A stretch of DNA of 64,000 nucleotides, from the NCBI GenBank assembly GCA_963575745.1, contig CAUYUJ010000002.1, positions 62,001 to 126,000 of the forward strand. Direction: 5' to 3'. Source of the stretch: Prorocentrum cordatum. Its lineage: Eukaryota. Below are positions 1 to 64,000 of this stretch, one piece after another; the first letter of the stretch is position 1; the number at the start of each line of letters is the position of its first letter. The position numbers and the translations under genes are program-made. A model generated the notes under the pieces. The model was given only the letters and a program-made list of their open reading frames with translations, made no database searches and was not told where the DNA came from.

Positions 1-802
1 CTGGTGATGCTGCTGCGGGTGGTGCTGCTGGTTGCACTGGTGGCGATGCTGCAGCTGGTGCTGCTGCGCGTGGAGCTGCTGGATGCACTGGTGGTGCTGA
101 TGCAGCTGGTGCTGCTGCGCGCGGAGCGCTGGTAGCTGCTGCGCGTGGGGCGCTGCAGCTGGTCGCGCACTGTCGCGACCCGAGCAACGCTCGGGCCTAA
201 ACGGCGGTGGCAACGGAGGATGATGAGGTCGGGAAGGGATATTCACATCATAGCGTAGCATTGCATGGCATACCATAACCAACATCATGGTTCGCGGTAC
301 TGAGTTCATTGTGAGGTCGTGTGATGCTGAGTTAATTGTGAGGCTGTCTCGAGCGAACGCAGACGACGATGCTAACGCATCTCATTTTCAAGTTCACATC
401 CCCAAGTAAACTCTGACACAACGCATGCATTGCTGCATGCACCCATGAGTGCACAGCGCGAAACGATTCGCGACGCAGCCACGCCCCCTCACCCGAATCG
501 CCCCCTCACCTGAATCGCACCCCCCCCCCCCTCCCCCCATTTGCGCGCGCTGCTGTTTCTGGACCGAGGCCCCCTGGAGGACCCCTTTCTCCTCCCAGGG
601 GGGCGTGGCCGCGCGCGGTGGCGCGCGCGGCCATGGCGTGCAGCGCCGAGGCGCTGAGCCGCGAGGCGCGCCTACACGAGGACTGCTGGGGTGAGAGCCA
701 CAGGAGAAGGATGAAGGGGGATGAGGAGGACGAGGAGGAATACGAGGATGATGAGGAGGAAGAGGAGGAGGAGAAGGAATAGGAGGAGGAGGAGGATGAG
801 GA

Positions 803-833
<31 letters not shown>

Positions 834-843
834 GAGGAGGGAG

Positions 844-1884
844 GTCGGCGGATTTTCGCCCTCCATACAGGAGCTCCAGCGGGAGCGGCGGATCACAGAC
901 AGGCTCCTCGACATCACAGACATCCTGCTTGGCTACGACAACAATGGCTACGACAACAGTGGCTACGACAACGGCTACGACAAGGGCTACGACAGAGGCC
1001 ACGACAAGGGCTACGACAAAGGCTACGACAAGGGCTACGACACGGGCTACGACAGTGATGGCAAGGGCTACGACGACGGTGGCAAGGGTTACGACGATGG
1101 CAAGGGCAAGGGCTACGACGGTGGCAAGGGCAAGGGCTACGACAGTGGCAAGGGCCGCGAGAATGACGGCAGCGGCAAGGGCCGCGACAAAGACGGCGAC
1201 AGCGGCAAGGGCCACATCAGGCTGGCGAAGGAGCAGCGTGACGGGCTGCAGGACATGATGTCGGACAGCGGCAAAGGCTACGACGGCGGCAAGGGCAGCG
1301 ACGGCGGCAAAGGCTACGACGGCAGCAAGGGCTTCGACAAAGGCTACGACGGCGGCAAGGGCAGCGACAAAGGCTACGACCCGTACGGCAGCTCGAGCAA
1401 GGGCTACGACGCGGTCTACGACACGGGCTACGTCAATGGCTACGACAAGGGCTACGACAAGGGCTACGAAAAGGGCTACGACGATGGCAAGGGTGCTGAT
1501 GGCATCGGTCGCGGCTGTACAAGCTACGACGGTGGCACGGGCATCGACGACGAGGCCATGGGCTACTACGACGGTGGCAAGGGCTACGATGGTAGCAAGG
1601 GCAGCACCGACGGTGACAAGGTCTACGACGGTGGCCAGGGCTACGACGATGGCGAGGGCTACAACGGTGGCAAGAGCATTAACGACGGTGGTAAGGGCAA
1701 GGCGACGGCCCTCGACAGCGGCGGGGGCTACGATGACGGCAAGGGCCCCGACGAGGGCAAGGGCATGAGCATGGGCAGGGACGCCGATGTGCCGAACAGC
1801 GGCATGCGCGACGATGGCCCTCCGCATCTTGAGCTGAGTTCTGTTACTGAGTCCCCGCCGCCAGCGGGGCCAGATTCGGACTGA
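844..1884 (+). CDS. Gly/Tyr/Asp/Lys-rich repeat protein (GYDxGKG repeats), probable terminal exon
   Basis: Open frame after a GAG|G acceptor that follows the GGA tract. Dozens of GYD(K/D/G)G(K) units with synonymous variation. Stop at 1882-1884. Confidence 0.55.
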   Translation, partial: VGGFSPSIQELQRERRITDRLLDITDILLGYDNNGYDNSGYDNGYDKGYDRGHDKGYDKGYDKGYDTGYDSDGKGYDDGGKGYDDGKGKGYDGGKGKGYDSGKGRENDGSGKGRDKDGDSGKGHIRLAKEQRDGLQDMMSDSGKGYDGGKGSDGGKGYDGSKGFDKGYDGGKGSDKGYDPYGSSSKGYDAVYDTGYVNGYDKGYDKGYEKGYDDGKGADGIGRGCTSYDGGTGIDDEAMGYYDGGKGYDGSKGSTDGDKVYDGGQGYDDGEGYNGGKSINDGGKGKATALDSGGGYDDGKGPDEGKGMSMGRDADVPNSGMRDDGPPHLELSSVTESPPPAGPDSD

Positions 1885-1958
1885 GCACGCGAGGCAACAA
1901 TAGAATAGAGATTGGAGGGAGAGGGAAGGGGAGGTGGGAAGGCGAAGAGGGAGTGGAG

Positions 1959-2593
1959 CTACTGGAAGCTAAGCGTCGTCTGGCGCATCTCCCGTCGGCG
2001 AGTGAAAACAGAGGGCGGCCCATCACCTGGTGGCGAACCATCGCCTGGCGAACCATCACCTGGCGGCGAACCATCGCCTGGCGAACCATCGCCTGGTGGC
2101 GAGCCATCGCCTGGTGGCGAGCCATCGCCTGGTGGCGGGCCATCGCCTGGTGGCGAGCCATCGCCTGCTGCGACTGGCGGGTCATCGTACTCCTCGGACC
2201 CATCAGCTTCAGCCTCATCACGTGCCTCGTTATCTAAGCGATCACGAAGGGATTGGGCTGCGTTGTTGATGTACGTGGGAGTCCAATCGTCCACTCGCTC
2301 CTGCAGACGCTTGCCGTCGACCACCATGAACACCGTCCTGCGACGTTTGTCGCATTTCACACCTTCCACCCCTGCTGGTGCTGACCGCAAGCGACGTGTT
2401 GCCTCCTGACTGCATGAAACCGCTGCTGCGATAGATGCAACCCGTATGTACTCAAGCCCCGTTGGCGTACATTCGACCCACACCTTCTTAGTAGCATTCA
2501 GCTCAAACAGAAGCTTCAAGGTAACTGCATCGTGATGCAAATGCTCATCACCATGGTCGCACTGGACTGCGGGCATATATATCGAGACAGTTT
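1959..2593 (-). CDS. Hypothetical protein, 3' part; GVxxDxxRxxxF segment reminiscent of AP2-like beta-sheet DNA-binding domains, followed by GDGSPP repeats
   Basis: Complex-composition ORF (...VWVECTPTGLEYIRV...GVEGVKCDKRRRTVFMV). 15/18-nt tandem repeats at about 2020-2170. The domain call is by eye only. Confidence 0.45.
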
Positions 2594-3002
2594 CTGGTAG
2601 ACCACCATCCCGTTAGGGCACATGTCTAGAATGCGTTCTCTTCTACGCCCTTCATCCCCTTGGGGGAGTGGTTTGCCTGGACGGTGGTTCCAAGAGGGGC
2701 TCATATATACTTCAAGATGTCCACGGATATGTCCCAATATCACGCGATGCTTCAACATGCAGGCATGGATATCACGCGACCCAAGATTGCCCAAGTTTGT
2801 CCAAGATATCACGCGATCCAAGATTGCCCAAGAAGTCTCAAGGTCAAGAGATCGATCCAAGAGTGGCCCAAGAGCGGCCTATTCACGCAAGCGAATGAAG
2901 GCATCTCCTATTCCTCCTCCTCATCCTTTTTTTGTCATCCTTATGCTCCTTCCTCCTCCCCCTTTCCCTCCTCCCATTTCTCCTCCACCATCCCCCTCTG
3001 GT

Positions 3003-3455
3003 TCAGCCCCTCCTCCTCGCCCCCCTCCCCCGCCACTCCACCTCATCATCCAATGTATCATCCTCCTCCTCTCCTTCCTCCTCCCCTGGTGGGAATACGC
3101 GAAGCGTCCACGATTGCGACATATCCAGGGAACTCCTATTGTTCTTAATGACGCTGGCCCTGTCGCAATCTTGCTGGAGCAATGGGTCGGCCTGCTTCAA
3201 GTGGTCCCAAATGGCCTCGGTGCAAGCGGCGTTGCGCATCTTCAAGATCTGATCGAAAAACGAATTTGTCGCCAGAGGCGATTGGCTCTTGGCGGGGTTG
3301 GGCACATATATAAATTGTTGCAGCTGCCTATCCGCTCTCGGCAGCTCCACGAAGAGCCCCCCTGCCGCATGCATCACCGCCCTCGGGACCCATGGCTCGC
3401 GATCCTTAAGGCCGCCCCCCTCGATGACCGTGCGGAGCTGCACGCTCACTGCCAT
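3003..3455 (-). CDS. Hypothetical protein, probable 5' part of the 1959-2593 gene
   Basis: From ATG 3455: MAVSVQLRTVIEGGGLKDREPWVP...LFVELPRADRQL...FFDQILKMRNAAC, with globular-like composition. It runs into a GGA tract. The exact splice to the downstream part was not resolved. Confidence 0.5.
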   Translation of the reverse strand: MAVSVQLRTVIEGGGLKDREPWVPRAVMHAAGGLFVELPRADRQLQQFIYVPNPAKSQSPLATNSFFDQILKMRNAACTEAIWDHLKQADPLLQQDCDRASVIKNNRSSLDMSQSWTLRVFPPGEEEGEEEDDTLDDEVEWRGRGARRRG

Positions 3456-3673
3456 CTGCAGCTGCAGTGCGTGCGCAGATGCAGCGTGCACTCGCTTGGA
3501 CACAGCCAAACGCCTGCGGGCCGATGCAATGGACAATTGCAGACGAGTCCGATGCGTGTTGACGCAATGATGCAACGATTGCAGAGGAACGATACCGACG
3601 ATGCTTTCATACATTTCATAAACACCCCCCACGACACATGGTATGTGTAACCGATGCTGCCAACACGCGAGCC

Positions 3674-6091
3674 TCATCGCTTCCTGGCCTTCTTAGCCGC
3701 GGGCGCAGCAGGCACATCGTCTACCTTGCGCTTGGGCATGAGCGATGCCAGCTGGGCGCTAACGACATCGCCCTTGTTGATGGCGCACTTGTTTGTCAAA
3801 ATTGGTACATACACTGATGGGACAGCTGTAGACTTGACGGTCTTGAGCTTCATGTTGGGGGCGCCGTGCTCACCTGAATCCTGTACGAGCCAGAAGGGGA
3901 TGACGAGCGAAGACGGTGCCTGCTTCAGCCCTCCAACGCCAGTGTTCGTCTCAGCCTTAGGCATCTTGATGCCACCGCTGGGGGCCAACACGATATTGAA
4001 CGTCAACCCCTTGGGGTCCTTGTATGTCTTCATGAACACATGCCCACACTGAACTATATCAGTCTGCTTCTTCAAGTAGATTGCCGAAGAGAGTGGGACA
4101 AGCACCAGCTCTTCAGTCTCAAACGAACGCGTTACGGTGAGAGCACGAAGCTTAACAGGCGTAATCACGCCACTCAAGTACTTGAGACAGTTGCCGTTCT
4201 GGCTGTCTACATCATCCAAGGCCAGCCTGATTTTGGCCTCCTCGATACCCCACTGGTAATCGACAGACTTGAGGGGGCCATGATCAGCGAACTTGTCGAT
4301 CGTTTCCTCTATGGGGGAGCAGCGGAAAAAAAAAAAGATGAGACATGACGACGCAGAGCCAAATGAGATGAGGGAACGACGAACGAGAATTCAAAGGTGT
4401 GGGGGTGTATATGCATTCCACATGCATTGCGACGAGGTCGCAAGACTGTCCTTCATAATCGTGGACACGACGAACTTGCCACGTAAGAAGTCGTCGATGG
4501 GGTGGCATGTCGCACTGCCCGTGGCCTGAAGCTTCAACTTCACGCCAGTCGCAGCGTCGATGGAGATCAGCTCGTAAATGTTCTCACCCAAGGTGTCGCT
4601 CGCCAAGGCGACTTTGGCGCCAACCTCAAACCCCTTGTCACTGAGCTTGTCCACTTGGTTCGACCACTTGCCCGAAGCGGTGTACTCTTTCACATCTGAG
4701 CTACGCGCCTGCCCTGTCACGGCTTTGGATGCGCCCTCGCGACCGATCTGCTTCCATGGGCTAGCAACTGCTTTGCCAACGTGCGTTGCCAACGCAGTGG
4801 TGAAGCTGACCCCGGTGTCATTCAGCGTCTTGCAAGTGCCTAAGCGCTCATCGGGCTTGTTGAACACGAAATGAACTACGCGAACGTCAGTCAATCCCAC
4901 GATGGTGCCGTAGGCGACCGTGTCTGCCGTGATGCCCTCACCGCATGCGATCTGTCGCACTTTCTGAAGAAATTCATCGGCCACCATTACAATCGTAGAC
5001 TTCTTATCGCTCGACAAGGCGGTCACGTCGCCTGGCTTCAAAAGCATCTGATGGCCATCCCTCGCGAACTTACCCGTCGCACATGTCATCGCCTTCATGC
5101 ATGCGAGCTTGAATGTCGCAGCGGCCCCCTCATGCTTGATCTGCACCTCGGCGAGAGACTTCGCCATTGAACCCGTGACCACGCACTGGGAGGTCAGCTG
5201 CCGCGAGAAGTCGCGAAGCTCGTTCAGAAAGATCGGGTTGCCGAGGCCGCCAGACAACTCCTTCACATATTTTACTAAGCCATCGATCTCCCCAGGAAAG
5301 AGAGAGCCTGCGCGAGTCGCCTCGCGGATCACACTATCCCAATCGATCATGGTGCCACCCGTGTGGTGTCGGTTGGCAATTGCTGCGATCTTGTACATGA
5401 GACTCATGCGAGATTCGCATCTGGCAATTTGTTGGCCTGCATTGCCAGCCTCCTGAGCAAGATTACTAATCCACGGGAACTCCTTCACGAACTCGCACCG
5501 AAAGACCTTCCACTCAATTCCTTCGTCACACGCCTTAGCGTAGTCTGGTTGAACCTCCCGTAACCTCGTCAGTGACAATTTCCCTTGGTGCGAGATTCTG
5601 TCGAAACGCTCTGGCATGACCGTGGGTACTGGAACCCCTGCGTTGATGCAACGCAAACCCATGGATGTGTGGCCGCACGTATAGGATGCGAACTTTGCAT
5701 CGCAATCATACTGCGGCAGCTGGCCCGCTGAGTCCTCCATTATTTTGAAATTGAAGTTCTTGATTGCATTGTACTCAGGCGTGCCCACTGGTGGAAGTTC
5801 CATGCAAGCTGGATTCTGGAGGGCTGAGTTCTTGAATCCATTTTTGAAGATCTTGGAAATCAAATCCATAACCTCGCTCGGAATGATTCCATCTCCGTAA
5901 CGATTCTCTGTGCACACCATCATATACTTCGAGTGTATGTTTTCTACCCTCAGGCAGTCTATGCCTCTTGCAATGCTGCATGCGTCTTCAAGTAATGAGA
6001 CCACCGCTGCATCAGGATGCAAGTACATGTCCTTGATGGCCATCATCTTGGGGCGGACCTCCGCGATCTGCTGTTCACGGGAGGCGTTCAT
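3674..6091 (-). CDS. About 757-aa two-exon protein with ParB/Srx-like N-terminus and SET-like C-terminus (intron 4307-4450)
   Basis: ORFs 4391-6157 and 3674-4219 share one frame. A 144-nt intron (AAG|GA donor, T-rich tract, AG|G acceptor) removes the stop and gives ...STIMK|ETIDKFADHG...LDDVDSQN. Motifs seen: NR...I...GF...P...CGHT (ParB-like) and PFW...PNM...PILTN..I.KGD (SET-like). Domain labels are inference. Confidence 0.7.
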
Positions 6092-6400
6092 CACGCCGCG
6101 TGCAGGAGGACGCCACAAGCGCCAGCAGCAATCCTCGCCCAAACGGCTGGAGCCCAAACTCTAGTGACATTCAAAAACATGTGCAACAGAGGGTTGCGAA
6201 TTCGAAATGATATGTTGCATTTGCAATGCACAACATTCTTGTAACGCTCGATACAATATTCTGAATGCGTTCGCACGCAAGTCTGGATCATGATTTCCGA
6301 TATGCGTGATCCCGAAAATCCAAACACATGCATGCGTTTCTGGAGGCAACATCCAAGGAAAACCCGATGCAGCAGCTCTGTTTTCAAGTAAGCATGTAAA

Positions 6401-6572
6401 AGTTAGCGAAGTTAGCAACTTCGCTAACTCAAGCTATCTACCTCCAAATGCACCGCCCGAGTTAGCCGACTTAGTAACATTACTAATGGTTATAACTTAC
6501 TTGCAACCTAGTTGCAACTTACTTATAACCTACTTACATGTGCTGCTAACAATTAGTAAGGCCGAGGGCCTT
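6401..6572. other. AT-rich hairpin cluster, probable terminus of the left-hand mobile block
   Basis: Perfect 13-bp stem AGTTAGCGAAGTT-AGC-AACTTCGCTAACT (6401-6429), TTGCAAC-CTA-GTTGCAA (6501-6517) and AAGGCC-GAG-GGCCTT (6558-6572). It lies next to the point where the RT frame stops. Confidence 0.6.
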
Positions 6573-6590
6573 CAGGTGCTCGCCGAGGGA

Positions 6591-9393
6591 CTACAACGCC
6601 AATGAGTTGTCAACGTAGGCGGCGCCTTGGGGCGCCCGCGGCTCCAGGTGTGCAGCTGCCGTTCGGTCTATGACGACGCGCCCGCCAGGAAGGCCCCCGC
6701 GCCGAGTGCCCCCCTCGACCACGAGCTGGCAGAGGTGCAGGGCCCAGCCCCAGCCCATCGGGAGGGCGGCGAAGTGCGGCGCGAGCCAATCGCCTCGCCG
6801 AGAAGGGCGGCCATCGACCAGGGGGCAGCCGACAACCTCAGCTCGAACTGGTGCCAGCCTGAAGGCGTCGCCCACCTCCTCAGGGATGGCGATGGCGTAG
6901 ACAGCGTTCTGGATGTCGCCGGGGTACAAGTTGCCGGTGTCGCACCCGGCCGTCTCAAACCTGCTGAGAGCGGCTGCTGTAGCCGGCAGCAAGAAATCCA
7001 GGTTCGCCCACCGCGCGTCGAAGATGATCCGCTGGGAGCCGTTCTTCTTGGCCACCATGAAGCACCGAGCGACGCTTGCCGACCAGAAGACGCGGCAAAG
7101 CGCACCATGCCGCGCGAGTACAACTGCTCAATGGAGCCAAAGTAGCGCGAGGAGGCGCGGAAGTCGGGGCGCGCCAATCCCAACTCTTGTCGAAGGCGGC
7201 CAGCATCGTCGGCGCTACGACGCCAGTTCGCCAATCTATCCCCAAACCACGAATGGCGCTCCAGGGCGAGCGCGGCGGTCAGCGAGACTGGCGCAGCACC
7301 CGTCACGGGCCAGGAGACAAGGTCCTCCTTGCAGGGGGCGACCTGGGAGGACCGCGCGTGAAGGCGTTCCCGCAGAGCTCCCGCAGGCCCCCGCGGGTGC
7401 TGACATCTCGAGGCGGGGGGCCCAGCGCAACGCATTTGTCCGCGACGTGCTCTGCGGCGAGCGCCGGGGCGACCGTGTCCAGCCGAGCTGGCCCGTGGTG
7501 CGAGCGGCCAGCCAGCTGACCCGCTGACGACTAGCCGACATCGGCCAGGAGCGAAAGGCCCGTCGTGCAAGCTCCTGCGCACGGCCAGGGCGCAGGCAGC
7601 AGCCTTGTCCAAGAGAGGTGGCGGGGTGATCAACCCTGCCCGCCGCCCCGCTCGCCTCGGCGGGTTGGCGGCGGCGGCTTGGCGGGCGCCCGCTCCCCCC
7701 ATAGCTTTGCGGCGCTCTTTGAGCACGGCGTTCTCTGCGGCCACCTGCTCGGCGACCCACTTCGAGAGGGCGTGGCGCTCCATGAGGCCTCGAGTGTTCT
7801 GCAAGCCCGTGAAGTACCAGCTCTCGTCGTGCTCCTTGTGACCAGACCCGCGGTGCCCAACAGACGGTCTTTGAGCTTCTCCTCACAGAGCTGCATCTGT
7901 CGGCATATGAGTTCCATCGAAGCAAGGTTACTAGCATCGGTCTGGTCGTAACACATCGGTGTCTGGAAGATCTTCGACAGCTCGGAGTGGAGCAGCATCG
8001 CCGGGTCGTCGAGGCCAATGCGGCACGCGGAGCGAAACGAGATGTGATGCCCAACTGCTGACCCGCCGTTCTCCAACATGAAGTTCGCGCACCAGGGACC
8101 GTACATGGCCCAGGAACCACCCAGTCAGGCCGGGCTTGCTGGCGCATCCCTTTGACCGCGTCGCGGAACTCCTTGTGGCGCTTCCCCTCCGCGCCGTAGC
8201 AGACGGGCAGCGTGCGGATATCGTCACCAGCGCCCACTCGCGCGGGCCGTGGGCTGGCGGCCAGAGCAGCATGAAGACCTCCATGCCCAGCGACGGCGCC
8301 GGCGACGGCAGCAGCCCCAGCAGCGACGGACCCCACTGCAGGCAGGGCCCCAACGGCGGCGGCGGGGGCCGCCGCGGGGGGGCCCGCGACAGGCGCGAGG
8401 CCAGCGGGCCCTCCAAGCCCAGCCAGGGCTGCGGCGAGCCCCACCGCGCCTCCTGCGGCGGCGGGAGCACGCGGCGCCGGGGCAAGGGCCGCCGCGGGGC
8501 CGGGGCCAGCAGCGGCAACCGCAGGCACGACAACCCTGCAGCGACGAGCGCGGCGTCGTGCTCAGCCACCACCCAGACGGCAGCGGGGCGCAGCGCGGCG
8601 AAGTCGGCCAGCGTGAGCGGGGCCGCGAAATCGTACACAGGGATGCCTCCAGCTGCCGGTGGAAAGCCCTCTCCGTTGACACGGCGGTACCAGGCTCGAA
8701 TGTCAGTGCTCCCTGGACCAAGCTCCTCGATGTAGAGGTCGTCGTCTGGAGCGATGACCACACAATCGGTAAGGCGGACCGCCGACACAGCCACTTCAGC
8801 ACGGCCATGCAGGAACGGTGGCTGCACCGCATGCTCAATGAACAGCTCATCGCCCTCAATCATCGATAGACGCCACCGCCGCGGGGCTGGTGCTGCAGCG
8901 GCGGCCGCCTCCCGCCAGTCGGTGAACTCGGCACTGGCCGCGTGCCCTCGGACGCGGGCGCGGGCGCGCTAGGCCGCTGGGCCTTGAGCCGACCGCAGCG
9001 CCCGCAAGCGGACGCCAGCCAGCGGAGCCCCTCCACGAGCAACGGGCCCGCGAGCGAGAGGAGCACGTGCTGGGGCGCCGACTGCTCGGGCAGCGAGGAG
9101 GCGGCCGAGCACTGCTGGAGCAGGGCGACGTACTCCTCCAGCGAGGGCGCGCGCTACTCCACGACTGGCTCCGCGCACGGCGGAGCGGGCGGGAGCCAGG
9201 CAGCGCAGGCCTCCGCAGAGGGCGCCTCCGGCTCCAGGTTGGCCTCCGTGGCCGGCGGAGGCGGGGGAGGCGGCCCAGGACCGCCGGCGAGGCGCTGATG
9301 AGCGGTCGGGCCAAACACAATCCAGGCCAGGAGGAAGCCTAACTTGGCGAGGTTGGCTCCCTCAGGCCGCATCTCGAGAGAAAAGGCTTCGGA
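6591..9393 (-). mobile_element. Decayed, 3'-truncated DIRS/tyrosine-recombinase-like retrotransposon (gag-like region plus RT)
   Basis: RT motifs over frameshifted frames: VAKKNGSQRIIFDARWAN, GDIQNAVY, LPMGWGWALHLCQ, AAYVDN. Upstream gag-like frames (PDDDLYIEE...; YDQTDASNLASMELICRQMQ). No RNase H or recombinase is seen because the element stops just after YVDN, so the DIRS class rests on RT motif style. Confidence 0.7.
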
Positions 9394-9500
9394 GCAGATA
9401 CATGCATATTGCCAACTGTTGTAGAACACAACACTGAAAATCAGGCGAATGCATCTGGCGGCTCTCATTTTGCTTCAGGATTGAAATTCGGAGAACGCCC

Positions 9501-9525
9501 ATCATCATCATCATCATCATCATCG

Positions 9526-9597
<72 letters not shown>

Positions 9598-9676
9598 GCA
9601 TCAGCATCAGCAGCAGCATCATCATCATCAGCATCAGCATCAGCATCATCATCATCATCATCAGCATCAGCATCAG

Positions 9677-9734
<58 letters not shown>

Positions 9735-9770
9735 GCAATCACCATCACTATCACCATCATCGTGATCATC
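9501..9770. repeat. (CAT/CAG)n trinucleotide microsatellite
   Basis: About 90 CAT units with CAG interruptions. Confidence 0.97.
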
Positions 9771-10088
9771 CGCGTCCACATCCTCGTCCCGACCACGAGC
9801 ACCACTCCATCAACGTCATTACCGCATCATGACCATCGCCACATCATCCAGCTCATGATCCCGCTCCCGCTGTTACTCCTGCCGGAGGTCATGCTATCGC
9901 TCCTGCCTCTGCTGCTGCTGGTGCTACTGCTTGCTGGAGAGTGCACTCTCAGGAGATCAGACAGGCAAGGACCACCAAAGATGGCAACGCAAATGCTGAC
10001 CCCCGACCGATCGCTCTGCCCCCACCCCTGTCTTCACCATGGCCTCCGAAGTGGAAGGCCCACACAAGGCCCAATTGTACTCCAGATG

Positions 10089-10257
10089 TCGTGATAAAAG
10101 GGAGGGGGTCTCATTTCGGGGGGGGGGTCTCTTCCAGGCTGTCTCTTGGAGGGCCTGAGGGGGTCTGGGGACGATGCTTTGGAGGGAATTCTCCCACGAG
10201 GGGGGGGTCTGAAACGGCTTGTCTTGGAGGGTCCAGACCCCCTCCCTTTTATCACGA
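10089..10257. mobile_element. MITE-like element with perfect 23-bp terminal inverted repeats
   Basis: TCGTGATAAAAGGGAGGGGGTCT at 10089-10111 and its exact reverse complement at 10235-10257. Confidence 0.8.
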
Positions 10258-11850
10258 AATCTCCTCCTCCTCCACTGTCACCTCCTCCTCCTCCCCCTCC
10301 TCCTCCTCCTCCTCCTCGTCCTCGTCGTCCTCCTCCCTCCTCTTGGAGCATCCCCGGCCTTGCCCGCGCGGTGCAGCCACGGCCTCCGGGCCCGCCCCCC
10401 CCGACCGCGGACACACCGCCGCGCCGCGCCGAGCGCGGCCTGCGCCCCACGGGCCCCGCGATCCGACGCCCCGGCTGTGGCCCTCCGCGCCCCCGCGCCC
10501 GCGGCCCTCCCCGGTGCCCCGCCTCCGCTCCTCCTCCTCCTCCTCCTCCTCCTCCTCCTCCTCCTCCTCCTCCTCCTCCTCTCCTCTCCTCCTCCCTCCT
10601 CCTCCTCTCCTCCCCCTCCTCCTCCTCTCTCCCCCCTCCGTCCCTCCTCCTCCTCCCTCCTCCTCCCTCCTCTCCTTCCTCCCCCCTCCTCCTCCTCCTC
10701 TCCTCTCCTCTCCTCCTCCTCCTCCTCCTCCTCCTCCTCCTCCTCCTCCTCCTCCTCCTCCTCCTCCTCCCCCTTCCCTCGGCGGCACCTCCGCCCCCTT
10801 CCCCGCGGGCGCCCTCCCGCCCCGCGCCCGTCCGTCGCCCACCGGCCGCAGTCGATGCCCACCCCCGGCGTGCAGCATCCGCGGCGCTGCCTCGCCGCCC
10901 TCGCTCTGCTCCGCGACCCGCGCCCGCCCGTTCTCGGCCCCGAGTTCCCGCGCCGCTCTCTGGCCGTCGCCCGCTCCTCACCCGCTTGCCCAGCGCCGAG
11001 CTGTCCCCGATCAACACGTCTGGCAGGTCCGAGGTGGTTGCAATCGTGGGGATGCGCCATCAGAAGCTGCAGGAGCAGGAGAAGGTCGGCAGCGAGATTA
11101 TAAGCGATGCCAATCCTAGGGGCAGGGATGTGTGTCCAGGCTGGTGAAAGGGGGAGAAAAACAACACAGACATACACTTTCGGAGGTCCGCGAGGACTTG
11201 GATCGGCGCTGTTTGCGCAAGGGGCGGCGCCCCAGGCGCCGCCAGGCCCAACGCCGCTCCAAAAAAACCGCAGGGACATCCGAAAAATTATGTGTATGCC
11301 GTTTGTTGTCCTTCGACGGTACATCGAAGCCGTCATGGGAGGGGCTCGTCTGGTCGGGCAAGGAGCCCGATGCACAGACGCCCCAGCTTCCCTGCCTGTG
11401 GGACGCTGGAGCGCCTATACACCGAATCCCTTCGCCGAATTCCCTGGCTCCAGGGCCGCCCAAGCGACGTGGTGTGTCCGATGAGATGGGGTCGGAGCAT
11501 CGCGCCGCACCCCCAAAGCATCGCCGATGCATTCACGACGCATTGGCGACGTTGGCGATGCATCGGCGAAGCCAGGGTGGGGACAATCGGGCTCCACAGC
11601 GGGCCGCATCGCCGATGCACTGGTGACGCGGCGCGGTCCTCCGACCCCATCTACTCGAACCCCAGGCCCGGACTCCAACATCGCCTGTCCACGGCGCCCG
11701 CCAGATGCGCATCCCCCCGCAGGGCTGCAACGCCCTGGAGCTTTGCCGTGGGTGCCCCGACGACGAGCTCCAGGGATGCCCGTAGCCAGTCTCCCGAGGC
11801 GCCAGGGGCCTGGGCCTTGCGCCGCGCGTCGGCATCCCCCCCAAGCGCGC

Positions 11851-11920
11851 CTTCGAAGATCTCCGGCGGCCAATAGTTCGGCGTGCCGCAGGTCGTCTTC
11901 AGCGCCTGCTCAACCAGCAC
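11851..11920 (-). CDS. Kinase exon, activation segment (VLVEQALKTTCGTPNYWPPEIFEG)
   Basis: TTCGTxxYxPPE motif, CAG|G acceptor, AAG|GC donor. Confidence 0.93.
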
Positions 11921-14900
11921 CTGGGCACGAAGAACGCGCGGCCAGATTCCCGAGAGTGGAATAAAGGGTCAGAGATTGAGGCAGGCTGACGCGAGAATCG
12001 CAAACACCAAATGCGCCAGTGCACGACAACTGTTTGCCCTGACCGACATGTATAGGAAGCCGGCGCTCCAAAAGCCACGCGTAGTTCGAGAGCCTCGAGA
12101 ACAAAGACGATAGACGATCTTGGGTGCAAACGCTTGTGAATAAAAACGACGTGCTGTAACAATGGCTACGCACAACAAGCTCATACCCAAGACTAGATTT
12201 GATGAAGCAGAACCGTCTGCACCTAAAGATCCCATTCAAGTCTGGAAGCAGAGCATCAATGCAAAATACAGTAGCTCCCAAACCTGGCACCAAGTTGATT
12301 ACATAACGAAGCGAACGAATACACGCAGAGCTACTGCAACCAAGCGAATTGCATGCTTTCCACCATTATACCATATTAGCGGGGCGAAGTGGGGATAACA
12401 CATCAGGGGAATAAGCGCGCGACGGCATGCAATGCAGAGGATCGCGCATCGTTGCCACGAGCTTTTCGATACGCGCCGTCTACCCAAGCTCGAGCTTCCT
12501 CTCCAAGGCATGCAAAAATCAACGATTGGCCCCGCCCCAGTCTTGCCTCTCTATGGGTCTGACCTGGCTTGTGGCAGCAAGAAAGGAATGAAGGCATGCC
12601 GCACCTCTGCGCTCCAGCCGAAGTCGCAGATGCGGACCTCCAGTGTAAGCACGCGTCCCAGAGGATATCCAAACAATGCGAGGAAAAGAGGCATGGCCTC
12701 AGGGTAAGGACGAGCTGGGATCGGTATTTTGCAGCGTTCGGGTCGAGAGGGGAGATGACGAGACGATGGGGAGAGAGCCAAGCACCTGACACTCTTCATG
12801 CAGATCGGCTGACACAGCGAAGAGTTCACATGACCTCCAACAGGGAGGTGCCCAAGCACGGGTCGGGCTGGAACTGCGACCGGAGGATGATACAGTCGGG
12901 CCTAGGACAGAAACACATCCTTCGAAAACATGAAACCCTCCGCTGGCCAAAACGAAGAGCACTCGAGCGTACCCTCCCCCAGGATGCACAAGAACATCTA
13001 ACAGGCACGAAGAACATGAGGGCACCCTCCCCGAACCGACCTCGATCGTATACCTCGGTCCGACTGTACTGTGAGCAGCGCCCACGCTTCCAGCTGGTCC
13101 AGAGCGTTGTCTGTCGCGGCCGCGAGGCTCGAAGGCTGCGCTCCCACCGCCGAGGCGGCGCCGCAGGCTGCGGGAGCGGCATCGGAGGGCGCGCCTCGTC
13201 GGCAGTGCTCGACGCCACGAACGGCCCGAGAGCCCGTCGACACGCATGCCAACAGAGGCCACCTGAACACCAAAGGCACCCGCTGGCCGGCCACACGACA
13301 GGTGCCTGCCCCACTGGCGCAGGCCGCGAGGGGCCGCCGCACCGCGCGCGAAGTCCCCCATACACGCTCGGAGCGCGGCGCCCTCCTCCCCGACCGCCCT
13401 CCGCCTCTCTCCGCCTCCTCCTCCTCCTCCTCCTCCTCCTCCTCCTCCTCCTCCTCCTCCTCCTCCTCCTCCCCTCCTCCTCCTCCTCCTCCTCCTCCTC
13501 CTCCTCCTCTCCTCCTACTCCTCCTCTCCTCCTCCTCCTCTCCTACCTCCTCCTCCTCCTCCTCCTCTCTCCTCCTCCTCTCTCCTCCTCCTCCTCCTCC
13601 TCCTCCTCCTCCTCCTCCTCCTCCTCCTCCTCCTCCTCCTCCTCCTCCTCCTCCCACCTCCTCCTTCCTCAATTCCTCCTCTTCCTCAATTCCTCCTCCT
13701 CCTCCTCCTCCTCCCTCACTCCTCCTCCTCCTCCTCCTCCTCCTCCTCCTCCTCCTCCTCCTCCTCCTCCTCCTCCTCCTCCTCCTCCTCCTCCTCCTCC
13801 TCCTCCTCCTCCTCCTCCTCGTCTGAACACTGCTGAACCGTTTCCCATCCCCGCTGGCATGGCCTTAGCCCCACTGGCCGTCTACCCCCCCCCCTATGGC
13901 GCTCGTTTCGGGCCTCGCAGGACCTAGCCCCACCTGGGGGATGGGGGATGGGGATCGGTGAGACGATGCTGAACGCCACCGCTGACAAGAAAGTCTCAAC
14001 GGAGTGGGTTCCGGTCCCCGTGCCACGAAGGCCGCTCCGCCTGAAGCGAGCCCGACCCCTCCCGCCCCGGATCTCCCCCAAAGCCGCTGACGCCCGCGCC
14101 GATGCTGGCGCCACGCCGAGACGGAGTGAGCCGAGCCGCGCGCAGGGAGGAGGGGGCACAGGACAGGACAGGAAAGGGAAAGGCGCGGAGGAGGAAATGA
14201 GGGGGGAAGGAGAGGGAGGGGATGAGGCAGAGGAACGCGAAGGGGGAGGAGGGCCTTTGGCGCCCCTCGGCCGCGGCAGGCTGCTCACTTGCCACGGGCC
14301 GCTCACCGCTTTCAAAACACAAGCACACCAGCAAAGGGAGCGCTGGATGAACAGACGCGGTGGCGAATCAGCATCGGAATGTGGGGACACCAACAGGCAC
14401 CGATACCGCTACTCCGCGGACCTCTCCTGGGGTGCGTTCTGACAAGGACCTCACGGCGAATGCAGCGTTGGGGACGAGGGCCGCCCAGGAGGCCCAAAAA
14501 GGGGAAAACGAGGCGAGGATACACGTCGTGTATTTCTAATCGTGCTCATGTATAATCGTGTTCGTTTCTGATTGTTCCTGGAACCCTGGTGGCCACGAAG
14601 AGGCCCAGGACAGCACAATCAGAAAGGATCCTGGCCCACCACAAAATCACAGAACCTTCGAAGAGCCAGAAATGATCAATGTGCATCCCTCGAGATGGGC
14701 GCCGAAGCCGATGGGCCCCCTGGGTGGGTGACGGGCTGCACGCACGAGTGGCCCTGCGCAGAGGAGGAGGAGGAGGAGGAGGAGGAGGAGGAGGAGGAGA
14801 GGGAGGAGGAGGAGGAGGGAGGAGGAGGAGGAGGCGGAGGAGGAGGAGAGGAGCAGGAGCAGAGAGGAGGAGAAGGAAGGAGAGGAGTAGGAGGAGAAAG

Positions 14901-17900
14901 AGGAGGAGGAGGAGGAGGAGGAGGAGGAGGAGGAGGAGGAGGAGGAAGAGGAGGAGGAGGAGGGAGGAGGGGGAGGAGGGGGAGGAGGGAGGAGGAGGAG
15001 GAGGAGAAGGAGGAGGGGAAGGAGGAGGAGGAGGAGGAGGAGGAGGAGGAGGAGGAAGAGGAGGAGGAGGGAGGAGGAGCAGGAGGAGGAGAAGGGAGAC
15101 TGTCATGAGTGTCATAAATCCAAGAAGTGAACGGCGAGCGAGGCTCAACCGTCACCCTCGGCCTCCCAGACAGGAGGAAGGGGCCCGCAGGCGCCAGCAC
15201 CGACGGTCAGGGGAAACGAAGGTACCTCGTCGCTCAACGACTCGCTGCCCAACCGAGACGGCGTGGTGCGTAGGGGGACAGCCGGTTCACCGCGTCACCG
15301 CGCAGTACTTCCTGACCGTCACCCCTGCCGAATCGGATGGCATGTGCAACTGGGTTTGTACCCCAGGGTGAGCGGACATAAGGTCCCAAGGGACTTACGG
15401 ACCACATGGCCCCGCCTCTCAACCAAATGCACACTCCCCGTGCCTGATACCCATCTCCAGGTCACGGGCGCAGCTAACGCGCCGCTGCCACGGGCAAAGT
15501 GCCACGTGGCTGGTGCAAAGACGACGAAAGCCGGTTTATCTGCCCCCAGCCGCCGCATGCAATTGACACTGACAGTGTGCCCCGAGGAGTGCGTGGTGCT
15601 GACACCATGCGAACGGGTGCCAGGCCCCCGCCCTCGGGGCAAGGAGGAGGAGGAGGAGGAGAAGGAGGAGGAGGAGGAGGAGGAGGAGGAGGAGGAGGAG
15701 GAGGAGGAGGGGGGGTCTGGGCGCCCCTCCCTCCTCCGAGCACGTGCGCGGACGGCGCGGCACGCGGGCGCGGCACGGCACGCGCGCGGCACGGGCCTGT
15801 GGAGCGCGGGCGGGCGCGCCGCCCCACGCGGCGGGGCGGCGGGGGCCTCGCCGGCGGATGCCCTCGGAAATCCTCCTTGACCTCCTCCTCCCTCCCTCCT
15901 CCTCCTCCCTCCTCCTCCTCCACCCTCCCACCTCCCTCCTCCTCCTCCTCTCCCCTCTCCCTCCTCCTCCTCCTCCTCCTCCTTCCTCCTCTCCTCCTCT
16001 CCTCCTCCTCCTCCTCCTCACACCTCCTCCTCCGTCTCCTCCTCCTCCTCCTCCTCCTCCTCCCATTCTCAATCCTCCTCCTCCTCCTCCCTCCTCCTCC
16101 TCCTCCTCCTCCTCCTCCTCCTCCTCCTCCTCTTCCTCAATTCCTCCGCCTCCTCCTCCTCCCCCCTCTTGCCCGCTCCTGGCGGCGCAGTGCAGCAGAG
16201 GGACAGCAGAGCCGAGCACAAGGAGACTCACGGTGAGCTGGCGCGGGCGCCCTCGGTGCTCTGCACATCGCTCCCGTCCACTGCTTCTGCACCACACTGC
16301 CTCAAGTCATGCGACCAGCGATTAAACGAATAGCTATTTCTCGTCTGGGTCGCTGGCTGCGGCGGCCTCGACGGCGGCGACGACGGTGAGGAACTGGGAA
16401 TATCCTTTTAATCGACCACTTCCCAATTGGGCGCGCTGCGACCCCCCCGGCATGTCTGAACCGCTTGGCCACATTAATCCTTAGCACGGCCATCCCATCG
16501 TGACGATGGTCTGCGGGACGGGGCCTCGTCAGTGTGGGTGAGCAATATGTTGTCAGGCTTCAGGTCCCGGTGCACGCACCCGCGCTGATGGATGAAGTCG
16601 AGGCCCATCACAATCTGGGCAAAATACCGCGACGCCTCCCAATGCTTCGCACGAAGCGCCACGGAACGCCATGATTCGCATGCCCTGCGACCGGATACCG
16701 TGTCGCTCCGCTCCGCGAGATGGGAGACTGGAAATAAGATGAGATGTTGACGCTGGGGGACTGGGAAGTGATTAGCGTGTCGCCCCGAAGCGTGGGCTAA
16801 CACCAGCGTGGCGACACGCTGAGGCAAAGTTCCTGACCGCAAGTGCTTTGAAACTTGCACTAAGTAGAACCATCAGCAAACAGGCGCCATGAGGCTTCTC
16901 GGACACAACGTCAACGCCAAACACATGTTTCTTCGAACTTGCAACTGGCACGACACACTCGAAATCGGCATTATCTGATACACGCTCTAACCCGTGATGC
17001 ATCCCAATCTATGTGCAACCTCGCACTGTGCACACTTCTTTGCGAAATGCGAAACATGTAGGCTCAATCCACACATCCTTGGAGCGAAAGGCAAGGGGGG
17101 CGGCTGCAGGAGGGGGAGAGGGGGATAGAGCAAGGAAGCACAGGGAGTGGCAGGACGTGGGGAAGGATGTTTTGGACCACAGTGGGAGCTGACGGGGTGC
17201 AGACGCTCCTGCGCCGCACCTCTGGGGGACCTCCCCTGCCCCCCCCATCGAGCAGAGCTGCCCTGCGCCGCACCCGAGGCCCTCCGAGGCTGCCCGGAGC
17301 TGCTTCCTTTCATGCGGTGGTCCGAGACTTCCTGAGGCCTCCTGGATGCCGCGCAAGGCGATCCACAGGGTCACCCAACTTCGCGCTTCGCGCCGCGCAA
17401 AGTCGGCCGAGGAGGGCGGGGAGGGGGAGGGGGAAGAGGAGGAGGAGGAGGAGGAGGAGGAGGAGGAGGAGGAGGAGGAGGAGGGCCGAGGGGAGGAGGA
17501 GGTCGAAGGAGATGAGGAGGAGGAGGAGGAGGAGGATGAGGGGGGGGGAGGAGGAGGCGGGCGAAGGAGGAGGGAGAGGGAGGGGGAGGAGGAGGAGGAG
17601 GAGGAGGAGGAGGAGGAGGAGGAGGAGGAGGGAGGAGAGGAGGAGGGGAGCGAAGAAGGAGGGGAGGAGGGGGAGAGGAGGGGACCGTGGACGTGGGCCC
17701 CGCCACGAGGGGCCATGGGGCACAACTGTGGGGACGAGGCTGGACCACCACAGGTACACCCATACATGTTGGCGGCGCGCACACGGAGGGCAGGGGGAGG
17801 AGGGGGAAGACTTTTGGAAGAAGGCTCTCCTTAGAAGGCGCGGCTATAGATGTAAGGCCCCTCCCCCCGGTAAGGCCCGCGGCCTTCTAAGGAGGAGGAG

Positions 17901-20900
17901 GAGGAGGAGGAGGAGGAGGAGGAGGAGGAGGAGGTTGCGAAAGGAGGGGTCGGAGGGTGAAGAAGGGAGGGTGGACGGGGGAGGAGGGAGGAGGAGGGGA
18001 GGAGGCAGGAGGGGAGGAGGAGGAGGAGGAGGAGGAAGGAGGAGGAGGAGGGAGGAGGCAGAGAGGAGCCGGGGTGGGGGGGGGCCGTTTTAGTGGGGGC
18101 CGGGGGCGGGGGGGGGGGCGAAGAAGCCTTCCCCCCTCCCCCTGCCTCCCCTTGGCGCGTGGCCGACCCATCGCGGGCCGGAGGCCCTCTGCTTCACGGG
18201 GGGGGGGCGGCGGCCCCAGTCCCCGACTCTGGAGGAGCTTCGACTGGGGAGCACAGAGTGGAGCCCAGCTCGGGGATGTGCGGTGGGGGGGGGGGGGACG
18301 TCCGTTCCGTTCTCGATGGGGGCACGTCCGGATGGATCCCTCGGTGCGCATCCCCGAGTTCCCCAGGCTTCTCGGCTGCTCGTCTCCGTGGCGGGGGCCC
18401 GGGGATCGGGGGGGGGGGCGAGAACTCGCCCGCGAGTCTTGCCCCCCCGGCGTCGGAGCAGCCTGGGGAGCCCGCAGGAGGCAAGAAGCGGGAGCACGGC
18501 GCCATGCGCCCATTCCCCCCCCCCCGCGCGGGCGTGAACTGATCCAGCTCCGCGCAGACCCAGCTCAGCCAATGCAGCAAAAACTGCGCCGCAAGTTGTC
18601 GAGGGCTTCCCGAGCCCCGCTCAGTGAAGTATGCAAGGCCTCCTCCAGGGCCGCAGGCGGCTCCTGAACCCAGCTCAGCCGAAGTCTGGTTTTCGCAGGA
18701 TCCTGCAAGATCCGGCGCTCTGGCCGAGTGCCGTCTGCGCTAAACCCTGTTGTCGGCGGCGAAGATAACGGCGAATAGCCCAGGGGCGGGCATTACACGT
18801 ATTTGCCCGGGAGCCTTGTCGAAGACATAGATTATCGGCGCCACTGGATACATGTATCGCTCTCCCGTGGGCTATTCACCCCTATCGTCATCTCTGACGT
18901 TGCCTGCCAGCTGGCTGCCCCCTCCCCCCGTCCAGCTGTTCCGGCAGCCGGAGCATCGGGAAGTTCGCGGTCAAGGCTCTCAAGGACCCACGCGCACAGT
19001 ACTCCAGCATCATGTACCTTCAGACATCCGCTCGCATCTCGCATCGGGTCTGCGCATCACCATCGCGGAGGGGCTACATACTTCCGCGAATCCCGGTTGC
19101 TGCGAAACGCGGTAACGCGACAAAGGGAAGATGCTCGAGGAACTCGCCAGCCCAGGGGGCCTGGGACTTCAAACGCCCCACGCAGACGCACGCGGGCTTC
19201 TGACTGCCTTGTTGTTGGGTAGTTGCGCACGCGCTCGTGTGGCTGCCGGCGGAGGCCACCTCCTGAGCACTAGCGTCTGGTTCTCCCTAAAGTGTGGCAG
19301 GAATTATGATGCCCCCCATCGAAAAGACGGGGAACTGATGAAGACTGCCCCGAAAGCTTGCAAGTAGTTATGGCACCAATATTGCCCCAGCACGCCCCGA
19401 AACTGCTCGAGGTTGCGACCGAACAGCCCAAGATAACCAAACTATGGCCAACATGATATGGTTTAACCCGGGAGACCTCCGAACGAGCCAAGCAGAGGCA
19501 AACATTGTTGAAAAGCTATGAGAGGCCCGAAAGCCAGCGACAGCCCCGGAGACGCGCTATGCTCAACGAGGGGATCGCGTGTTGCTCCGCTCTGTGGATC
19601 GGGGGGCTGGGATCAACTCGAGACGTTGCCTTTTGGTGACCAGGTCGTGGATAGCGTATCGCGGCGAAGCGTGGTGGGCGAGAACCAGAGGGAAGTTCCG
19701 GCCGTGTGATAAGCCGCCCGCATCTGTTTCTCGAGCGCCTTCGAACCATACTGATGCGCGTCCCCCCCTCCCCATCGACGTTTAGAACCTGCAGGTGATC
19801 CGAATATCGATTGGCAACCTCGCCACATTAACACATGCAGTCGCGTGTGCAAGCCACACCACGCAACGACACGCCGACCTCGTCTGCTACCCGAACAACT
19901 ACACACAGACTCAGCCTCCTCGACAACCAGGCGTTCTGCCCGCAGCTACCGCGCCGCCAGCGCGACACGCCAACCAGAAACTCCCGAACATAGAAAGACC
20001 TCCTCGGCGTGGCGAGGCGGCCGTGACCCGCACGCCGACAGCAGGGCGCAGGGCGCAGCCTACACAGCGCAGCCTCTGCGAGCTGCGCACGAACGCTACG
20101 AATGATCGATCACCCAAGCGCAGGGGCCCTCGGGCCAGTGCGACGCACGGTTTTTTTTTGTTCCTCTTTTCCCTAAGCAGCTTGCCTGCAAGGGGTCTGC
20201 TCTAGACGCCCCGTGAAGGACGCGGGGCCCGCCCGAAGTCGGGGGCCCGCTGCCCCCCCCCCCCCCAGCGCTGCCCCCCGCTGTTGCCCCCCATCGCTGC
20301 TGCCCACTTGGGGGGGGCCCGCCGAGGTTTCGCCGCGTCGCCGCCCGCGGCCGCCACGTGGCCGCCTCCTTGCCGCCCGCTTGGGGGGTCCGCCGAAGCT
20401 TTGCCACGTCGCCGCCCGTCGCCGCCTCGATGCCCGCTGGGGGTCCTCATCGCGACAGTCACCACACAGCGCACACGCCACAAAGCGAAAATTACACAGC
20501 CTGGCTGAGGCCACGCAGCTCACACCACGCAGCTTACGCCACGTAGCTCACACCACATGGCATACTTCGGCAGCTCGCCCCTTACACAACGCAGCGTACG
20601 CCACACAGCGTACACAGCATAGCTCTGACGACAAGACTCAACTCGCATAGCTCGCACAACATAGCTCCCACGACATAGCTGACACATCACATCTTACACA
20701 TCGTAGCTCGCACCACATAGCTCACAGTATGACGTAGCTCCCACCTCCACAGTGCAAAAGGGGAAGCTGGAAATCACGCACGCCGAGCGTTGCTCGCATG
20801 CTTGTCCAGTCCTGCACTGAATGAAAGGGCGGCAAGACGGGGAAAGGCAAACTGCCGCGCAAGTGAACCTGCCAACATCTAAATGAGAAAAGGCTCGCAT

Positions 20901-23900
20901 GATCCCAAAACTTCTCGACCACTTCCTCGGGGCCAACGCTTCATCCCGAGTTTCTCCCTGACTGTCCCAAGGCCTGAAGCCGCCTGAAACAGAGAACGGC
21001 CGCCTCGATGCGTTCGGGCCGTCAGATCTCGTGGACGCCCTGGAGTGGCCCAAGACCGCCCCGCGACGGCACAACGATGGGCCAAGAAGGCCGCAGCAAG
21101 CTGGTCGGGGTGTATCCCCTGTATCCTAAAGTCGCTAGGTCTCGCTGAACCCCTACTGCAATCTACGTATTCGCAGGAATTCATCCAAACTGAAATTCTG
21201 GACAATGACCCCGGGGAAAGCGGGGCCGCGTTGTTCAACCATGCTTTCATGCTGACGCGGCATTAGCGGGACGGGCATGCCCTAGTATGTATGTGACTGA
21301 GGTTCCCTCTCCACCACAACCACCACTTAGCCGCGCATCCAACAAGACGCGTGGGCGGAAGAAAGCGCGATTGGCACCTCTCAGGGTGAACCGCTTACAA
21401 ATAAAAGAAAACGGCGATCCCACTAAGTACGTATGTGGGCGGAGCTGAAACGGATAGGCCGGGAACCGACCAAACTCTCCATTGGAGTCCCCCGCAGGTC
21501 CCGGGAGACTATAGTCCAACTCTCACATATCTCCAGGGGTGCGATAAAGAGGACGAGACAATGATACGGATAATACAAAGAAACAAGAAAAGGACGCCGC
21601 AGGGGTTCTGCGTCAATTCGTACACCTGGAGGGCCCACTGCTGTCGCGGCCGTCCGCGTCGACGGAGTTCCACCACTTGCTTGGGGGTGCCGTTTACACA
21701 AGCATTGACGTACCAAAGATGAAGGTCCACTGGAAGCACTTCTGGAGTATAGCTTCCGTTGTCGCTCAAGTAGGAGTTGACATCGCGGCTTGGTGCCAGC
21801 TCGTTCCAAAACGTCTGAATTGCTTACTCGCGAATAGAAGGGATGTGGATTACCCAAGATGCGGCGCAGGCAGCGGCAGTGGAACGCGTCGGGCCTCGAT
21901 TTGTAAACCTTCAACTGCCTCAAGGAGTCGAGCAAGTAGAAACCTTGCTGAACACCGCGCTATCGAACACTTTGAACTTGCGCCTCCATCCAACAGCGGT
22001 GTGCGACCAAATCTTAGCAAGATTGATGAGGATGCCCTGCGCTTCCCCTGCTCGCCTGGTGCGTCCGGGTCCGACCCTGAAGCTTTCCAAACATTTGGCG
22101 GTGCCCCATCCGGCCCCAGAGCTTTGCCACGACGTAGCCGGCGTAGTGCTCCGCTAAGTTCTGTCATGATGAACGGACCCGTGTTGATAGGCAGCGCATC
22201 ACCTATTGGAGGCCGCGTTTCTGGGGCGTTCTGTGGAAATCGCACTTGCCATTGGACGTCCTCGAAGTAGTCGGCCAGAACATCTGCTCGAGCAGCTGTG
22301 TGTTGCCAGGGTCCCGTCTGGGCGCTGTATCGTCGCATGTTTGTTGCTTCGCGGTGTCCAGAGATGTCGAACTGCTTCCATTCCTCCCCATTTGTATAAG
22401 ATGCCCATGCCGTTCGTCAGGATCTTGAGCTCCAGATGTCCGGACTGCTTTCTGCAAGTGGTTATCTGCGTAGTGGTCCCCAGCTCTACGCGCCGCTCTT
22501 CTCTGCCAGATCACATCCAGAGTGCGCTGGCTTGTCCACGCCTGTTGAGGCACCGTCTCCCCCACAGGTAACGTTTCAGAGGCTTCTCCGAAACCACATT
22601 GAACCCAGCTGTTAAGAACATCTACAGAGTTAGCGTCATTTCCGACTGCGTTGCCGAAAGCCCAAAAAATGTTGACATTACCTTTGAGGGCCGCCTTGTC
22701 CTTGTGCTTCATCTTCCAGGGCTCGTGACGCTTGAAAGCCAGATTCGATTCAACAATGGTTCGGTAATGATGCGAGTTCAGAACGTCCAGTCGACTCGCC
22801 CAGGTATCCCGCAAAGTGTGCAACATACTGCGGTGGCAGAGCGCGTGATCCAGTTAAGCAGACTTGCGACCAGATCTGTCGTTATCTGTTGGCTCGACGC
22901 CCAAATCTCTATATGATACTTGCAGGATGTCGGGGTGGTCGTGGTATGGGTTCGCCAGTAACAAATCACAAGACGTACATGATTCCACTAAAAGGTTCTC
23001 TCTCCGCTCGTAATTGATCGCGAGCCTTACGCCCTGATCAGCGGGCTTACAAAGATGCCTGAACAAAAATCAGATGCCTCCAAGCGTAAGCTCCACGACC
23101 GTTACAGAACACCATGGCGTCCAGACTCCCATCGGCCTGGAGACCATCCGACGACGAGCACCCCCAAGCCCCGACGACAACGAACGACCCAGAACCGGCG
23201 GGAGCCATGCGCTAGGGCCGCAAGCCTGATAAGGACCCTCACGCACAGACGGTCCAAACACTTGGCCCTGGTGGCCCTACGAATCCCACACTTGCGACAT
23301 CCACACGCACGTCGCAGCTCCTCCTCCTCCTCGTCCTCCCTCTGATTCTTCCCCTCCTCCTCCTCCTCCTCCTCCTCCTCCTCCTCCTCCTCCTCCTCTT
23401 CCTCCTCCTCCTCCTCGGTGACGCGGAGGCGCGGCAAGCACACTGGACAGGTGCCCTCTCCTGCCCAACCGTCGCCCTCCCGGCCCCTTCTCGGAGAAGG
23501 AGCAGCAGCACCCCCCTTCACCCCCCCTCCTCCTCCTCGCCCACACCCCCCCCGCTCCTGCTCCTCCTTGTCCTCCTCCCTCGCTGCCCCCCATCCTCCT
23601 CCCTCCTCCTCCTCCTCCTCCTCCTCCTCCTCCTCCTCCTCCTCCTACCTCCTCCTCCTCCTCCTCCTCTCCTCCGTCCTCCTCCTCCCTTCTCTCCCTT
23701 CTCCTCCCTCCTCTCTCCTCCTCCTCCTCCTCCCTCCTCCTCCTCTCCTCCTCCTCCTCCTCCTCCTCCTCCTCTTCCTCCTCCTCCTCCTCGTGACGCC
23801 GGAGGCGGCGGCAAGCACACTGTACAGGTGCCCTCTCACTGCCAACCGTCGCCCTCCCACCGTCCCCTTCTCGGAGAAGGAGCAGCAGCACCCCTTCACC

Positions 23901-26900
23901 CCCCCGCCTCCTCCTCGACCCACCCCCGCTCCTGCTCCTCCTTTTCCTCCTCCCACTGCTCCCCCCCTCTCCTCCTCCTCCTCCTCCTCCTCCTCCTCTC
24001 TCCTCCTCCTCCTCCTCCTCCTCCGCCTCCTCCTCCTCCTCCCCCTCCTCCTCGTCCTCCTCCTCCTCCTCCTCCTCCTCGTCCTCCTCCTCCTCCTCCT
24101 CCTCCTCCTCCTCCTCTTCCTCCGCTGACCCCCAAATCTGTGTGCCAACTCACGGGAGCACCCCATGCCATCTTGCTGGCTCTTGCGAATCGACGCTGGC
24201 CGTCGCTCAGCGACGCCAAGTCGGCGCTCTCTCATCGCTTCACAGACGCTAGCGCACGCTGGTGCACCCGAAAGAAGGAACTGCGAGGACATGCAGGGTT
24301 CCCGTGAGTGTTTAAAGGCCTCCTAGAAGGGGTCGGAATAGATGCGGTCGGAGGATCGCGCCGCATCGACGTTACATCGGCGATGCATCGGTGATGAATC
24401 GGGGATGCATCGGCGACATCGGCGATGCATGGGCGATGCCAGCGAAGAGAGAATCGGGCTCCACATCGAGCCGCATCGGCGATGCATCGGCGATACACCG
24501 ACCTCATCTACTCCGACCCCGTCCAAAAGGCCCAGATATCGAAAAAGACAAAACGCTATAAACATAAACTTTTGGCGCTCCGCGCGGACTTCTTGGATCT
24601 GCGCTGGACCCTCCTCCCTGGCGCGCATAGCGCGCCAGGGGCGGCGCCGGAGGCGCCGCTGGGGGGGAGGGGGGCCAGCGCGGATCCAAGAAGTCCGCGC
24701 GGAGCGCCAGAAGTGTATGTTTATGTGTTGTTTTCTTCTTCGAAGATCGCCACCGAAGCACAGAGGGGTACACGTAGTTCTCGTCCTCGAAGGTGGCGAG
24801 AAGCCGCACGATGTGGCGGTGCTGCAGCGCCCCCTGGATTCGGACCTGCGCCGCCGCCTCCTCCTCCTCCTCCTCCTCCTCCTCCTCCTCCGTCCTCGTC
24901 CTCGTCCTCGTCCTCGTCCCCGTCCTCCTCCTCCTCCTCCTCCTCCTCCTCATCCTCCTCCTCCTCCTCCTCCTCCTCCCCTTCTGGGGTTGAGGGTCTC
25001 TGAGTCGTCTTGGGGCCGTCTTCGGGCATCTTCGGACCCCCCAGAGCCGTCTCGGAACGCCCGGGGAACTGGGGAACTCGCAGGGCGCCCCGGAGGGCCA
25101 GGGCGTCATTTCGGAACAGATGGCCTTCTCGCACGCAAGTATCGCAATAGTGTAAAAAAGAGACTAGGCAGACCCGTGGACTACTGACCACGAGTGACAG
25201 TGGTCAGAGTGCCCTTGCTGCTGATCATTGCTTCAGGGCGCGCTGTTTACATGATAATTCTGACGGCGTCCAGAGCAGCGCTAGCAGTAGAACGGCAGCA
25301 TTTCCAGGGGCATGGGCAGTAGACGCAGCAGCAGCAGCAGCTCCTCCTCCTCCTCCTCCTCCTCCTCCTCCTCCTCCTCCTCCTCCTCCCTTCTCCTCCT
25401 TTCTCCTCCCTTCTCCTCCCTTCTCCTCCCTTCTCCTCCCTCCTCCGCCCTCCTCCGCCCTCCTCCGCCCTCCTCCGCCCTCCTCCGCCCTCCTCCGCCC
25501 TCCTCCGCCCTCCTCCGCCCTCCTCCGCCCTCCTCCTCCTCCTCCTCCTCCTCCTCCTCCTCCTCCTCCTCCTCCGCCTCCGCCTCCGCCTCCGCCTCTG
25601 CCTCCGCCTCCGCCTCCTCCTCCTCCTCCTCCTCCTCCTCCTCCTCCTCGGCGCCCAGCCCCCGGAGGAGCGGAGGGCCCGCGCGACGGGTCCAGGTCTG
25701 GGCAGCGACGCGCCGAAACGCGCCCTCCGCCCCTGAAGGGGCCCTGGGACACACACACACAGGCACACAGGCACACAGGCACACGGACACACAGACACAC
25801 AGACACACAGACACACAGACACACAGACACAGACACAAATACACACAAATAACAGGATCCCCGCTATTGTCTAAAATGTTCTGGGCTTCTGTCCCCCCCA
25901 CTCCCCATATGTTCCTATATTTTCTGGGGAATCTCGACGATGAATTGTGTCTGTGCGTGTTTTTCCTGAACCCCCTCGTCCCCGAGCTTCTAGAGGTTGA
26001 TTGGCAAGCGCTGGGCCCTTCGCAAGAGCGGGCGTTTCTTTCGCAGCACTGCGCGTTCCCTTTCGCCGTGCGGCGCTCTTGTTGGTGGGCGTCTGTTTCA
26101 CAGACGGCGGCAGCTCCGCTGGCGCGTGCGGAGTGTGCCGCAGCGCTACTCGGGAGCTTATGCTGAGCAGAATCAACGCTAGCCCGAACAAGATATCCCC
26201 CTCTCGCGCAGGTGCTCCGTTTCCGCTTCCGCCCCCACTTCCGCCCGAGGAAGCTCACCTCCAACCTCCACCTCTCGGGCCGTACCAGGGGGGGTCACCA
26301 CTTGGGGGGACCTCCCTGCCTGGTGAGAAGCGAGGATCGAGCCTCGATCCCCGATCGGCGAAGATAGGGGGCTGATCGCGGATCGTGCAGGGTTTTGGAC
26401 GTGCGAAAGGGAGGTCTTTGGGGGTCCTGGAGGGCTCCGCGGTGTCCCGGGGGACCCGTGCCCTCGAGAAGCTGGCGAACCCCTCCCCAAGCCCTGGCAG
26501 CGACACCTCCGTGGCGGCGCCTGGACCCTGAACCCCGGGAGGTACTGCCAGGGGCGGGTCACGAAGGGAAGCTCTTGGCAACTCTCGGCCTCCAGGGGCC
26601 CTCGCCGCGCTCCGAAAGCTTCCACGACTACACTCGGGATGACCTGTTTTTTGTGTTTTAGGGCAGGCCCACCCAGGAGCGCAAGGCAGGAGACCCAGGC
26701 AGCACACTGGCACAAGTTGGGCCCTTGCGGCCTCGGTGCGCAGGGTGTGCGAAGCGGGTCGGGGGCTCTCACGGCCCCAACCCGTCGGGTGGGAAGACCG
26801 GTCCCGGGGCAGGGTGCAGACCTTCTTCCCCCCCCCCCCCCGCTGACTAGACGTCCCCAGCGAGCCGCCTGGCATTCTCGCCCGGCAGTCAAAACCGAGG

Positions 26901-29900
26901 AGGGAGAGGAGGAGGAGGAGAAGGGACAAGGGGAGGAGGAGGAGGAGAGGAGGAGGAGGAGGAGGAGGGGAGGAGGAGGAGGAGAGGAGGGAGGAGGAGC
27001 GAGGAGGGAGGAGAGGGGAGGAGGAGGAGGAGGAGGAGGAGGAGGAGGAGGAGGGACAAGGCATAGGCAGAGCGCAGACCTCTCGGGGTCCCCGCCGTGC
27101 AATAAAGGAAGCCACGGCGCCGGAGATGCGAGCCCCTCCGAGGCTGACGCGGCGCCGTCGCCAACGACGGAGGGCCAGGTCTGTCCTGTCCGGTCGTCCT
27201 CCCCCTTGGCTACCTACCAGACAACCCCAACCCAACCCGAAGACTCGAACTTCGGGTTGGGGGGGGGTACGGGTTCCATGTGTGTTTTTTCAGTGCTCCC
27301 CGTTCCCCCCCCCCCACTGGAAATGGAGGGCAAAGTGAGGCCTTCGGGTTGGGTTGGGGTGGTTTGGTGGGTGGTGACCGTGGTGACCCCTGCTCTTCCC
27401 CCCCCCCTCATCTCCTCGGCTCATCGCATTCCCCGTTGCTCTGCTTCCTTGCTTGGCCCGCTCTTCTCTGACGGCCCGCCCGTCGGTCCGAGTGGGAGTT
27501 GTGCGGCAAGGGCTGCTCCGACGGCGAATGGCCGGGCGCCCCGCATCACTGAGAGACAAGTTTCCTTGCACGACTTCAGGACTTTGGCTGTCCTGGCTTC
27601 TGCGTGGACCTCGCGGCCCCAAGAACTGTCAACCCCCTCCGGGGGACCGGTGGTATACCTAGTTCCGTCTATGTTTCTGACTCCTCTGATTGCCCCGGGG
27701 GGCCCCGAAAACGGCCCTGGAGGCCGAACACATCCGAACACCGCGAGACCCATCGGGCCAGATCTGAGACTCACGGGCAGCAGCAGCGACGGAAACGACT
27801 GCCTCTGACGGTCCAGCGCCAGACGAACTGCCCCTGGCGCAGCATTACACCATCGTGACCTCGAAGCCTCCCCAACACCTGGGCACCCCTGGCCTCTCGT
27901 GCCCGTGCCCTCTGGGAGCATCCCAGACCCGGCACCCATTCTTCCGCACAGGAGGAGGAGGAGGAGGAGGAGGAGGAGGAGGAGGAGGAGGAGGAGGAGG
28001 AGGAGGAGGAAGAGGATGAGGAGGAGGAGGTGGAGGAAGAGGGGGAGGAGGAGGAGGAGGAGGAGGAGGGAGGAGGAGGAGGAAAAGGAGGAGGAAGAGG
28101 AGGAGGAGGATCACTGGCCGTCCTGCGGGTCGTGGGACGCCACCAACCTGCTGCGCTCGCGGACCGCACCCGCGACCTCGAGAATGTGGCCGGCTCCTGC
28201 CTGGACGACGTCGGCTATGACTCCTGGCACCGCGTGGCCCGCCCAGCCTTGCACGATCTGCTGCTGTCTTGGCTGGACACTGGTCGACCCCATCTCGTTG
28301 TAGAGATCCCACGCCGTGGGATGCTCTCCGTGGGCTCCAGGTGAGCTCCCGAAGCGGGACCCGGACGCCCGCGTCGGCGTCGCCGCCGCGTCGAGGCGGC
28401 GCGAAACCTGCCGCAGAATCGCATCGAGAGCCGGGTGACTTGGCAGAGGCCTCTAGGGGTCTCCCAAGTTGGGTCCGAGTAAGTGGGGTCGGAGGAGCGC
28501 GCCGCATCGACGATACATTGGCGATGCATTGGCGACGTCGGCGACGCATTGGCGACGTCGAATACATCGCCGCATCGCCGATACATTGGCGACGTCGGCG
28601 ATGCATCGGCGCCATTGGCGTCCAGAAACTCGGGCTCGACATCGAGCCGAATCGCCGATGAATCGACGCTGCGGCGCCATCCTCTCGGGGGGAACGAAAG
28701 GGGGGGACAGCAAAGGGTAGGGTAGAGAATCAACTCACGTAGCTGATTTTCCCAGCGCCTCCCGGCGCCAGGAGGCGCCTATGTATCGAGGAATGGGCCC
28801 GGCAGCGGGGCCGAAACCAGCTGCATGCAGCAGATTTCGTAAACCCCCCCTTTCCCTATCCCTCCCTTTCGTTCGGCCCGATCCTCAAACCCCATCTGCT
28901 CGGACCCCATTCAGGAAGGCTTCCAAGCTGGCGAAGTCAACCCACGGAGTAAGCGGGTGGCCCTGGCGGCGGAGCCTCCCGCTGCAGCTGGGGGATCATT
29001 TCGCGGATGAGCAGCGGGTACCTGGCGGGCCGAGATTGGGCGCCGTGGGTGTGCAGATGGATGCGCCTACGGCAAGCTCGTGTCCCGATGGCGTCAGCCT
29101 GGGCTCCTGGTACCGCGTGGGCCGCGTAATCATGAACGATCGCGGCTCTCCAGCAGCGTAGATCGACATGACCACCGATCAAGCCACCCCAACCCAACCC
29201 GAAGTCGCTGTCGAGCCAGCCAACTTCCAGTGGGCGGGACGTCCTGGAACATGGAGAAAACACCGTGGAACCCGCACCCCCAACCCCCCAACCCAAAATG
29301 TTGGGGAGTCTGGGACCTTCGGGCTGGGTTGGGGTGGGTTGGTAAGTCGTGGGGATCGGTGTCGACCGCACACGGGCGGCCAGCGGGTGTTCAAGCTTGA
29401 GCGCCCGCGCCGAGGTCGGCGCCGCGTACCCGCCGTACAGCCACCGTGCCACCTCAAGGAACGCTGAGCAGGAAACGAAGGGGCTCTCGGGTCAGCTGCA
29501 GAAAACCATGCTTGGAAAGAACCGACTGGAAGACATAGGAAAGCGAATGAGATCTCAGGAAACCTCCAGTTGTTCCACCGCCTCATCATCCTCGTCCGCC
29601 TCCTCCTCCCCCCCCTCCTACGGCGAGCCTCGGCCAGAAATAGGTTCCCCGACCCAGATCCTAAGGAACGGGCCGGAAACCAGATTCAGGCCGATCCTCG
29701 CTCTCGAGTCCCAGGGGCTGCGCCTAGGAGATCCACCACCGTGCCGCGAGGCACGAGCCGGCGACGCGCTAGCTCGAGTGCCCCAGACTCTTGGCTGGTA
29801 CACGCATGCTCTACTCGAGGCTGTGGCGTTCCGCAGCTGGCTCCCGGCAGTCTGTGCTGTGCGGCGGCGGGAAGGGAGAACTGGAACGAGAGGCAAAAGT

Positions 29901-32900
29901 CCTCCCTTCAGCGTCTTGGCTGAACCCGAAGCGGTCCTTCGTAGGCACGCGCGCACCTTCTCGCCAAGCAACGACTCGCACATGGCCTGGATCCGCGATG
30001 GGGGATTTTTCCACAAATGACATCGATGCAGACACGTCGTCTCTCGGACGTTTACGAGTAGGCACTGTGCGAGTAGTGGAACGCGCTCGATGACTTCAGG
30101 GTTTTGTATGTACGCAAGTGGATGCGCCCCAGTCGCCCGACTCCAGACTCCCGCGCCGGCGCGGGGCGCGACACGCACTCGTCTTCGCGCGCGCCCGCGC
30201 ACTGCCGCCCCAGCGAGGGGCAGGCCCCGGGGCCCCCCGAGAAAGAGGCGCGGGCAAGTCTGCGCCCCTGCGGGTGGCGTGGCGCATCGGCGGGGGGCGG
30301 GGGGGGGGGAGAGGGGGGGGCAAGCGGACGCACGGAGTCCGACAGACACGGGAGGCGAAGCTTCGCCGCCGGGCGGCGGCCAGGCCACGCGGCCGAAGAC
30401 GGGGCCCTCGGACACGGGGCCCTCGGACCGCTGGGGCACGCCACCGGCGCGCGGGACCTGCAGCAGCCGGCCCACCCGGGTCGAGCGTGCCCAAAGCGGT
30501 CTGGCCTGAGATCGGGCGGCAAGTGGGGGCCAGGCAGAGGCAACAGGTCGGGAGCCGCCGAGCCGCCCTCCGTCAGCGGCGTATACGACGCAGGGCCTCT
30601 CCGCCGCGGCCCTGCCGAGACAGGGGCTGCGCTCAACACAGCGCTCTCTGCGGCGGAGCGCACCGGGTCCTCCTGGGCGTCACTTCAGGGTCCGCGTGAG
30701 CATCGGCAGCGGCCAAGAGGGGGGTGTCCAAGAGGGGGGGGGCAAATCATGACCGGCGGCATGTGCGCGGCCCAGCGGGGGGGCCAGGGACGTAATGAAA
30801 TAAGAAGAGGCGCCATGAAATCTGGGGAAATATTATGGCCCACGCCATGAGATCCCCCCCCCTTGTCATCACCCCCCTCTTTTCCGCCCCCGAGAGCAAA
30901 CAGAGACAAAAGGAAGACATGATCGCCTCGCTCGAGCGGTCAGGATCCTTTCCGCAGGTGACTGCTGACGGCGGCCGGCCGCATGCGCAGGTAGTATCGC
31001 TGAGGCACCGGATGCGTTTAGCTGGGTCCGGGCTTAGACGTGCCAGGGAACTGCCCCTACACTTCTGCACTTGCAGTAAGCCCTGTGGAAAGACACCGGG
31101 GATCCCACACTCTCCAAAAACAGGCCCTGGGTGCTGTAATCAGCTTCGCGCTGTTTGGAACGGCCCATGCATGTAGGCAGTGTGAGCGCTGAACGTAAGG
31201 CATTCCGTCGCCTCACACGGCAGACACAGACACAAACACAGTCCCGCAAGAAGTCACCTGCGCGGGTGCAGCGGGTGGGCGCCGGGGCGCCGATTTTGGC
31301 CTCTCAGACTCTGGAGTCGACTTTGGGCAACCGCATTCGGAAGAATGGGATCGATCTTCTGAGACGGAATCGGAGAGAACGTAGGGTCGGAGAGGAACAG
31401 CAACAAAACGCAAGGACAGCTGCCCGATGCCGCGAGCCGCGAAGAAGACCAGGCCAGGGCACTTCTCGACGACCTTCAGGGCAACGAGCTCTCCTCGCGC
31501 GTGCGGTGGGTGGCTCCCGCTCCAGCTCCCAAGCCTCTCTGGAGCATTTGTTGCCCACCATTCCCCCCTTACGACAGGGGCGCTGCTGATCCCACTCGAG
31601 CTGATCGTTCCTGCTGCGACGGTCGTGCACCACGCCCAGCCAATCGATCCCGCGCATGACGAGTGAGAGATAGAGAGAGAGAGAGACTCAGCGAGAGGCG
31701 AGAAAGAGAGAGAGAGAGAGAAGAAAAGAGAAGCAGACAAAATCACACATGCACCTAGTCTAAACCCGTATACATTGCGGGCATTGCGGGAGGGGGACGG
31801 AGGAGCGACGGGAAGGGGTGCGAGGAAGAGAGGGGGGGGCAAAACTGCGAGTGGCGAGGAGAGTTGAGGGGCGACGGAGGGGGAGAGGGGGAAGGAGGGA
31901 GGGAGAGAGGCCGAGCGACGGAGAGCGAAGGACGGAGAGGGGCGAGGGGCGAGGGGCGAAGGAGAAGGGAGGGACGGAGAAGGAGAGGAAGGAGGCGGGG
32001 ACGAAGGAGGCAAGAGGAGGCGATTAGAGCCGAGGAGGAGCGAGGATGAGGAGGGAGGAGCCTCTGGAAGACCCCAGCATCCAGCAGGCTGCCTCGCCTC
32101 CCCTCCCCCTCCTCCGCCAGGAGCGTGAGGCGGATCCGGCCGTGGCCACGAGGGGCCCCGAGGAGGCCGACACAGGTTCGGAAGCATACAACAAGCTCGA
32201 TCCTCGATCGCCTGCCAACATGCTGCTTCGCCCGGGACCGCCCCTGGAGCCAATCCCAGTGTTTGTCTCGCCCCGGGCCGAGCCGAACTCTGACGGCCCA
32301 GAGCCCAGAGCCGGCCCCCCGACGCCAACCCCCATGAAGCGGAGAATCCGAATGTGCATCTCGCGCTCTGGCACTGATCCCCTGTGAGCTTCCGAGCGTC
32401 AGCGGGTCTGAGCACGAGTGCGACTGAGCGAGAGTGAATCCAAGTGTGAGCGCTGCGTTCAGCCACCTACTGCCACCACCTGCTGACCAATGCCGCGCAC
32501 CAAGGCGCCGACCTGCTATGATGCGCTGCCCCACTGGGTGCTCTCCGAGATGCGACGTGCAACTCTCCGTGTGCTTCGCTGCCGAATGCGTAGCCTCTTC
32601 CTCCTCCGCCTCCGCCTCCCCCTCCCAGTCGGCACACTCTCCGGGCATTTGCTCCCTGGACAGCGCCTGCACTCAGGAGTTCTGCCAGCTCGGCGACCAC
32701 GGGCCAGCCCAGATCTCGCCCGGAGCCCGCCCGTGGGCGCCTCGCAGGCGCCCACGGGCGCTGGGTGGATCGGCCGAGATTTCCCCGCGAGCGCCTCCCG
32801 AAGGCCCTGCGGGCGCCTCGTGGGCGCCTCGTGCGCTGGGTGGGCCAGAGCTTCGCCCCGTGCCCGCCCGTGGGGGCCTGGTGGGCGACACGTCGATTGC

Positions 32901-35900
32901 ACCGCACAGCTTGCACCGCACAGCTTGCACCACACTGGTTGCACCACATAGCTTGCACCGCAAGGCTTTCATCCCTCACATAGCTTGTACCGCACAGCCT
33001 AAGTCTGCACGACATAGCTCACAGCTCGAAACTTGCGCCACAGACAACCGATCTTGAAATACATCGGTTGCACCACATAGCTGATGGCACGTACCGTGCA
33101 CAACATCGCGCACACAGCCATAGTGCAGTAACTTAATGTGTGGGGTCGATGCTGGCAAATATACAACGTCTGAGAATTGCATCGCGGAAGTGGTTAAGCT
33201 CTGAGAAGAGACCAGTCTACTGGCAAAATCAGCGAGCCATGGGGACTTGGGAACAGACTCGTTCACTGGACCGAAACTTGTGCTTAACCATGAGAGCCCC
33301 CCCACAATCTGAACGCGAACGGGCCCGTCAACAGCCCCTGGCCGACACCCCCTACTAAGGCCCATATGCCATTCCGCCTACATCACGGTGGCCATCGGGC
33401 ATCAATATGAGACTCCTGCAAAGCTGGCACTTCGCATGACCAAGTCCTCACATTCTGGGCGCGGATGGGCTCATGAAGCACAACTGGCCGCGACCCCATG
33501 GGAGGCCGGAGCGCAATGCCTGCTACGTCGCGGTGGCCATGGGGCTCTGAGAATCAATGCTTCTCAGAGGGCCACCTCAGTAGACGAGATGCTTCTCAGA
33601 AGCATCTCGTCTACTGGGCCATTAACGGGCTTTCGCTTGAAAGGGCCCCACCATCTGGGCGCAAACGGGCCCGTGAAACACGCCTAGCGGAGCCCCCACT
33701 GAGCAGGCCAAAATGCAACGCCTGCTACATCGCGGCCATGACGGCGCTCTGCGAAGAGGCTCGCCCCACTGGGCCAAAAGGGGCGTTTCACCCGAGACGG
33801 CCCCACAGTCTGGGCGCGGACGACCCCTTTCAAACACCCCTGGTCGACACCCCCACGCGGAGACCCTCATGTAACGCCGCCTGCATCGCGGTGATCGTGG
33901 GGCTCTAAGGACAAACTCTGGGCCAACCCACGCGTTTCACCTAAGAGTTCTCCACAATCGGAGCGCGGGCGCACCTGTGAAACTACCCTGGTCGAGACCC
34001 CACTTGGGGGGGGCCAAGTGAGTTGCCTGCTACATCGCGGTGATCATGGGGCCCTGGGAACAGCAACAAAAACGCTTGCGTTGCCAAAGCAGGCGTGTCG
34101 CCCCTTAGACGTCTCCGCAACCTGGGCGCGAACGGGCAGATGAAGTTAGGGAGTCGTGAATAAATGCCATGCCTGCTACATCGCGGTGCCCATGGGGCTG
34201 TGAAAACAACACAAGTATACTGGGCCAGCACGGAGGTTTCGCTTGAGAGGCTTCTGCAATCTGGACGCAGACGATCCCACCAAACACCCATGGTCGTCGA
34301 CACCCCACTTGGGCCGCACAAGTGTCATGCCTGCCGCGTCGAAGTGGTCATGGTGATTTGGGAGTTCTTCGGCACCCCTTTGGCAGCCTAAGTGCCATGC
34401 CTACTACATCGTGGTGATCAGGGGGCCCAGAGTGATCTGAACATGAGTGAGCCTGTCTGGGTGGGTGATTGGATGTCGACGAATCTGAATGCGAATGGGC
34501 AGGTCTCAGGGCGAGTGCATCTGAGCGTTAGCGAGCTTGAGTGCGCGCGGGTATGAATGCGATGGGTCTGAAAATGAGTGGTACGCGGTACAACCGAGTT
34601 TGGATACGAGTGGATTCGATAATGATTGAGCATGGTATGAGTGGGTATGACCGCGAGTAAGTTTGACCATCAATGAGTGGATCTGAGTATGGCTCACCCT
34701 AGGTGCGAACACTAATACGACTAGGAGCTAATCTTGGAGTGAGCTGGGCGAGTGTGAGAACGAGCGCTTCTGAGTATGACGTGGACGGGGGCGTGACCCA
34801 CATTAAAAAACTAGCGTTTTTTGGTCGGCGGGGCGAGAGCGAACCTCTTCCGCTAAAAGCTAGGCGGGCTACGCACAGCTCTAAGTAGGGAGACAGGGCA
34901 CAGGCGGGCGGGGCCTCAGGCGGCCGGAGAGGGTGGGGCCCCGGGTGCAGGCGGTGCCGAGGAGCTTGCACGGGAAAATGTACGCCGCGGACAGAAACAC
35001 ATAAAAACGAACTCTCGACATGTGGGATACGGAGACGAATGCCTCATGACCTCCTCTGTCGCCCTCGACACTCGATCTCCCCACGAGCAGGAGGCGGGAC
35101 AGGCTCGTGACTCCCCCAGCAGCCAACTTTCCGCCCAGACTCCTTGACGGAGGAGGAGGATTGTGCTAGGATTGTGCTACTTAGGACTTACGCAGATGGA
35201 TAGCACTACGCAAGCCGCCTTCGCCGTGCAAGTTTAGACTTACAGGGGCTTCCCTATGGATGGATGGCGGCCCTCCCACAAACGCCTCAGTCGACCCTTG
35301 GCCGTCCGAGCTCGGGCGGGCCAATAGCCCTCCTTCACACGGTTCGTCCACTTACACTGAGCGTAGGAAGAGCATCGCCTGTAGAAAACAAAATCGGGGC
35401 ACAACACGAGATGGTGTCGTTGCCCCTGTGCCTTAAGGATGCGTGCTTGTCGGGCTTTGAATTCGATGGCATATTCGCCCGACGGCCCGCTCTGAGTCTG
35501 GTTTGTGGCCCTGGGAGCATGACGGCCCCTGGGGCCCACAGACGGGGAGGGGGGAGGCATCAGAGGAGGAGCAGGATTCGACTCGGCGGCCTGACTCGGG
35601 ACAGGTCCACTGATGCTGCTCGCTTCGACATCGTAAATCGCGTCGACGACATCGGACGACATAGCGCCGAGCCTGATAGCAAACTCCAGCTCAGCTACCA
35701 TGGTAAGCTTCTGCTGAGACGCCTGGCGCTGCCAGATCGGTTGGGCGCACAAATTAGCCCCCTCCTTCACGCATTTGTCCGCGAAGCGGTTGCCTTTGAA
35801 CAGTCCCTCGCCAAACTCTTGCCGCTGGGCTCGAGCGACTTGGGCCTTGCGATTTATTATCTGGACGGTCCTGGGGCCCAGCCCCCCAAGATCGTTGACC

Positions 35901-38900
35901 AGAAACCAAAACTCACGCCAGAGAACGCTGTGTGCCCTGGCAGGGGGCGAGCATCACTCCTCCCCCATGGAAGTTCCGTCTACTGCTGCCTGGCAGTCGC
36001 AATAGATTTTGAGGGGCGTCCTCGCGCCCCTCAGCACCTGAAAGATAGCGTACAGCCCTGGCGGATATATCCCTTGCCGATTTTGAGGCATGGGCAGGGG
36101 TCTGGAAAGCGGAAAAAACTCTGCTCTCCCCCGGGGCATCCAAGGTGGCGAAGTCCCACGCCGCACGCCTAAGGGGGACAAATTCACCGTACAAGAGTGG
36201 TCCATATGTAGAGACCTCTCCTGTGCTGACTCCTGGCTGTTCGCCCTCATGTTGGACCTCGACCAAGACTGGCAGAACATCCAGGGGTTCTATAGAGTCC
36301 TCGGAAAATCCTCTGGCCCAGAGGGATTCAAAACCTGGGAACGGGTTTGCTCCTTTCTGCTGCACGTGCCTGCCACCTATACGCCTGCGCATCACATGAC
36401 GTGCTCTGCATACGTGCGTGCGGTGCAAGTCAGTACCTGCAGCATTCATATCGACCAGTGCCAAAACGTGCACCTCGGTCCCGCGTGTGACTGTAGCTGG
36501 ACTCAGGGTGCTGCAAACAAGGCGAATTACAATTATAATGCACACGCCTGCCCTCTCACTAGGCCCCACGGTCTCGGATGCCCGTGGAGTCGCATGACCC
36601 ACGAGCACCAGCTCTTCACCAAAAGGCCGCGCGTGTCCATGTACGTCTCATCCTGCCTCGCCCTGGGCCACTCCACGATGGGCCCCGCGTCGGCGCTCAC
36701 GGCAGGGTCCGCGTCCTCCGCCAGCAGCAGCGGCGAGGCCGTCCATCCCTTGTAGCAGCCATGGGCGGCCGCCGCCACCGTCTGCCTGCGCGTGGCGATC
36801 AGCGTGTCTATGTCGTCCTGCCCGCGTGTGCCGTAGAACACCGACGGCATGCTCCCGAGCTTGACCACCTTCTCCGCTGCGCCTCCTGCTGCCTTGACCC
36901 GCTGGGCGTCCCAGCTCCTGGCCTTGGCATTCGCGATCCTCTTGGACTGGGCTTCGACACGACGTCGCCGCTCAGCTGGCTGGGTCGCACCCAAATGTAT
37001 GGCTTGTCGCACCACCTGAATGCCCATCTGCTTGCTGTGGCTGCCCAGCTGCCACTCGACTCTGCCATGTGAGACCACGACAACGGTCATGCCGTCTCTG
37101 CCTCTCGATAGCTGCCGCTTGAGCACCTGCTCGAAAGCGAAGACGATCTCGTCGGTCAGCCTTTCTGGGCGCCGCCACGGCGGCCACGTCGCCTCGGGTC
37201 GACGCCTCTAGGTCGTCGAAGTATTGGCACATGTCTGCCCTCGGGTTTTCGACGTAGAGGTCGTCGATGGTGCCGATGAGACCGATGGGGCAAGGACAGC
37301 GGGCTGCCCACGGATTTTGCCACGATCCCTCGCTCCCAGACGTTGCCCTCGGTGTTGCACCCATACAGCGCCACTCTCTCCATCATAGCTCGCGCCGTCG
37401 GGGCTCTCTTGTCCCGCTGGGGGCGCAAGCTCTCGCATCTTGTAGACAGCCTTGACGCCGTGCCTACTGTGGGCTGGCAGTCCATCGCCGTCAAAGCATT
37501 GGTGTAAATTCCAGTGCAGCAGCTTCACTTGCTTGGGCGCCAGCTGGTGCTCCTTATCGAAGACGACTGGCGCCTCGTCCTGGTAGCGCAGCTGGCGCAG
37601 CACATTCTCGAACTTGTTGGGGGTGTTCGCATTGCACGTGATGAACACCTGTTTGTCTGACCTGGTACTTGCACACTGCTCGGATATGTCGCTAGGATCG
37701 CTACAGGCTCGACTCCCGCTTCGCGGACTGGAACCCATCAGCCATATCAGCAAGACTAGTATGCAACATTGGCCCATGCTTCTGGACTCCATCGTCCTTG
37801 GCACCGGCCTGCTTGAGGGCTGTCTCGATCTCCTGGGGCTTGCCTTGGCCTTGAGCTGGAGGGCGTCCTCGCTCTGCTCCTCGGGGCCTGCACTAGCGCG
37901 CCTCTTGTAACGTGGGCAGTCGCCGCTGAGGCTTGCCCCGTCTTCGTCCATCGCCACCGCCGTCTTCTCTGCGGCGTTCGCCTTCTTCTTTGCCACAAGC
38001 GCGAGGGCCGCTTCCACCAGCTTGGTGACCTCCGTATCCTGCTCCTCGCCATCCGACCCCAGGGCCGTCTTGGCGAGCTCCAGGTGCACGCAGACCGAGT
38101 CCCAGCCCTTGGGCATGGAGGGCCTGGCCAGCGACTTCTCCTTGCCGCGGAGGAACTCGACCTTCTTCCCCGCCTGCTCGGCCTTGTTCTGCGCTACGTG
38201 CAGCTGAGTCTGGATGTCCTCAAGCTGCCTCTTGAGCTTCGCCACTTGGGCGTCTGCCTTTGTCTGCGCTCTCTCTGCTCCACGGAGACGGCGGCGCACT
38301 GCCACATCCGCGTCGCATGCTGGTAGTGTTGCTTCCTTATGTGCCAGCCGCCCAACGATCTGTTCATGCAGCTTCGTTGTGGCCTCCGATGCGAACCCCA
38401 TGCCAGGTTCCTGCGCGAGCGGATCCAGATCTTTGAGGCGGGCCCTGTAGATCTTCAGCTTCTCTGCAAACCCTGACGTGGTCTCCTTCGAGTCGTCGCC
38501 ATCGGCGTCCTGGTGCGTGTCCTTCGGTTTGTCGCCCTGCCCGTCGCTCTTGGACGCCTGCCGAGGCTTCTTACACCAGTAGCATACTTTCGTCGTTCCC
38601 CAACAATCATCTGCGTGGCACGCTGCGCAGGTCCACATCGCCAGACTTCGGGGGCATCAGGCTGCTCGGGGCGGCAGTGCCATTGCCAAGTTTGCCGCTC
38701 CCTGCGACACGAGAAATCTCCTGGCACCTGGAAAAATCTCGAGTCGGGCAATGGCTACGGAGGAGGAGGAGGAGGAGGAGGAGGAGGAGGAGGAGGGGGA
38801 GGAGGAGGAGGAGGAGGAGGAGGAGGAGGAGGAGGTGGGACCGTGGAGGGCACCAGAACCCAGAAACAATTCAACAAAAGCCTCAGGGCCCGTGGCGAGG

Positions 38901-41454
38901 GAGGAAGTTCGCGATACGCGGCGCTGCCCGGTCCTGTCTGCCGCTGTCGCAGCCGCCTCACCGCCGCGAACGCCCCCTCGCCGAGGGAGGCGTCCACCTT
39001 GGCGCTCGGCAGAGCGGTGCGCAGCCCCATCCTCCCGATTCGTGCTCCTCGCTCCCTGCCCCCTCCTTTGATGGGCCCATTTTCCACCACCACCACCACT
39101 ACCACATACAGGAGAGGAAGGAGGAGGAGGAGGAGGAGGAGGAGGAGGAGGAGGTGCAGCAGGAGGAGGAGGAGGAGGAGGAGGAGGAGGAGGAGGAGGA
39201 GGAGGAGGAGGTGCAGCAGGAGGAGGAGGAGGAGGAGGTGCAGGAGGAGGAGGAGGAGGAGGACCTCCTCATCCTCCCTTCTCCCCCGTCCTACGCATGG
39301 CAGCGGTGGCGGAAACTGTGCCCATCCTCCTCCTCACAGCCTCGGGGCACGCGCGAACGTGGCTCAGTGGCTCAGGGGCCCGTGGGGCTGGCGCGTGGGC
39401 GCCAGATCCATGGACCCCGGGGGAGCGCAACCGCAAAGCATGGCGCCAGTGCCACCTGACGACCTGGCACTGAAGGCGGGGCCCGTTACTCATCCACGCG
39501 CCTCCAGGATCCATGCTTGCGCTTCCTCGAAATCTCCCTCCCTCCCTCCCTCATTGGTTCTCCCCCCCCTCCTCGAATCTCCTCCCAGCCCGCGTGCGAA
39601 CTGCTTTCCGATCGCGTGTCACCCCTCCTCTAGTTTCCTTCCGGCCCGTCTCCGATTTGCTCTCCGATCGCGCGTCACCCCTCCTCTAATTTCATTCGGG
39701 CCCGTTATCCGATGTGCGTTCCCATCGTGCTGCGTCCCGCCTCGAATTTCCGTCCCTCCTCGAATTTCCGTCTGGCCAATAACCGACGTGATGTCCGCTC
39801 GCCCCACTCGAATCTCCTTCCAGCCTGCTTCCGAAGCGCTCTCTCATCGCGTTCATCTACTCCTTCATCCCAGAATTGCAGGTGATGACGTCGGGCTACA
39901 ACTTCGCCTCACAAATCTCGCTGAGCACTGACAGTGCGTGTTACCATTGCTCGCCTGCTCTACATGCGCTGGCAGTCGCAATGCAGTGGCGTGGGAGGAG
40001 TGTCACACCTAAGTGTATTCCTTCACGGAGCAACTGCAGTGCTGCGCTCAATTGTCTTGTCTGGCCGCGTCTCTTGACTGTTACTTCGGGGGGATCGGCG
40101 CCGCTTCGAGACCATCGGACGATGTCCAGCATCCGAAAAGATGTGGCAAGAAGGCGGCTTGATCCTAGTCTGGCCTCTAGCCAAACTGGCTTGAGGCTTC
40201 ACTCCTTCTCTCGCCCATCCTCTTCCTCTCCACCCTTTCATCATCCTTCTCGCTCCTCCTCCTGCTCCTCCTCGCCCCTCGCTCGTCGCTCCTCGCCTCT
40301 TCCTCGTCCTCCTCCTCCCTCCTACCTCAGAGCTAACATCATCCAGGGACCCTGACCCCAGCGCAGCCGCCGATGTCAGCCGCCCGTCCGTTACGCCCTG
40401 CCACGCACGCGCCCACGTCCATCACTGACCTCCGACACGGTGGTGTCTTCACTGCACGGCCCCCCCCTGGGCTCTCCGCCAACTGCCGAGTGTTGCCCTC
40501 GGCCCTCAAGGTCTGAACGCCGATTCCGGACCTCCGACACCGTGCTTCTTGCCCCCCGCGCGGGCTCCGGGGCTCTCGACCCACTGCCAAGTGCTGCCCT
40601 CGACCCTCGAGGATTGCGGGAGGGAGAGAGGTCCTAGATGCTCTGGCAAATGTTTGAGCATGTCTGACCCACTTCGGGCCATCAGAGTGCAGAGGTGTTC
40701 TCCCTCCCCTGGCGCTCTGCCTTCTCCTCCCCGGCTTCCTCCTCCTCCTCCTGTTCTTCCTTCTCCTTCTCCTTCTACTTCTCTGGCTCCTCCGCCCTCT
40801 CCCTCCCTCTCCCCCATCCCTCTTCCTTCCTTCACTCGCCCTCCCCCATTCTTCCCACATCCATCTCTACGCACATAAGAAAAACACACTCCCCCTCCCC
40901 AACATTGCCCCTCCTCCTGATCCTCCTCCGCATCCTCCTCCTCATCATCCTCCTACTCTTGTTCCTCCAACTCCTCCTCCTCCTTCTCCTCCTACTCCAA
41001 CTCCTCCTCATCCTCCTCCTCCTCCTCATCCTTCTCCTCCTCGTCCCGTCCTCCTCCTCCTCCTCCTCCTTCTCCTCCTACTCCAACTCCTCCTCCTCCT
41101 CCTCCTCCTCCTCCTCCTCCTCATCCTTCTCCTCTCGTCCCGTCCTCCTCCTCCTCCTCCTCCTCTCTCCTCCTCCTGCTCCTCCTCCTTCTCCTCCTCC
41201 TCCTCCTCCCTCCTCCTCCTCCTCCCTCCTCCTCCTCCTCCTCCTCCTCCTCCTCCTCCCCCTCCTCCTCCTCCTCCTCCTTCATCTCCCTCCCTTCCTC
41301 TCTCTATCCCTCCTCTCCTTCCCCCCTCCAGATCTTCCTTCCCCCATCCCTCGATACCCCTTCCCTCCTCTCCCTCCTCCTCGCCCTCCCCCTCCCCCCC
41401 CATGCTGGGGCCTCGAAGTCCTGAGCGAGCTGCGGCGGGAGTCCCGGCGGAGGC
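11851..41454 (-). CDS. Aurora-like Ser/Thr protein kinase, multi-exon gene (subdomains I-VIII; 5' exons uncertain, 3' exons not found in window)
   Basis: Nine exons splice in frame with matching phases: 41454-41412, 38997-38934, 31493-31463, 29021-28976, 24845-24772, 19017-18933, 16635-16525, 12637-12605, 11920-11851. Product: [186 protein letters not shown]. It contains GxGxF, [12 protein letters not shown] and TTCGT. [9 protein letters not shown] and DFGWS are Aurora-family signatures. Confidence 0.93.
12605..12637 (-). CDS. Kinase micro-exon ([11 protein letters not shown])
   Basis: DFGWS motif, GAG|G acceptor, GAG|GT donor. Confidence 0.93.
13410..13820. repeat. (TCC/GGA)n microsatellite (one example of more than 20 such tracts in the window)
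   Basis: Other tracts at about 700-843, 10260-10770, 14760-15095, 15880-16165, 17410-18060, 23320-24120, 25340-25650, 26900-27055, 27950-28110, 38760-39260, 40900-41290, 42360-42535, 43760-43925 and 47645-47760. Confidence 0.97.
16525..16635 (-). CDS. Kinase exon, catalytic loop ([37 protein letters not shown])
   Basis: HRDLKPDN motif, GAG|G acceptor, GAG|GC donor. Confidence 0.95.
18933..19017 (-). CDS. Kinase exon, hinge ([28 protein letters not shown])
   Basis: AAG|G acceptor, CTG|GA donor, LEYCxxGSL motif. This frame is absent from the supplied ORF track. Confidence 0.9.
21600..23060 (-). mobile_element. Decayed non-LTR (LINE-like) retrotransposon, RT core deleted
   Basis: Frameshifted pieces: LADYFEDVQW...PFIMTELSGALRRLRRGKALGPDG (RT N-terminus), DAFHCRCLRRILG...SRVSNSDVL and RRRGRPRQQW (C-terminal motifs). 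No YxDD segment seen. Confidence 0.8.
24340..24520. repeat. Dispersed repeat built from CATCGGCGATG/CATCGCCGATG self-complementary units
   Basis: Homologous copies at about 11490-11660 (inverted) and 28490-28670. Each is bounded by GGGGTCGGA.../...TCCGACCCC-like motifs. Confidence 0.75.
24558..24724. mobile_element. Foldback/MITE element (50-bp inverted arms, central GGCGCC hairpin)
   Basis: Arms 24558-24607 and 24675-24724 differ at 3 positions. Related, more decayed copies lie at about 11165-11300 and 44340-44440. Confidence 0.75.
24772..24845 (-). CDS. Kinase exon ([25 protein letters not shown])
   Basis: CAG|G acceptor, GT donor, LxHxHIVRL subdomain IV motif. Confidence 0.92.
24990..25195 (-). 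mobile_element. Helitron-like 3'/5' junction of the same family, inside a kinase intron
   Basis: CGTGG...CCACG-GGTCTGC-CTAG|TCTCTTTTTTACAC...GCGTGCGAGAAGG at 25164/25163. The downstream sequence resembles 61140-61200. Confidence 0.65.
27214..27372. mobile_element. MITE-like element with ACCCCAACCCAACCCGAAG inverted arms
   Basis: Left arm at about 27224-27242, right arm CTTCGGGTTGGGTTGGGGT at about 27342-27360. A second, inverted copy lies at about 29171-29348. Confidence 0.65.
28976..29021 (-). CDS. Kinase exon, alphaC helix ([15 protein letters not shown])
   Basis: CAG|G acceptor and GAG|GC donor. Confidence 0.88.
31463..31493 (-). CDS. Kinase micro-exon with catalytic Lys ([11 protein letters not shown])
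   Basis: 31 nt, GAG|G acceptor, GT donor. Phases match both neighbouring exons. Confidence 0.88.
32895..33130. repeat. Degenerate 14-15 nt minisatellite (CACA(C/T)AGCTTGCAC)
   Basis: Visible tandem units. A related tract lies at about 20460-20740. Confidence 0.65.
33200..34425. repeat. Diverged tandem repeat, about 145-200 nt unit
   Basis: Core GCCTGCTACATCGCGGTG..CATGGGGC recurs near 33377, 33518, 33720, 33878, 34025, 34171, 34329 and 34399. Confidence 0.75.
35240..38761 (-). mobile_element. Decayed non-LTR retrotransposon: Zn-finger ORF1, endonuclease remnant, RT remnant, RNase H
   Basis: WTCAAC...CYWCKKPR (RanBP2-like Zn finger) plus coiled coil; FITCNAN (APE-like start); QYFDDL; LYAIFQVL...LKIYCDCQAAVDG (RNase H); C-terminal ...RCSSYA...LWEGRHP. 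Many stops and frameshifts. Confidence 0.75.
38738..38761 (-). other. Relic dinoflagellate spliced leader at LINE 5' end
   Basis: Minus strand TCCGTAGCCATTGCCCGACTCGAG versus DinoSL DCCGTAGCCATTTTGGCTCAAG. The first 12 nt match and the end is CTCgAG. Confidence 0.6.
38934..38997 (-). CDS. Kinase exon, Gly-rich loop ([21 protein letters not shown])
   Basis: AAG|G acceptor, CAG|GA non-canonical donor, LGEGAF motif. Confidence 0.9.
41412..41454 (-). CDS. Kinase exon ([14 protein letters not shown])
   Basis: CAG|G acceptor and GAG|GC donor. DFE directly precedes the Gly-rich loop exon. Confidence 0.8.
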
Positions 41455-41769
41455 CTGGCGCCCCCCGACTGCGGCGTTGCATCGGAACGTGCATCGGATC
41501 GGCACCGCGAGGCGGGGGTATATCCATATCCATCGCCTGGGGAACCGACGTCCTGGGACCCCAGCGGGAGGTAGATCTGGGCACCATTGGGCCCCAGCGG
41601 GCCCCACTACATCCATACATCCACCGCCTACCCGAGATCCCCGAAGATCGCTCCCCTGGGCGACAATCACGGACAAATTCCCGCCTCGTAGGCACGGAGT
41701 CGGGATCGAATTGGGGCGGCTGCGCCGGGGTGCACATCAGCGCCATGCAAGCATCGACCGCAACTGTTA

Positions 41770-41914
41770 GGTCGGGCATCTTCTCCTACAGGCGAATTTT
41801 GGACGAAAAATAACATATAGTCAAAACAAACTCCCAAATAGTCAAAAGTAGTCAACAAATCGTACCCAAACTATTTCTTACTATTTTTGAATATCCCTCC
41901 CGTAACGCCCGACT
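41770..41914. mobile_element. MITE, same family, decayed
   Basis: TA|GGTCGGGCATC..CTCCTACAGG...GCCCGACT|TA. Confidence 0.6.
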
Positions 41915-42141
41915 TAACGCAACTGGTCGTCGGAATATCGGGATCGAGCCGGGTGGAGCCCGCCAGAATTGACATCGGGTTGGATCGATCGGATCGCAAT
42001 GGGCCGTGCGCCGTCGCCGTCGTCGCCGTCGAGTCTTCGTTGTCGCCGTCGAGTCTTCGACGTCGCCGACGTCGCCGACGTCGCCGTCGCCGTCGCCGCC
42101 GCCGCCGTCGCCATCGCCGTCGCCGTCGCCATCGCCGTCGC

Positions 42142-42176
<35 letters not shown>

Positions 42177-42921
42177 TCCTCGTCGTCCTCGTCGTCGTCG
42201 TCGTCGTCGTCACCACGTCGCTGCCGTCGTCGCCGCCGCTCGCACCCGCGCCGCCGCCGCGCGGCGCGGGGAGCGCGAACGTGCCACGGGCCTCTGGAGG
42301 TCCCCAGTCTCCAGAGGCCCTGGAGGTCTCCGTGCCCACATCCGGGCCCTCGCGGCCTGGACCTCCTCCTCCCCCTCCTCCTCCTCCTCCTCCCCCTCCT
42401 CCTCCTCCTCCTCCTCCTCCTCCTCCTCCTCCCTCCTCCTCCTCCTCCTCCTCCTCCTCCTCCTCCTCCTCCCCTCCTCCTCCTCCTCCTCCTCCTCCTC
42501 CTCCTCCTCCTCCTCCTCCTCCTCCTCCTCCTCCGCGCGACAGGTCAGGTAAGCCTCGCACCAGTCGGCGCGTGAGCAGAGAGAACTGAGAAGAGCGTGC
42601 AGCCAACGTGCCTTTGGCAGGGCCGCCAGATCTGCACTGCGCGCTCCCGCTCGCGAGCTGCACCGCCGCCTTGGCGGAAGCAGTCAGCGAGTCGCGCATG
42701 GGAGCCAGCAACTGCCAGCGCATTCTTCCACGCAAGGTGCCCCCCAGGCTTGGCGAGGCCCACCTCGCCTCCGCGCGGAGCAGCTTCGAAACCACACCCC
42801 GTGTCTGTTGGGTCGCAGCCCCGGGGGCGCGGCCGGCGAAGCCTCAGCAGACCTCGAGAACGTGGGCTCGCGCCCTCGAGGGCTGTGGAGGTACGGCCAT
42901 CTTGCCGTCGTGCTACCATCA

Positions 42922-43090
42922 GGTCGGGCGTGTCCTCCTACAGGCGGGCTTTGGGCGAAAACTTTACAATACCTAGGGGGAACAAGCAAAAATGCTCATC
43001 AAAAATGTTCAAAATAGTCGAAAGTCGTCCCCAGACGGATCTTTCAATGATATACTTCAGTATACCCCCTGTAGAGGGACATGCCCGACT
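42922..43090. mobile_element. MITE, same family as 46301-46453
   Basis: GGTCGGGCGTGTCCTCCTACAGG...CCTGTAGAGGGACATGCCCGACT|TA. Confidence 0.75.
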
Positions 43091-46000
43091 TAATGCTACC
43101 ATGAGGAACGCTGAGCACGAAGTGGGCCCCCTGTGTTGGCCCCACGAGGAGCGCTGGAGCGCTGGAGGAACAACCGTGGGAGGGAGGACCCAAGGAACAG
43201 CGAGCCCCTTCCGAGTGCGAACCGTTCCCCGTGTCACAGCGCCTGTATCCGGAAGGCCTATGAGGGTCCCTGCAGGCCTGCCGGGGCCGCTGCAGGCAGC
43301 CACGCAGGAAGAGGCCCTACGGTCGGGAAATTCTGCTGCGGTGGCCCCGGCGACACGCTGGGCCCAGCGAGCGGAGAGCCTGTCGGTCCGCTCCGCGGGG
43401 CGGGAGACTGGGAACGGCTCGGGACGTTGACAGCTGGGAGCTGAGGCGTGGAAAGCGTGTCGCACCGAAGCGTGATAGGCCAGAACCGGCGGTGCGAAAC
43501 CTCGTGGACGGCGGCGGAGAAGGCGAAGGCATCCGAGGACGACACCCGCCGCCGCCGAATGCGCCGACGGCGCCGCTTCCGACGAGGGCGACGACGACGG
43601 CGGCACCGACGACGAAGGCGCCGACGAGGCCGCGGCGGCGGCAGGACGAGGAGGAGGCGTCGGCCCGGGGCCCCCTTTTGAGCCTTGTGAGGCTCATTGG
43701 CAGGGGCGGCACCGGGGCAGCCGCCGCGGCCTGGGCGAGGGGTGCGGCGCTACTCTCGGCTCCTCCTCCTCCTCCTCGTCCTCCTCATCCTCCTCCTCCT
43801 CCCTCCTCCTCCTCCTCCTCCCTCCTCCTCCTCCTCCTCCCTCCTCCCTCCTCCTCCTCCCTCCTCCTCCTCCTCCTCCTCCTCCTCCTCCTCCTCCTCC
43901 TCCTCCTCCTCCTCCTCCTCCTCCTGCCGCACCCACGCGGCATTCTCTTGCCCCCTTCGGAGGAGGGGCCCGGCGAGGCAGCGGCGGCCCTCCCTGGAAG
44001 GGAAGTGGCCGTCTCTCTCTGCGGGAGCCTCCCCGGTGGCGTCTCTCGCCGCTGGATCGGCTGGGTCGGCTGCGGAGCACGGGCAGGGCTCCGGGGGCAG
44101 GGCTTGGGCGGGCCTGTGGAGGCAGAGCTCTGCGAGGAGGCCGTCTCGGGACCGTCGACGCCTGGGACGGGGCCGAGGGCCCTGGGGACCTCGTGGTGGC
44201 AAGTGCGCGACATGAGAATGAACGGGGGCTGCCTGCCCCTTGGAAATCAAAGGAGTCAGGCTGCCTGCTGCCTGGTCCCCGATGGGCAGAGCTCTGCGTG
44301 GAGGCAGAGCAAGCGGCATGAGCATCGACTCTTGACGCTCTGCGCGGGTTCCTTGGATCTGCGCCAGGGGCGGCGCCGGAGGCGCCGCCTGGGAGGGCCT
44401 CGGCGCGGAGCCAAGGAATCCGCGCGGAGCGCCAGAAATTTACGGTGGCCAGTCCACGAGAAACCTTCTACAAGAAACCCAACCCTGAGACCCCAGGACG
44501 TCCAGTGATTTTTGCTGGGGACATCACGTTTTCCGTCGCAAAGCCATCGAAACCAGAGAAACCCAGGGCACCCTGGAGGCAAGCAGGGTGTTTCTTGGCA
44601 TGAGCCTCCACTGCATGTTGATGGCGTTTTTTCTTCCCCGAACTTCGGCCAGGCGGGAGCCGCCGTGGTATCAACTGGCCCTCCTCCGAGCCTCCCTCTC
44701 CTCCGCCCTCCCCCTCCTCCGCCCTCCTCCTCCTCCGCCCTCTTCCTCCTCCTCCGCCCTCCCCCTCCTCCTCCGCCCTGCTCCTCCACCACGCTCTCCA
44801 CCTCAGGGGCGGGCACGCACGCACGCACGCAGGCTAGCCACGGGAGCCAGGGCGAGTGAGGGGCGTCGCGCAGCGCGCGGCGCCAGACCCAAGACGCCCA
44901 ACGCCCCATGGATCGGCACTCCCGAGATACGTACGGAAAGAAAGGGGGACGACGCCTAGCAGCCACTGTTGTCCAGAAACCGACGGCGCCCGCTGTTGGA
45001 CAGGCGGCCCTTGGTCCCGAACGGACAGCGTCTGCGGCGGCACCGACAGCGAAACCTGGTCAAACCAAGCACGAACTTCTGTCGGTCTGGGTCCCCGCTC
45101 TTGCCGTCCCCGTGCCAGTCGTGCCGAGATGAGGTCACCGAGCTGGTGCTGCGGCCGACGCTGGGGGCCCGAGAAGCTTGACCACGTGTCGAAAGGATCC
45201 CCGCCGTTGCGAATCTGCTTTGCATACTAGGGTCCTCCATCCAGGGACCCATCCTGGGAGGCACCGCCAAGAGGCACTGCAGAGGGATTCGGATGCCATT
45301 ATACCATAATGTGTCACAGGGTGTCTCTTCATCGCAAGCCTCCAGAGAGGCTCCCCGAGAGGACCAATGTGCCACTGCACTCCAATATTTCACAGGCTCT
45401 TCCCATATCTCGGTGCACTCCCCCTCACAGGGACCACTATGCCATGGAATCATAGTATTGCACAGGTGTCGTACTCGTCCCATACCTCTAGGCAGGCCCC
45501 CAAGAGTGGCCAGTGCATCATTCTACCATAGTCTTTCTCAGGATTCGTGCTCACACAACTCCTTCAAACAAGCTCCAGGGGACGGTTTCTCCAGATCAGC
45601 TTGGAGGTCATTCAAGACCCATCCAGACATCCCAAAATCGATATCTCCGGTTATTATCCTCCCAGGACCCCGAACTTTCTTATCCTCAGGGTGCGATTCT
45701 CACCAGCATAGGGTTACTCGGCCGTAGGGGGGAAGCGAGATCATGGTCCCCGCAGTGTCTGCAGGCCCCCCACCCCTTTCACCCTCGATGGGCCGTAGAG
45801 GGGGGGCGACCGAAGCGGCTGCAGGTCCCCCCTAACAGGCGGAGTGGAGGCCTCAGAGCGGCCAGAGCCTCGATGAGGGAAGGAGGAAGAGACCAGAGGA
45901 GAAGGTCCCCCCTGCCACCCCCAGTCGGCCGTAGGCGGGAGGTCTCGAGGGCGCCCCTGGGCCATCTCTCGGGGTGGTCCTGGGATCGCCTCTTGGGAGC

Positions 46001-46300
46001 TCCGCATGAACGACGGGAGTCTCGTCCTGGGACCGCCCTTTGAAGCTCCGTGGGAACTGTCGACCCTGGGGCAGCTCGGAATGGCCCAGGGACCGCTCTC
46101 GGGAGCTCTGCGGGGGACGGCCTGAGTCTCCTGGCAGGCTCTGGGGCAGCGCGGAGTGGCCTGGGGCCTTCTCCTTGGAGGCCCGGGGCTCGAGGCGCTC
46201 GGGGGTCTCGGGGGCGTTAAGGGGTCCGAGCGACGGCGAGAGGGTGCCGCGGCTCGGGGCACTCTCCTTGGGAGCTCCTTGGGAACCGCCGTTAGGCCTA

Positions 46301-46453
46301 GGCCGGGCATGTCCCTCTGCAGGAGGGAAACTCAAACAATAGTCCAAATGATGTGGGGACGACTTTTTCCCTATTTTGGGATTTGATGTTGGATTGTTTG
46401 GAATGTTTTGTGATTTTCCTCCAACATCCGCATGTAGGAGGACATGCCCGGCC
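46301..46453. mobile_element. TA-flanked MITE (TIR GGCCGGGCATGTCC)
   Basis: TA|GGCCGGGCATGTCC...GGACATGCCCGGCC|TA with an AT-rich interior. Same family as 41770-41914 and 42922-43090. Confidence 0.8.
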
Positions 46454-47244
46454 TAAAACCATCGGTGTCTCGTGGGAGGCTCTGGGGCAATGTGGGAGTG
46501 GTCCTTGGAGGTTCTTGGCCCATTGGGGGCTGCGGGAAGGGCGTCGTCTGGGCTCCCTTCGGCCCCTCTTCGAGCCCTCGTGGGGGTCTCTCTGGAGCAT
46601 CTAAGGGTCCTCTTGGCCCACTTCGGACTTCTTGGGCCGTCTCGGGGGCCTCTTGGGCCGTCCTGGGGCCATGTAGGGGGTCTCGGGCCATCTTGGAGCT
46701 TGCTTTGATGCCTGTGCAGCTTCTAGCGCCCTCTTGGGGCTGTCTTAAGGCCCTCCAGGGGCTCTATGAGGCTGTCTTGGGCTTCTCGTGGGCATTCTTC
46801 GGGCCCTCTGGGGCCGTCTTGGGGCACTCGGCGGGGCCTCCTGAATCGTCTTGTGGCGATCTGGGATGGTCCTGGAGCCGTCTGGAACCGTTTTTGGCCC
46901 GAAATGGCGCGAGCACGGAAAACTCTCAAATACCAAAACAAAAAAAAAGCCTGGCCTCGGGGAACCGTCATCGGGATCCTGTTGGGCCGTCTTGGGAGGC
47001 ATTTGGTCCGTCGTCGGGCCGTCTTGGGCTGGTATAAGGGCTTTGTTCGGGTTCTCTTGGAACGTCCTCCCGCCATCCCGAGCGTCTCGGAGCGGTAGTG
47101 GGGCTGCCTGAGGCCGTCTTGGAGACACCTGGCTGGGGGCTCTCTGGAGCGTCCGAGAGCGGCGGGGCGCTCCCAGGCGCTCGGGGGCATCTCGCGACCT
47201 TCTCCCCTCTTTCGCACGCGCAATGACCAGAATTGCAGTACAGA

Positions 47245-47536
47245 TGACGTTGGGCCCCAGCTTCGCCTTCCGCATCTCGCTGAGCAGCGCCAACGCCCGC
47301 TGCCACTGCTCGCCTTTCCCGCACGCTCTGATTCCAGCGTCGTAGCGCAGATGACGTCGGGCTCCAGCTTCGCCTTCCGCATCTCGCTGAGCAGCGCCAG
47401 GGCTCGCTGTCACTGCTCGCCCTTCTCGCACGCGCTGATCGCTCCAGCTTCGCCTTCCGCATCTCGCTGAGCAGCGCCAATGCCCGCTGTCACTGCTCGC
47501 CTTTCTCGCACGCGCTGATCCAAGCGCTGTAGCTGA
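47245..47536 (-). pseudogene. Three degenerate tandem PPR (pentatricopeptide) repeats
   Basis: SYxAxISACEKGEQ(W/*)QRALALLSEMRKAKLEPDVI three times, with TGA stops, a deletion and a frameshift. Confidence 0.85.
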
Positions 47537-48584
47537 CTTGGGCTGACCCGTGGACTCCGTCCACGAAACCTGCACCAACGGACATGTGGTGATGGACATG
47601 GTGCCGAAAGGCTTCTGTCCCTTCTTGCTGCGTGATCCTGACCTCTCCTCCTCCTCCTCCTCCTCCTCCTCCGCCTCCTCCTCCTCCTCCTCCTGCTCCT
47701 CCTCCTCCTCCTCCTCCTCCTCCTCCTCCTCCTCCTCCTGGGCCTCCTTTCCTCCTCCTCCCCTGGATCCTTCATCCCTTCGACGTTGCGTCGTCAATCG
47801 TCGATCCTACGACGGCGCCCCCGAAAGCACAAGCGTCCAGGGCCCTCCGAGCGTGGAAAACAACTCCTTCGGCCGTGCGATGAGCGTCTCGCCTCTCGTC
47901 CGCTGCCCGTGTCTTGAGAGCAGCTTTGAAGCCTCTTCTGGGGGCCGCCTGGAAGCCGTTCAAGAGCCTCTTGGGAGTCTTTTCGGCCTCTTGGAAGACT
48001 TTGGGGCCGCATTGGGCGCCTCGTGGGCCGTCTTGGGGCTGTCTCGGGTAGCTCTCGGGCCGAATTGGGGCCGCTTTGGGCCGTCTTGGGCCGTTCTTCA
48101 GGCCCCGGGTCCATTTGGGCCGTCTTGGGCACCCTCTGGGCCACCTTGGAGCCGTCCTAGGGCGTCTTGCAGCCTTCTGAGGGGCCTTCGGGGCCGCTTG
48201 GGGCAAGCTTAGAGGGTAGTGGGGCCGTCGTGGGCGGTGTGGAAAGGAGAAACGCGAGAATTATAAAAATGCACGTTTCCCAAATGTGCTGGGACGATTT
48301 GTGCTTCTTGTGGCCCTCTTGAAAGCCTTGGTCGAGGCTTCTAAGGGCCTGGAAGCCACTGAGGCGGCCTTGGGGGCCTCCCGAGCGTCTGAAAGCCGTC
48401 TTGCGGCCGTCTCAGCTTCTTGGAGCCACCGTGAGCCGTTTCGGGGTCCCCCTGCGGCCCTCCGGAAGCGTCCTGAGGCGACCCGGGGGCCGCCCGGAAG
48501 CGCGCCCGAGCTGGCTGGCACGGTTTTGTGCTCTTAGATCCACCGCCCTTCCCGCACGCGGCGCCGCCGGCGTTGTAGCGCAGA

Positions 48585-48689
48585 TGGCGTCGGGCTCCAG
48601 CTTCGCTTCCCGCATCTCGCTCAGCAGCGCCAGAGCCCGCTGCCACTGCTCGCCCTTCTCGCACGCGCTGATCCCAGCATTGTAACTGA
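48585..48689 (-). pseudogene. Single 105-nt PPR repeat between Helitron-like units
   Basis: SYNAGISACEKGEQWQRALALLSEMREAKLEPDAI. Confidence 0.85.
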
Positions 48690-51600
48690 GGACTGACCCG
48701 TGGACTCCGTTCACGACAGTTTTCTGGAATGGTTCTTGGAGGAAAAGCAAAGTGTTTGCTGAGAACCTATAGGCACTACGACGGCCGGGGCGGCGGCAGC
48801 GAGACCGTGCCTTTCTCAGTCAGCTTGGCCCCAGCGCGCGGCTCGTTCGCCCCCCTCGTAGGGGGGGTAGTTTCGAAGTCCCTCGGGGATGTGCGTCGAA
48901 GTCGGAGCCCATAGGAGGCGTCTCAGGAGCGCCCAGGGAAGGTTTCTGGAGGCCCTCGGGGGACGCCACCAGGAGCGTAGGGGGAGGCTCGCAAGGATCC
49001 CCGGGGAGGGTCCAAAAGAGAGCTGCAGGAGGGCCTGCTCCGCGGCTTGACGCAGGATCGGCGACCGGACGGCGCCGCTGTGGGAGCGGCACGGGCACGG
49101 CAGAGCTCCGCTCCCAGCGGCGCCCCAGAGCGGCCCAGAGGGGGCCAACTCGCTGCCACCGCCCTCCCACCCTGCGAGCGCGGGGGGGCGGCACGGTGGT
49201 ATAGACTATAGGGCTGGCCCGTGGACTGGTTCCACTTGCGGGGTGAAGCGTGTGAGGGCCTCTGGGGGTGTCACGGCAACGTGGGGCTCGATCCTCGCAG
49301 TCGGCGCACGCCTCTGCGTGGTGTTGCTTGCTGCCGCTGTTTCATGTTGCTGATCATGCTCGCCGCCGCTGCGTATCGTTGTTGCTTGTGGCTGAAGGGT
49401 GCTGCTGTTGGCCACGCTTGCTTGGTGCGTGCTGCTGACCGCTACATGCTGCTGCTGCTGCCGTTGCTGCTGCTGGTTGCTGTTGCTGTGCGCTGACGCT
49501 ATTGTTGCCTGCTTCGTGTTTCGTGCTGCTGCCTTCGGATCATGGGGGCGTTTGGGGCCACCCCAGGATGATCTTGAGCCACCTTGATGCTGCACTAAGG
49601 CCAAGGCTGGAAATTCAGAAGCAACTGCGGTGGGCCTTAATTTCGAACGATGGTCCATTGTGGCTGTGGCCGCCCGAGGAGTTCGGAGGATGCGCGCGGG
49701 CCGCGTGGGCTGGGGAGAAGACCGTAGGCACTGCGGAGAATGCCCTCAATGGCCAGCCTGTCCGGCCAGAGCACTCTCAGAAAGAGCTCCATGACGAGTC
49801 GCCCATTCAGACCAGAGCAGTTGCAGAGAAGGAGAGAAAAAAAGAGGCGCACGGGCGCCGTCTTCTCCTGGGTGGCCGGCGCGGCCCCAGAGCCTTTGGG
49901 AGACTATCCCTCGGAAGCCCCTTGGAAGTGGTTTTGGGGGTGTCCTGCGGTCTCTCGAAGGCCTCTTGGGGCCTGAATTGGGCCTCTCGGGGGTCCTTCT
50001 GGGGCGTCTGGGGGGGCCGCTTGGGGGCCGGCTGGCGGTTTCGAGGATCATCCTGGAGCGGAGGGCGCGAACTGTCAACTCGAGTTCCCCCTCGTGGGGC
50101 CCTCTTGGGGCCGACTTGGGCCGTCTTGGGGGCCTCTTGGGCCATTTGGGGGCCCTCTTGGGCTGTCGGGGGGGGCCTCTTGGGTCATCTTAGCGCGATC
50201 TTGGGAGCCCTGGGGCTGGCTTGGAGACACCAGAAAGGCGAGAACGCTGAAACTTCTCAGAAAGCCGAAAGAAACCAATGAATTTGGCCTCTTGGGGACC
50301 TCCTTAGGGGCCTCTTTAGGCCTTCTTGAGCCGTCTTCCGGCACTTTGGGGCCTTCTTGGGCGTCTGGGGGGCCTCTTGGTAGGAGGCCAACAAGCATGC
50401 ACCGATACCATTCGCCCCCCCCGCGAGCCCACACAGAAGCTATATGTCCTCATTTGTTAAACGTGCGCAATCGGCGCATGCGCGTGGCCATCCTGTTGCA
50501 CCCTATACAGCATACCCCGCCGAGAAAATGGCCGCGAACACATTCGACGCGATAACTTCCTGTGCCATCTTGGGGACGTCTTGGGGCCCAAACACGGCCC
50601 CAGCGGCCCCCAGGAGCGCCCCGCAAGAGCAACAACAGGCTTCCAAAAGAGGTCCCAATGAACCCCTGTTCCAACTCCACAGCGTGAAATTCGAAACGAT
50701 AACATGTACTGCCACTTTGGGGGCCGTCTGGAGCTTCCAAGACGGCCCCAGAAACCCCCAGGAGCGCCCCAAGAGAGCCATAAGAGGGCTCCAAAAAGGG
50801 CCCCGGTGAGCCCCTGGTTCAACTCCAAGACGTGGATTTCGAAGCGAACACTTTCAGTCCCCTGTGGGCAGCCTCTTGGGCCCCCAAGACGGCCCCAGAG
50901 GTCCCCATGAAAATCCTCCCAAGGCCGCGAGAGGGTTCCGAGAGGGTTCCTTGAATTAGCCCCCCCGGTGATGATCCCATGTGCCCTGCTTCGCTCACGC
51001 ACGACGGGCAGCTTTTGCTGCAAACCCCGCACATGCACAAGGGCACCGCTGTTGCTACAAGTCCGCCTCACGAGCGTTTTTGCTACACTCCCCTCTCATG
51101 TGCAAGGGCTGTGCTCTCGCTTCAGCGCCCTCCACAAGGGACATGATTGTGACAATCGCCCCATGCGCACAAGGCAATGTTGTTAAAACTCCCCTCATAG
51201 ACAAGGGAATCGCTGCTGCTGTAATCCCGCCCGACGTTCGGAGAGCTGTTGTTGCTATCCTCCTCATGCACGAGTGTCGGCTTTTGTTTTTCAATGTCGA
51301 ACGCCATGCGTGAAGAGACGTCCGTCCTTAATGCAATCCCACCCATGTGAAAAAACAATTTGGTTACACTCGACCTCGTGACAGAGAGAGCTAATTCATG
51401 ACGCCACCGGGTTGGGAGTGCCGCTCCTGGTGCTCCTTCTGCGTGGCTGCCTGCGCGCTCGCTTCGCTTGCCCCTCTCTTTTCTTGCTGCCTAGTCGCGG
51501 CCCGGCTAGTGATCGGACGGCTTTCGACTTGCTTCGCGAGCCCGCAGACCAAAAAAAACCCACCACCCCCTCCAGAGACGATGCCCAGGCGAGTTGCCTC

Positions 51601-53191
51601 TCAGAGTCTCCTCGGATGTCTCTTGCACATTTTTTGGAGACCTACTGAAGCGTCTTGGGGGCCTCTTGGCGGTCCCGGGGGCCTCGTGGAGCGTCTCGGG
51701 TGCCCCGGGGAGCCTCTTGGGGCCTCTTCGGGATCTCTTGGGAGCCTCTTGAAGCATGTTGGGCGCCTCTTGGGGCCTACTGGGCGCCTCTTGGGGCCAT
51801 CTTGATTTGCTCTTGGGAGCGCTCTTGGGGCCATCTTTGAGGAGATCAATCAAAGAAGGGGGTGGCTTCAATTACGCCCCCCCCCCCTCGGGAGCCCCAC
51901 TAATCGCCTCTTGGACCCTTCTTGGAGCGCTCTTGGGGCGCTCTTGGGCGCTCTTGGGGCCGTCTTGGGGCTCTCTTGGGGACTTCAGGGGCCCTCTTGG
52001 AGCTGTCTTGAGGGCTCGGAAGGCCATCGGAAGCGAAAAGGCGAGAAGGCAAACATCATTGATTTGCCTTAGGTTGTTGGAAGATGTGGCCTCCTGGGGA
52101 AGCTCCGTGGCCACTCTGAGCCGTCTTGGAACTGTTTTGGGGCCTCTTGGAGCATCTTGAAAGCCATATTGAGCCATCTTGGGCGATCTTCAATCAAGAG
52201 AGGCCCAACAGGAGTCAGCACGAGAGGCCCAAGATGAGTCAAGACGAAATGAAAGGAGTGAAAGGAGAGCCCTCCCGCATGACTTCATCTTGTCTCCACT
52301 TGAGCCGCTCCTGGGTCCTCCCAGGGTTCCGCTCAAGATCTTCGGAAGGCTCAGGTATAGCACCAAGACGGCTCGAGAACCCTAAGATGACCCCTCCCAG
52401 ATGCTCCCAGGAGGCCTTTCGAAGCGCAGCGCCAGGAACATCAAGAAAAAAACCTTCCTGACGCTCGGGGGGCCCCTTTCCAAGTCCGCCTCCCCTCCTT
52501 TTCCCACTCTGGCCCCTTGTGGTCCACGTATGGCTTCCTCCTCCATTCCCTCGACCCGCTCCTGTTTCTTTGTTCGTTCCGTTGACCTGGCGCCAACCAT
52601 CAATGGATCGAAACGTGAACAACTATTTTTCTAAACCCACGAGTTTGATGGCGGTGTATGCTTGTTGGCCTCTGACTTAGGGGCCATCTGGCGGTTTCGG
52701 GGGTCATCCTGGAGCGGAGGGCGCAGACTGTCAGTTCGAGTTCCCTCTCTTGTGGGGCCCTCTTGGGGCCGTCTTGAGGGCCTCTTGGGCCGTCTTGGAA
52801 CCCTCTTGGGCTGTCTGGGAGCTCTCTTGGGGGCCCCTTGGGTCATCTTGGCCCGATCTTGGGAGCCCCGGGGCCGGCGTGGAGCGTGGAGACACCGAAA
52901 AGACGAGAACGCTGAAACTCTTCAAAAACCCAAGGGGAACTCAATCATTTTGGCCTCTCGTGGGGCCCTTCTTGGAAGCCTCTTGGAGCCCTCTTGAGCC
53001 GTCTTCTGGCACTGTGGGGCCGTCTGAAAACCAGATTGGCGACCTCTTGGACCGTCTTGGGGGCGTCTCGGGCCATCTTGGGCCGTCTTGGGGCCCTCAG
53101 TGGCCGTCCTGGATTCCTCCAGGGCCGGCTGGGGCCGGGTTTGGGTCATCGGATCCCCCGCCCTTCTCGCACGCGCGAGTCCTGGCATAGA

Positions 53192-53296
53192 TAACGTTGG
53201 GCCCCAGCTTCGCCTCCCGCATCTCGCTGAGCAGCGCCAGGGCCGGCTGCCACTGCTCGCCCTTCTCGCACGCGCTGATCCCCGCGCTGTAGCTGA
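53192..53296 (-). pseudogene. Single 105-nt PPR repeat between Helitron-like units
   Basis: SYSAGISACEKGEQWQPALALLSEMREAKLGPNVI. Confidence 0.85.
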
Positions 53297-56200
53297 CCAG
53301 GGCAGACCCGTGGACTACGTCCACAGCATGCGGCCCGATCTGGTCACAGTTCCCCTGGCGGCCACGAAAGCTTACTCGCATGCAAGGGTGAGGTTCGATG
53401 TATGTGCGACTTCTGGTCTGCAATGCTGCCAGCGACGCTGCTGGCCGGGTGGCCCACAGCTCGACGGCCCGATCGCCTAATGTCTTTGCTGCCTGCGTCA
53501 TGGCTTGCTCGTCCGCTCGCTGCCGCTCGCTGCCGCTTGCTGCTTGGGGCCGCCTTGAGGTCGTCTTATAAGGGAGCGCTGCGTGACCAAACCCCTCCCA
53601 CCCTCCCCTCAGGGCTGCCCGCTTTTATTACTCGCCCGAAGTCGACGCACGTACCTCTGGCAACCTCTGGCCGTCCAGGCATTTACAATTATTTTTCTGA
53701 GCTGCGTGGTGGGCCGTCTTCGAGGCGCGCCGGGCCACTCCGAGGCCGCGAGGGGCCCTGCGGGTGCGGAAGGTGCCAGGGGCCAGGAGAAAGGGAGCGA
53801 GGAGGAGCGAGGGGAGATGAGCAGGGAGAGAGGAGCGTTGAGCAGTGGGCGAGGGAGCGAGAAGAGGGGGTCCCAGAGCGACAAGCACACGAATCTCCCA
53901 GTGGACTCGACGCGCGCGGGGCCAAGCATTCAGACACCTGGCCTCCTCTTGGGTCGCTTGCTCGCCCTCCTCGCACGCGCTGCTCCCAGCACTGTGGCTG
54001 ACCAGGGCGAACCCGTGGACTTCGCCCACGACCTTCAGGTCCCCCTGGTGCGCCTCCACGGCGCGGCTCCGTGCCATGCGCGCATGCCTTCGCGCTCTCG
54101 CGCCCGCACCCACGGAGAAGAGCAGCGCTCCAAGTGCGGCGAAGATCCGTGGGCGGGGTACGCACGGAAAGCTGTAGTGAGTTCTTCCCAGCTGCCTGGG
54201 TGAAGCGTGACGGCGGGCGCCCGCACCCACGGAGAAGGGCAACGGTCCAGATGCGGCCACGAAGCGTGTCCGGGGTACGGCTCGCAGGCTCTGGAAACTT
54301 GTTTGTCCTGCAGAAACCGGAAGGCGGGCGCTGCCTTCTCCTAGGGATAGCTTGGGAGCTTCTCGGAGCTTCTTTCGGCCTCCTGGACGCTCTCGAGGTC
54401 GTCGGCCGTCTATGGAGTTTGGAGCTTTTCGGCTTCTGCGGCCGTCTAAAGATCGTCTTGGCGCCGTCTTGGGCCGTCTTGGGCAGCTCTTGAGGCTGTC
54501 TTGGATGCCTCGTGGGCTGTCATGAGCGCCTCAGGAGCCGTCCGGATGCTGTGTTGGGCTGCCTTGGGGCCCTCATGCGGCTGTCCTGGGAGATCTTGAA
54601 ACACTCTTGGGAGCCTGTATGGCCGTCGTGGTAACGTCGGATACGAAAAGCACGGGAATTACAAACATGTTTCCTTGTTCGGGCCCTCTCGGGGCCCTTC
54701 TCGGTGCCCCGTCGGGACGTTCTGGAGGCGTCTGAAGCCGTGTACAAGGAATCTTGGGCGCCTTGGAGTCTCTCTTGGACGGTCTTAGGCCCCAAAACGC
54801 TCTTTGGCCATCTTCGAAGCGCACCAGGGCCTGCCGCCCGCTCTTGGGAGCCTTGGTGAGAAGAGCTTTGTACTTCACCTATCGCTCTTTTAATGGGCGT
54901 CTCTGGTGGTCCTTGTGGGTTTTTTTTTCTGGCCATTCTGAAGCTTTTTTGAGCTGCTCTGGGAGCGTTTTGGGACGGGGCCATTTGGGGCCGTCACGGG
55001 GCGTCCGGGAGGCCTTGGACCGTCTTGGAGCTCTCTTGAGGCTGCCTGAGGCCGTCTTGGGAGCCTCTTGGGGCCCCCTCGGAGTTCTCTTGGGGCCGTC
55101 TTGGGGTTCTGTGAGGCCGTCTCAAGGATCTCTGGCGTCGTCTTGGGGCTCTTGTGGGCCGCCTTGGAGACCTCTTAGGGGCCGCTGGCGTCTTCTTGGG
55201 GCGATTTGGGAGGCCTCTTGGCGTGTCCTGGGGCGCTGAGGGGCGCACAAGGCGGGCATGCTAAAAATATGCGTTTCGTGTAAAAACAATGACGATGTGT
55301 GCCTCTTTGGCGTGCGCTCGGGGCCCTCTTGGGGCGTCTTTGCAGCCTCTTGGATCGTCGTGGAGCCCCGCCGGGAAGGCTTCGGGCCCTCGTGGGCCGT
55401 CTCGGGACCGACTAAGGCCGTCTTGGAGCGCTCTTGGACGGTCTGGGAACCCCTCTGGAGCGCCTCTGGGACTGGCCTGAGCGATTCGGCCCTGTGGTGG
55501 CGCTCTAAAGGGGCGATTTTGTCCACTTGAGGCCCTGGGCTTCTCGCACGCGCTTCCACCAGCCATGTAGGAGAGACTAGGGCGAACCCGTGGACTACGT
55601 CCACTTGCGGTGAAGCGTGTGGTGGCCTCTGGGGGAGTCATTAAAACGTGGGCTCGACCTTCGCAGTCGGCGCGTGCCTCTGCGTGTTGCTTGCTGCCGC
55701 TGTTGCATGTTGTTGGTAATGCTCACCGCTGCTGCGTGTCGCTGTTGCTTGTGGCTGAATGGTGCTGCTGATGGCCACGTTTGCTTGGTGCGTGCTGCTG
55801 ACCGCTACTACCTGCTGATGCTACTGCTGTTGCCGCTGCTGTTTGCTGTTGCTGTACGCTGACGGCATTGTTGCCTGCTTCGTATTTCGTGCCGCTGCCT
55901 TCGGGTGACATGGGGCATTTTGGGCAACCCCAGGATGATCTTGAGCCACCTTTGACCTGTGTTTGGGCCAAGGCTGGAAATTAAGAAGCAATTGCGGTGG
56001 GCCTTAATTTCGAACGACATTCCATGTTGGCTGTGGCCGCCCGAGGAGGTCGGAGGATGCGCGCGGGCTGCGCGGACTTGGGAGAAGATCGAAGGCACTG
56101 CGGAGTGTGTCCCCGCTGGCCAGCCTGTCCGGAGCACTCTCAGAAAGAACTCCCGGACGAGTCGCCCATTCAGTCTGGAGCCTTTGCAAAGGAGAAAAGG

Positions 56201-56623
56201 ACATGAGAGGTGCATGGGCGCCATATTTTTCTGGGGGGCCGGCGCGGTCCCAGAGCTCTCTGGGAGACCTTCCCTCGGAAGCCTCCAGGGAACGGTTTTG
56301 AGTGTGTCTTGCAGCCTCTCAAGGGTCTCTTGGAACCCTAGATGGGGGCCTTCTCAGGGGCCTCTTGGGGGCCAGCTGGCGGTTTCGGGGATCATCCCTG
56401 AGCGGAGGGCGCGGACTGTCAGTTCGAGTTCCCCCTCGTGGGGCCCTCTTGGGGCCGTCTTGGGCAGTCTTGGGGGCCTCTTGGGTCATCTTAATTGGCG
56501 CGAACTTGGGAGCCCCAGGGCCAGCTTGGAGCGTGGAGCCCCCTGGGGCCGGCAGGGGCCGGTTTTGTGTCATTGGATCCCCCGCCCTTCTCGCACGCGC
56601 GAGCCCTGGCGTTGTAGTACAGA

Positions 56624-56728
56624 TGACGTTTGGCGCCAGCTTCGCCTCCCGCATCTCGCTGAGCAGCGCCAGGGCCCGCTGCCACTGCTCGCACTTCTCG
56701 CACGCGCTGATCCCAGCGTTGTAGGAGA
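56624..56728 (-). pseudogene. Single 105-nt PPR repeat between Helitron-like units
   Basis: SYNAGISACEKCEQWQRALALLSEMREAKLAPNVI. Confidence 0.85.
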
Positions 56729-58015
56729 CTAGGGCTGACCCGCGGACTCCGTCCACGACATCTTTCTGTAATGGTTCTCGGGGGAACGGAGGAGATATTG
56801 CCGAAACCTATGAGCACAGCGACGGCCAGAGCGGCGGCAGCGAGACCGCGCCTTCGTGTCCGAGCTCTTGCGGCGCTCCGGCAGCTTGGCCCTGGCACAC
56901 AGCTCGTTCGCCCCCCTCCTATTGAGGGCAATTTTGAAGTCTCTCGGGGAGATGCGTCAAAGTCGAAGCCAATCTGAAGCGTCTCAGGAACGCCTGGGGA
57001 AGGGCTCTAGAGGCCCTCGGGGAAAGCTCCTGGGAGCGCCGGGGAGGCTCGCAAGGATCTCCAGGGAGGACCCAAGAGAGTTTCAAGAGGGTGTGACATT
57101 CAATAAGATCTTAACAGAAACCGCTGTTGGGTCAGACATGCTGCGCTCCGTATGCAGCCACGAGCCGGGGGAGGGGTCTGCGGGTTGGTCTGGGGCCGCC
57201 TTGCTCGTCGTGAAGACCACTTGCAACGTTTTGGAAGCCTCTTGGGTTTGAGGCATTGCCGGGGCCGCCTGAGGGTTGTCTAGGGCCGACTTGGGCGTCT
57301 CTGGGGCAGTCTGGGCACCGTCTGGGGGTCGTCTTGGGCCGTCCTGGGTAGCTCTTAAAGGCCTGTCTTGGGTGCCCTGTGGGCCGCCAGGGGCGCCTCG
57401 GGAGCCGTCCTGGGGCCATCTTGGGACCCTGTATGGCCGTCTTCGACGCTATGAGGAGGGCAAGCCCAGGAACTGCCAAAATGCACGTTTTACCAAGGGA
57501 ATGGGATGATTAGTCGGTGTTCGGGCTCTCTTGGGGCTCGTCGTGGAGCCTACTTGCAGCGTTTTGGAAGCCTCTTGGTTCGTCTGGAGGACGTCTGAGG
57601 CGTTGTCGGGGCCGTCTGGGGGTTGGCCTGGGGCTGTCTTGGGCGTCTCTGGAGCAGTCTGGGGATCGTCTGGGGGTCGTCTTGGGCCGTCCTGGGCCGC
57701 TCTTCAGGGCTGTCTTGGGTGCCCCGTGGGCCGCCAAGGGCGCCTCGGTCTGGAGCCGTCCTGGGGCCATCTTGGGACCCTGTATGGCCGTCTTGGACGC
57801 AATGAAGCAGAGCTCACTCGGGGCGTTTTGGAAGACTCTTGGACCGTCTTCGGCCGTCTGGGGGCCCTCTTGGGGGCCTCCTCGTGCGTCTGGGAACGCT
57901 CTTGGGCCATCTTGGAAGCGCGCCGAGGCCTGCTGGGGCTCGCAGGGGCCGCCGGAAAGGGCCGGTCCGCTGCCACCGATCGGGAGCTCCGCGAGCGCCG
58001 CCATTGTACGAGAGA

Positions 58016-58120
58016 TAACGACGGGACCCAGCTTCGCCTTCCGTATCTCGCTGAGCAGTGCCAGTGCCCGCTGCCACTGCTCTCCCTTCTCGCACGCGCT
58101 GATACCAGCGCTGTAGCTGA
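58016..58120 (-). pseudogene. Single 105-nt PPR repeat between Helitron-like units
   Basis: SYSAGISACEKGEQWQRALALLSEIRKAKLGPVVI. Confidence 0.85.
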
Positions 58121-59288
58121 CTAGTGTGAAACCGTGGATTAAATCCACGGCGTGCTGAGCCTGGGGCTCGCACACCGTATGTGACCAGCTCGTCGAAGTT
58201 GAACAGCTCCGGCGTCCCTGGGGCGGCAGGGGCGACCTTCGGAGGCACATGTGAACGTCACGTTTGAGGGCACTGTTTGGGGGCTGTGTTTGTGGGCCAC
58301 GTTTGGGGGCGCCTGGGGGCTACGCGTGGGAGTGACGCTCGGGGGCCACGCTTACTGGGGCGATAGGGGCGACCTTCGGAGGCTTTGTGGGGGCCGCCTT
58401 TGGGGGTTCCGTTTGGGGGCCTCGTGCGGGGCCGACGTTTAAGGGGCCACGTCTGGGGGCCACCCTGGAAAGCAGTCGGGGAGCTCCGGGGGCACTGACC
58501 TGGAAGCGTTGAAAGTATTGGGTTTTGCTGATCGCGCCGGGCCTGGGCGCGATTAGCACAAACATAAGGGTTTTCAGGCTCAGTCGGAGTGAGGGGGCCA
58601 CGTTTACGGGCCTCGGTTGGGGGCCGCGCAGGGAGGTCTTGGGGTCATTTGAGGGTCTCGGGCCGTCTCGGAGGTCGCTTTGTGTCCTCTTGTGCGGCAT
58701 CTTGGGCCCTTCTTGGGGCGTTTTGGGGCCATCTTGGGGGCCTCGGGCCGTTTCGGAAGTCGCTTTGGGCCCGCTCGGGCGGGGTCTGGGGCCCAGTTGG
58801 GGCTGACTTGGGAGTCACTTGAAACTCTCTTGGGCCGTCGTGGGGCCCTACTGTCTGCGGGCCTTCTTGGGCTGTCTGGGGGTCCTCCTGGGGCCCTCTT
58901 GGACCGTGCAGGGGCGATGTAGGAAGCCTCCAAGGCCATCCTGGGCCGTTGCGGGCCCGAAATGGAGGGAACAGGAAACCCCTCGAAACCTTCGGGAAAC
59001 GCACAAGTTTTGCCCCTTGGCGCCGTCCAGGCGGTTCTCGGGGGCCGCCTTTTTTGGGCCGTCAGGGGGCTCCGGTCGGGTCGGCTTCGGCCCTTGTGGG
59101 CGTCTGTGAGGCCGTCTTGGAGCGATCTGGGGGTCCTGGAGCCGTCGGCGAGCGCTCCAGGGGCCTCCTGGGGCCGTGGAGGAGCGCCCCAGAGGCTCTC
59201 CGGGCGGCCCGCGGGCTCTCTGGGCGGCCCGGGGCGCTGCCGCAGATTTTCCTTTTCGCAGGCGCCGCGGCCACAATGGTAGTACAGA

Positions 59289-59395
59289 TGACGTTGGGCT
59301 CCAGCTTTGCCTCCCGCATCTCGCTGAGCACCGCCAGTGCCCGCTGCCACTGCTCGCCCTTCTCGCACGCGCTGATCCCAGCGTTGTAGGAGAGA
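59289..59395 (-). pseudogene. Single PPR repeat (107 nt, extra TC) between Helitron-like units
   Basis: SYNAGISACEKGEQWQRALAVLSEMREAKLEPNVI. Confidence 0.85.
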
Positions 59396-61212
59396 CTAGG
59401 GCTGACCCGCGGCCTTCTGGCCGCGGAATCTGCCCGCCATGGCGTGAACGTGGACGTGGAGCGTCTCTGGGGCCTCGCAGGCGAGGGGAGGTTGGAGGGG
59501 CCCCCGGACGGCGTGGATGGAGGTGGCCGCTGGAGAGGGAGGTGGGCGAGGGATGCAGGCAAGCAGGCCTGAAGGAAGGAACGCGATGGTAGAGGCGGTG
59601 TCAGCGGAAGCACACCCATGCAGGTATGACATGATGTGGACAGAAGCTGCTTCTCACGCCACAATATGTGTTCATCATAGCTTCTGCGGGGAGGGTAGCC
59701 GTGATAATTGTATCTGCTCCTCGCCGGGGCCGAATGATAATTTTATCTGGTTGTGTGGTGACAATGGGGGCGGTGGGCGCGGCCTAAGAAGCCCGCAAGA
59801 GGGCGGCGAGACGGCCCAAAAGTTCTCCAGGACTGGCCACGAAGCTTCTTAAACGGCCCCTGAGGGCCCCTCGAACTCCCTAAGTCGGACCCACACGAAT
59901 CGGCATTTCGAGCGCACCGCCCCAAGACGGAAGACGTCCCCAAAAGGCGCAGAGATGGCTCCCATAGGGTCCAAGAAGCCCCTCAGACGACGCTGGAAGT
60001 TCGACGCTCCGCAAGAGAGAAGGATCCAAGGCCTCTTGGGGGCCGTTTAGGGGCCTCTTTTCGTCCTCCTAGGGGTCTCTCGGGGCCCTCTTGGGCCGTC
60101 TTGAGTGCCTCGTGGGTTGTCTTTGGGCGATGTGGGGCCGTCTCGGGCGCCTCTCGGACCATCTTGAGGCCGTCTTGGGACCATCTTGGGCCGATCTTGG
60201 GCGCTCTTGGGGCTGTCTTGGATGTTTCTTGGGCTGTCTCGGGCGCTTCTGGAGCCGTCCCGTGGCCGTCTCAGGCCGTGTTGGGTGGGGCGATCTGGAT
60301 CCCTGTACAGTCGTCTGGGAGACTGTGCAGATGGAAAGGCTTGGAGACGGGGCAGTGGAGGCCTGCACAGCCGTCTTGGAGACGGGGCGCTGGGGCCGTC
60401 CAGGGCTAGTATGAACTGCTCTTGGAGCTGTCTTGCGTGCGTCTTGTGCCGTCTGTGGGGCTTTTTGGGGGCCCTCCTGAGGGCCTCTGAGTGCGAAGCT
60501 GTCTTGGATGCGGTTTGGGCCGTCTCGGGTGCCTCTGGAGCCGTTCCGGGGCCGTGTGGGGCGATATAATGAAAATGTGCGTTTCCCGTCGGGAATGGGA
60601 CGAATTTGGCATCTTGGGGCTCTCCTGAAGGCCCTCCTGGGCCATCTTGGGAGCCTCCTGACTTGCCTTGGGAGCCCCTGGCGCAGTCTTGGAGCTCCTT
60701 AGGGTGCTCTGAGGCCGTCTTGGCGCCCCCTGGAGCCTCTCGGAGCCGTCCCGTGGGCTATTATGAACTGCTCTTGGGGCTGTCTTGTGTGCGTCTTGGG
60801 CCGTCTGGGGCGCCTCTGGAGCCGTCCCGGGGCCGCCTCGGGCCGTTTGGGGGCCCTCCTGGGGTGCTCTGGGGGTGTCTTGGGGCGAGCCGGGGGCCTG
60901 TAAACCCAACTTGGGCACGGTGAAAACGAAAAGAGCAAGCATACCAAAAATGTACGTTTCAATTTTTGCCTCTTGGGTCCCTCCTGGGGGTCCTCCCGGG
61001 CCGCCTTGGGAGCCTTCTGGCCTGCCTTGGAGGCCTCTGGGGCCGACCTGGGGCTCGGTTGGGTCCCTCTTGGTCTGTCTGGGCGCCCTCGTGGGCGTCT
61101 CTGAGCCGTCTCGGAGCGGCCCGGGGGCTCACAGGGCGGCCCGGGGGTCCCGGCCAGTCTTTCGGGACAGAGGGCCTCCTGGCACGCAAAGATTGCTGCA
61201 TTGTAGAAGAGA

Positions 61213-61317
61213 TGACGTCGGGACCCAGTTTCGCCCCCCGCATCTCGTTGAGCAGCGCCAGTGCCCGCTGCCACTGCTCGCCCTTCTCGCACGCGCTGAT
61301 CCCAGCGTTGTAGGAGA
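61213..61317 (-). pseudogene. Single 105-nt PPR repeat between Helitron-like units
   Basis: SYNAGISACEKGEQWQRALALLNEMRGAKLGPDVI. Confidence 0.85.
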
Positions 61318-62511
61318 CTAGGGCAGACCTGTGGACTCCGTCCACGACATCAGCTCGACGAAGCGAGGGGTCTCTGACCACGATGGCCAGTTGAAGGCGC
61401 TCTCCACACCCTCCAGGACCTCCTGCTCTCCTGTGTTCCTCAGCTGCTGCTGCTGCTCGGAGGTCCTGCTGCTTCCTCCCCCTCCTCCTCCTCCTCCTCC
61501 TCCGCCTCCTCCTCCTCCTCCTCCTCCTCTTCCACCTTCTTCTCCTCTTTCGCTGGATTCTCCATGCCCTCGGTCGGCAATCGTCGATCCTACGACGACT
61601 CTCCCCAACAGAGAAACATCGAAGGCCCTCGGAGCGTCCAACATTGTTCTTTTGTGCCTTCGATATGCCGGTCGCCTCTCGTCCGCTCCCCCCCTCCTGG
61701 AAGCAATTCTGAGGCCACGTAGGGCTTGGTGGGAGCTGTTTGGGGATCTCTTGGGGCGTTTTTGCATGCGACATGCCTGTCGCCTCTCGTCCGCTCCCCT
61801 GCTCCTGGAGGGAATTCTGAAGCCACTGAAGGCTTCGTGGGGGCCGTTTTGGAGCCTCTTCGGCCTTCTTTTGGACCTCCCGGGGGGGCTCTTAGGGCCC
61901 TCTCGGGCCGTCTTGGGTGCCTCTTGGGCCGTCTTGGGGCCGTCTGAGACCCGCCTCGGCGCCTCTTGGGCTGTCTTGGGCCGTCTTGGGCCGCTCCTGG
62001 GGCCGTCTTGGGTGCCTCTTGGGCCGTCTTGGGCGCCTCCTGGGCCGTCCTGGGGCCGTCCTGGGGCGTCTTGGGACCGTCTGGGGGCCCTCCTGGCCCG
62101 TCTTGGGGCTCTCTTGGGGTCCTCTTCGGCCGTCTTGGAGCGGTCGGGGGGACTTCTTGGGCCGTCTTGGAGCGTCGGGAAGCCGAAGAGGCGAGGAGGC
62201 CGAAAACATCGAAAAACACAATAGAAATCGACGATTTCTGTCGCTCGGGGCCCTCTTGGGAGGCCTCTTGGGAGGCCTCTTCGGGCGTCTTGGACGCCTC
62301 TTGGGCCGCCTGGGGCGAATCTCGGGCGTCTTGGGCCCATCTTTAAGCGTGCCGGGGCTCTCCGGGGCCGTCTTGGGGGCTTCTGGGGGCCCTCCCGACA
62401 TGTCCTGGAGCCTGCCTGGGCGGCCCGGGGCGGGGGCCAGCCCGGGGCGGTTTTGGTGCATTGGGGCCTGCGCCATTCTGGCACGCACTGGGCCCTGCAA
62501 TGTAGTAGAGA
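61318..62511 (-). mobile_element. Complete 1194-nt non-autonomous Helitron-like unit, near-identical to its neighbour over about 850 nt
   Basis: Same TCTCTACTAC start and same hairpin plus CTAG end. It is followed by a 105-nt PPR unit. Confidence 0.82.
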
Positions 62512-63476
62512 CTAGGGCAGACCTGTGGACTCCGTCCACGACATCAGCTCGACGTGGCGAGGGGTCTCTGGGCAAGCGCGGGGGGGTGCGGCTGCAGGGC
62601 CGAAAGGCAATCATGATGCCTTCGATATGCCGGTCGCCTCTCGTCCGCTCCCCCCCTCCTGGAAGCAATTCTGAACCACTTAGGGCTTCGTGGGGGCCGT
62701 TTGGAGATCTCTTGGGGCGTTTTTGCCTGCGATATGCCTGTCGCCTCTCGTCCGCTCCCCCGCTCCTGGAGGGAATTCTGAAGCCACTGAAGGCTTCGTG
62801 GGGGCCGTTTCGGAGCCTCTTCGGCCTTCTTTTGGGCCTCCCGGGGGGGCTCTTAGGGCCCTCTCGGGCCGTCTTGGGTGCCTCTTGGGCCGTCTTGGGG
62901 CCGTCTGAGGCCCGCCTCGGCGCCTCTTGGGCTGTCTTGGGCCGTCTTGGGCCGCTCCTGGGGCCGTCTTGGGTGCCTCTTGGGCCGTCTTGGGCGCCTC
63001 CTGGGCCGTCCTGGGGCCGTGCTGGTGCGTCTTGGGACCGTCTTGGGGCCCTCCTGGCCCGTCTTGGGGCTCTCTTGGGGTCCTCTTCGGCCGTCTTGGA
63101 GCGGTCGGGGGGACTTCTTGGGCCGTCTTGGAGCGTCGGGAAGCCGAAGAGGCGAGGAGGCCGAAAACATCGAAAAACACAACAGAAATCGACGATTTCT
63201 GTCGCTCGGGGCCCTCTTGGGAGGCCTCTTGGGAGGCCTCTTCGGGCGTCTTGGACGCCTCTTGGGCCGTCTGGGGCGAATCTCGGGCGTCTTGGGCCCA
63301 TCTTTAAGCGTGCCGGGGCTCTCCGGGGCCGTCTTGGGGGCTTCGGGGGGCCCTCTCGACATGTCCTGGAGCCTGCCTGGGCGGCCTGGGGCGGCCCGGG
63401 GCCAGCCCGGGGCGGTTTCGGTGCATTGGGGCCTGCGCCCTTCTGGCACGCACTGGGCCCTGCAATGTAGTAGAGA
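62512..63476 (-). mobile_element. Complete 965-nt non-autonomous Helitron-like unit
   Basis: Starts TCTCTACTACATTGC at 63476 and ends GTGGAC-GGA-GTCCAC-AGGTCTGCC-CTAG at 62512. Confidence 0.82.
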
Positions 63477-64000
63477 CTAGGGCTGACCCGTGGACTCCGT
63501 CCACGACATCTTTCTGGAATGGTTCTCGGAGGAACGGCGCAGATTGTATCGAAAATCTACAAACACGGCGGCGGCTCGGGCGGCGGCAGCGAGACCGCGC
63601 CTTCGTGTCCGAGCTCTTGCAGCGCTGCAGCAGCTTGGCCCAGCGCACTGCTCGTTCACCCCCCTCCTATTGAGGACAGTTTCGAAGTCTCTCGGGGATG
63701 TGCGTCGAAGTCGAAGCCCATCTGAGGCGTCTCAGGAGCGCTCGGGGAAGGGCTCGCCATCGGGGAAAGCCACCGAAAGCGCCGGGGAGGCTCGCAAGGA
63801 TCTACAGGGAGGGCCCAAGAGAGCTTCAAGAAAATTTGAAATACAGTGAACTCTTAAGAGAAACCGCTGTTGGGTCGGCCATCACCTCCGGGCGCGCCTT
63901 GATGGTGCGATCCAGTCGCATCACCGCCAACGGGAGGGTTTGTTCGCCATGTCCCATTCTGTTCGCCCAGAGGGTCAGTGGAGGCCTTCGGGCGAACAGA

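What the first reader, a model, noticed from the sequence alone, without database searches (positions are those of the whole stretch)
47245..63510. Candidate PPR-targeting Helitron system: rolling-circle-type elements at one fixed A|T site of a pentatricopeptide repeat
Seen in sequence (minus strand): units of about 1-1.8 kb end in a hairpin, 7-9 nt and CTRG. They are followed by exactly one PPR repeat starting TC(AG/TC)CTAC. Five such repeats are 105 nt (48585, 53192, 56624, 58016, 61213) and one is 107 nt (59289). The next unit starts with TC right after the A of ...P-D/N-V-I (GTCA|TC or GTTA|TC). Removing the units rebuilds an in-frame PPR array (...PDV I SYN...). Established: Helitrons have 5'-TC, a 3' hairpin plus CTRR, and insert between A and T without a TSD, and they are not generally known to target a protein-coding repeat. 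Inference: either a sequence-specific Helitron family colonised each repeat of a PPR gene, or the PPR unit is amplified as part of the element. Either would inflate apparent PPR gene counts in this genome.
Basis: partly seen in the sequence, partly recalled or inferred. Interest (0 to 1): 0.9.

Follow-up and report, generated by a model that had tools for sequence, protein, structure and literature searches.

The report
Helitron-like introns between PPR repeats
In the dinoflagellate Prorocentrum cordatum, repeat elements whose ends look like those of rolling-circle transposons sit at one fixed point between the repeats of a PPR gene and are annotated as its introns, which hints at how mobile DNA can settle inside a coding repeat.

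Summary
On the minus strand of 47.2-63.5 kb, 12 units end in a 6-bp hairpin, 9 nt and CTAG or a variant. Each is followed by TC and the start of a PPR repeat. A 13th copy lies at 25.16 kb. Six ends are followed by one PPR unit (five of 105 nt, one of 107 nt), five directly by the next unit, and one by a broken 2.7-repeat array.

Every unit starts with TC in a conserved left end. That left end resembles a PPR repeat start with 2 extra bases. The hairpin is kept by compensatory changes.

The window is Prorocentrum cordatum. Splicing six window exons reproduces a public 169-aa gene model exactly. Its five GT/GC-AG introns are these units, minus their first 3-6 bases.

Proteins from other contigs show the same right end, then 1-5 PPR repeats, then the same left end. 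Identical element ends occur next to different flanks.

My best reading (about 0.5) is a non-autonomous, Helitron-like, intron-forming element family aimed at the PPR repeat boundary. No RepHel gene, insertion polymorphism or RNA evidence could be obtained. The main rival is one old intron spread by duplication or recombination among PPR repeats. This locus itself is decayed.

The parts
63477..63507 (-). 3' end (hairpin GTGGAC-GGA-GTCCAC, 9 nt, CTAG) of unit E0, whose start lies beyond the window
62512..63476 (-). unit E1 (965 nt): TC... left end directly after E0's CTAG; ends hairpin-CTAG
   Evidence: 96.8% identical to E2 over 895 nt
61318..62511 (-). unit E2 (1194 nt), starts directly after E1; its 3' part with (GAG)n is like that of E11
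61213..61317 (-). PPR unit, 105 nt (SYNAGISACEKGEQWQRALALLNEMRGAKLGPDVI)
   Evidence: PF13041 E 3e-4, below cut-off
59396..61212 (-). unit E3 (1817 nt); variant hairpin GCGGCC/GGCCGC with two compensated pairs
59289..59395 (-). PPR unit, 107 nt (2 extra bases at its start); holds exon 1 of the public gene model (59319-59286)
58121..59288 (-). unit E4 (1168 nt); variant hairpin GTGGAT/ATCCAC; bases 59285-58121 are annotated intron 1 (GT..AG)
58016..58120 (-). PPR unit, 105 nt; within exon 2 (58120-58010)
56729..58015 (-). unit E5 (1287 nt); bases 58009-56729 are annotated intron 2 (GT..AG)
56624..56728 (-). PPR unit, 105 nt; within exon 3 (56728-56621)
55577..56623 (-). unit E6 (1047 nt), same type as the 3' part of E9
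54002..55576 (-). unit E7 (1575 nt), starts directly after E6; ends CTGG
53297..54001 (-). unit E8 (705 nt); its start is a PPR start without the 2 extra bases, cut off near position 47; ends CTGG. E6-E8 plus TCAG make up annotated intron 3 (56620-53293)
53192..53296 (-). PPR unit, 105 nt; read out of frame as exon 4 (53292-53187) in the gene model
49206..53191 (-). unit E9 (3986 nt): E6-like with about 3 kb of extra inner DNA, including an inverted piece near 50.6-50.9 kb; ends CTATAG
48690..49205 (-). unit E10 (516 nt); 3' end lacks CTAG. E9 (minus TCTAT), E10 and TCAG make up annotated intron 4 (53186-48686, GC..AG)
48585..48689 (-). PPR unit, 105 nt; holds most of exon 5 (48685-48582), which runs 3 bases past the unit into the left end of E11
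47537..48584 (-). unit E11 (1048 nt); ends CCAAG; bases 48581-47537 are annotated intron 5 (GC..AG)
47245..47536 (-). broken 2.7-repeat PPR array with in-frame TGA stops and one unit carrying the 2 extra bases; exon 6 (47536-47492) ends at the first TGA
46470..47244 (-). unit E12: left end and inner repeats, no 3' end found
25100..25196 (-). lone junction of a 3' end (last base 25162) with a left end (first base 25161), no PPR unit beside it, bounded by (GAG)n runs

Best explanation
The spacers are copies of a non-autonomous element family in Prorocentrum cordatum whose ends are those of a canonical Helitron. The left end starts with TC. The right end has a conserved 6-8 bp hairpin, 9 nt and CTAG, and is followed by T. 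The elements sit at one point of the PPR repeat, between the A of ...GTCA and the TC that opens the next repeat. They are used as introns in the public annotation.

Proposed mechanism (inferred). A RepHel transposase supplied from elsewhere nicks 5' of the TC of the left end, peels off one strand, and stops at the hairpin-CTAG. It then joins the strand into a site that it cuts the same way, namely 5' of TC(N3-5)TACAAYGC. That motif opens every PPR repeat and also every element, because the first 40 or so bases of the element resemble a PPR repeat start with 2 extra bases. This would explain three things: one site and one orientation, pile-ups in which elements lie head to tail either with no PPR unit between them or with 1-5 units between them, and the absence of terminal inverted repeats.

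Once inserted, the element can be spliced out with its own signals. The donor lies after its first 3 or 6 bases (TCT|GT, TCT|GC, TCTCTC|GT) and the acceptor is its last two bases (CTAG|). This keeps the reading frame and adds one or two residues, giving ...PNVI-F-SYN....

Shown: the anatomy, the conserved ends, the hairpin covariation, the fixed site, the spread to other loci, and the annotated intron use. Inferred: rolling-circle movement, target mimicry, and actual splicing. This particular locus is decayed: it has stop codons, ends without AG, and donors out of frame.
For: Thirteen right ends lie in 64 kb, all on one strand and all followed by TC. Hairpin: 96% of cells are paired, against 19-41% when the partner is slid. 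Three of 6 pairs show a change on both sides, and 0 of 500 shuffles reach the covariation score. The variant hairpins fold at -12.2 and -8.4 kcal/mol, z -4.2 and -5.7.

The left ends of all 12 units align from the TC onward. Eleven of 13 left ends are PPR-start-like at z >= 3.3. The 70 nt before the right end are not PPR-like, z -1.9 to 0.9. The 2 extra bases occur in 11 of 12 left ends but in only 1 of 7 PPR starts that follow a right end. So the left end belongs with the inner part of the element.

The inner motif CCAAGACGGCC occurs 37 times on the minus strand and 2 on the plus; 36 of the 37 lie in 44-64 kb. None of the 25 longest inverted pairs joins a left end to a right end.

The same right end meets different neighbours. 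E6 and E9 agree at 81 of 97 bases in their last 100 nt, and only 16 of 27 alignable bases after the end. The 34 residues encoded by E1's right end are identical in the window, in P0034 and in the P. cordatum model P0135. The sequence that follows differs: a left end in the window and two different PPR units elsewhere.

The unbiased metagenome scan gave 1 contig. There the right end is followed by 3 contiguous uninterrupted 105-nt repeats, that is, empty boundaries. Of 32 single-ORF contig proteins that carry the right-end peptide, 12 show one repeat and then a left-end-like tail, and 5 show two. One (P0083) shows five by eye.

The six units have mean dN 0.085 and dS 0.275, and their variable columns fall 5/8/15 by codon position. 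This fits old coding repeats rather than neutral copies.

Splicing the window exons gives P0101 at 169 of 169 residues, with introns GT, GT, GT, GC, GC..AG that coincide with the elements. The predicted 'IFS' junction is the second commonest in 188 proteins (20, against 117 for 'IS'). 'IFSY' was found in 0 of 39 unspliced contig ORFs examined.

Passages found by term search in the supplementary files of the P. cordatum genome paper report helitron repeats as 1.2% of the assembly, the largest share among the genomes compared, and name PPR genes among those carrying introner elements (PMC10666404).
Against: No Rep or helicase domain, nor any other transposon protein domain, was found in the 66 window ORFs scanned. 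No genome was available in which to look for an autonomous partner.

No orthologous filled-versus-empty pair was seen. The 'empty sites' are other boundaries of a repeat, not the same locus.

The base before the TC is G, not A, in 5 of the 11 complete units. TC stands on both sides of every element, so a 2-bp target duplication cannot be excluded.

Everything within the window could also come from local segmental duplication. E1 and E2 are 96.8% identical tandem copies. The PPR units flanking E6 and E9 differ at 9 of 102 bases, no more than the elements themselves differ.

In 13 of 13 window copies and in the one metagenome copy, the neighbours are PPR units or other family members. The element was never seen with an unrelated flank, which an old intron spread by recombination would also predict.

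The acceptors are followed by T. A preprint on other dinoflagellates reports G plus A, C or T after the 3' splice site as highly conserved (10.1101/2020.10.14.339549, passages).

The gene model is poor: it starts at an internal Met, has one frameshifted exon and ends at a premature stop. It may be an ab initio product.

The protein evidence was collected with a query that itself contains the right end and a PPR unit, so it cannot measure a preference for PPR.
Confidence: 0.5

Rival explanations
1. One old spliceosomal intron at the PPR repeat boundary, spread without any transposase. It would have arisen once, for example by insertion of foreign DNA into a repeat whose first 40 bases became the intron's 5' part. 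It was then copied with its flanking repeats by tandem or segmental duplication, unequal crossing-over and gene conversion among the very similar PPR repeats. The TC, the CTAG and the hairpin would be kept for splicing, or by descent, and only look like Helitron ends.
For: The elements are annotated introns with GT/GC..AG ends. Every neighbour seen is a PPR unit or another family member. The intron's 5' part is a degraded PPR start. PPR repeats are about 85-92% identical in DNA, so homology arms exist on both sides. Local duplication is evident: E1/E2 are 96.8% identical, and larger blocks are repeated. A crossover between the PPR-like left end and a true repeat start would delete or add whole repeats, giving 0 to 5 repeats between ends.
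Against: The full set of Helitron end features together would be a coincidence. The hairpin is kept by compensatory changes 9 nt before the end, with no known splicing role. Identical right ends lie beside different flanks on different contigs: 34 of 34 residues match, against 84% identity or no relation downstream. Inner sequences are mosaics that share only their ends. A lone right-end/left-end junction lies 22 kb away with no PPR unit.
Confidence: 0.27
2. The PPR unit is cargo. The mobile or amplified unit would be right end + PPR repeat(s) + left end as one block, or an element that captured 1.4 PPR repeats. The array would then be a tandem pile of such blocks and not a former PPR gene.
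For: The right end and the first 40 PPR-like bases always occur together, in 13 of 13 window copies and in L001. All units lie head to tail on one strand. The locus has stop codons and no clear gene start.
Against: The number of repeats between a right end and a left end varies from 0 to 5. The six units differ mainly at third codon positions, dN/dS about 0.3. Serine is encoded by TCC in some units and by AGC in others at the same position. Both point to descent from a selected coding array. L001 shows a right end in front of an ordinary uninterrupted array.
Confidence: 0.1
3. Intron spread through RNA. The excised intron (GT...CTAG) reverse-splices into the same boundary of other PPR transcripts. 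The product is reverse-transcribed and recombined into the genome.
For: This would give one site, one orientation, no target duplication and in-frame results.
Against: It does not explain the conserved TC...PPR-like left end lying outside the annotated donor (the first 3-6 bases stay in the exon). It does not explain head-to-tail junctions without an exon, or the lone junction at 25.16 kb. No reverse transcriptase signal was seen here.
Confidence: 0.06

Closest known systems
Non-autonomous canonical Helitrons (rolling-circle transposons of eukaryotes)
   Same: A 5' TC, a 3' CTRR (here mostly CTAG), a short hairpin about 10 nt before the 3' end, T after the end, A before the start where the neighbour is host sequence, no terminal inverted repeats, conserved ends with mosaic interiors, and head-to-tail arrays.
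   Different: The insertion point is one position of a protein-coding repeat, not a general AT dinucleotide. The left end mimics the target sequence for about 40 nt. The elements are used as introns. No RepHel partner is known for them. Five of 11 starts follow G.
Introner-like elements of dinoflagellates (Roy et al. preprint 10.1101/2020.10.14.339549, passages read) and the 'introner elements' counted in P. cordatum (PMC10666404, passages and supplement passages)
   Same: Families of transposon-like sequences that make up introns in dinoflagellate genes. A splice site is carried at the very end of the element. The P. cordatum supplement names PPR genes among the carriers.
   Different: Those elements have inverted repeats at both ends and short target duplications (4 nt GHNN or 8 nt). 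One copy of the duplication supplies the donor, and GH follows the acceptor. Here there are no terminal inverted repeats, the exon after the acceptor starts with TC, both splice sites lie within the element, and the site is one fixed sequence.
Helitron-derived introners in fungi (Gozashti et al. 2025, PMC12130899, passages read)
   Same: A Helitron-type element family that forms introns without a target duplication.
   Different: That family was classified partly by homology to known Helitrons, and the paper says it inserts between TT and TC. No targeting of a protein repeat is reported in the passages read. It is a fungus, not a dinoflagellate.
Target-specific HUH transposons of bacteria (IS91 and IS200/IS605 families) and eukaryotic elements aimed at multicopy genes (R1/R2 in rDNA); recalled, not tested here
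   Same: The idea that the enzyme's cleavage site at the element's end is also its target, and that a conserved multicopy sequence offers a safe landing site.
   Different: Different hosts and enzymes. This is an analogy for the mechanism only.

Membership tests
Helitron (canonical, non-autonomous) | 5' terminus TC | tested here: met
   All 12 units, and the lone copy at 25161, start with TC, and the left ends align from that base.
Helitron (canonical, non-autonomous) | 3' terminus CTRR | tested here: met
   CTAG in 7 and CTGG in 2 of the 12 array copies; 3 are degenerate. L001 has CTAG, and the lone copy at 25162 ends CCTAG.
Helitron (canonical, non-autonomous) | Hairpin a few to about 12 nt before the 3' end | tested here: met
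   A 6-bp stem (up to 8 bp) lies 9 nt before CTAG. 96% of cells are paired, and 3 of 6 pairs have compensatory changes.
Helitron (canonical, non-autonomous) | Insertion between A and T without target duplication | tested here: inconclusive
   T follows all 13 ends. A precedes 6 of the 11 complete units and G precedes 5. TC stands on both sides, so a 2-bp duplication cannot be excluded.
Helitron (canonical, non-autonomous) | An autonomous RepHel element (HUH Rep plus Pif1-like helicase) with the same ends | not testable with these tools
   No genome is held. No such domain was found in the 66 window ORFs scanned. Supplement passages report 1.2% helitron repeats in the species but give no ends.
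Helitron (canonical, non-autonomous) | Evidence of movement: the same element in unrelated places, or filled and empty alleles | tested here: inconclusive
   Identical right ends lie next to different flanks, and uninterrupted boundaries occur in other arrays. No orthologous empty site and no non-family flank was seen.
Introner (intron-forming transposon) | Copies coincide with introns, with their ends at or near the splice sites | tested here: met
   Five introns of the public model P0101 coincide with the elements. The model is rebuilt 169/169 from the window.
Introner (intron-forming transposon) | Splicing shown by RNA | not testable with these tools
   No RNA run holds the stretch. How the gene model was supported is unknown.
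Dinoflagellate introner-like elements of the described classes | Terminal inverted repeats, and a 4-8 nt target duplication that supplies the donor (GH..), with GH after the acceptor | tested here: not met
   No inverted repeat joins left and right ends among the 25 longest pairs. The exon after the acceptor starts TC or TT, and the donors lie inside the element. The definition is from passages of 10.1101/2020.10.14.339549.
PPR (pentatricopeptide) repeat | 35-residue helical repeat matching the Pfam PPR models | tested here: met
   The period is 105 nt. Single repeats hit PF13041 at E 2.3e-5 and 3.1e-4, below the whole-protein cut-off as expected for one repeat. Close homologues carry PF13041 and PF01535 and are named PPR proteins.

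The most novel reading that the evidence does not exclude
A rolling-circle (Helitron) family has evolved sequence-specific integration into a protein-coding repeat. Its left end copies the start of the PPR repeat, so the transposase cuts donor and target at the same motif. The element brings its own donor and uses its terminal CTAG as acceptor. Each insertion then costs the host protein only one extra residue. This would let it colonise PPR arrays across the P. cordatum genome as a self-splicing-out parasite, and it would seed many short PPR gene models.
Probability: 0.35. Interest if true: 0.85.

Novelty: new variant of a known kind. Interest (0 to 1): 0.62.

Why it matters
If the reading holds, this is a transposon family that has solved the problem of living inside coding sequence in two ways at once. 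It picks one harmless point of a modular repeat, and it leaves by splicing in frame.

That bears on where new introns come from. It also bears on how HUH/rolling-circle enzymes can gain target specificity, here by the target mimicking the element's own end.

It would also help explain why dinoflagellate genomes list so many PPR genes. The gene model at this locus is a 169-aa product of a decayed array, and many short P. cordatum models look alike. PPR counts and intron statistics for this species should be read with that in mind.

The family gives a concrete test case: one motif, one site, and a public genome with RNA and proteome data.

Tried and rejected

Sequencing runs: no RNA holder was listed. 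Four DNA or unknown runs with small shares were laid. They gave only short contigs, mostly 150-400 nt. Some were identical to the window. The listed joints lay in low-complexity repeats, and none bridged an element. Nothing could be drawn from this on empty sites or expression.

Right-end pattern scans found 1 metagenome contig, 0 in prokaryote genomes and 0 in viral contigs.

Rfam gave no family at gathering score in the window. I tested whether the right end is a degraded PPR repeat end and rejected this: z -1.9 to 0.9. Terminal inverted repeats: none.

I considered a model in which the element inserts at PPR position 42 with a 42-bp duplication. I rejected it because the upstream copy nearly always carries the 2 extra bases, which the downstream copy lacks.

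Alternative splice pairs were tried by eye: a donor at GAC|GTCA, and an acceptor at CACAG|GTCT. None kept the PPR frame.

Literature searches: Helitron with dinoflagellate, Helitron with pentatricopeptide, Prorocentrum cordatum with introner, pentatricopeptide with dinoflagellate and transposable element, introner with pentatricopeptide, and Prorocentrum with Helitron. I read the listings, and for a few papers also term-search passages. None of these described this family. That is no proof that it is not in print.

Full report
What is there. The window is GC-rich, at 53-69% per 2 kb. On the minus strand between 47.2 and 63.5 kb it holds a head-to-tail series of units. The pattern for the hairpin plus GG gives 17 matches against 0.66 expected by chance. 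Ten are minus-strand sites and seven are the palindrome read on the other strand. Two more ends have variant hairpins. A covariance model of the 38-nt end, built from these same copies and run without filters, recovers 13 copies in the 64 kb. All are on the minus strand at E <= 7e-9, and nothing else scores above 14.9 bits. The thirteenth copy lies at 25162, 22 kb from the array.

The right end reads (GTC)GTGGAC-NNN-GTCCAC-GGGTCAGCC-CTAG. The last four bases are CTAG in 7 array copies, CTGG in 2, and degenerate in 3. All 13 are followed by TC.

What follows each end. Six ends are followed by one PPR unit: 61317-61213, 58120-58016, 56728-56624, 53296-53192 and 48689-48585 (105 nt each) and 59395-59289 (107 nt). 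Five are followed at once by the next unit. One is followed by a broken 2.7-repeat array with in-frame stops (47536-47245).

The units between ends measure 516 to 3986 nt. If every TC...CTRG unit is cut out, five repeats fall into one open frame. Six do so if the 2 extra bases of the 107-nt unit are dropped.

Anatomy of the units. All 12 units begin with TC, and their first 45 or so bases align. The consensus is TCTCTACTACAATGC..GCGCGTGCGAGAAGGGCG, with weaker likeness for another 60 nt. This left end resembles the start of a PPR repeat: z >= 3.3 in 11 of 13. It has 2 extra bases near its start in 11 of 12 units. Of the 7 true repeat starts that follow a right end, only 1 has them.

By contrast, the 70 nt before the right end are not PPR-like, with z from -1.9 to 0.9. 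The interiors are mosaics. Three types of 3' part recur (63882/57139/49030; 61691/47908; 56489/50145). E1 and E2 are 96.8% identical. The short motif CCAAGACGGCC is nearly confined to the minus strand of 44-64 kb: 37 on minus against 2 on plus, and 36 of the 37 in that stretch. None of the 25 longest inverted pairs joins a left end to a right end.

The hairpin is conserved as a structure. 96% of cells pair, against 19-41% when the partner is slid. Three of six pairs carry changes on both sides, at 59396 and 58121. None of 500 shuffles reaches the covariation score. As single-stranded DNA the two variants fold at z -4.2 and -5.7. No Rfam family and no transposon protein domain (66 ORFs) is present.

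Whose genome, and what the public annotation says. Protein searches with the translated right end plus PPR unit return mostly Prorocentrum cordatum gene models and metagenome ORFs. One model, P0101 (169 aa), shares many 14-mers with the window. Splicing the window segments 59319-59286, 58120-58010, 56728-56621, 53292-53187, 48685-48582 and 47536-47492 reproduces it residue for residue, 169 of 169. The window is therefore P. cordatum.

The published annotation treats the units as introns: 59285-58121, 58009-56729 and 56620-53293 (GT..AG), and 53186-48686 and 48581-47537 (GC..AG). The acceptor is the AG of the element's final CTAG where that exists. The donor lies 3, 6 or 5 bases inside the element (TCT|GT, TCTCTC|GT, TCTAT|GC, TCT|GC).

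Where the CTAG is lost (E8 ends CTGG, E10 has no CTAG), the model takes the AG of the following TCAG. Exon 4 is then read out of frame. The model starts at an internal Met and ends at a premature TGA. It is a poor model of a decayed locus, and I could not learn whether RNA supports it. The genome paper's methods, read as passages, combine transcript-based and ab initio predictors.

The same design elsewhere. Splicing at TCT|GT...CTAG| predicts one extra Phe between repeats (..VI-F-SY..). In the 188 proteins then held, 'IS' is the junction 117 times and 'IFS' 20 times, the second commonest. A 36-residue spacing occurs 22 times against 126 of 35, and 14 of those 22 read IFSY or IFSH. 'IFSY' was found in none of the 39 single-ORF contig proteins examined. 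So it comes from predicted splicing, not from contiguous DNA.

Thirty-two single-ORF proteins from metagenome or EukProt contigs carry the right-end peptide (..VDGVHGSALV and variants) directly before a PPR unit. Twelve then show one repeat and a left-end-like tail, and five show two. One (P0083) shows five by eye. The rest are cut off or unclear. This set was collected with a query that contains the junction, so it shows spread, not preference.

The only flank-blind sample outside the window is the metagenome scan with the right-end pattern. It gave one contig, L001. There a spacer of the same kind ends in the same hairpin-CTAG and is followed by three uninterrupted 105-nt repeats.

Identical ends with different neighbours also occur. 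The 34 residues encoded by E1's right end are the same in the window, in P0034 and in P0135, a model on another contig. They are followed respectively by a left end and by two PPR units that are 84% identical to each other. E6 and E9 agree at 81 of 97 bases in their last 100 nt and then stop being alignable, at 16 of 27. The left-end type STTLQGPVRA follows a right end in the window (E1, E2) but a PPR end in P0030.

Best explanation. The ends match the definition of a canonical Helitron on three counts: TC, CTRR, and a subterminal hairpin. The fourth is inconclusive: insertion between A and T without a duplication. The fifth could not be tested: a RepHel partner. I take the units to be non-autonomous Helitron-like elements that land 5' of the motif TC(N3-5)TACAAYGC. 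That motif opens each PPR repeat and each element. I also take them to be tolerated because they carry a donor and end in an acceptor.

This accounts for the fixed site and strand, the head-to-tail junctions between unlike elements, the variable number of repeats between ends, and the mosaic interiors. It also accounts for the signs that the PPR units descend from a selected array: dN 0.085, dS 0.275, third positions most variable, and serine as TCC or AGC at the same place.

Passages found by term search in the supplementary files of the genome paper say helitron repeats make up 1.2% of the P. cordatum assembly, the most among the genomes compared. They also name PPR genes among those with introner elements. 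A RepHel is reported from another dinoflagellate (PMC8788227, one passage). I put this reading at about 0.5. Rolling-circle movement, target mimicry and real splicing are all inferences.

Rivals. (1) One old intron spread with its flanking repeats by duplication, unequal crossing-over and gene conversion (0.27). Everything inside the window can be explained this way, and the elements were never seen with flanks outside the family. Against it stand the full set of Helitron end features, the covarying hairpin, identical ends beside unlike flanks, and the lone junction at 25.16 kb. (2) The PPR unit is cargo of the element (0.10). The variable repeat number, the coding-type divergence and L001 speak against this. 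(3) Spread by reverse splicing and cDNA recombination (0.06). This does not explain conserved bases outside the donor, or junctions with no exon.

A caution applies to the intron reading. The acceptors are followed by T, whereas passages of a preprint on Symbiodinium and Polarella describe G plus A, C or T there as highly conserved.

Comparison with what is known. Intron-forming transposons are well described in dinoflagellates, but with inverted repeats and 4-8 nt target duplications that supply the donor. That definition was tested here and not met. Helitron-derived introners have been reported from a fungus (PMC12130899, passages). A Helitron-like, intron-forming family tied to one position of a protein repeat did not appear in six literature searches. 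I therefore rate it a new variant of a known kind. A genome-wide flank table, a RepHel with these ends, strain polymorphisms and junction reads are all still needed.

The locus itself is a ruin. In-frame donors exist only in E4, E5, E6, E11 and E12. Two right ends lack an AG, and the last array has stop codons. The finding's value lies in the family, not in this gene.

Noticed in passing
window 25100-25196 (-): A lone junction of a right end (hairpin with one mismatch, CCTAG) and a left end (TCTCTTTTTTACAC..GCGTGCGAGAAGG). No PPR unit lies beside it. Both elements are cut short by (GAG)n runs within about 180 nt. It is on the same strand as the array 22 kb away.
   Followed up: partly
window 24770-24860 (-): About 300 nt downstream of that junction, a short open stretch reads ..ALQHRHIVRLLATFEDENYVY. 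To my eye it looks like part of a protein kinase exon. The ORF holding it had no Pfam hit, so this is recalled likeness only.
   Followed up: no
window 4394-6160 (-): A 589-aa open frame lies in a lower-GC stretch. It has 1124 representative homologues (500 at E <= 1e-10) but no Pfam family, also none in 7 homologues, and no PDB sequence match. The AlphaFold model has mean pLDDT 87. Foldseek finds nothing at E <= 0.001. VIA-align gives only weak rows: ParB/sulfiredoxin-like for about residues 58-290 (Z 5.4-6.4) and a small Tudor/SH3-like barrel for 505-567 (Z up to 6.8). It is a conserved family of unknown function.
   Followed up: partly
window 46296-46454 (-): A perfect 15-nt inverted repeat (AGGCCGGGCATGTCC / GGACATGCCCGGCCT) encloses about 130 nt of AT-richer DNA just beyond unit E12. 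It looks like a miniature inverted-repeat element.
   Followed up: no
window 47640-47750, 61463-61547, 23900-24150, 24870-24990, 25340-25400, 43800-43940 and elsewhere: Long (GAG)n/(GGA)n runs lie on both strands throughout the window. One lies 90-150 nt before the right end in units E2 and E11 and before the lone copy, so it is part of one element type. These runs also create many long spurious ORFs.
   Followed up: no
proteins P0069, P0072, P0074, P0105, P0071 (P. cordatum gene models): Many public P. cordatum PPR models read PPR units in all three frames, giving runs such as QLQRWDQRVREGRAVAAG and SATALGSARARRASSGSG. Some read through element ends. P0071 also holds a large non-PPR insert. 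PPR counts for this genome are likely inflated by such loci.
   Followed up: partly
proteins P0058, P0066, P0229 (EukProt records labelled Pyramimonas sp.): Records filed under a green alga carry P. cordatum-like right-end peptide, PPR units and left-end tails. This could be cross-contamination of that data set or a shared element.
   Followed up: no
window 50560-50930 within unit E9: A piece with the inner CCAAGACGGCC-type repeats lies in the opposite orientation inside the 4-kb unit E9. It gives most of the long inverted pairs of the region.
   Followed up: no

What the first reader, a model, noticed from the sequence alone, without database searches (positions are those of the whole stretch)
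55540..63476. Element 5' ends mimic, or derive from, their PPR target
The target after the A|T site reads TCAGCTACAACGCTGGGATCAGCGCGTGCGAGAAGGGC. Element starts read TCTGTACTACAACGCCAGGGCTCGCGCGTGCGAGAAGGGC (56623), TCTCTCCTACATGGCTGGTGGAAGCGCGTGCGAGAAG (55576), TCTCTACTACATTGCAGGGCCCAGTGCGTGCCAGAAGGGC (63476) and TCTGTACTACCATTGTGGCCGCGGCGCCTGCGAAAAGG (59288). Each is the PPR start plus 2 nt, then diverged. Inference: the Rep protein may recognise one motif as both origin and target. That would explain insertion into PPR repeats and head-to-tail insertion in front of other copies, and it could let PPR repeats be recruited as new 5' ends.
Basis: partly seen in the sequence, partly recalled or inferred. 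Interest (0 to 1): 0.8.

Follow-up and report, generated by a model that had tools for sequence, protein, structure and literature searches.

The report
Helitron-like elements homing to PPR repeats
Rolling-circle-type (Helitron-like) mobile elements in what looks like a dinoflagellate genome start with a diverged copy of the first 40 bases of the host's PPR repeat and always sit directly in front of such a sequence, which hints at how these transposons choose where to land.

Summary
All four quoted strings are at the stated minus-strand coordinates. The quoted "target" is the consensus of the window's PPR unit starts, not a literal sequence.

Minus strand 47-64 kb is a head-to-tail array of at least 12 non-autonomous elements with Helitron1-type ends:
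- 5' TC and 3' CTRR
- a hairpin 12 nt from the 3' end
- no terminal inverted repeats and no target duplication

They sit at the A|T between 105-nt PPR units or directly in front of another element.

Of 13 element 5' ends, 8 resemble the PPR start more than any of 8,890 control 44-mers. C is close (2 controls), D and N25 are marginal, and E and J are not similar. The match is gap-free. The block GCGTGCGAGAAGG is kept at 91%, as in real PPR units (93%).

The PPR-like piece runs on, in register, into subfamily-specific sequence. It also occurs where no PPR unit lies upstream, and it is no target duplication. So the boundaries are right.

All 13 element 3' ends in the window, and one on a metagenome contig, are followed by a PPR-like start. 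The metagenome contig also shows uninterrupted (empty) junctions.

Derivation from PPR is well supported. Recognition of one motif by the transposase as both origin and target is a sensible but untested inference, and no Rep gene is in the window. I call it a new variant of a known kind.

The parts
63477..64000 (-). Element Z, 3' part only (its 5' end lies beyond the window). E-like. Ends in hairpin + CCCTAG at 63477-63507.
   Evidence: (84% identity to the 3' 405 nt of E)
62512..63476 (-). Element A (965 nt). PPR-like 5' end TCTCTACTACATTGC...GCGTGCCAGAAGGGC, 3' CTAG. Lies directly behind Z's CTAG.
61318..62511 (-). Element B (1194 nt). 97% identical to A over 860 nt. Lies directly behind A's CTAG.
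61213..61317 (-). PPR unit P1 (105 nt, open frame SYNAGISACEKGEQWQRALALLNEMRGAKLGPDV)
   Evidence: (E 8e-31)
59396..61212 (-). Element C (1817 nt). Its 5' end is shared with N25. Its 3' hairpin has a different sequence (CCGCGGCC/GGCCGCGG) at the same place.
59289..59395 (-). PPR unit P2 (107 nt). A full unit whose start, TCTCTCC, carries the element-type extra 2 nt.
   Evidence: best hit of the 5'-end profile, E 4.4e-10
58121..59288 (-). Element D (1168 nt). Starts TCTGTAC. Hairpin with a compensated pair (GTGGAT/ATCCAC). 3' end ACACTAG.
58016..58120 (-). PPR unit P3 (105 nt)
56729..58015 (-). Element E (1287 nt). Its 5' end starts TCTCTCGTAC but is otherwise no longer PPR-like. Its 3' part is shared with Z and J.
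56624..56728 (-). PPR unit P4 (105 nt)
55577..56623 (-). Element F (1047 nt). 5' end TCTGTACTACAACGCC...GCGTGCGAGAAGGGC. Same subfamily as I, and as K at the 5' end.
54002..55576 (-). Element G (1575 nt). Lies directly behind F's CTAG. 3' end CTGG.
53297..54001 (-). Element H (705 nt). Begins with a host-type PPR start (TCAGCC..., 43 nt, no extra 2 nt) and ends in hairpin + CTGG. Either a freshly recruited 5' end or a truncated PPR unit fused to a 5'-truncated element.
   Evidence: E 3.7e-6; 29 of 33
53192..53296 (-). PPR unit P5 (105 nt)
49206..53191 (-). Element I (3986 nt, possibly composite). F-like 5' end with an 8-nt deletion. F-like 3' 940 nt. Ends CCCTATAG.
   Evidence: (82.6% to F)
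48690..49205 (-). Element J (516 nt). E-like, with degenerate ends (CTAG lost).
48585..48689 (-). PPR unit P6 (105 nt)
47537..48584 (-). Element K (1048 nt). 5' end TCTGCGCTACAACGCC...GCGTGCGGGAAGGGC. 3' end CCCAAG.
47245..47536 (-). 2.7 uninterrupted PPR units (U47a, U47b, U47c). U47a and U47b have an in-frame TGA. U47c (from 47351) is a full unit with the K-type start TCTGCGC.
47199..47244 (-). 5' end of element L (TCTGTACTGCAATTC...GCGTGCGAAAGAGG). Its 3' end was not found.
25122..25195 (-). Isolated junction 22 kb from the PPR array: hairpin + GCCTAG (N25up) directly followed by a C-like 5' end (N25, from 25163).

Best explanation
These are non-autonomous Helitron-like (Helitron1-type) rolling-circle transposons, in what is probably a Prorocentrum-like dinoflagellate genome.

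Shown:
- Each element starts with TC and ends in a hairpin followed by about 12 nt and CTRR.
- There are no inverted terminal repeats and no target duplication.
- Each element lies, always in the same orientation, exactly between the last A of one 105-nt PPR repeat unit and the first T of the next, or directly in front of the first T of a resident element.
- The first ~40 nt of the elements are homologous, in register, to the first ~38 nt of the PPR unit, with a 2-nt longer prefix.
- This piece is part of the element.
- Within it, the block GCGTGCGAGAAGG and the TC..TACA start are kept across otherwise unrelated element families, while the 10 nt between them and everything beyond have drifted.

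Inferred:
- The left end was captured from a PPR unit.
- The family's HUH-type Rep/helicase transposase, encoded elsewhere, nicks at A|TC next to this word when it starts transposition.
- The transposase uses the same recognition to open the target. It therefore lands in front of any sequence that looks like its own left end: PPR unit starts, and the 5' ends of resident copies.
- That would explain the one-unit-one-element alternation, the head-to-tail stacks and the fixed orientation.
For: Termini
- 13 of 13 5' ends start TC.
- 11 of 14 3' ends are CTRR (9 CTAG, 2 CTGG). A hairpin lies 12 nt from the end and is kept by compensating changes in D and C.
- No inverted terminal repeats: 6-12 of 30 matches.

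Precise A|T insertion
- 7 of 7 elements with a PPR unit upstream abut its final A. 14 of 14 3' ends are followed by T.
- Taking out TC...CTAG restores GTCA|TC(A/T)(G/C)C. This is the uninterrupted junction seen twice on metagenome contig L002.

Similarity of the 5' ends to the PPR start
- 8 of 13 exceed all 8,890 controls.
- The PPR-unit profile hits 11 of 13 5' ends at profile positions 1-~40.
- Identity by block: GCGTGCGAGAAGG 91% in elements against 93% in PPR units; middle block 54%; beyond the motif 30-37%.
- A profile built from 5' ends scores PPR units P2, P1 and P4 as high as true 5' ends.

The PPR-like piece belongs to the element
- Gap-free identity continues into the next 40 nt within subfamilies: A/B 38 of 40, F/I 34 of 40, C/N25 29 of 40. 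The median over all 66 pairs is 0.35.
- It is present behind another element's CTAG with no PPR unit upstream (A, B, G, N25), with N25 lying 22 kb from the array.
- It is no closer to the unit downstream of its own element than to other units, in 6 of 6 cases.

Target choice
- 13 of 13 3' ends in the window, and 1 of 1 in L002, are followed by a PPR-like start, among 2,134 AT dinucleotides in the window.
- At least 10 of the elements have unrelated bodies.
- Copies of one subfamily have different 3' neighbours: F, I and the L002 element; E, Z and J.

The PPR units are real coding repeats
- Pfam PPR_2 scores 40.4 bits (cut-off 30) on three L002 units.
- The units have no stops, and variable columns by codon position are 5/8/15.

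Literature (passages read)
- Helitron hallmarks, a left end that is essential, and head-to-tail junctions and tandem arrays: PMC5876387.
- A maize head-to-tail G/T junction, with insertion at host A plus the T of a resident 5' end proposed: PMC2267711.
Against: - No Rep/helicase ORF is in the window: 0 of 123 ORFs of 200 aa or more. No genome is held. The autonomous partner and its specificity are therefore unknown.
- Almost all evidence comes from one 17-kb array, one isolated junction and one 1.3-kb metagenome contig.
- Part of the array grew by duplication: A/B are 97% identical, and the block E-3'/P4/F-5' resembles J-3'/P6/K-5'. There are thus fewer independent insertions than junctions.
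- Two 5' ends (E, J) are not PPR-like, and two (D, N25) only marginally so.
- No copy with both ends in non-PPR DNA was available to test the 5' boundary independently.
- The tree of 33 columns cannot tell one capture from several.
Confidence: 0.6

Rival explanations
1. Homology does the targeting, not protein recognition. The PPR-like left end lets circular or single-stranded intermediates recombine with PPR unit starts, or exchange sequence with them by gene conversion. On this view the similarity and the insertion sites reflect recombination rather than a Rep recognition word.
For: - Hybrid-looking units exist. P2 is a full PPR unit with the element-type prefix TCTCTCC directly behind a CTAG.
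- U47c is a full unit with K-type features (TCTGCGC, TGCGGGAA) 1.2 kb from K.
- H starts with a host-type prefix.
- A profile built from 5' ends cannot tell P2, P1 and P4 from true 5' ends.
Against: - A crossover inside the 40 nt would give the inserted copy a host-type prefix and the downstream unit an element-type prefix. Instead 10 of 13 elements keep the longer prefix, and 7 of 8 units behind a 3' end keep the 5-nt prefix.
- Conversion from PPR units would also refresh the middle block, which is only 54% like PPR while the flanking block is 91%.
- The junctions are exact at A|T.
Confidence: 0.2
2. The PPR-like 40 nt are host sequence (partial PPR units), and the mobile or intronic unit starts only behind them. 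For example, it could be a GC-AG intron running from ...GAGAAGG|GC to CTAG|.
For: - Two Prorocentrum cordatum gene models read ...ISACEK-V-SYSAGISACEKG.... This is what splicing from G|GC behind an in-frame partial unit to CTAG|TC would give.
- H in the window has such an in-frame host-type partial unit.
Against: - The 40 nt co-vary, in register, with the subfamily-specific sequence behind them.
- They are far more diverged than real units (20-29 of 33 against 27-32 of 33).
- They carry a frame-breaking extra 2 nt.
- They occur without any PPR unit upstream (A, B, G, N25).
- Removing them together with the element, not without them, restores the 105-nt periodicity seen in L002.
- Gene models are predictions. 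I saw no RNA.
Confidence: 0.08
3. A few founding insertions were multiplied by unequal crossing-over within a PPR array. On this view the apparent strict target specificity is an artefact of local duplication.
For: - A and B are tandem near-copies.
- The block E-3'/P4/F-5' is homologous to J-3'/P6/K-5'.
- All copies share one orientation, as in any tandem array.
Against: - C, D, G, H and L have bodies with no counterpart in the window beyond termini and simple repeats. Each still lies at the same kind of junction.
- The isolated junction at 25 kb and the metagenome contig L002 repeat the rule at other loci.
- 27 extra-Phe junctions in 26 P. cordatum gene models on many contigs fit further such insertions (indirect).
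Confidence: 0.1
4. The elements also act as spliceosomal introns (Helitron-derived introners of PPR genes). Copies starting TCT|GT (or TCT|GC) and ending CTAG| would be spliced out, leaving TCT, which is one extra Phe codon (..V I F S Y..).
For: - Splicing GTC ATC T|GT...CTAG|TC AGC TAC predicts V-I-F-S-Y.
- 27 such 36-residue junctions occur in 26 of 195 retrieved proteins, against 318 canonical ones. All 26 are named P. cordatum gene models.
- None of 69 junctions in 25 entries from short contigs or other sources has it.
- Helitron-derived introners are reported as about 1% of classified introner families (PMC12130899, passages).
Against: - Only 4 of 13 5' ends in the window have G at position 4 (D, F, L, K).
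- P2 has a frameshift, and U47a and U47b have stops. This array is therefore not one open gene.
- Gene models may be ab initio.
Confidence: 0.15

Closest known systems
Canonical (Helitron1-type) non-autonomous Helitrons, including head-to-tail pairs and arrays in maize and bats
   Same: - 5' TC and 3' CTRR (mostly CTAG)
- A hairpin 12 nt from the 3' end
- Insertion between A and T, with no target duplication and no inverted repeats
- Families that share only their ends
- CTAG|TC head-to-tail junctions, explained by insertion at the host A plus the T of a resident 5' end (PMC2267711 and PMC5876387, passages)
   Different: - The left end is homologous to the sequence on the 3' side of the target.
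- Insertion is confined to one ~40-nt word (PPR unit starts and the family's own 5' ends) rather than to AT dinucleotides in general.
- No autonomous copy has been seen.
- I found no paper describing such a Helitron among those listed by the searches. I read only listings and abstracts there, and passages of four papers.
IS200/IS605 and IS91 families (bacterial HUH transposons)
   Same: The short sequence next to the cleavage site at the element's end is also the obligatory target, so end recognition and target choice are one act. For IS608 and 'transposon-directed target site selection' I saw only the mention in PMC5876387 (passages) and a reference-list entry in PMC3627910. The details are recalled.
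   Different: - Those use 4-5 nt read by base pairing with the element's own DNA, in bacteria.
- Here the shared word is about 40 nt, lies inside the element's left end, and the recogniser is unknown.
- This is a comparison of mechanism, not of membership.
Target-specific DNA transposons and retrotransposons of multicopy genes (Dada in small RNA genes; R1/R2 in rDNA)
   Same: They home to a repeated, conserved host sequence, so many equivalent sites exist and copies pile up in arrays. For Dada I saw the abstracts of PMC3706591 and PMC8869645 in the listing. R1/R2 is recalled.
   Different: - Those have a different transposition chemistry.
- Those elements do not carry a copy of their target as their own terminus.
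- The target here is a protein-coding repeat.
Introners, including Helitron-derived ones
   Same: They are non-autonomous transposons sitting inside genes. The terminal AG and, in some copies, a GT at positions 4-5 could serve as splice sites (PMC12130899, passages).
   Different: - Splicing is not shown here.
- Most copies in the window lack a usable donor.
- The introner elements reported for P. cordatum are defined by inverted repeats at intron ends (PMC10666404, passages). That is not this structure.

Membership tests
Helitron (Helitron1 type) | 5' terminus TC | tested here: met
   13 of 13 element starts begin TC, and 12 of 13 begin TCT
Helitron (Helitron1 type) | 3' terminus CTRR | tested here: met
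   11 of 14 (9 CTAG, 2 CTGG). The exceptions are K (CAAG), I (CTATAG) and J (terminus lost)
Helitron (Helitron1 type) | Palindrome or hairpin about 10-12 nt upstream of the 3' end | tested here: met
   A 6-8-bp stem ending 12 nt from the terminus. D (GTGGAT/ATCCAC) and C (CCGCGGCC/GGCCGCGG) keep the stem with other letters. The 3'-end profile finds 13 sites, all on the minus strand
Helitron (Helitron1 type) | Insertion between host A and T without target site duplication | tested here: met
   5' flank is A in 7 of 7 elements that abut host DNA. 3' flank is T in 14 of 14. The junction is restored to that of the uninterrupted units in L002. The 5' end is not closer to its own downstream unit in 6 of 6 cases
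Helitron (Helitron1 type) | No terminal inverted repeats | tested here: met
   First 30 nt against the reverse complement of the last 30 nt: 6-12 of 30 in 11 elements
Helitron (Helitron1 type) | An autonomous relative encoding Rep (HUH) + Pif1-like helicase with the same termini | not testable with these tools
   None of the 123 ORFs of 200 aa or more in the window matches a Rep or helicase family. No genome is held. Scans of other collections found only one short contig
Helitron2 / Helentron | 5' hairpin and asymmetric terminal inverted repeats, with a T-only 5' preference | tested here: not met
   No complementarity between the ends, and TC/CTAG ends throughout. Features taken from PMC3627910 (passages)
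Introner (intron-generating transposon) | Copies are removed from mRNA by the spliceosome at sites provided by the element or its target | not testable with these tools
   Splicing could not be examined, because no RNA data for this sequence were available. The only hint is indirect: 27 extra-Phe junctions in P. cordatum gene models. Just 4 of 13 5' ends have G at position 4
PPR repeat (the target) | Match to Pfam PPR models above the curated cut-off, in tandem 35-residue units | tested here: met
   Three units of L002 score PPR_2 40.4 (cut-off 30), PPR 32.8 (25) and PPR_3 31.8 (25). Single in-window units score below the cut-off (24.9 and 21.2 bits). The 105-nt periodicity is shown

The most novel reading that the evidence does not exclude
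The family's transposase reads one ~40-nt word (TC..TACAAYGC..GCGTGCGAGAAGG) both as its origin of transposition and as its landing site.

If so, three things would follow:
- The elements home to PPR repeat junctions and to their own 5' ends, building arrays.
- PPR units can be promoted to new 5' ends.
- Copies that begin TCT|GT are spliced as GT-AG introns that leave one extra Phe codon. That would make this a PPR-specific Helitron introner, and would explain the 36-residue '..VIFSY..' repeats in Prorocentrum gene models.
Probability: 0.2. Interest if true: 0.85.

Novelty: new variant of a known kind. Interest (0 to 1): 0.6.

Why it matters
How Helitrons choose targets, and what the transposase reads in the left end, are poorly understood beyond the A|T rule and the need for an intact left end.

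A natural family whose left end is a copy of its target gives a direct handle on this. It supplies two oligonucleotides that should behave alike, and a conserved 13-nt block to mutate.

It would also show a eukaryotic rolling-circle transposon using the bacterial IS200/IS605-IS91 logic, where end recognition equals target choice.

It would account for the way PPR arrays in a bloom-forming dinoflagellate lineage are broken up. It may also explain hundreds of short 'PPR protein' gene models there, which could be pieces of such arrays.

Tried and rejected
Searches and tools that gave nothing usable
- Whole genome: none is held.
- Earlier findings of this scan: nothing by place, sequence or words.
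- Sequencing runs: only small shares (0.22 or less), and no RNA holder listed.
- Laying four runs gave only short repeat contigs. There were no informative joints or loose ends at element boundaries. Bins holding PPR units and termini were very deep and unique bodies about 1, which I do not use as a copy number.
- Metagenome scan: L001 is a bacterial chance match. Only L002 is related.
- Scans of viral contigs and genome contigs with a 3'-end pattern and a PPR pattern: 0 hits.
- The tree of 5' ends against PPR starts (33 columns) is unresolved. Holding the 5' ends in one clade is not rejected (p-AU 0.08).

Models considered and rejected
- The 40 nt are a target duplication.
- The element carries the PPR-like piece at its 3' end. 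This fails because the copy behind CTAG is the well-conserved one and continues into a full unit.
- Rolling-circle concatemers of one element. This fails because neighbours mostly belong to unrelated families.
- In-frame GT/GC-AG splicing for all copies. Reading, a donor at GAC|GTCA removes 4 nt and breaks the frame, and only D, F, L and K have G at position 4.

Literature
- The searches listed no paper on a Helitron with a target-like left end or on Helitrons in PPR genes.
- I read listings and abstracts, plus passages of PMC3627910, PMC5876387, PMC2267711, PMC12130899 and PMC10666404.
- I did not open supplements. The P. cordatum paper's repeat tables may bear on this.

Full report
WHAT IS THERE

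The window is GC-rich (57-69% in 2-kb bins) and looks eukaryotic. No whole genome is held for it.

On the minus strand, from about 64 kb down to 47 kb, lies a head-to-tail series. The order, with P for a 105-nt PPR unit, is:

Z | A | B | P1 | C | P2 | D | P3 | E | P4 | F | G | H | P5 | I | J | P6 | K | 2.7 PPR units | L

An isolated 3'-end/5'-end junction lies at 25164/25163.

The PPR units translate without stops to SY(N/S)AGISACEKGEQWQRALALLSEMREAKLxPxV. Three tandem units on the related contig L002 pass Pfam's PPR cut-offs, with PPR_2 at 40.4 bits against 30. The closest named proteins are Prorocentrum cordatum gene models (up to 81% identity), followed by Polarella and Symbiodiniaceae. The window is therefore probably from a Prorocentrum-like dinoflagellate. 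This is not established.

CHECK OF THE OBSERVATION

The four quoted strings start at 56623, 55576, 63476 and 59288 on the minus strand. The quoted target is not literal. It equals the majority consensus of the starts of the seven in-window units.

The motif GCGTGCGAGAAGGG (2 mismatches or fewer) occurs 17 times, all on the minus strand, against 1.25 expected.

I scored each 5' end against the PPR start and compared it with 8,890 other TC-started 44-mers of the window:
- A, B, F, G, H, I, K and L exceed every control.
- C is reached by 2 controls.
- D and N25 are reached by 61 controls each.
- E and J are not similar.

A profile of the whole 105-nt unit hits 11 of 13 element starts at profile positions 1 to about 40. 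E-values for the whole window range from 3.7e-6 (H) and 1e-3 (A) to 3-4 (C, D, N25).

Anchored on TAC and without gaps, 10 of the 12 5' ends examined in this register (J was not included) keep the exact 15-nt spacing to GCGTGC. Nine match the PPR consensus at 20-29 of 33 positions.

ARE THE BOUNDARIES RIGHT?

Five lines of evidence say the boundaries are right.

1. Removing TC...CTAG restores ...GTCA|TC(A/T)(G/C)CTAC..., and so the 105-nt period. This is the uninterrupted junction seen twice on L002...AACGTCA|TCAGCTACAGC and ...GACACCA|TCAGCC.
2. The PPR-like piece runs on, gap-free, into subfamily-specific sequence. Identity in the next 40 nt is A/B 38 of 40, F/I 34 of 40, C/N25 29 of 40 and A/F 27-28 of 40, against a median of 0.35 over all 66 pairs.
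3. The piece stands directly behind another element's CTAG with no PPR unit upstream in A, B, G and N25. N25 lies 22 kb from the array.
4. It is much more diverged than real units and carries a frame-breaking extra 2 nt.
5. It is no closer to the unit downstream of its own element than to other units in 6 of 6 cases, so it is not a target duplication.

The 3' boundary is set by subfamily copies with different neighbours. E is followed by P4, Z by A, J by P6, F by G, I by J, and the L002 element by a PPR array.

One gap remains. No copy with both ends in non-PPR DNA was available.

WHAT KIND OF ELEMENT

- 13 of 13 starts are TC.
- 11 of 14 ends are CTRR (9 CTAG, 2 CTGG).
- A 6-8-bp hairpin ends 12 nt from the terminus. 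It is kept with different letters in D and C.
- There are no inverted terminal repeats.
- The flanks are A and T, with no duplication.

These are the Helitron1 hallmarks as summarised in PMC5876387 and PMC3627910 (passages).

Bodies are mostly unrelated between elements. They are filled with 10-11/21-nt CCCAAGACGGCC-type repeats.

None of the 123 ORFs of 200 aa or more in the window matches a Rep or helicase family. The elements are therefore non-autonomous, and the transposase is unseen.

TARGET CHOICE

All 13 3' ends found by a 3'-end profile in the window, and the one on L002, are followed by TC plus a PPR-like start. Seven are followed by PPR units and the rest by element 5' ends. The window holds 2,134 AT dinucleotides.

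All elements have the orientation of the PPR reading frame. A profile built from element 5' ends scores P2, P1 and P4 as high as true 5' ends.

In stacks between two PPR units, the upstream copy abuts the unit's A. The downstream copies have the more decayed 3' termini:
- F CTAG, then G CTGG, then H CTGG
- I CTATAG, then J with the terminus lost

This fits successive canonical insertions at the host A plus the T of the resident 5' end, one of the two models proposed for maize (PMC2267711, passages). The sample is small.

WHY 'DERIVED FROM', AND WHY PERHAPS 'FUNCTIONAL'

The PPR repeat is a conserved protein motif across dinoflagellates. Its units here differ mostly at third codon positions: variable columns are 5/8/15, with 75 synonymous against 69 non-synonymous codon differences. 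The repeat is therefore the older partner.

The element ends match it in register with no indel over 33 nt. D, E and J keep traces of the GTGGCAGCG that follows in the unit.

Conservation inside the 5' end is uneven:
- GCGTGCGAGAAGG: 91% (units 93%)
- TAC + 5 nt: 68%
- the 10 nt between: 54%
- beyond: 30-37%

Gene conversion from neighbouring units would also refresh the middle. Neutral decay would not spare one block. Selection on two sub-motifs of the left end is the simplest reading.

It is inference that the selecting agent is the transposase, and that the same recognition opens the target. It is supported by analogy with IS200/IS605 and IS91. The mention is in PMC5876387. The details are recalled.

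POSSIBLE RECRUITMENT

Three cases look like exchange between units and 5' ends:
- H (54001) starts with a host-type 43-nt PPR piece (29 of 33, no extra 2 nt) and ends in a normal hairpin-CTGG.
- P2 is a full unit with the prefix TCTCTCC.
- U47c is a full unit with K-type TCTGCGC and TGCGGGAA.

They could equally be truncation, recombination or conversion products. The tree of 33 columns is unresolved, with one clade for the 5' ends not rejected (p-AU 0.08).

A SIDE LEAD

Splicing from TCT|GT (element positions 4-5) to the terminal CTAG| would leave TCT and give ..V-I-F-S-Y...

Among 195 retrieved PPR proteins there are 318 canonical junctions and 27 with this extra Phe. These 27 lie in 26 proteins, all named P. 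cordatum gene models. None of 69 junctions in 25 entries from short contigs or other sources has it. Two models read ..ACEK-V-SYSAG...

This suggests that such insertions are common in that genome and are modelled as introns. It is no evidence of splicing, and no RNA data for this sequence were available.

In the window only D, F, L (GT) and K (GC) have a possible donor. P2's frameshift and the TGA codons in U47a and U47b show that this array is not one open gene.

CAVEATS

- The evidence is essentially one array, one junction and one contig.
- Part of the array is duplicated: A/B, and E-3'/P4/F-5' against J-3'/P6/K-5'.
- The laid runs were uninformative.

VERDICT

Derivation of the left end from the PPR unit is well supported. 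'One motif as origin and target' is plausible and testable, but not shown.

Head-to-tail Helitrons are known. A Helitron whose left end copies its target and that homes to a coding repeat did not turn up in my searches (listings and abstracts only). I rate it a new variant of a known kind, interest 0.6.

Noticed in passing
window 46600-63400 (element bodies), e.g. 61890-62180: All element bodies are filled with degenerate 10-11/21-nt tandem repeats, GGCCGTCTTGGG on the + strand (CCCAAGACGGCC on the element strand). Contigs of four public runs pile up on them very deeply (bin 61904-62221).
   Followed up: partly
window 24539-24743: A foldback with 80-nt arms (83% complementary, 45 nt between them), downstream of the N25 5' end. 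It may be a small inverted-repeat element of the kind counted as introner elements in dinoflagellates.
   Followed up: partly
window 39886-39972 (minus strand): A degenerate PPR unit (profile positions 19-105, E 8.6e-14) with stop codons, followed by an unoccupied junction GACGTCA|TCACCTGCAATTC. It is a PPR pseudogene remnant away from the array.
   Followed up: partly
window 47352-47536 (minus strand): Units U47a and U47b share an in-frame TGA (CAG TGA CAG, where other units have TGG). They are joined by an internal deletion (..GCTGGAGC|GATCAGCGCG..).
   Followed up: no
proteins P0014-P0191: Hundreds of short (113-360 aa) Prorocentrum cordatum 'PPR' gene models were retrieved. Many start at the Met of ..SEMREAKL.. 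and cross an extra-Phe junction, and some read frameshifted PPR units or element sequence. They may be fragments of element-riddled PPR arrays rather than genes.
   Followed up: partly
window 23400-25650, 26900-27060, 47640-47750, 61470-61540: Long (GGA)n/(CCT)n and related triplet tracts lie inside or next to elements. B, K and the element upstream of 25164 share such a tract near their 3' ends.
   Followed up: no
window 49300-49520 and 55690-55900; L002 350-640: A CAG/CAA-rich stretch precedes the 3' hairpin in F, I and the L002 element. It marks one subfamily found both in the window and in a marine metagenome contig.
   Followed up: partly
window 1-47000: None of the long ORFs in the rest of the window matched a Pfam family above its cut-off. 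Genes there, if any, are probably split by introns and were not annotated here.
   Followed up: no
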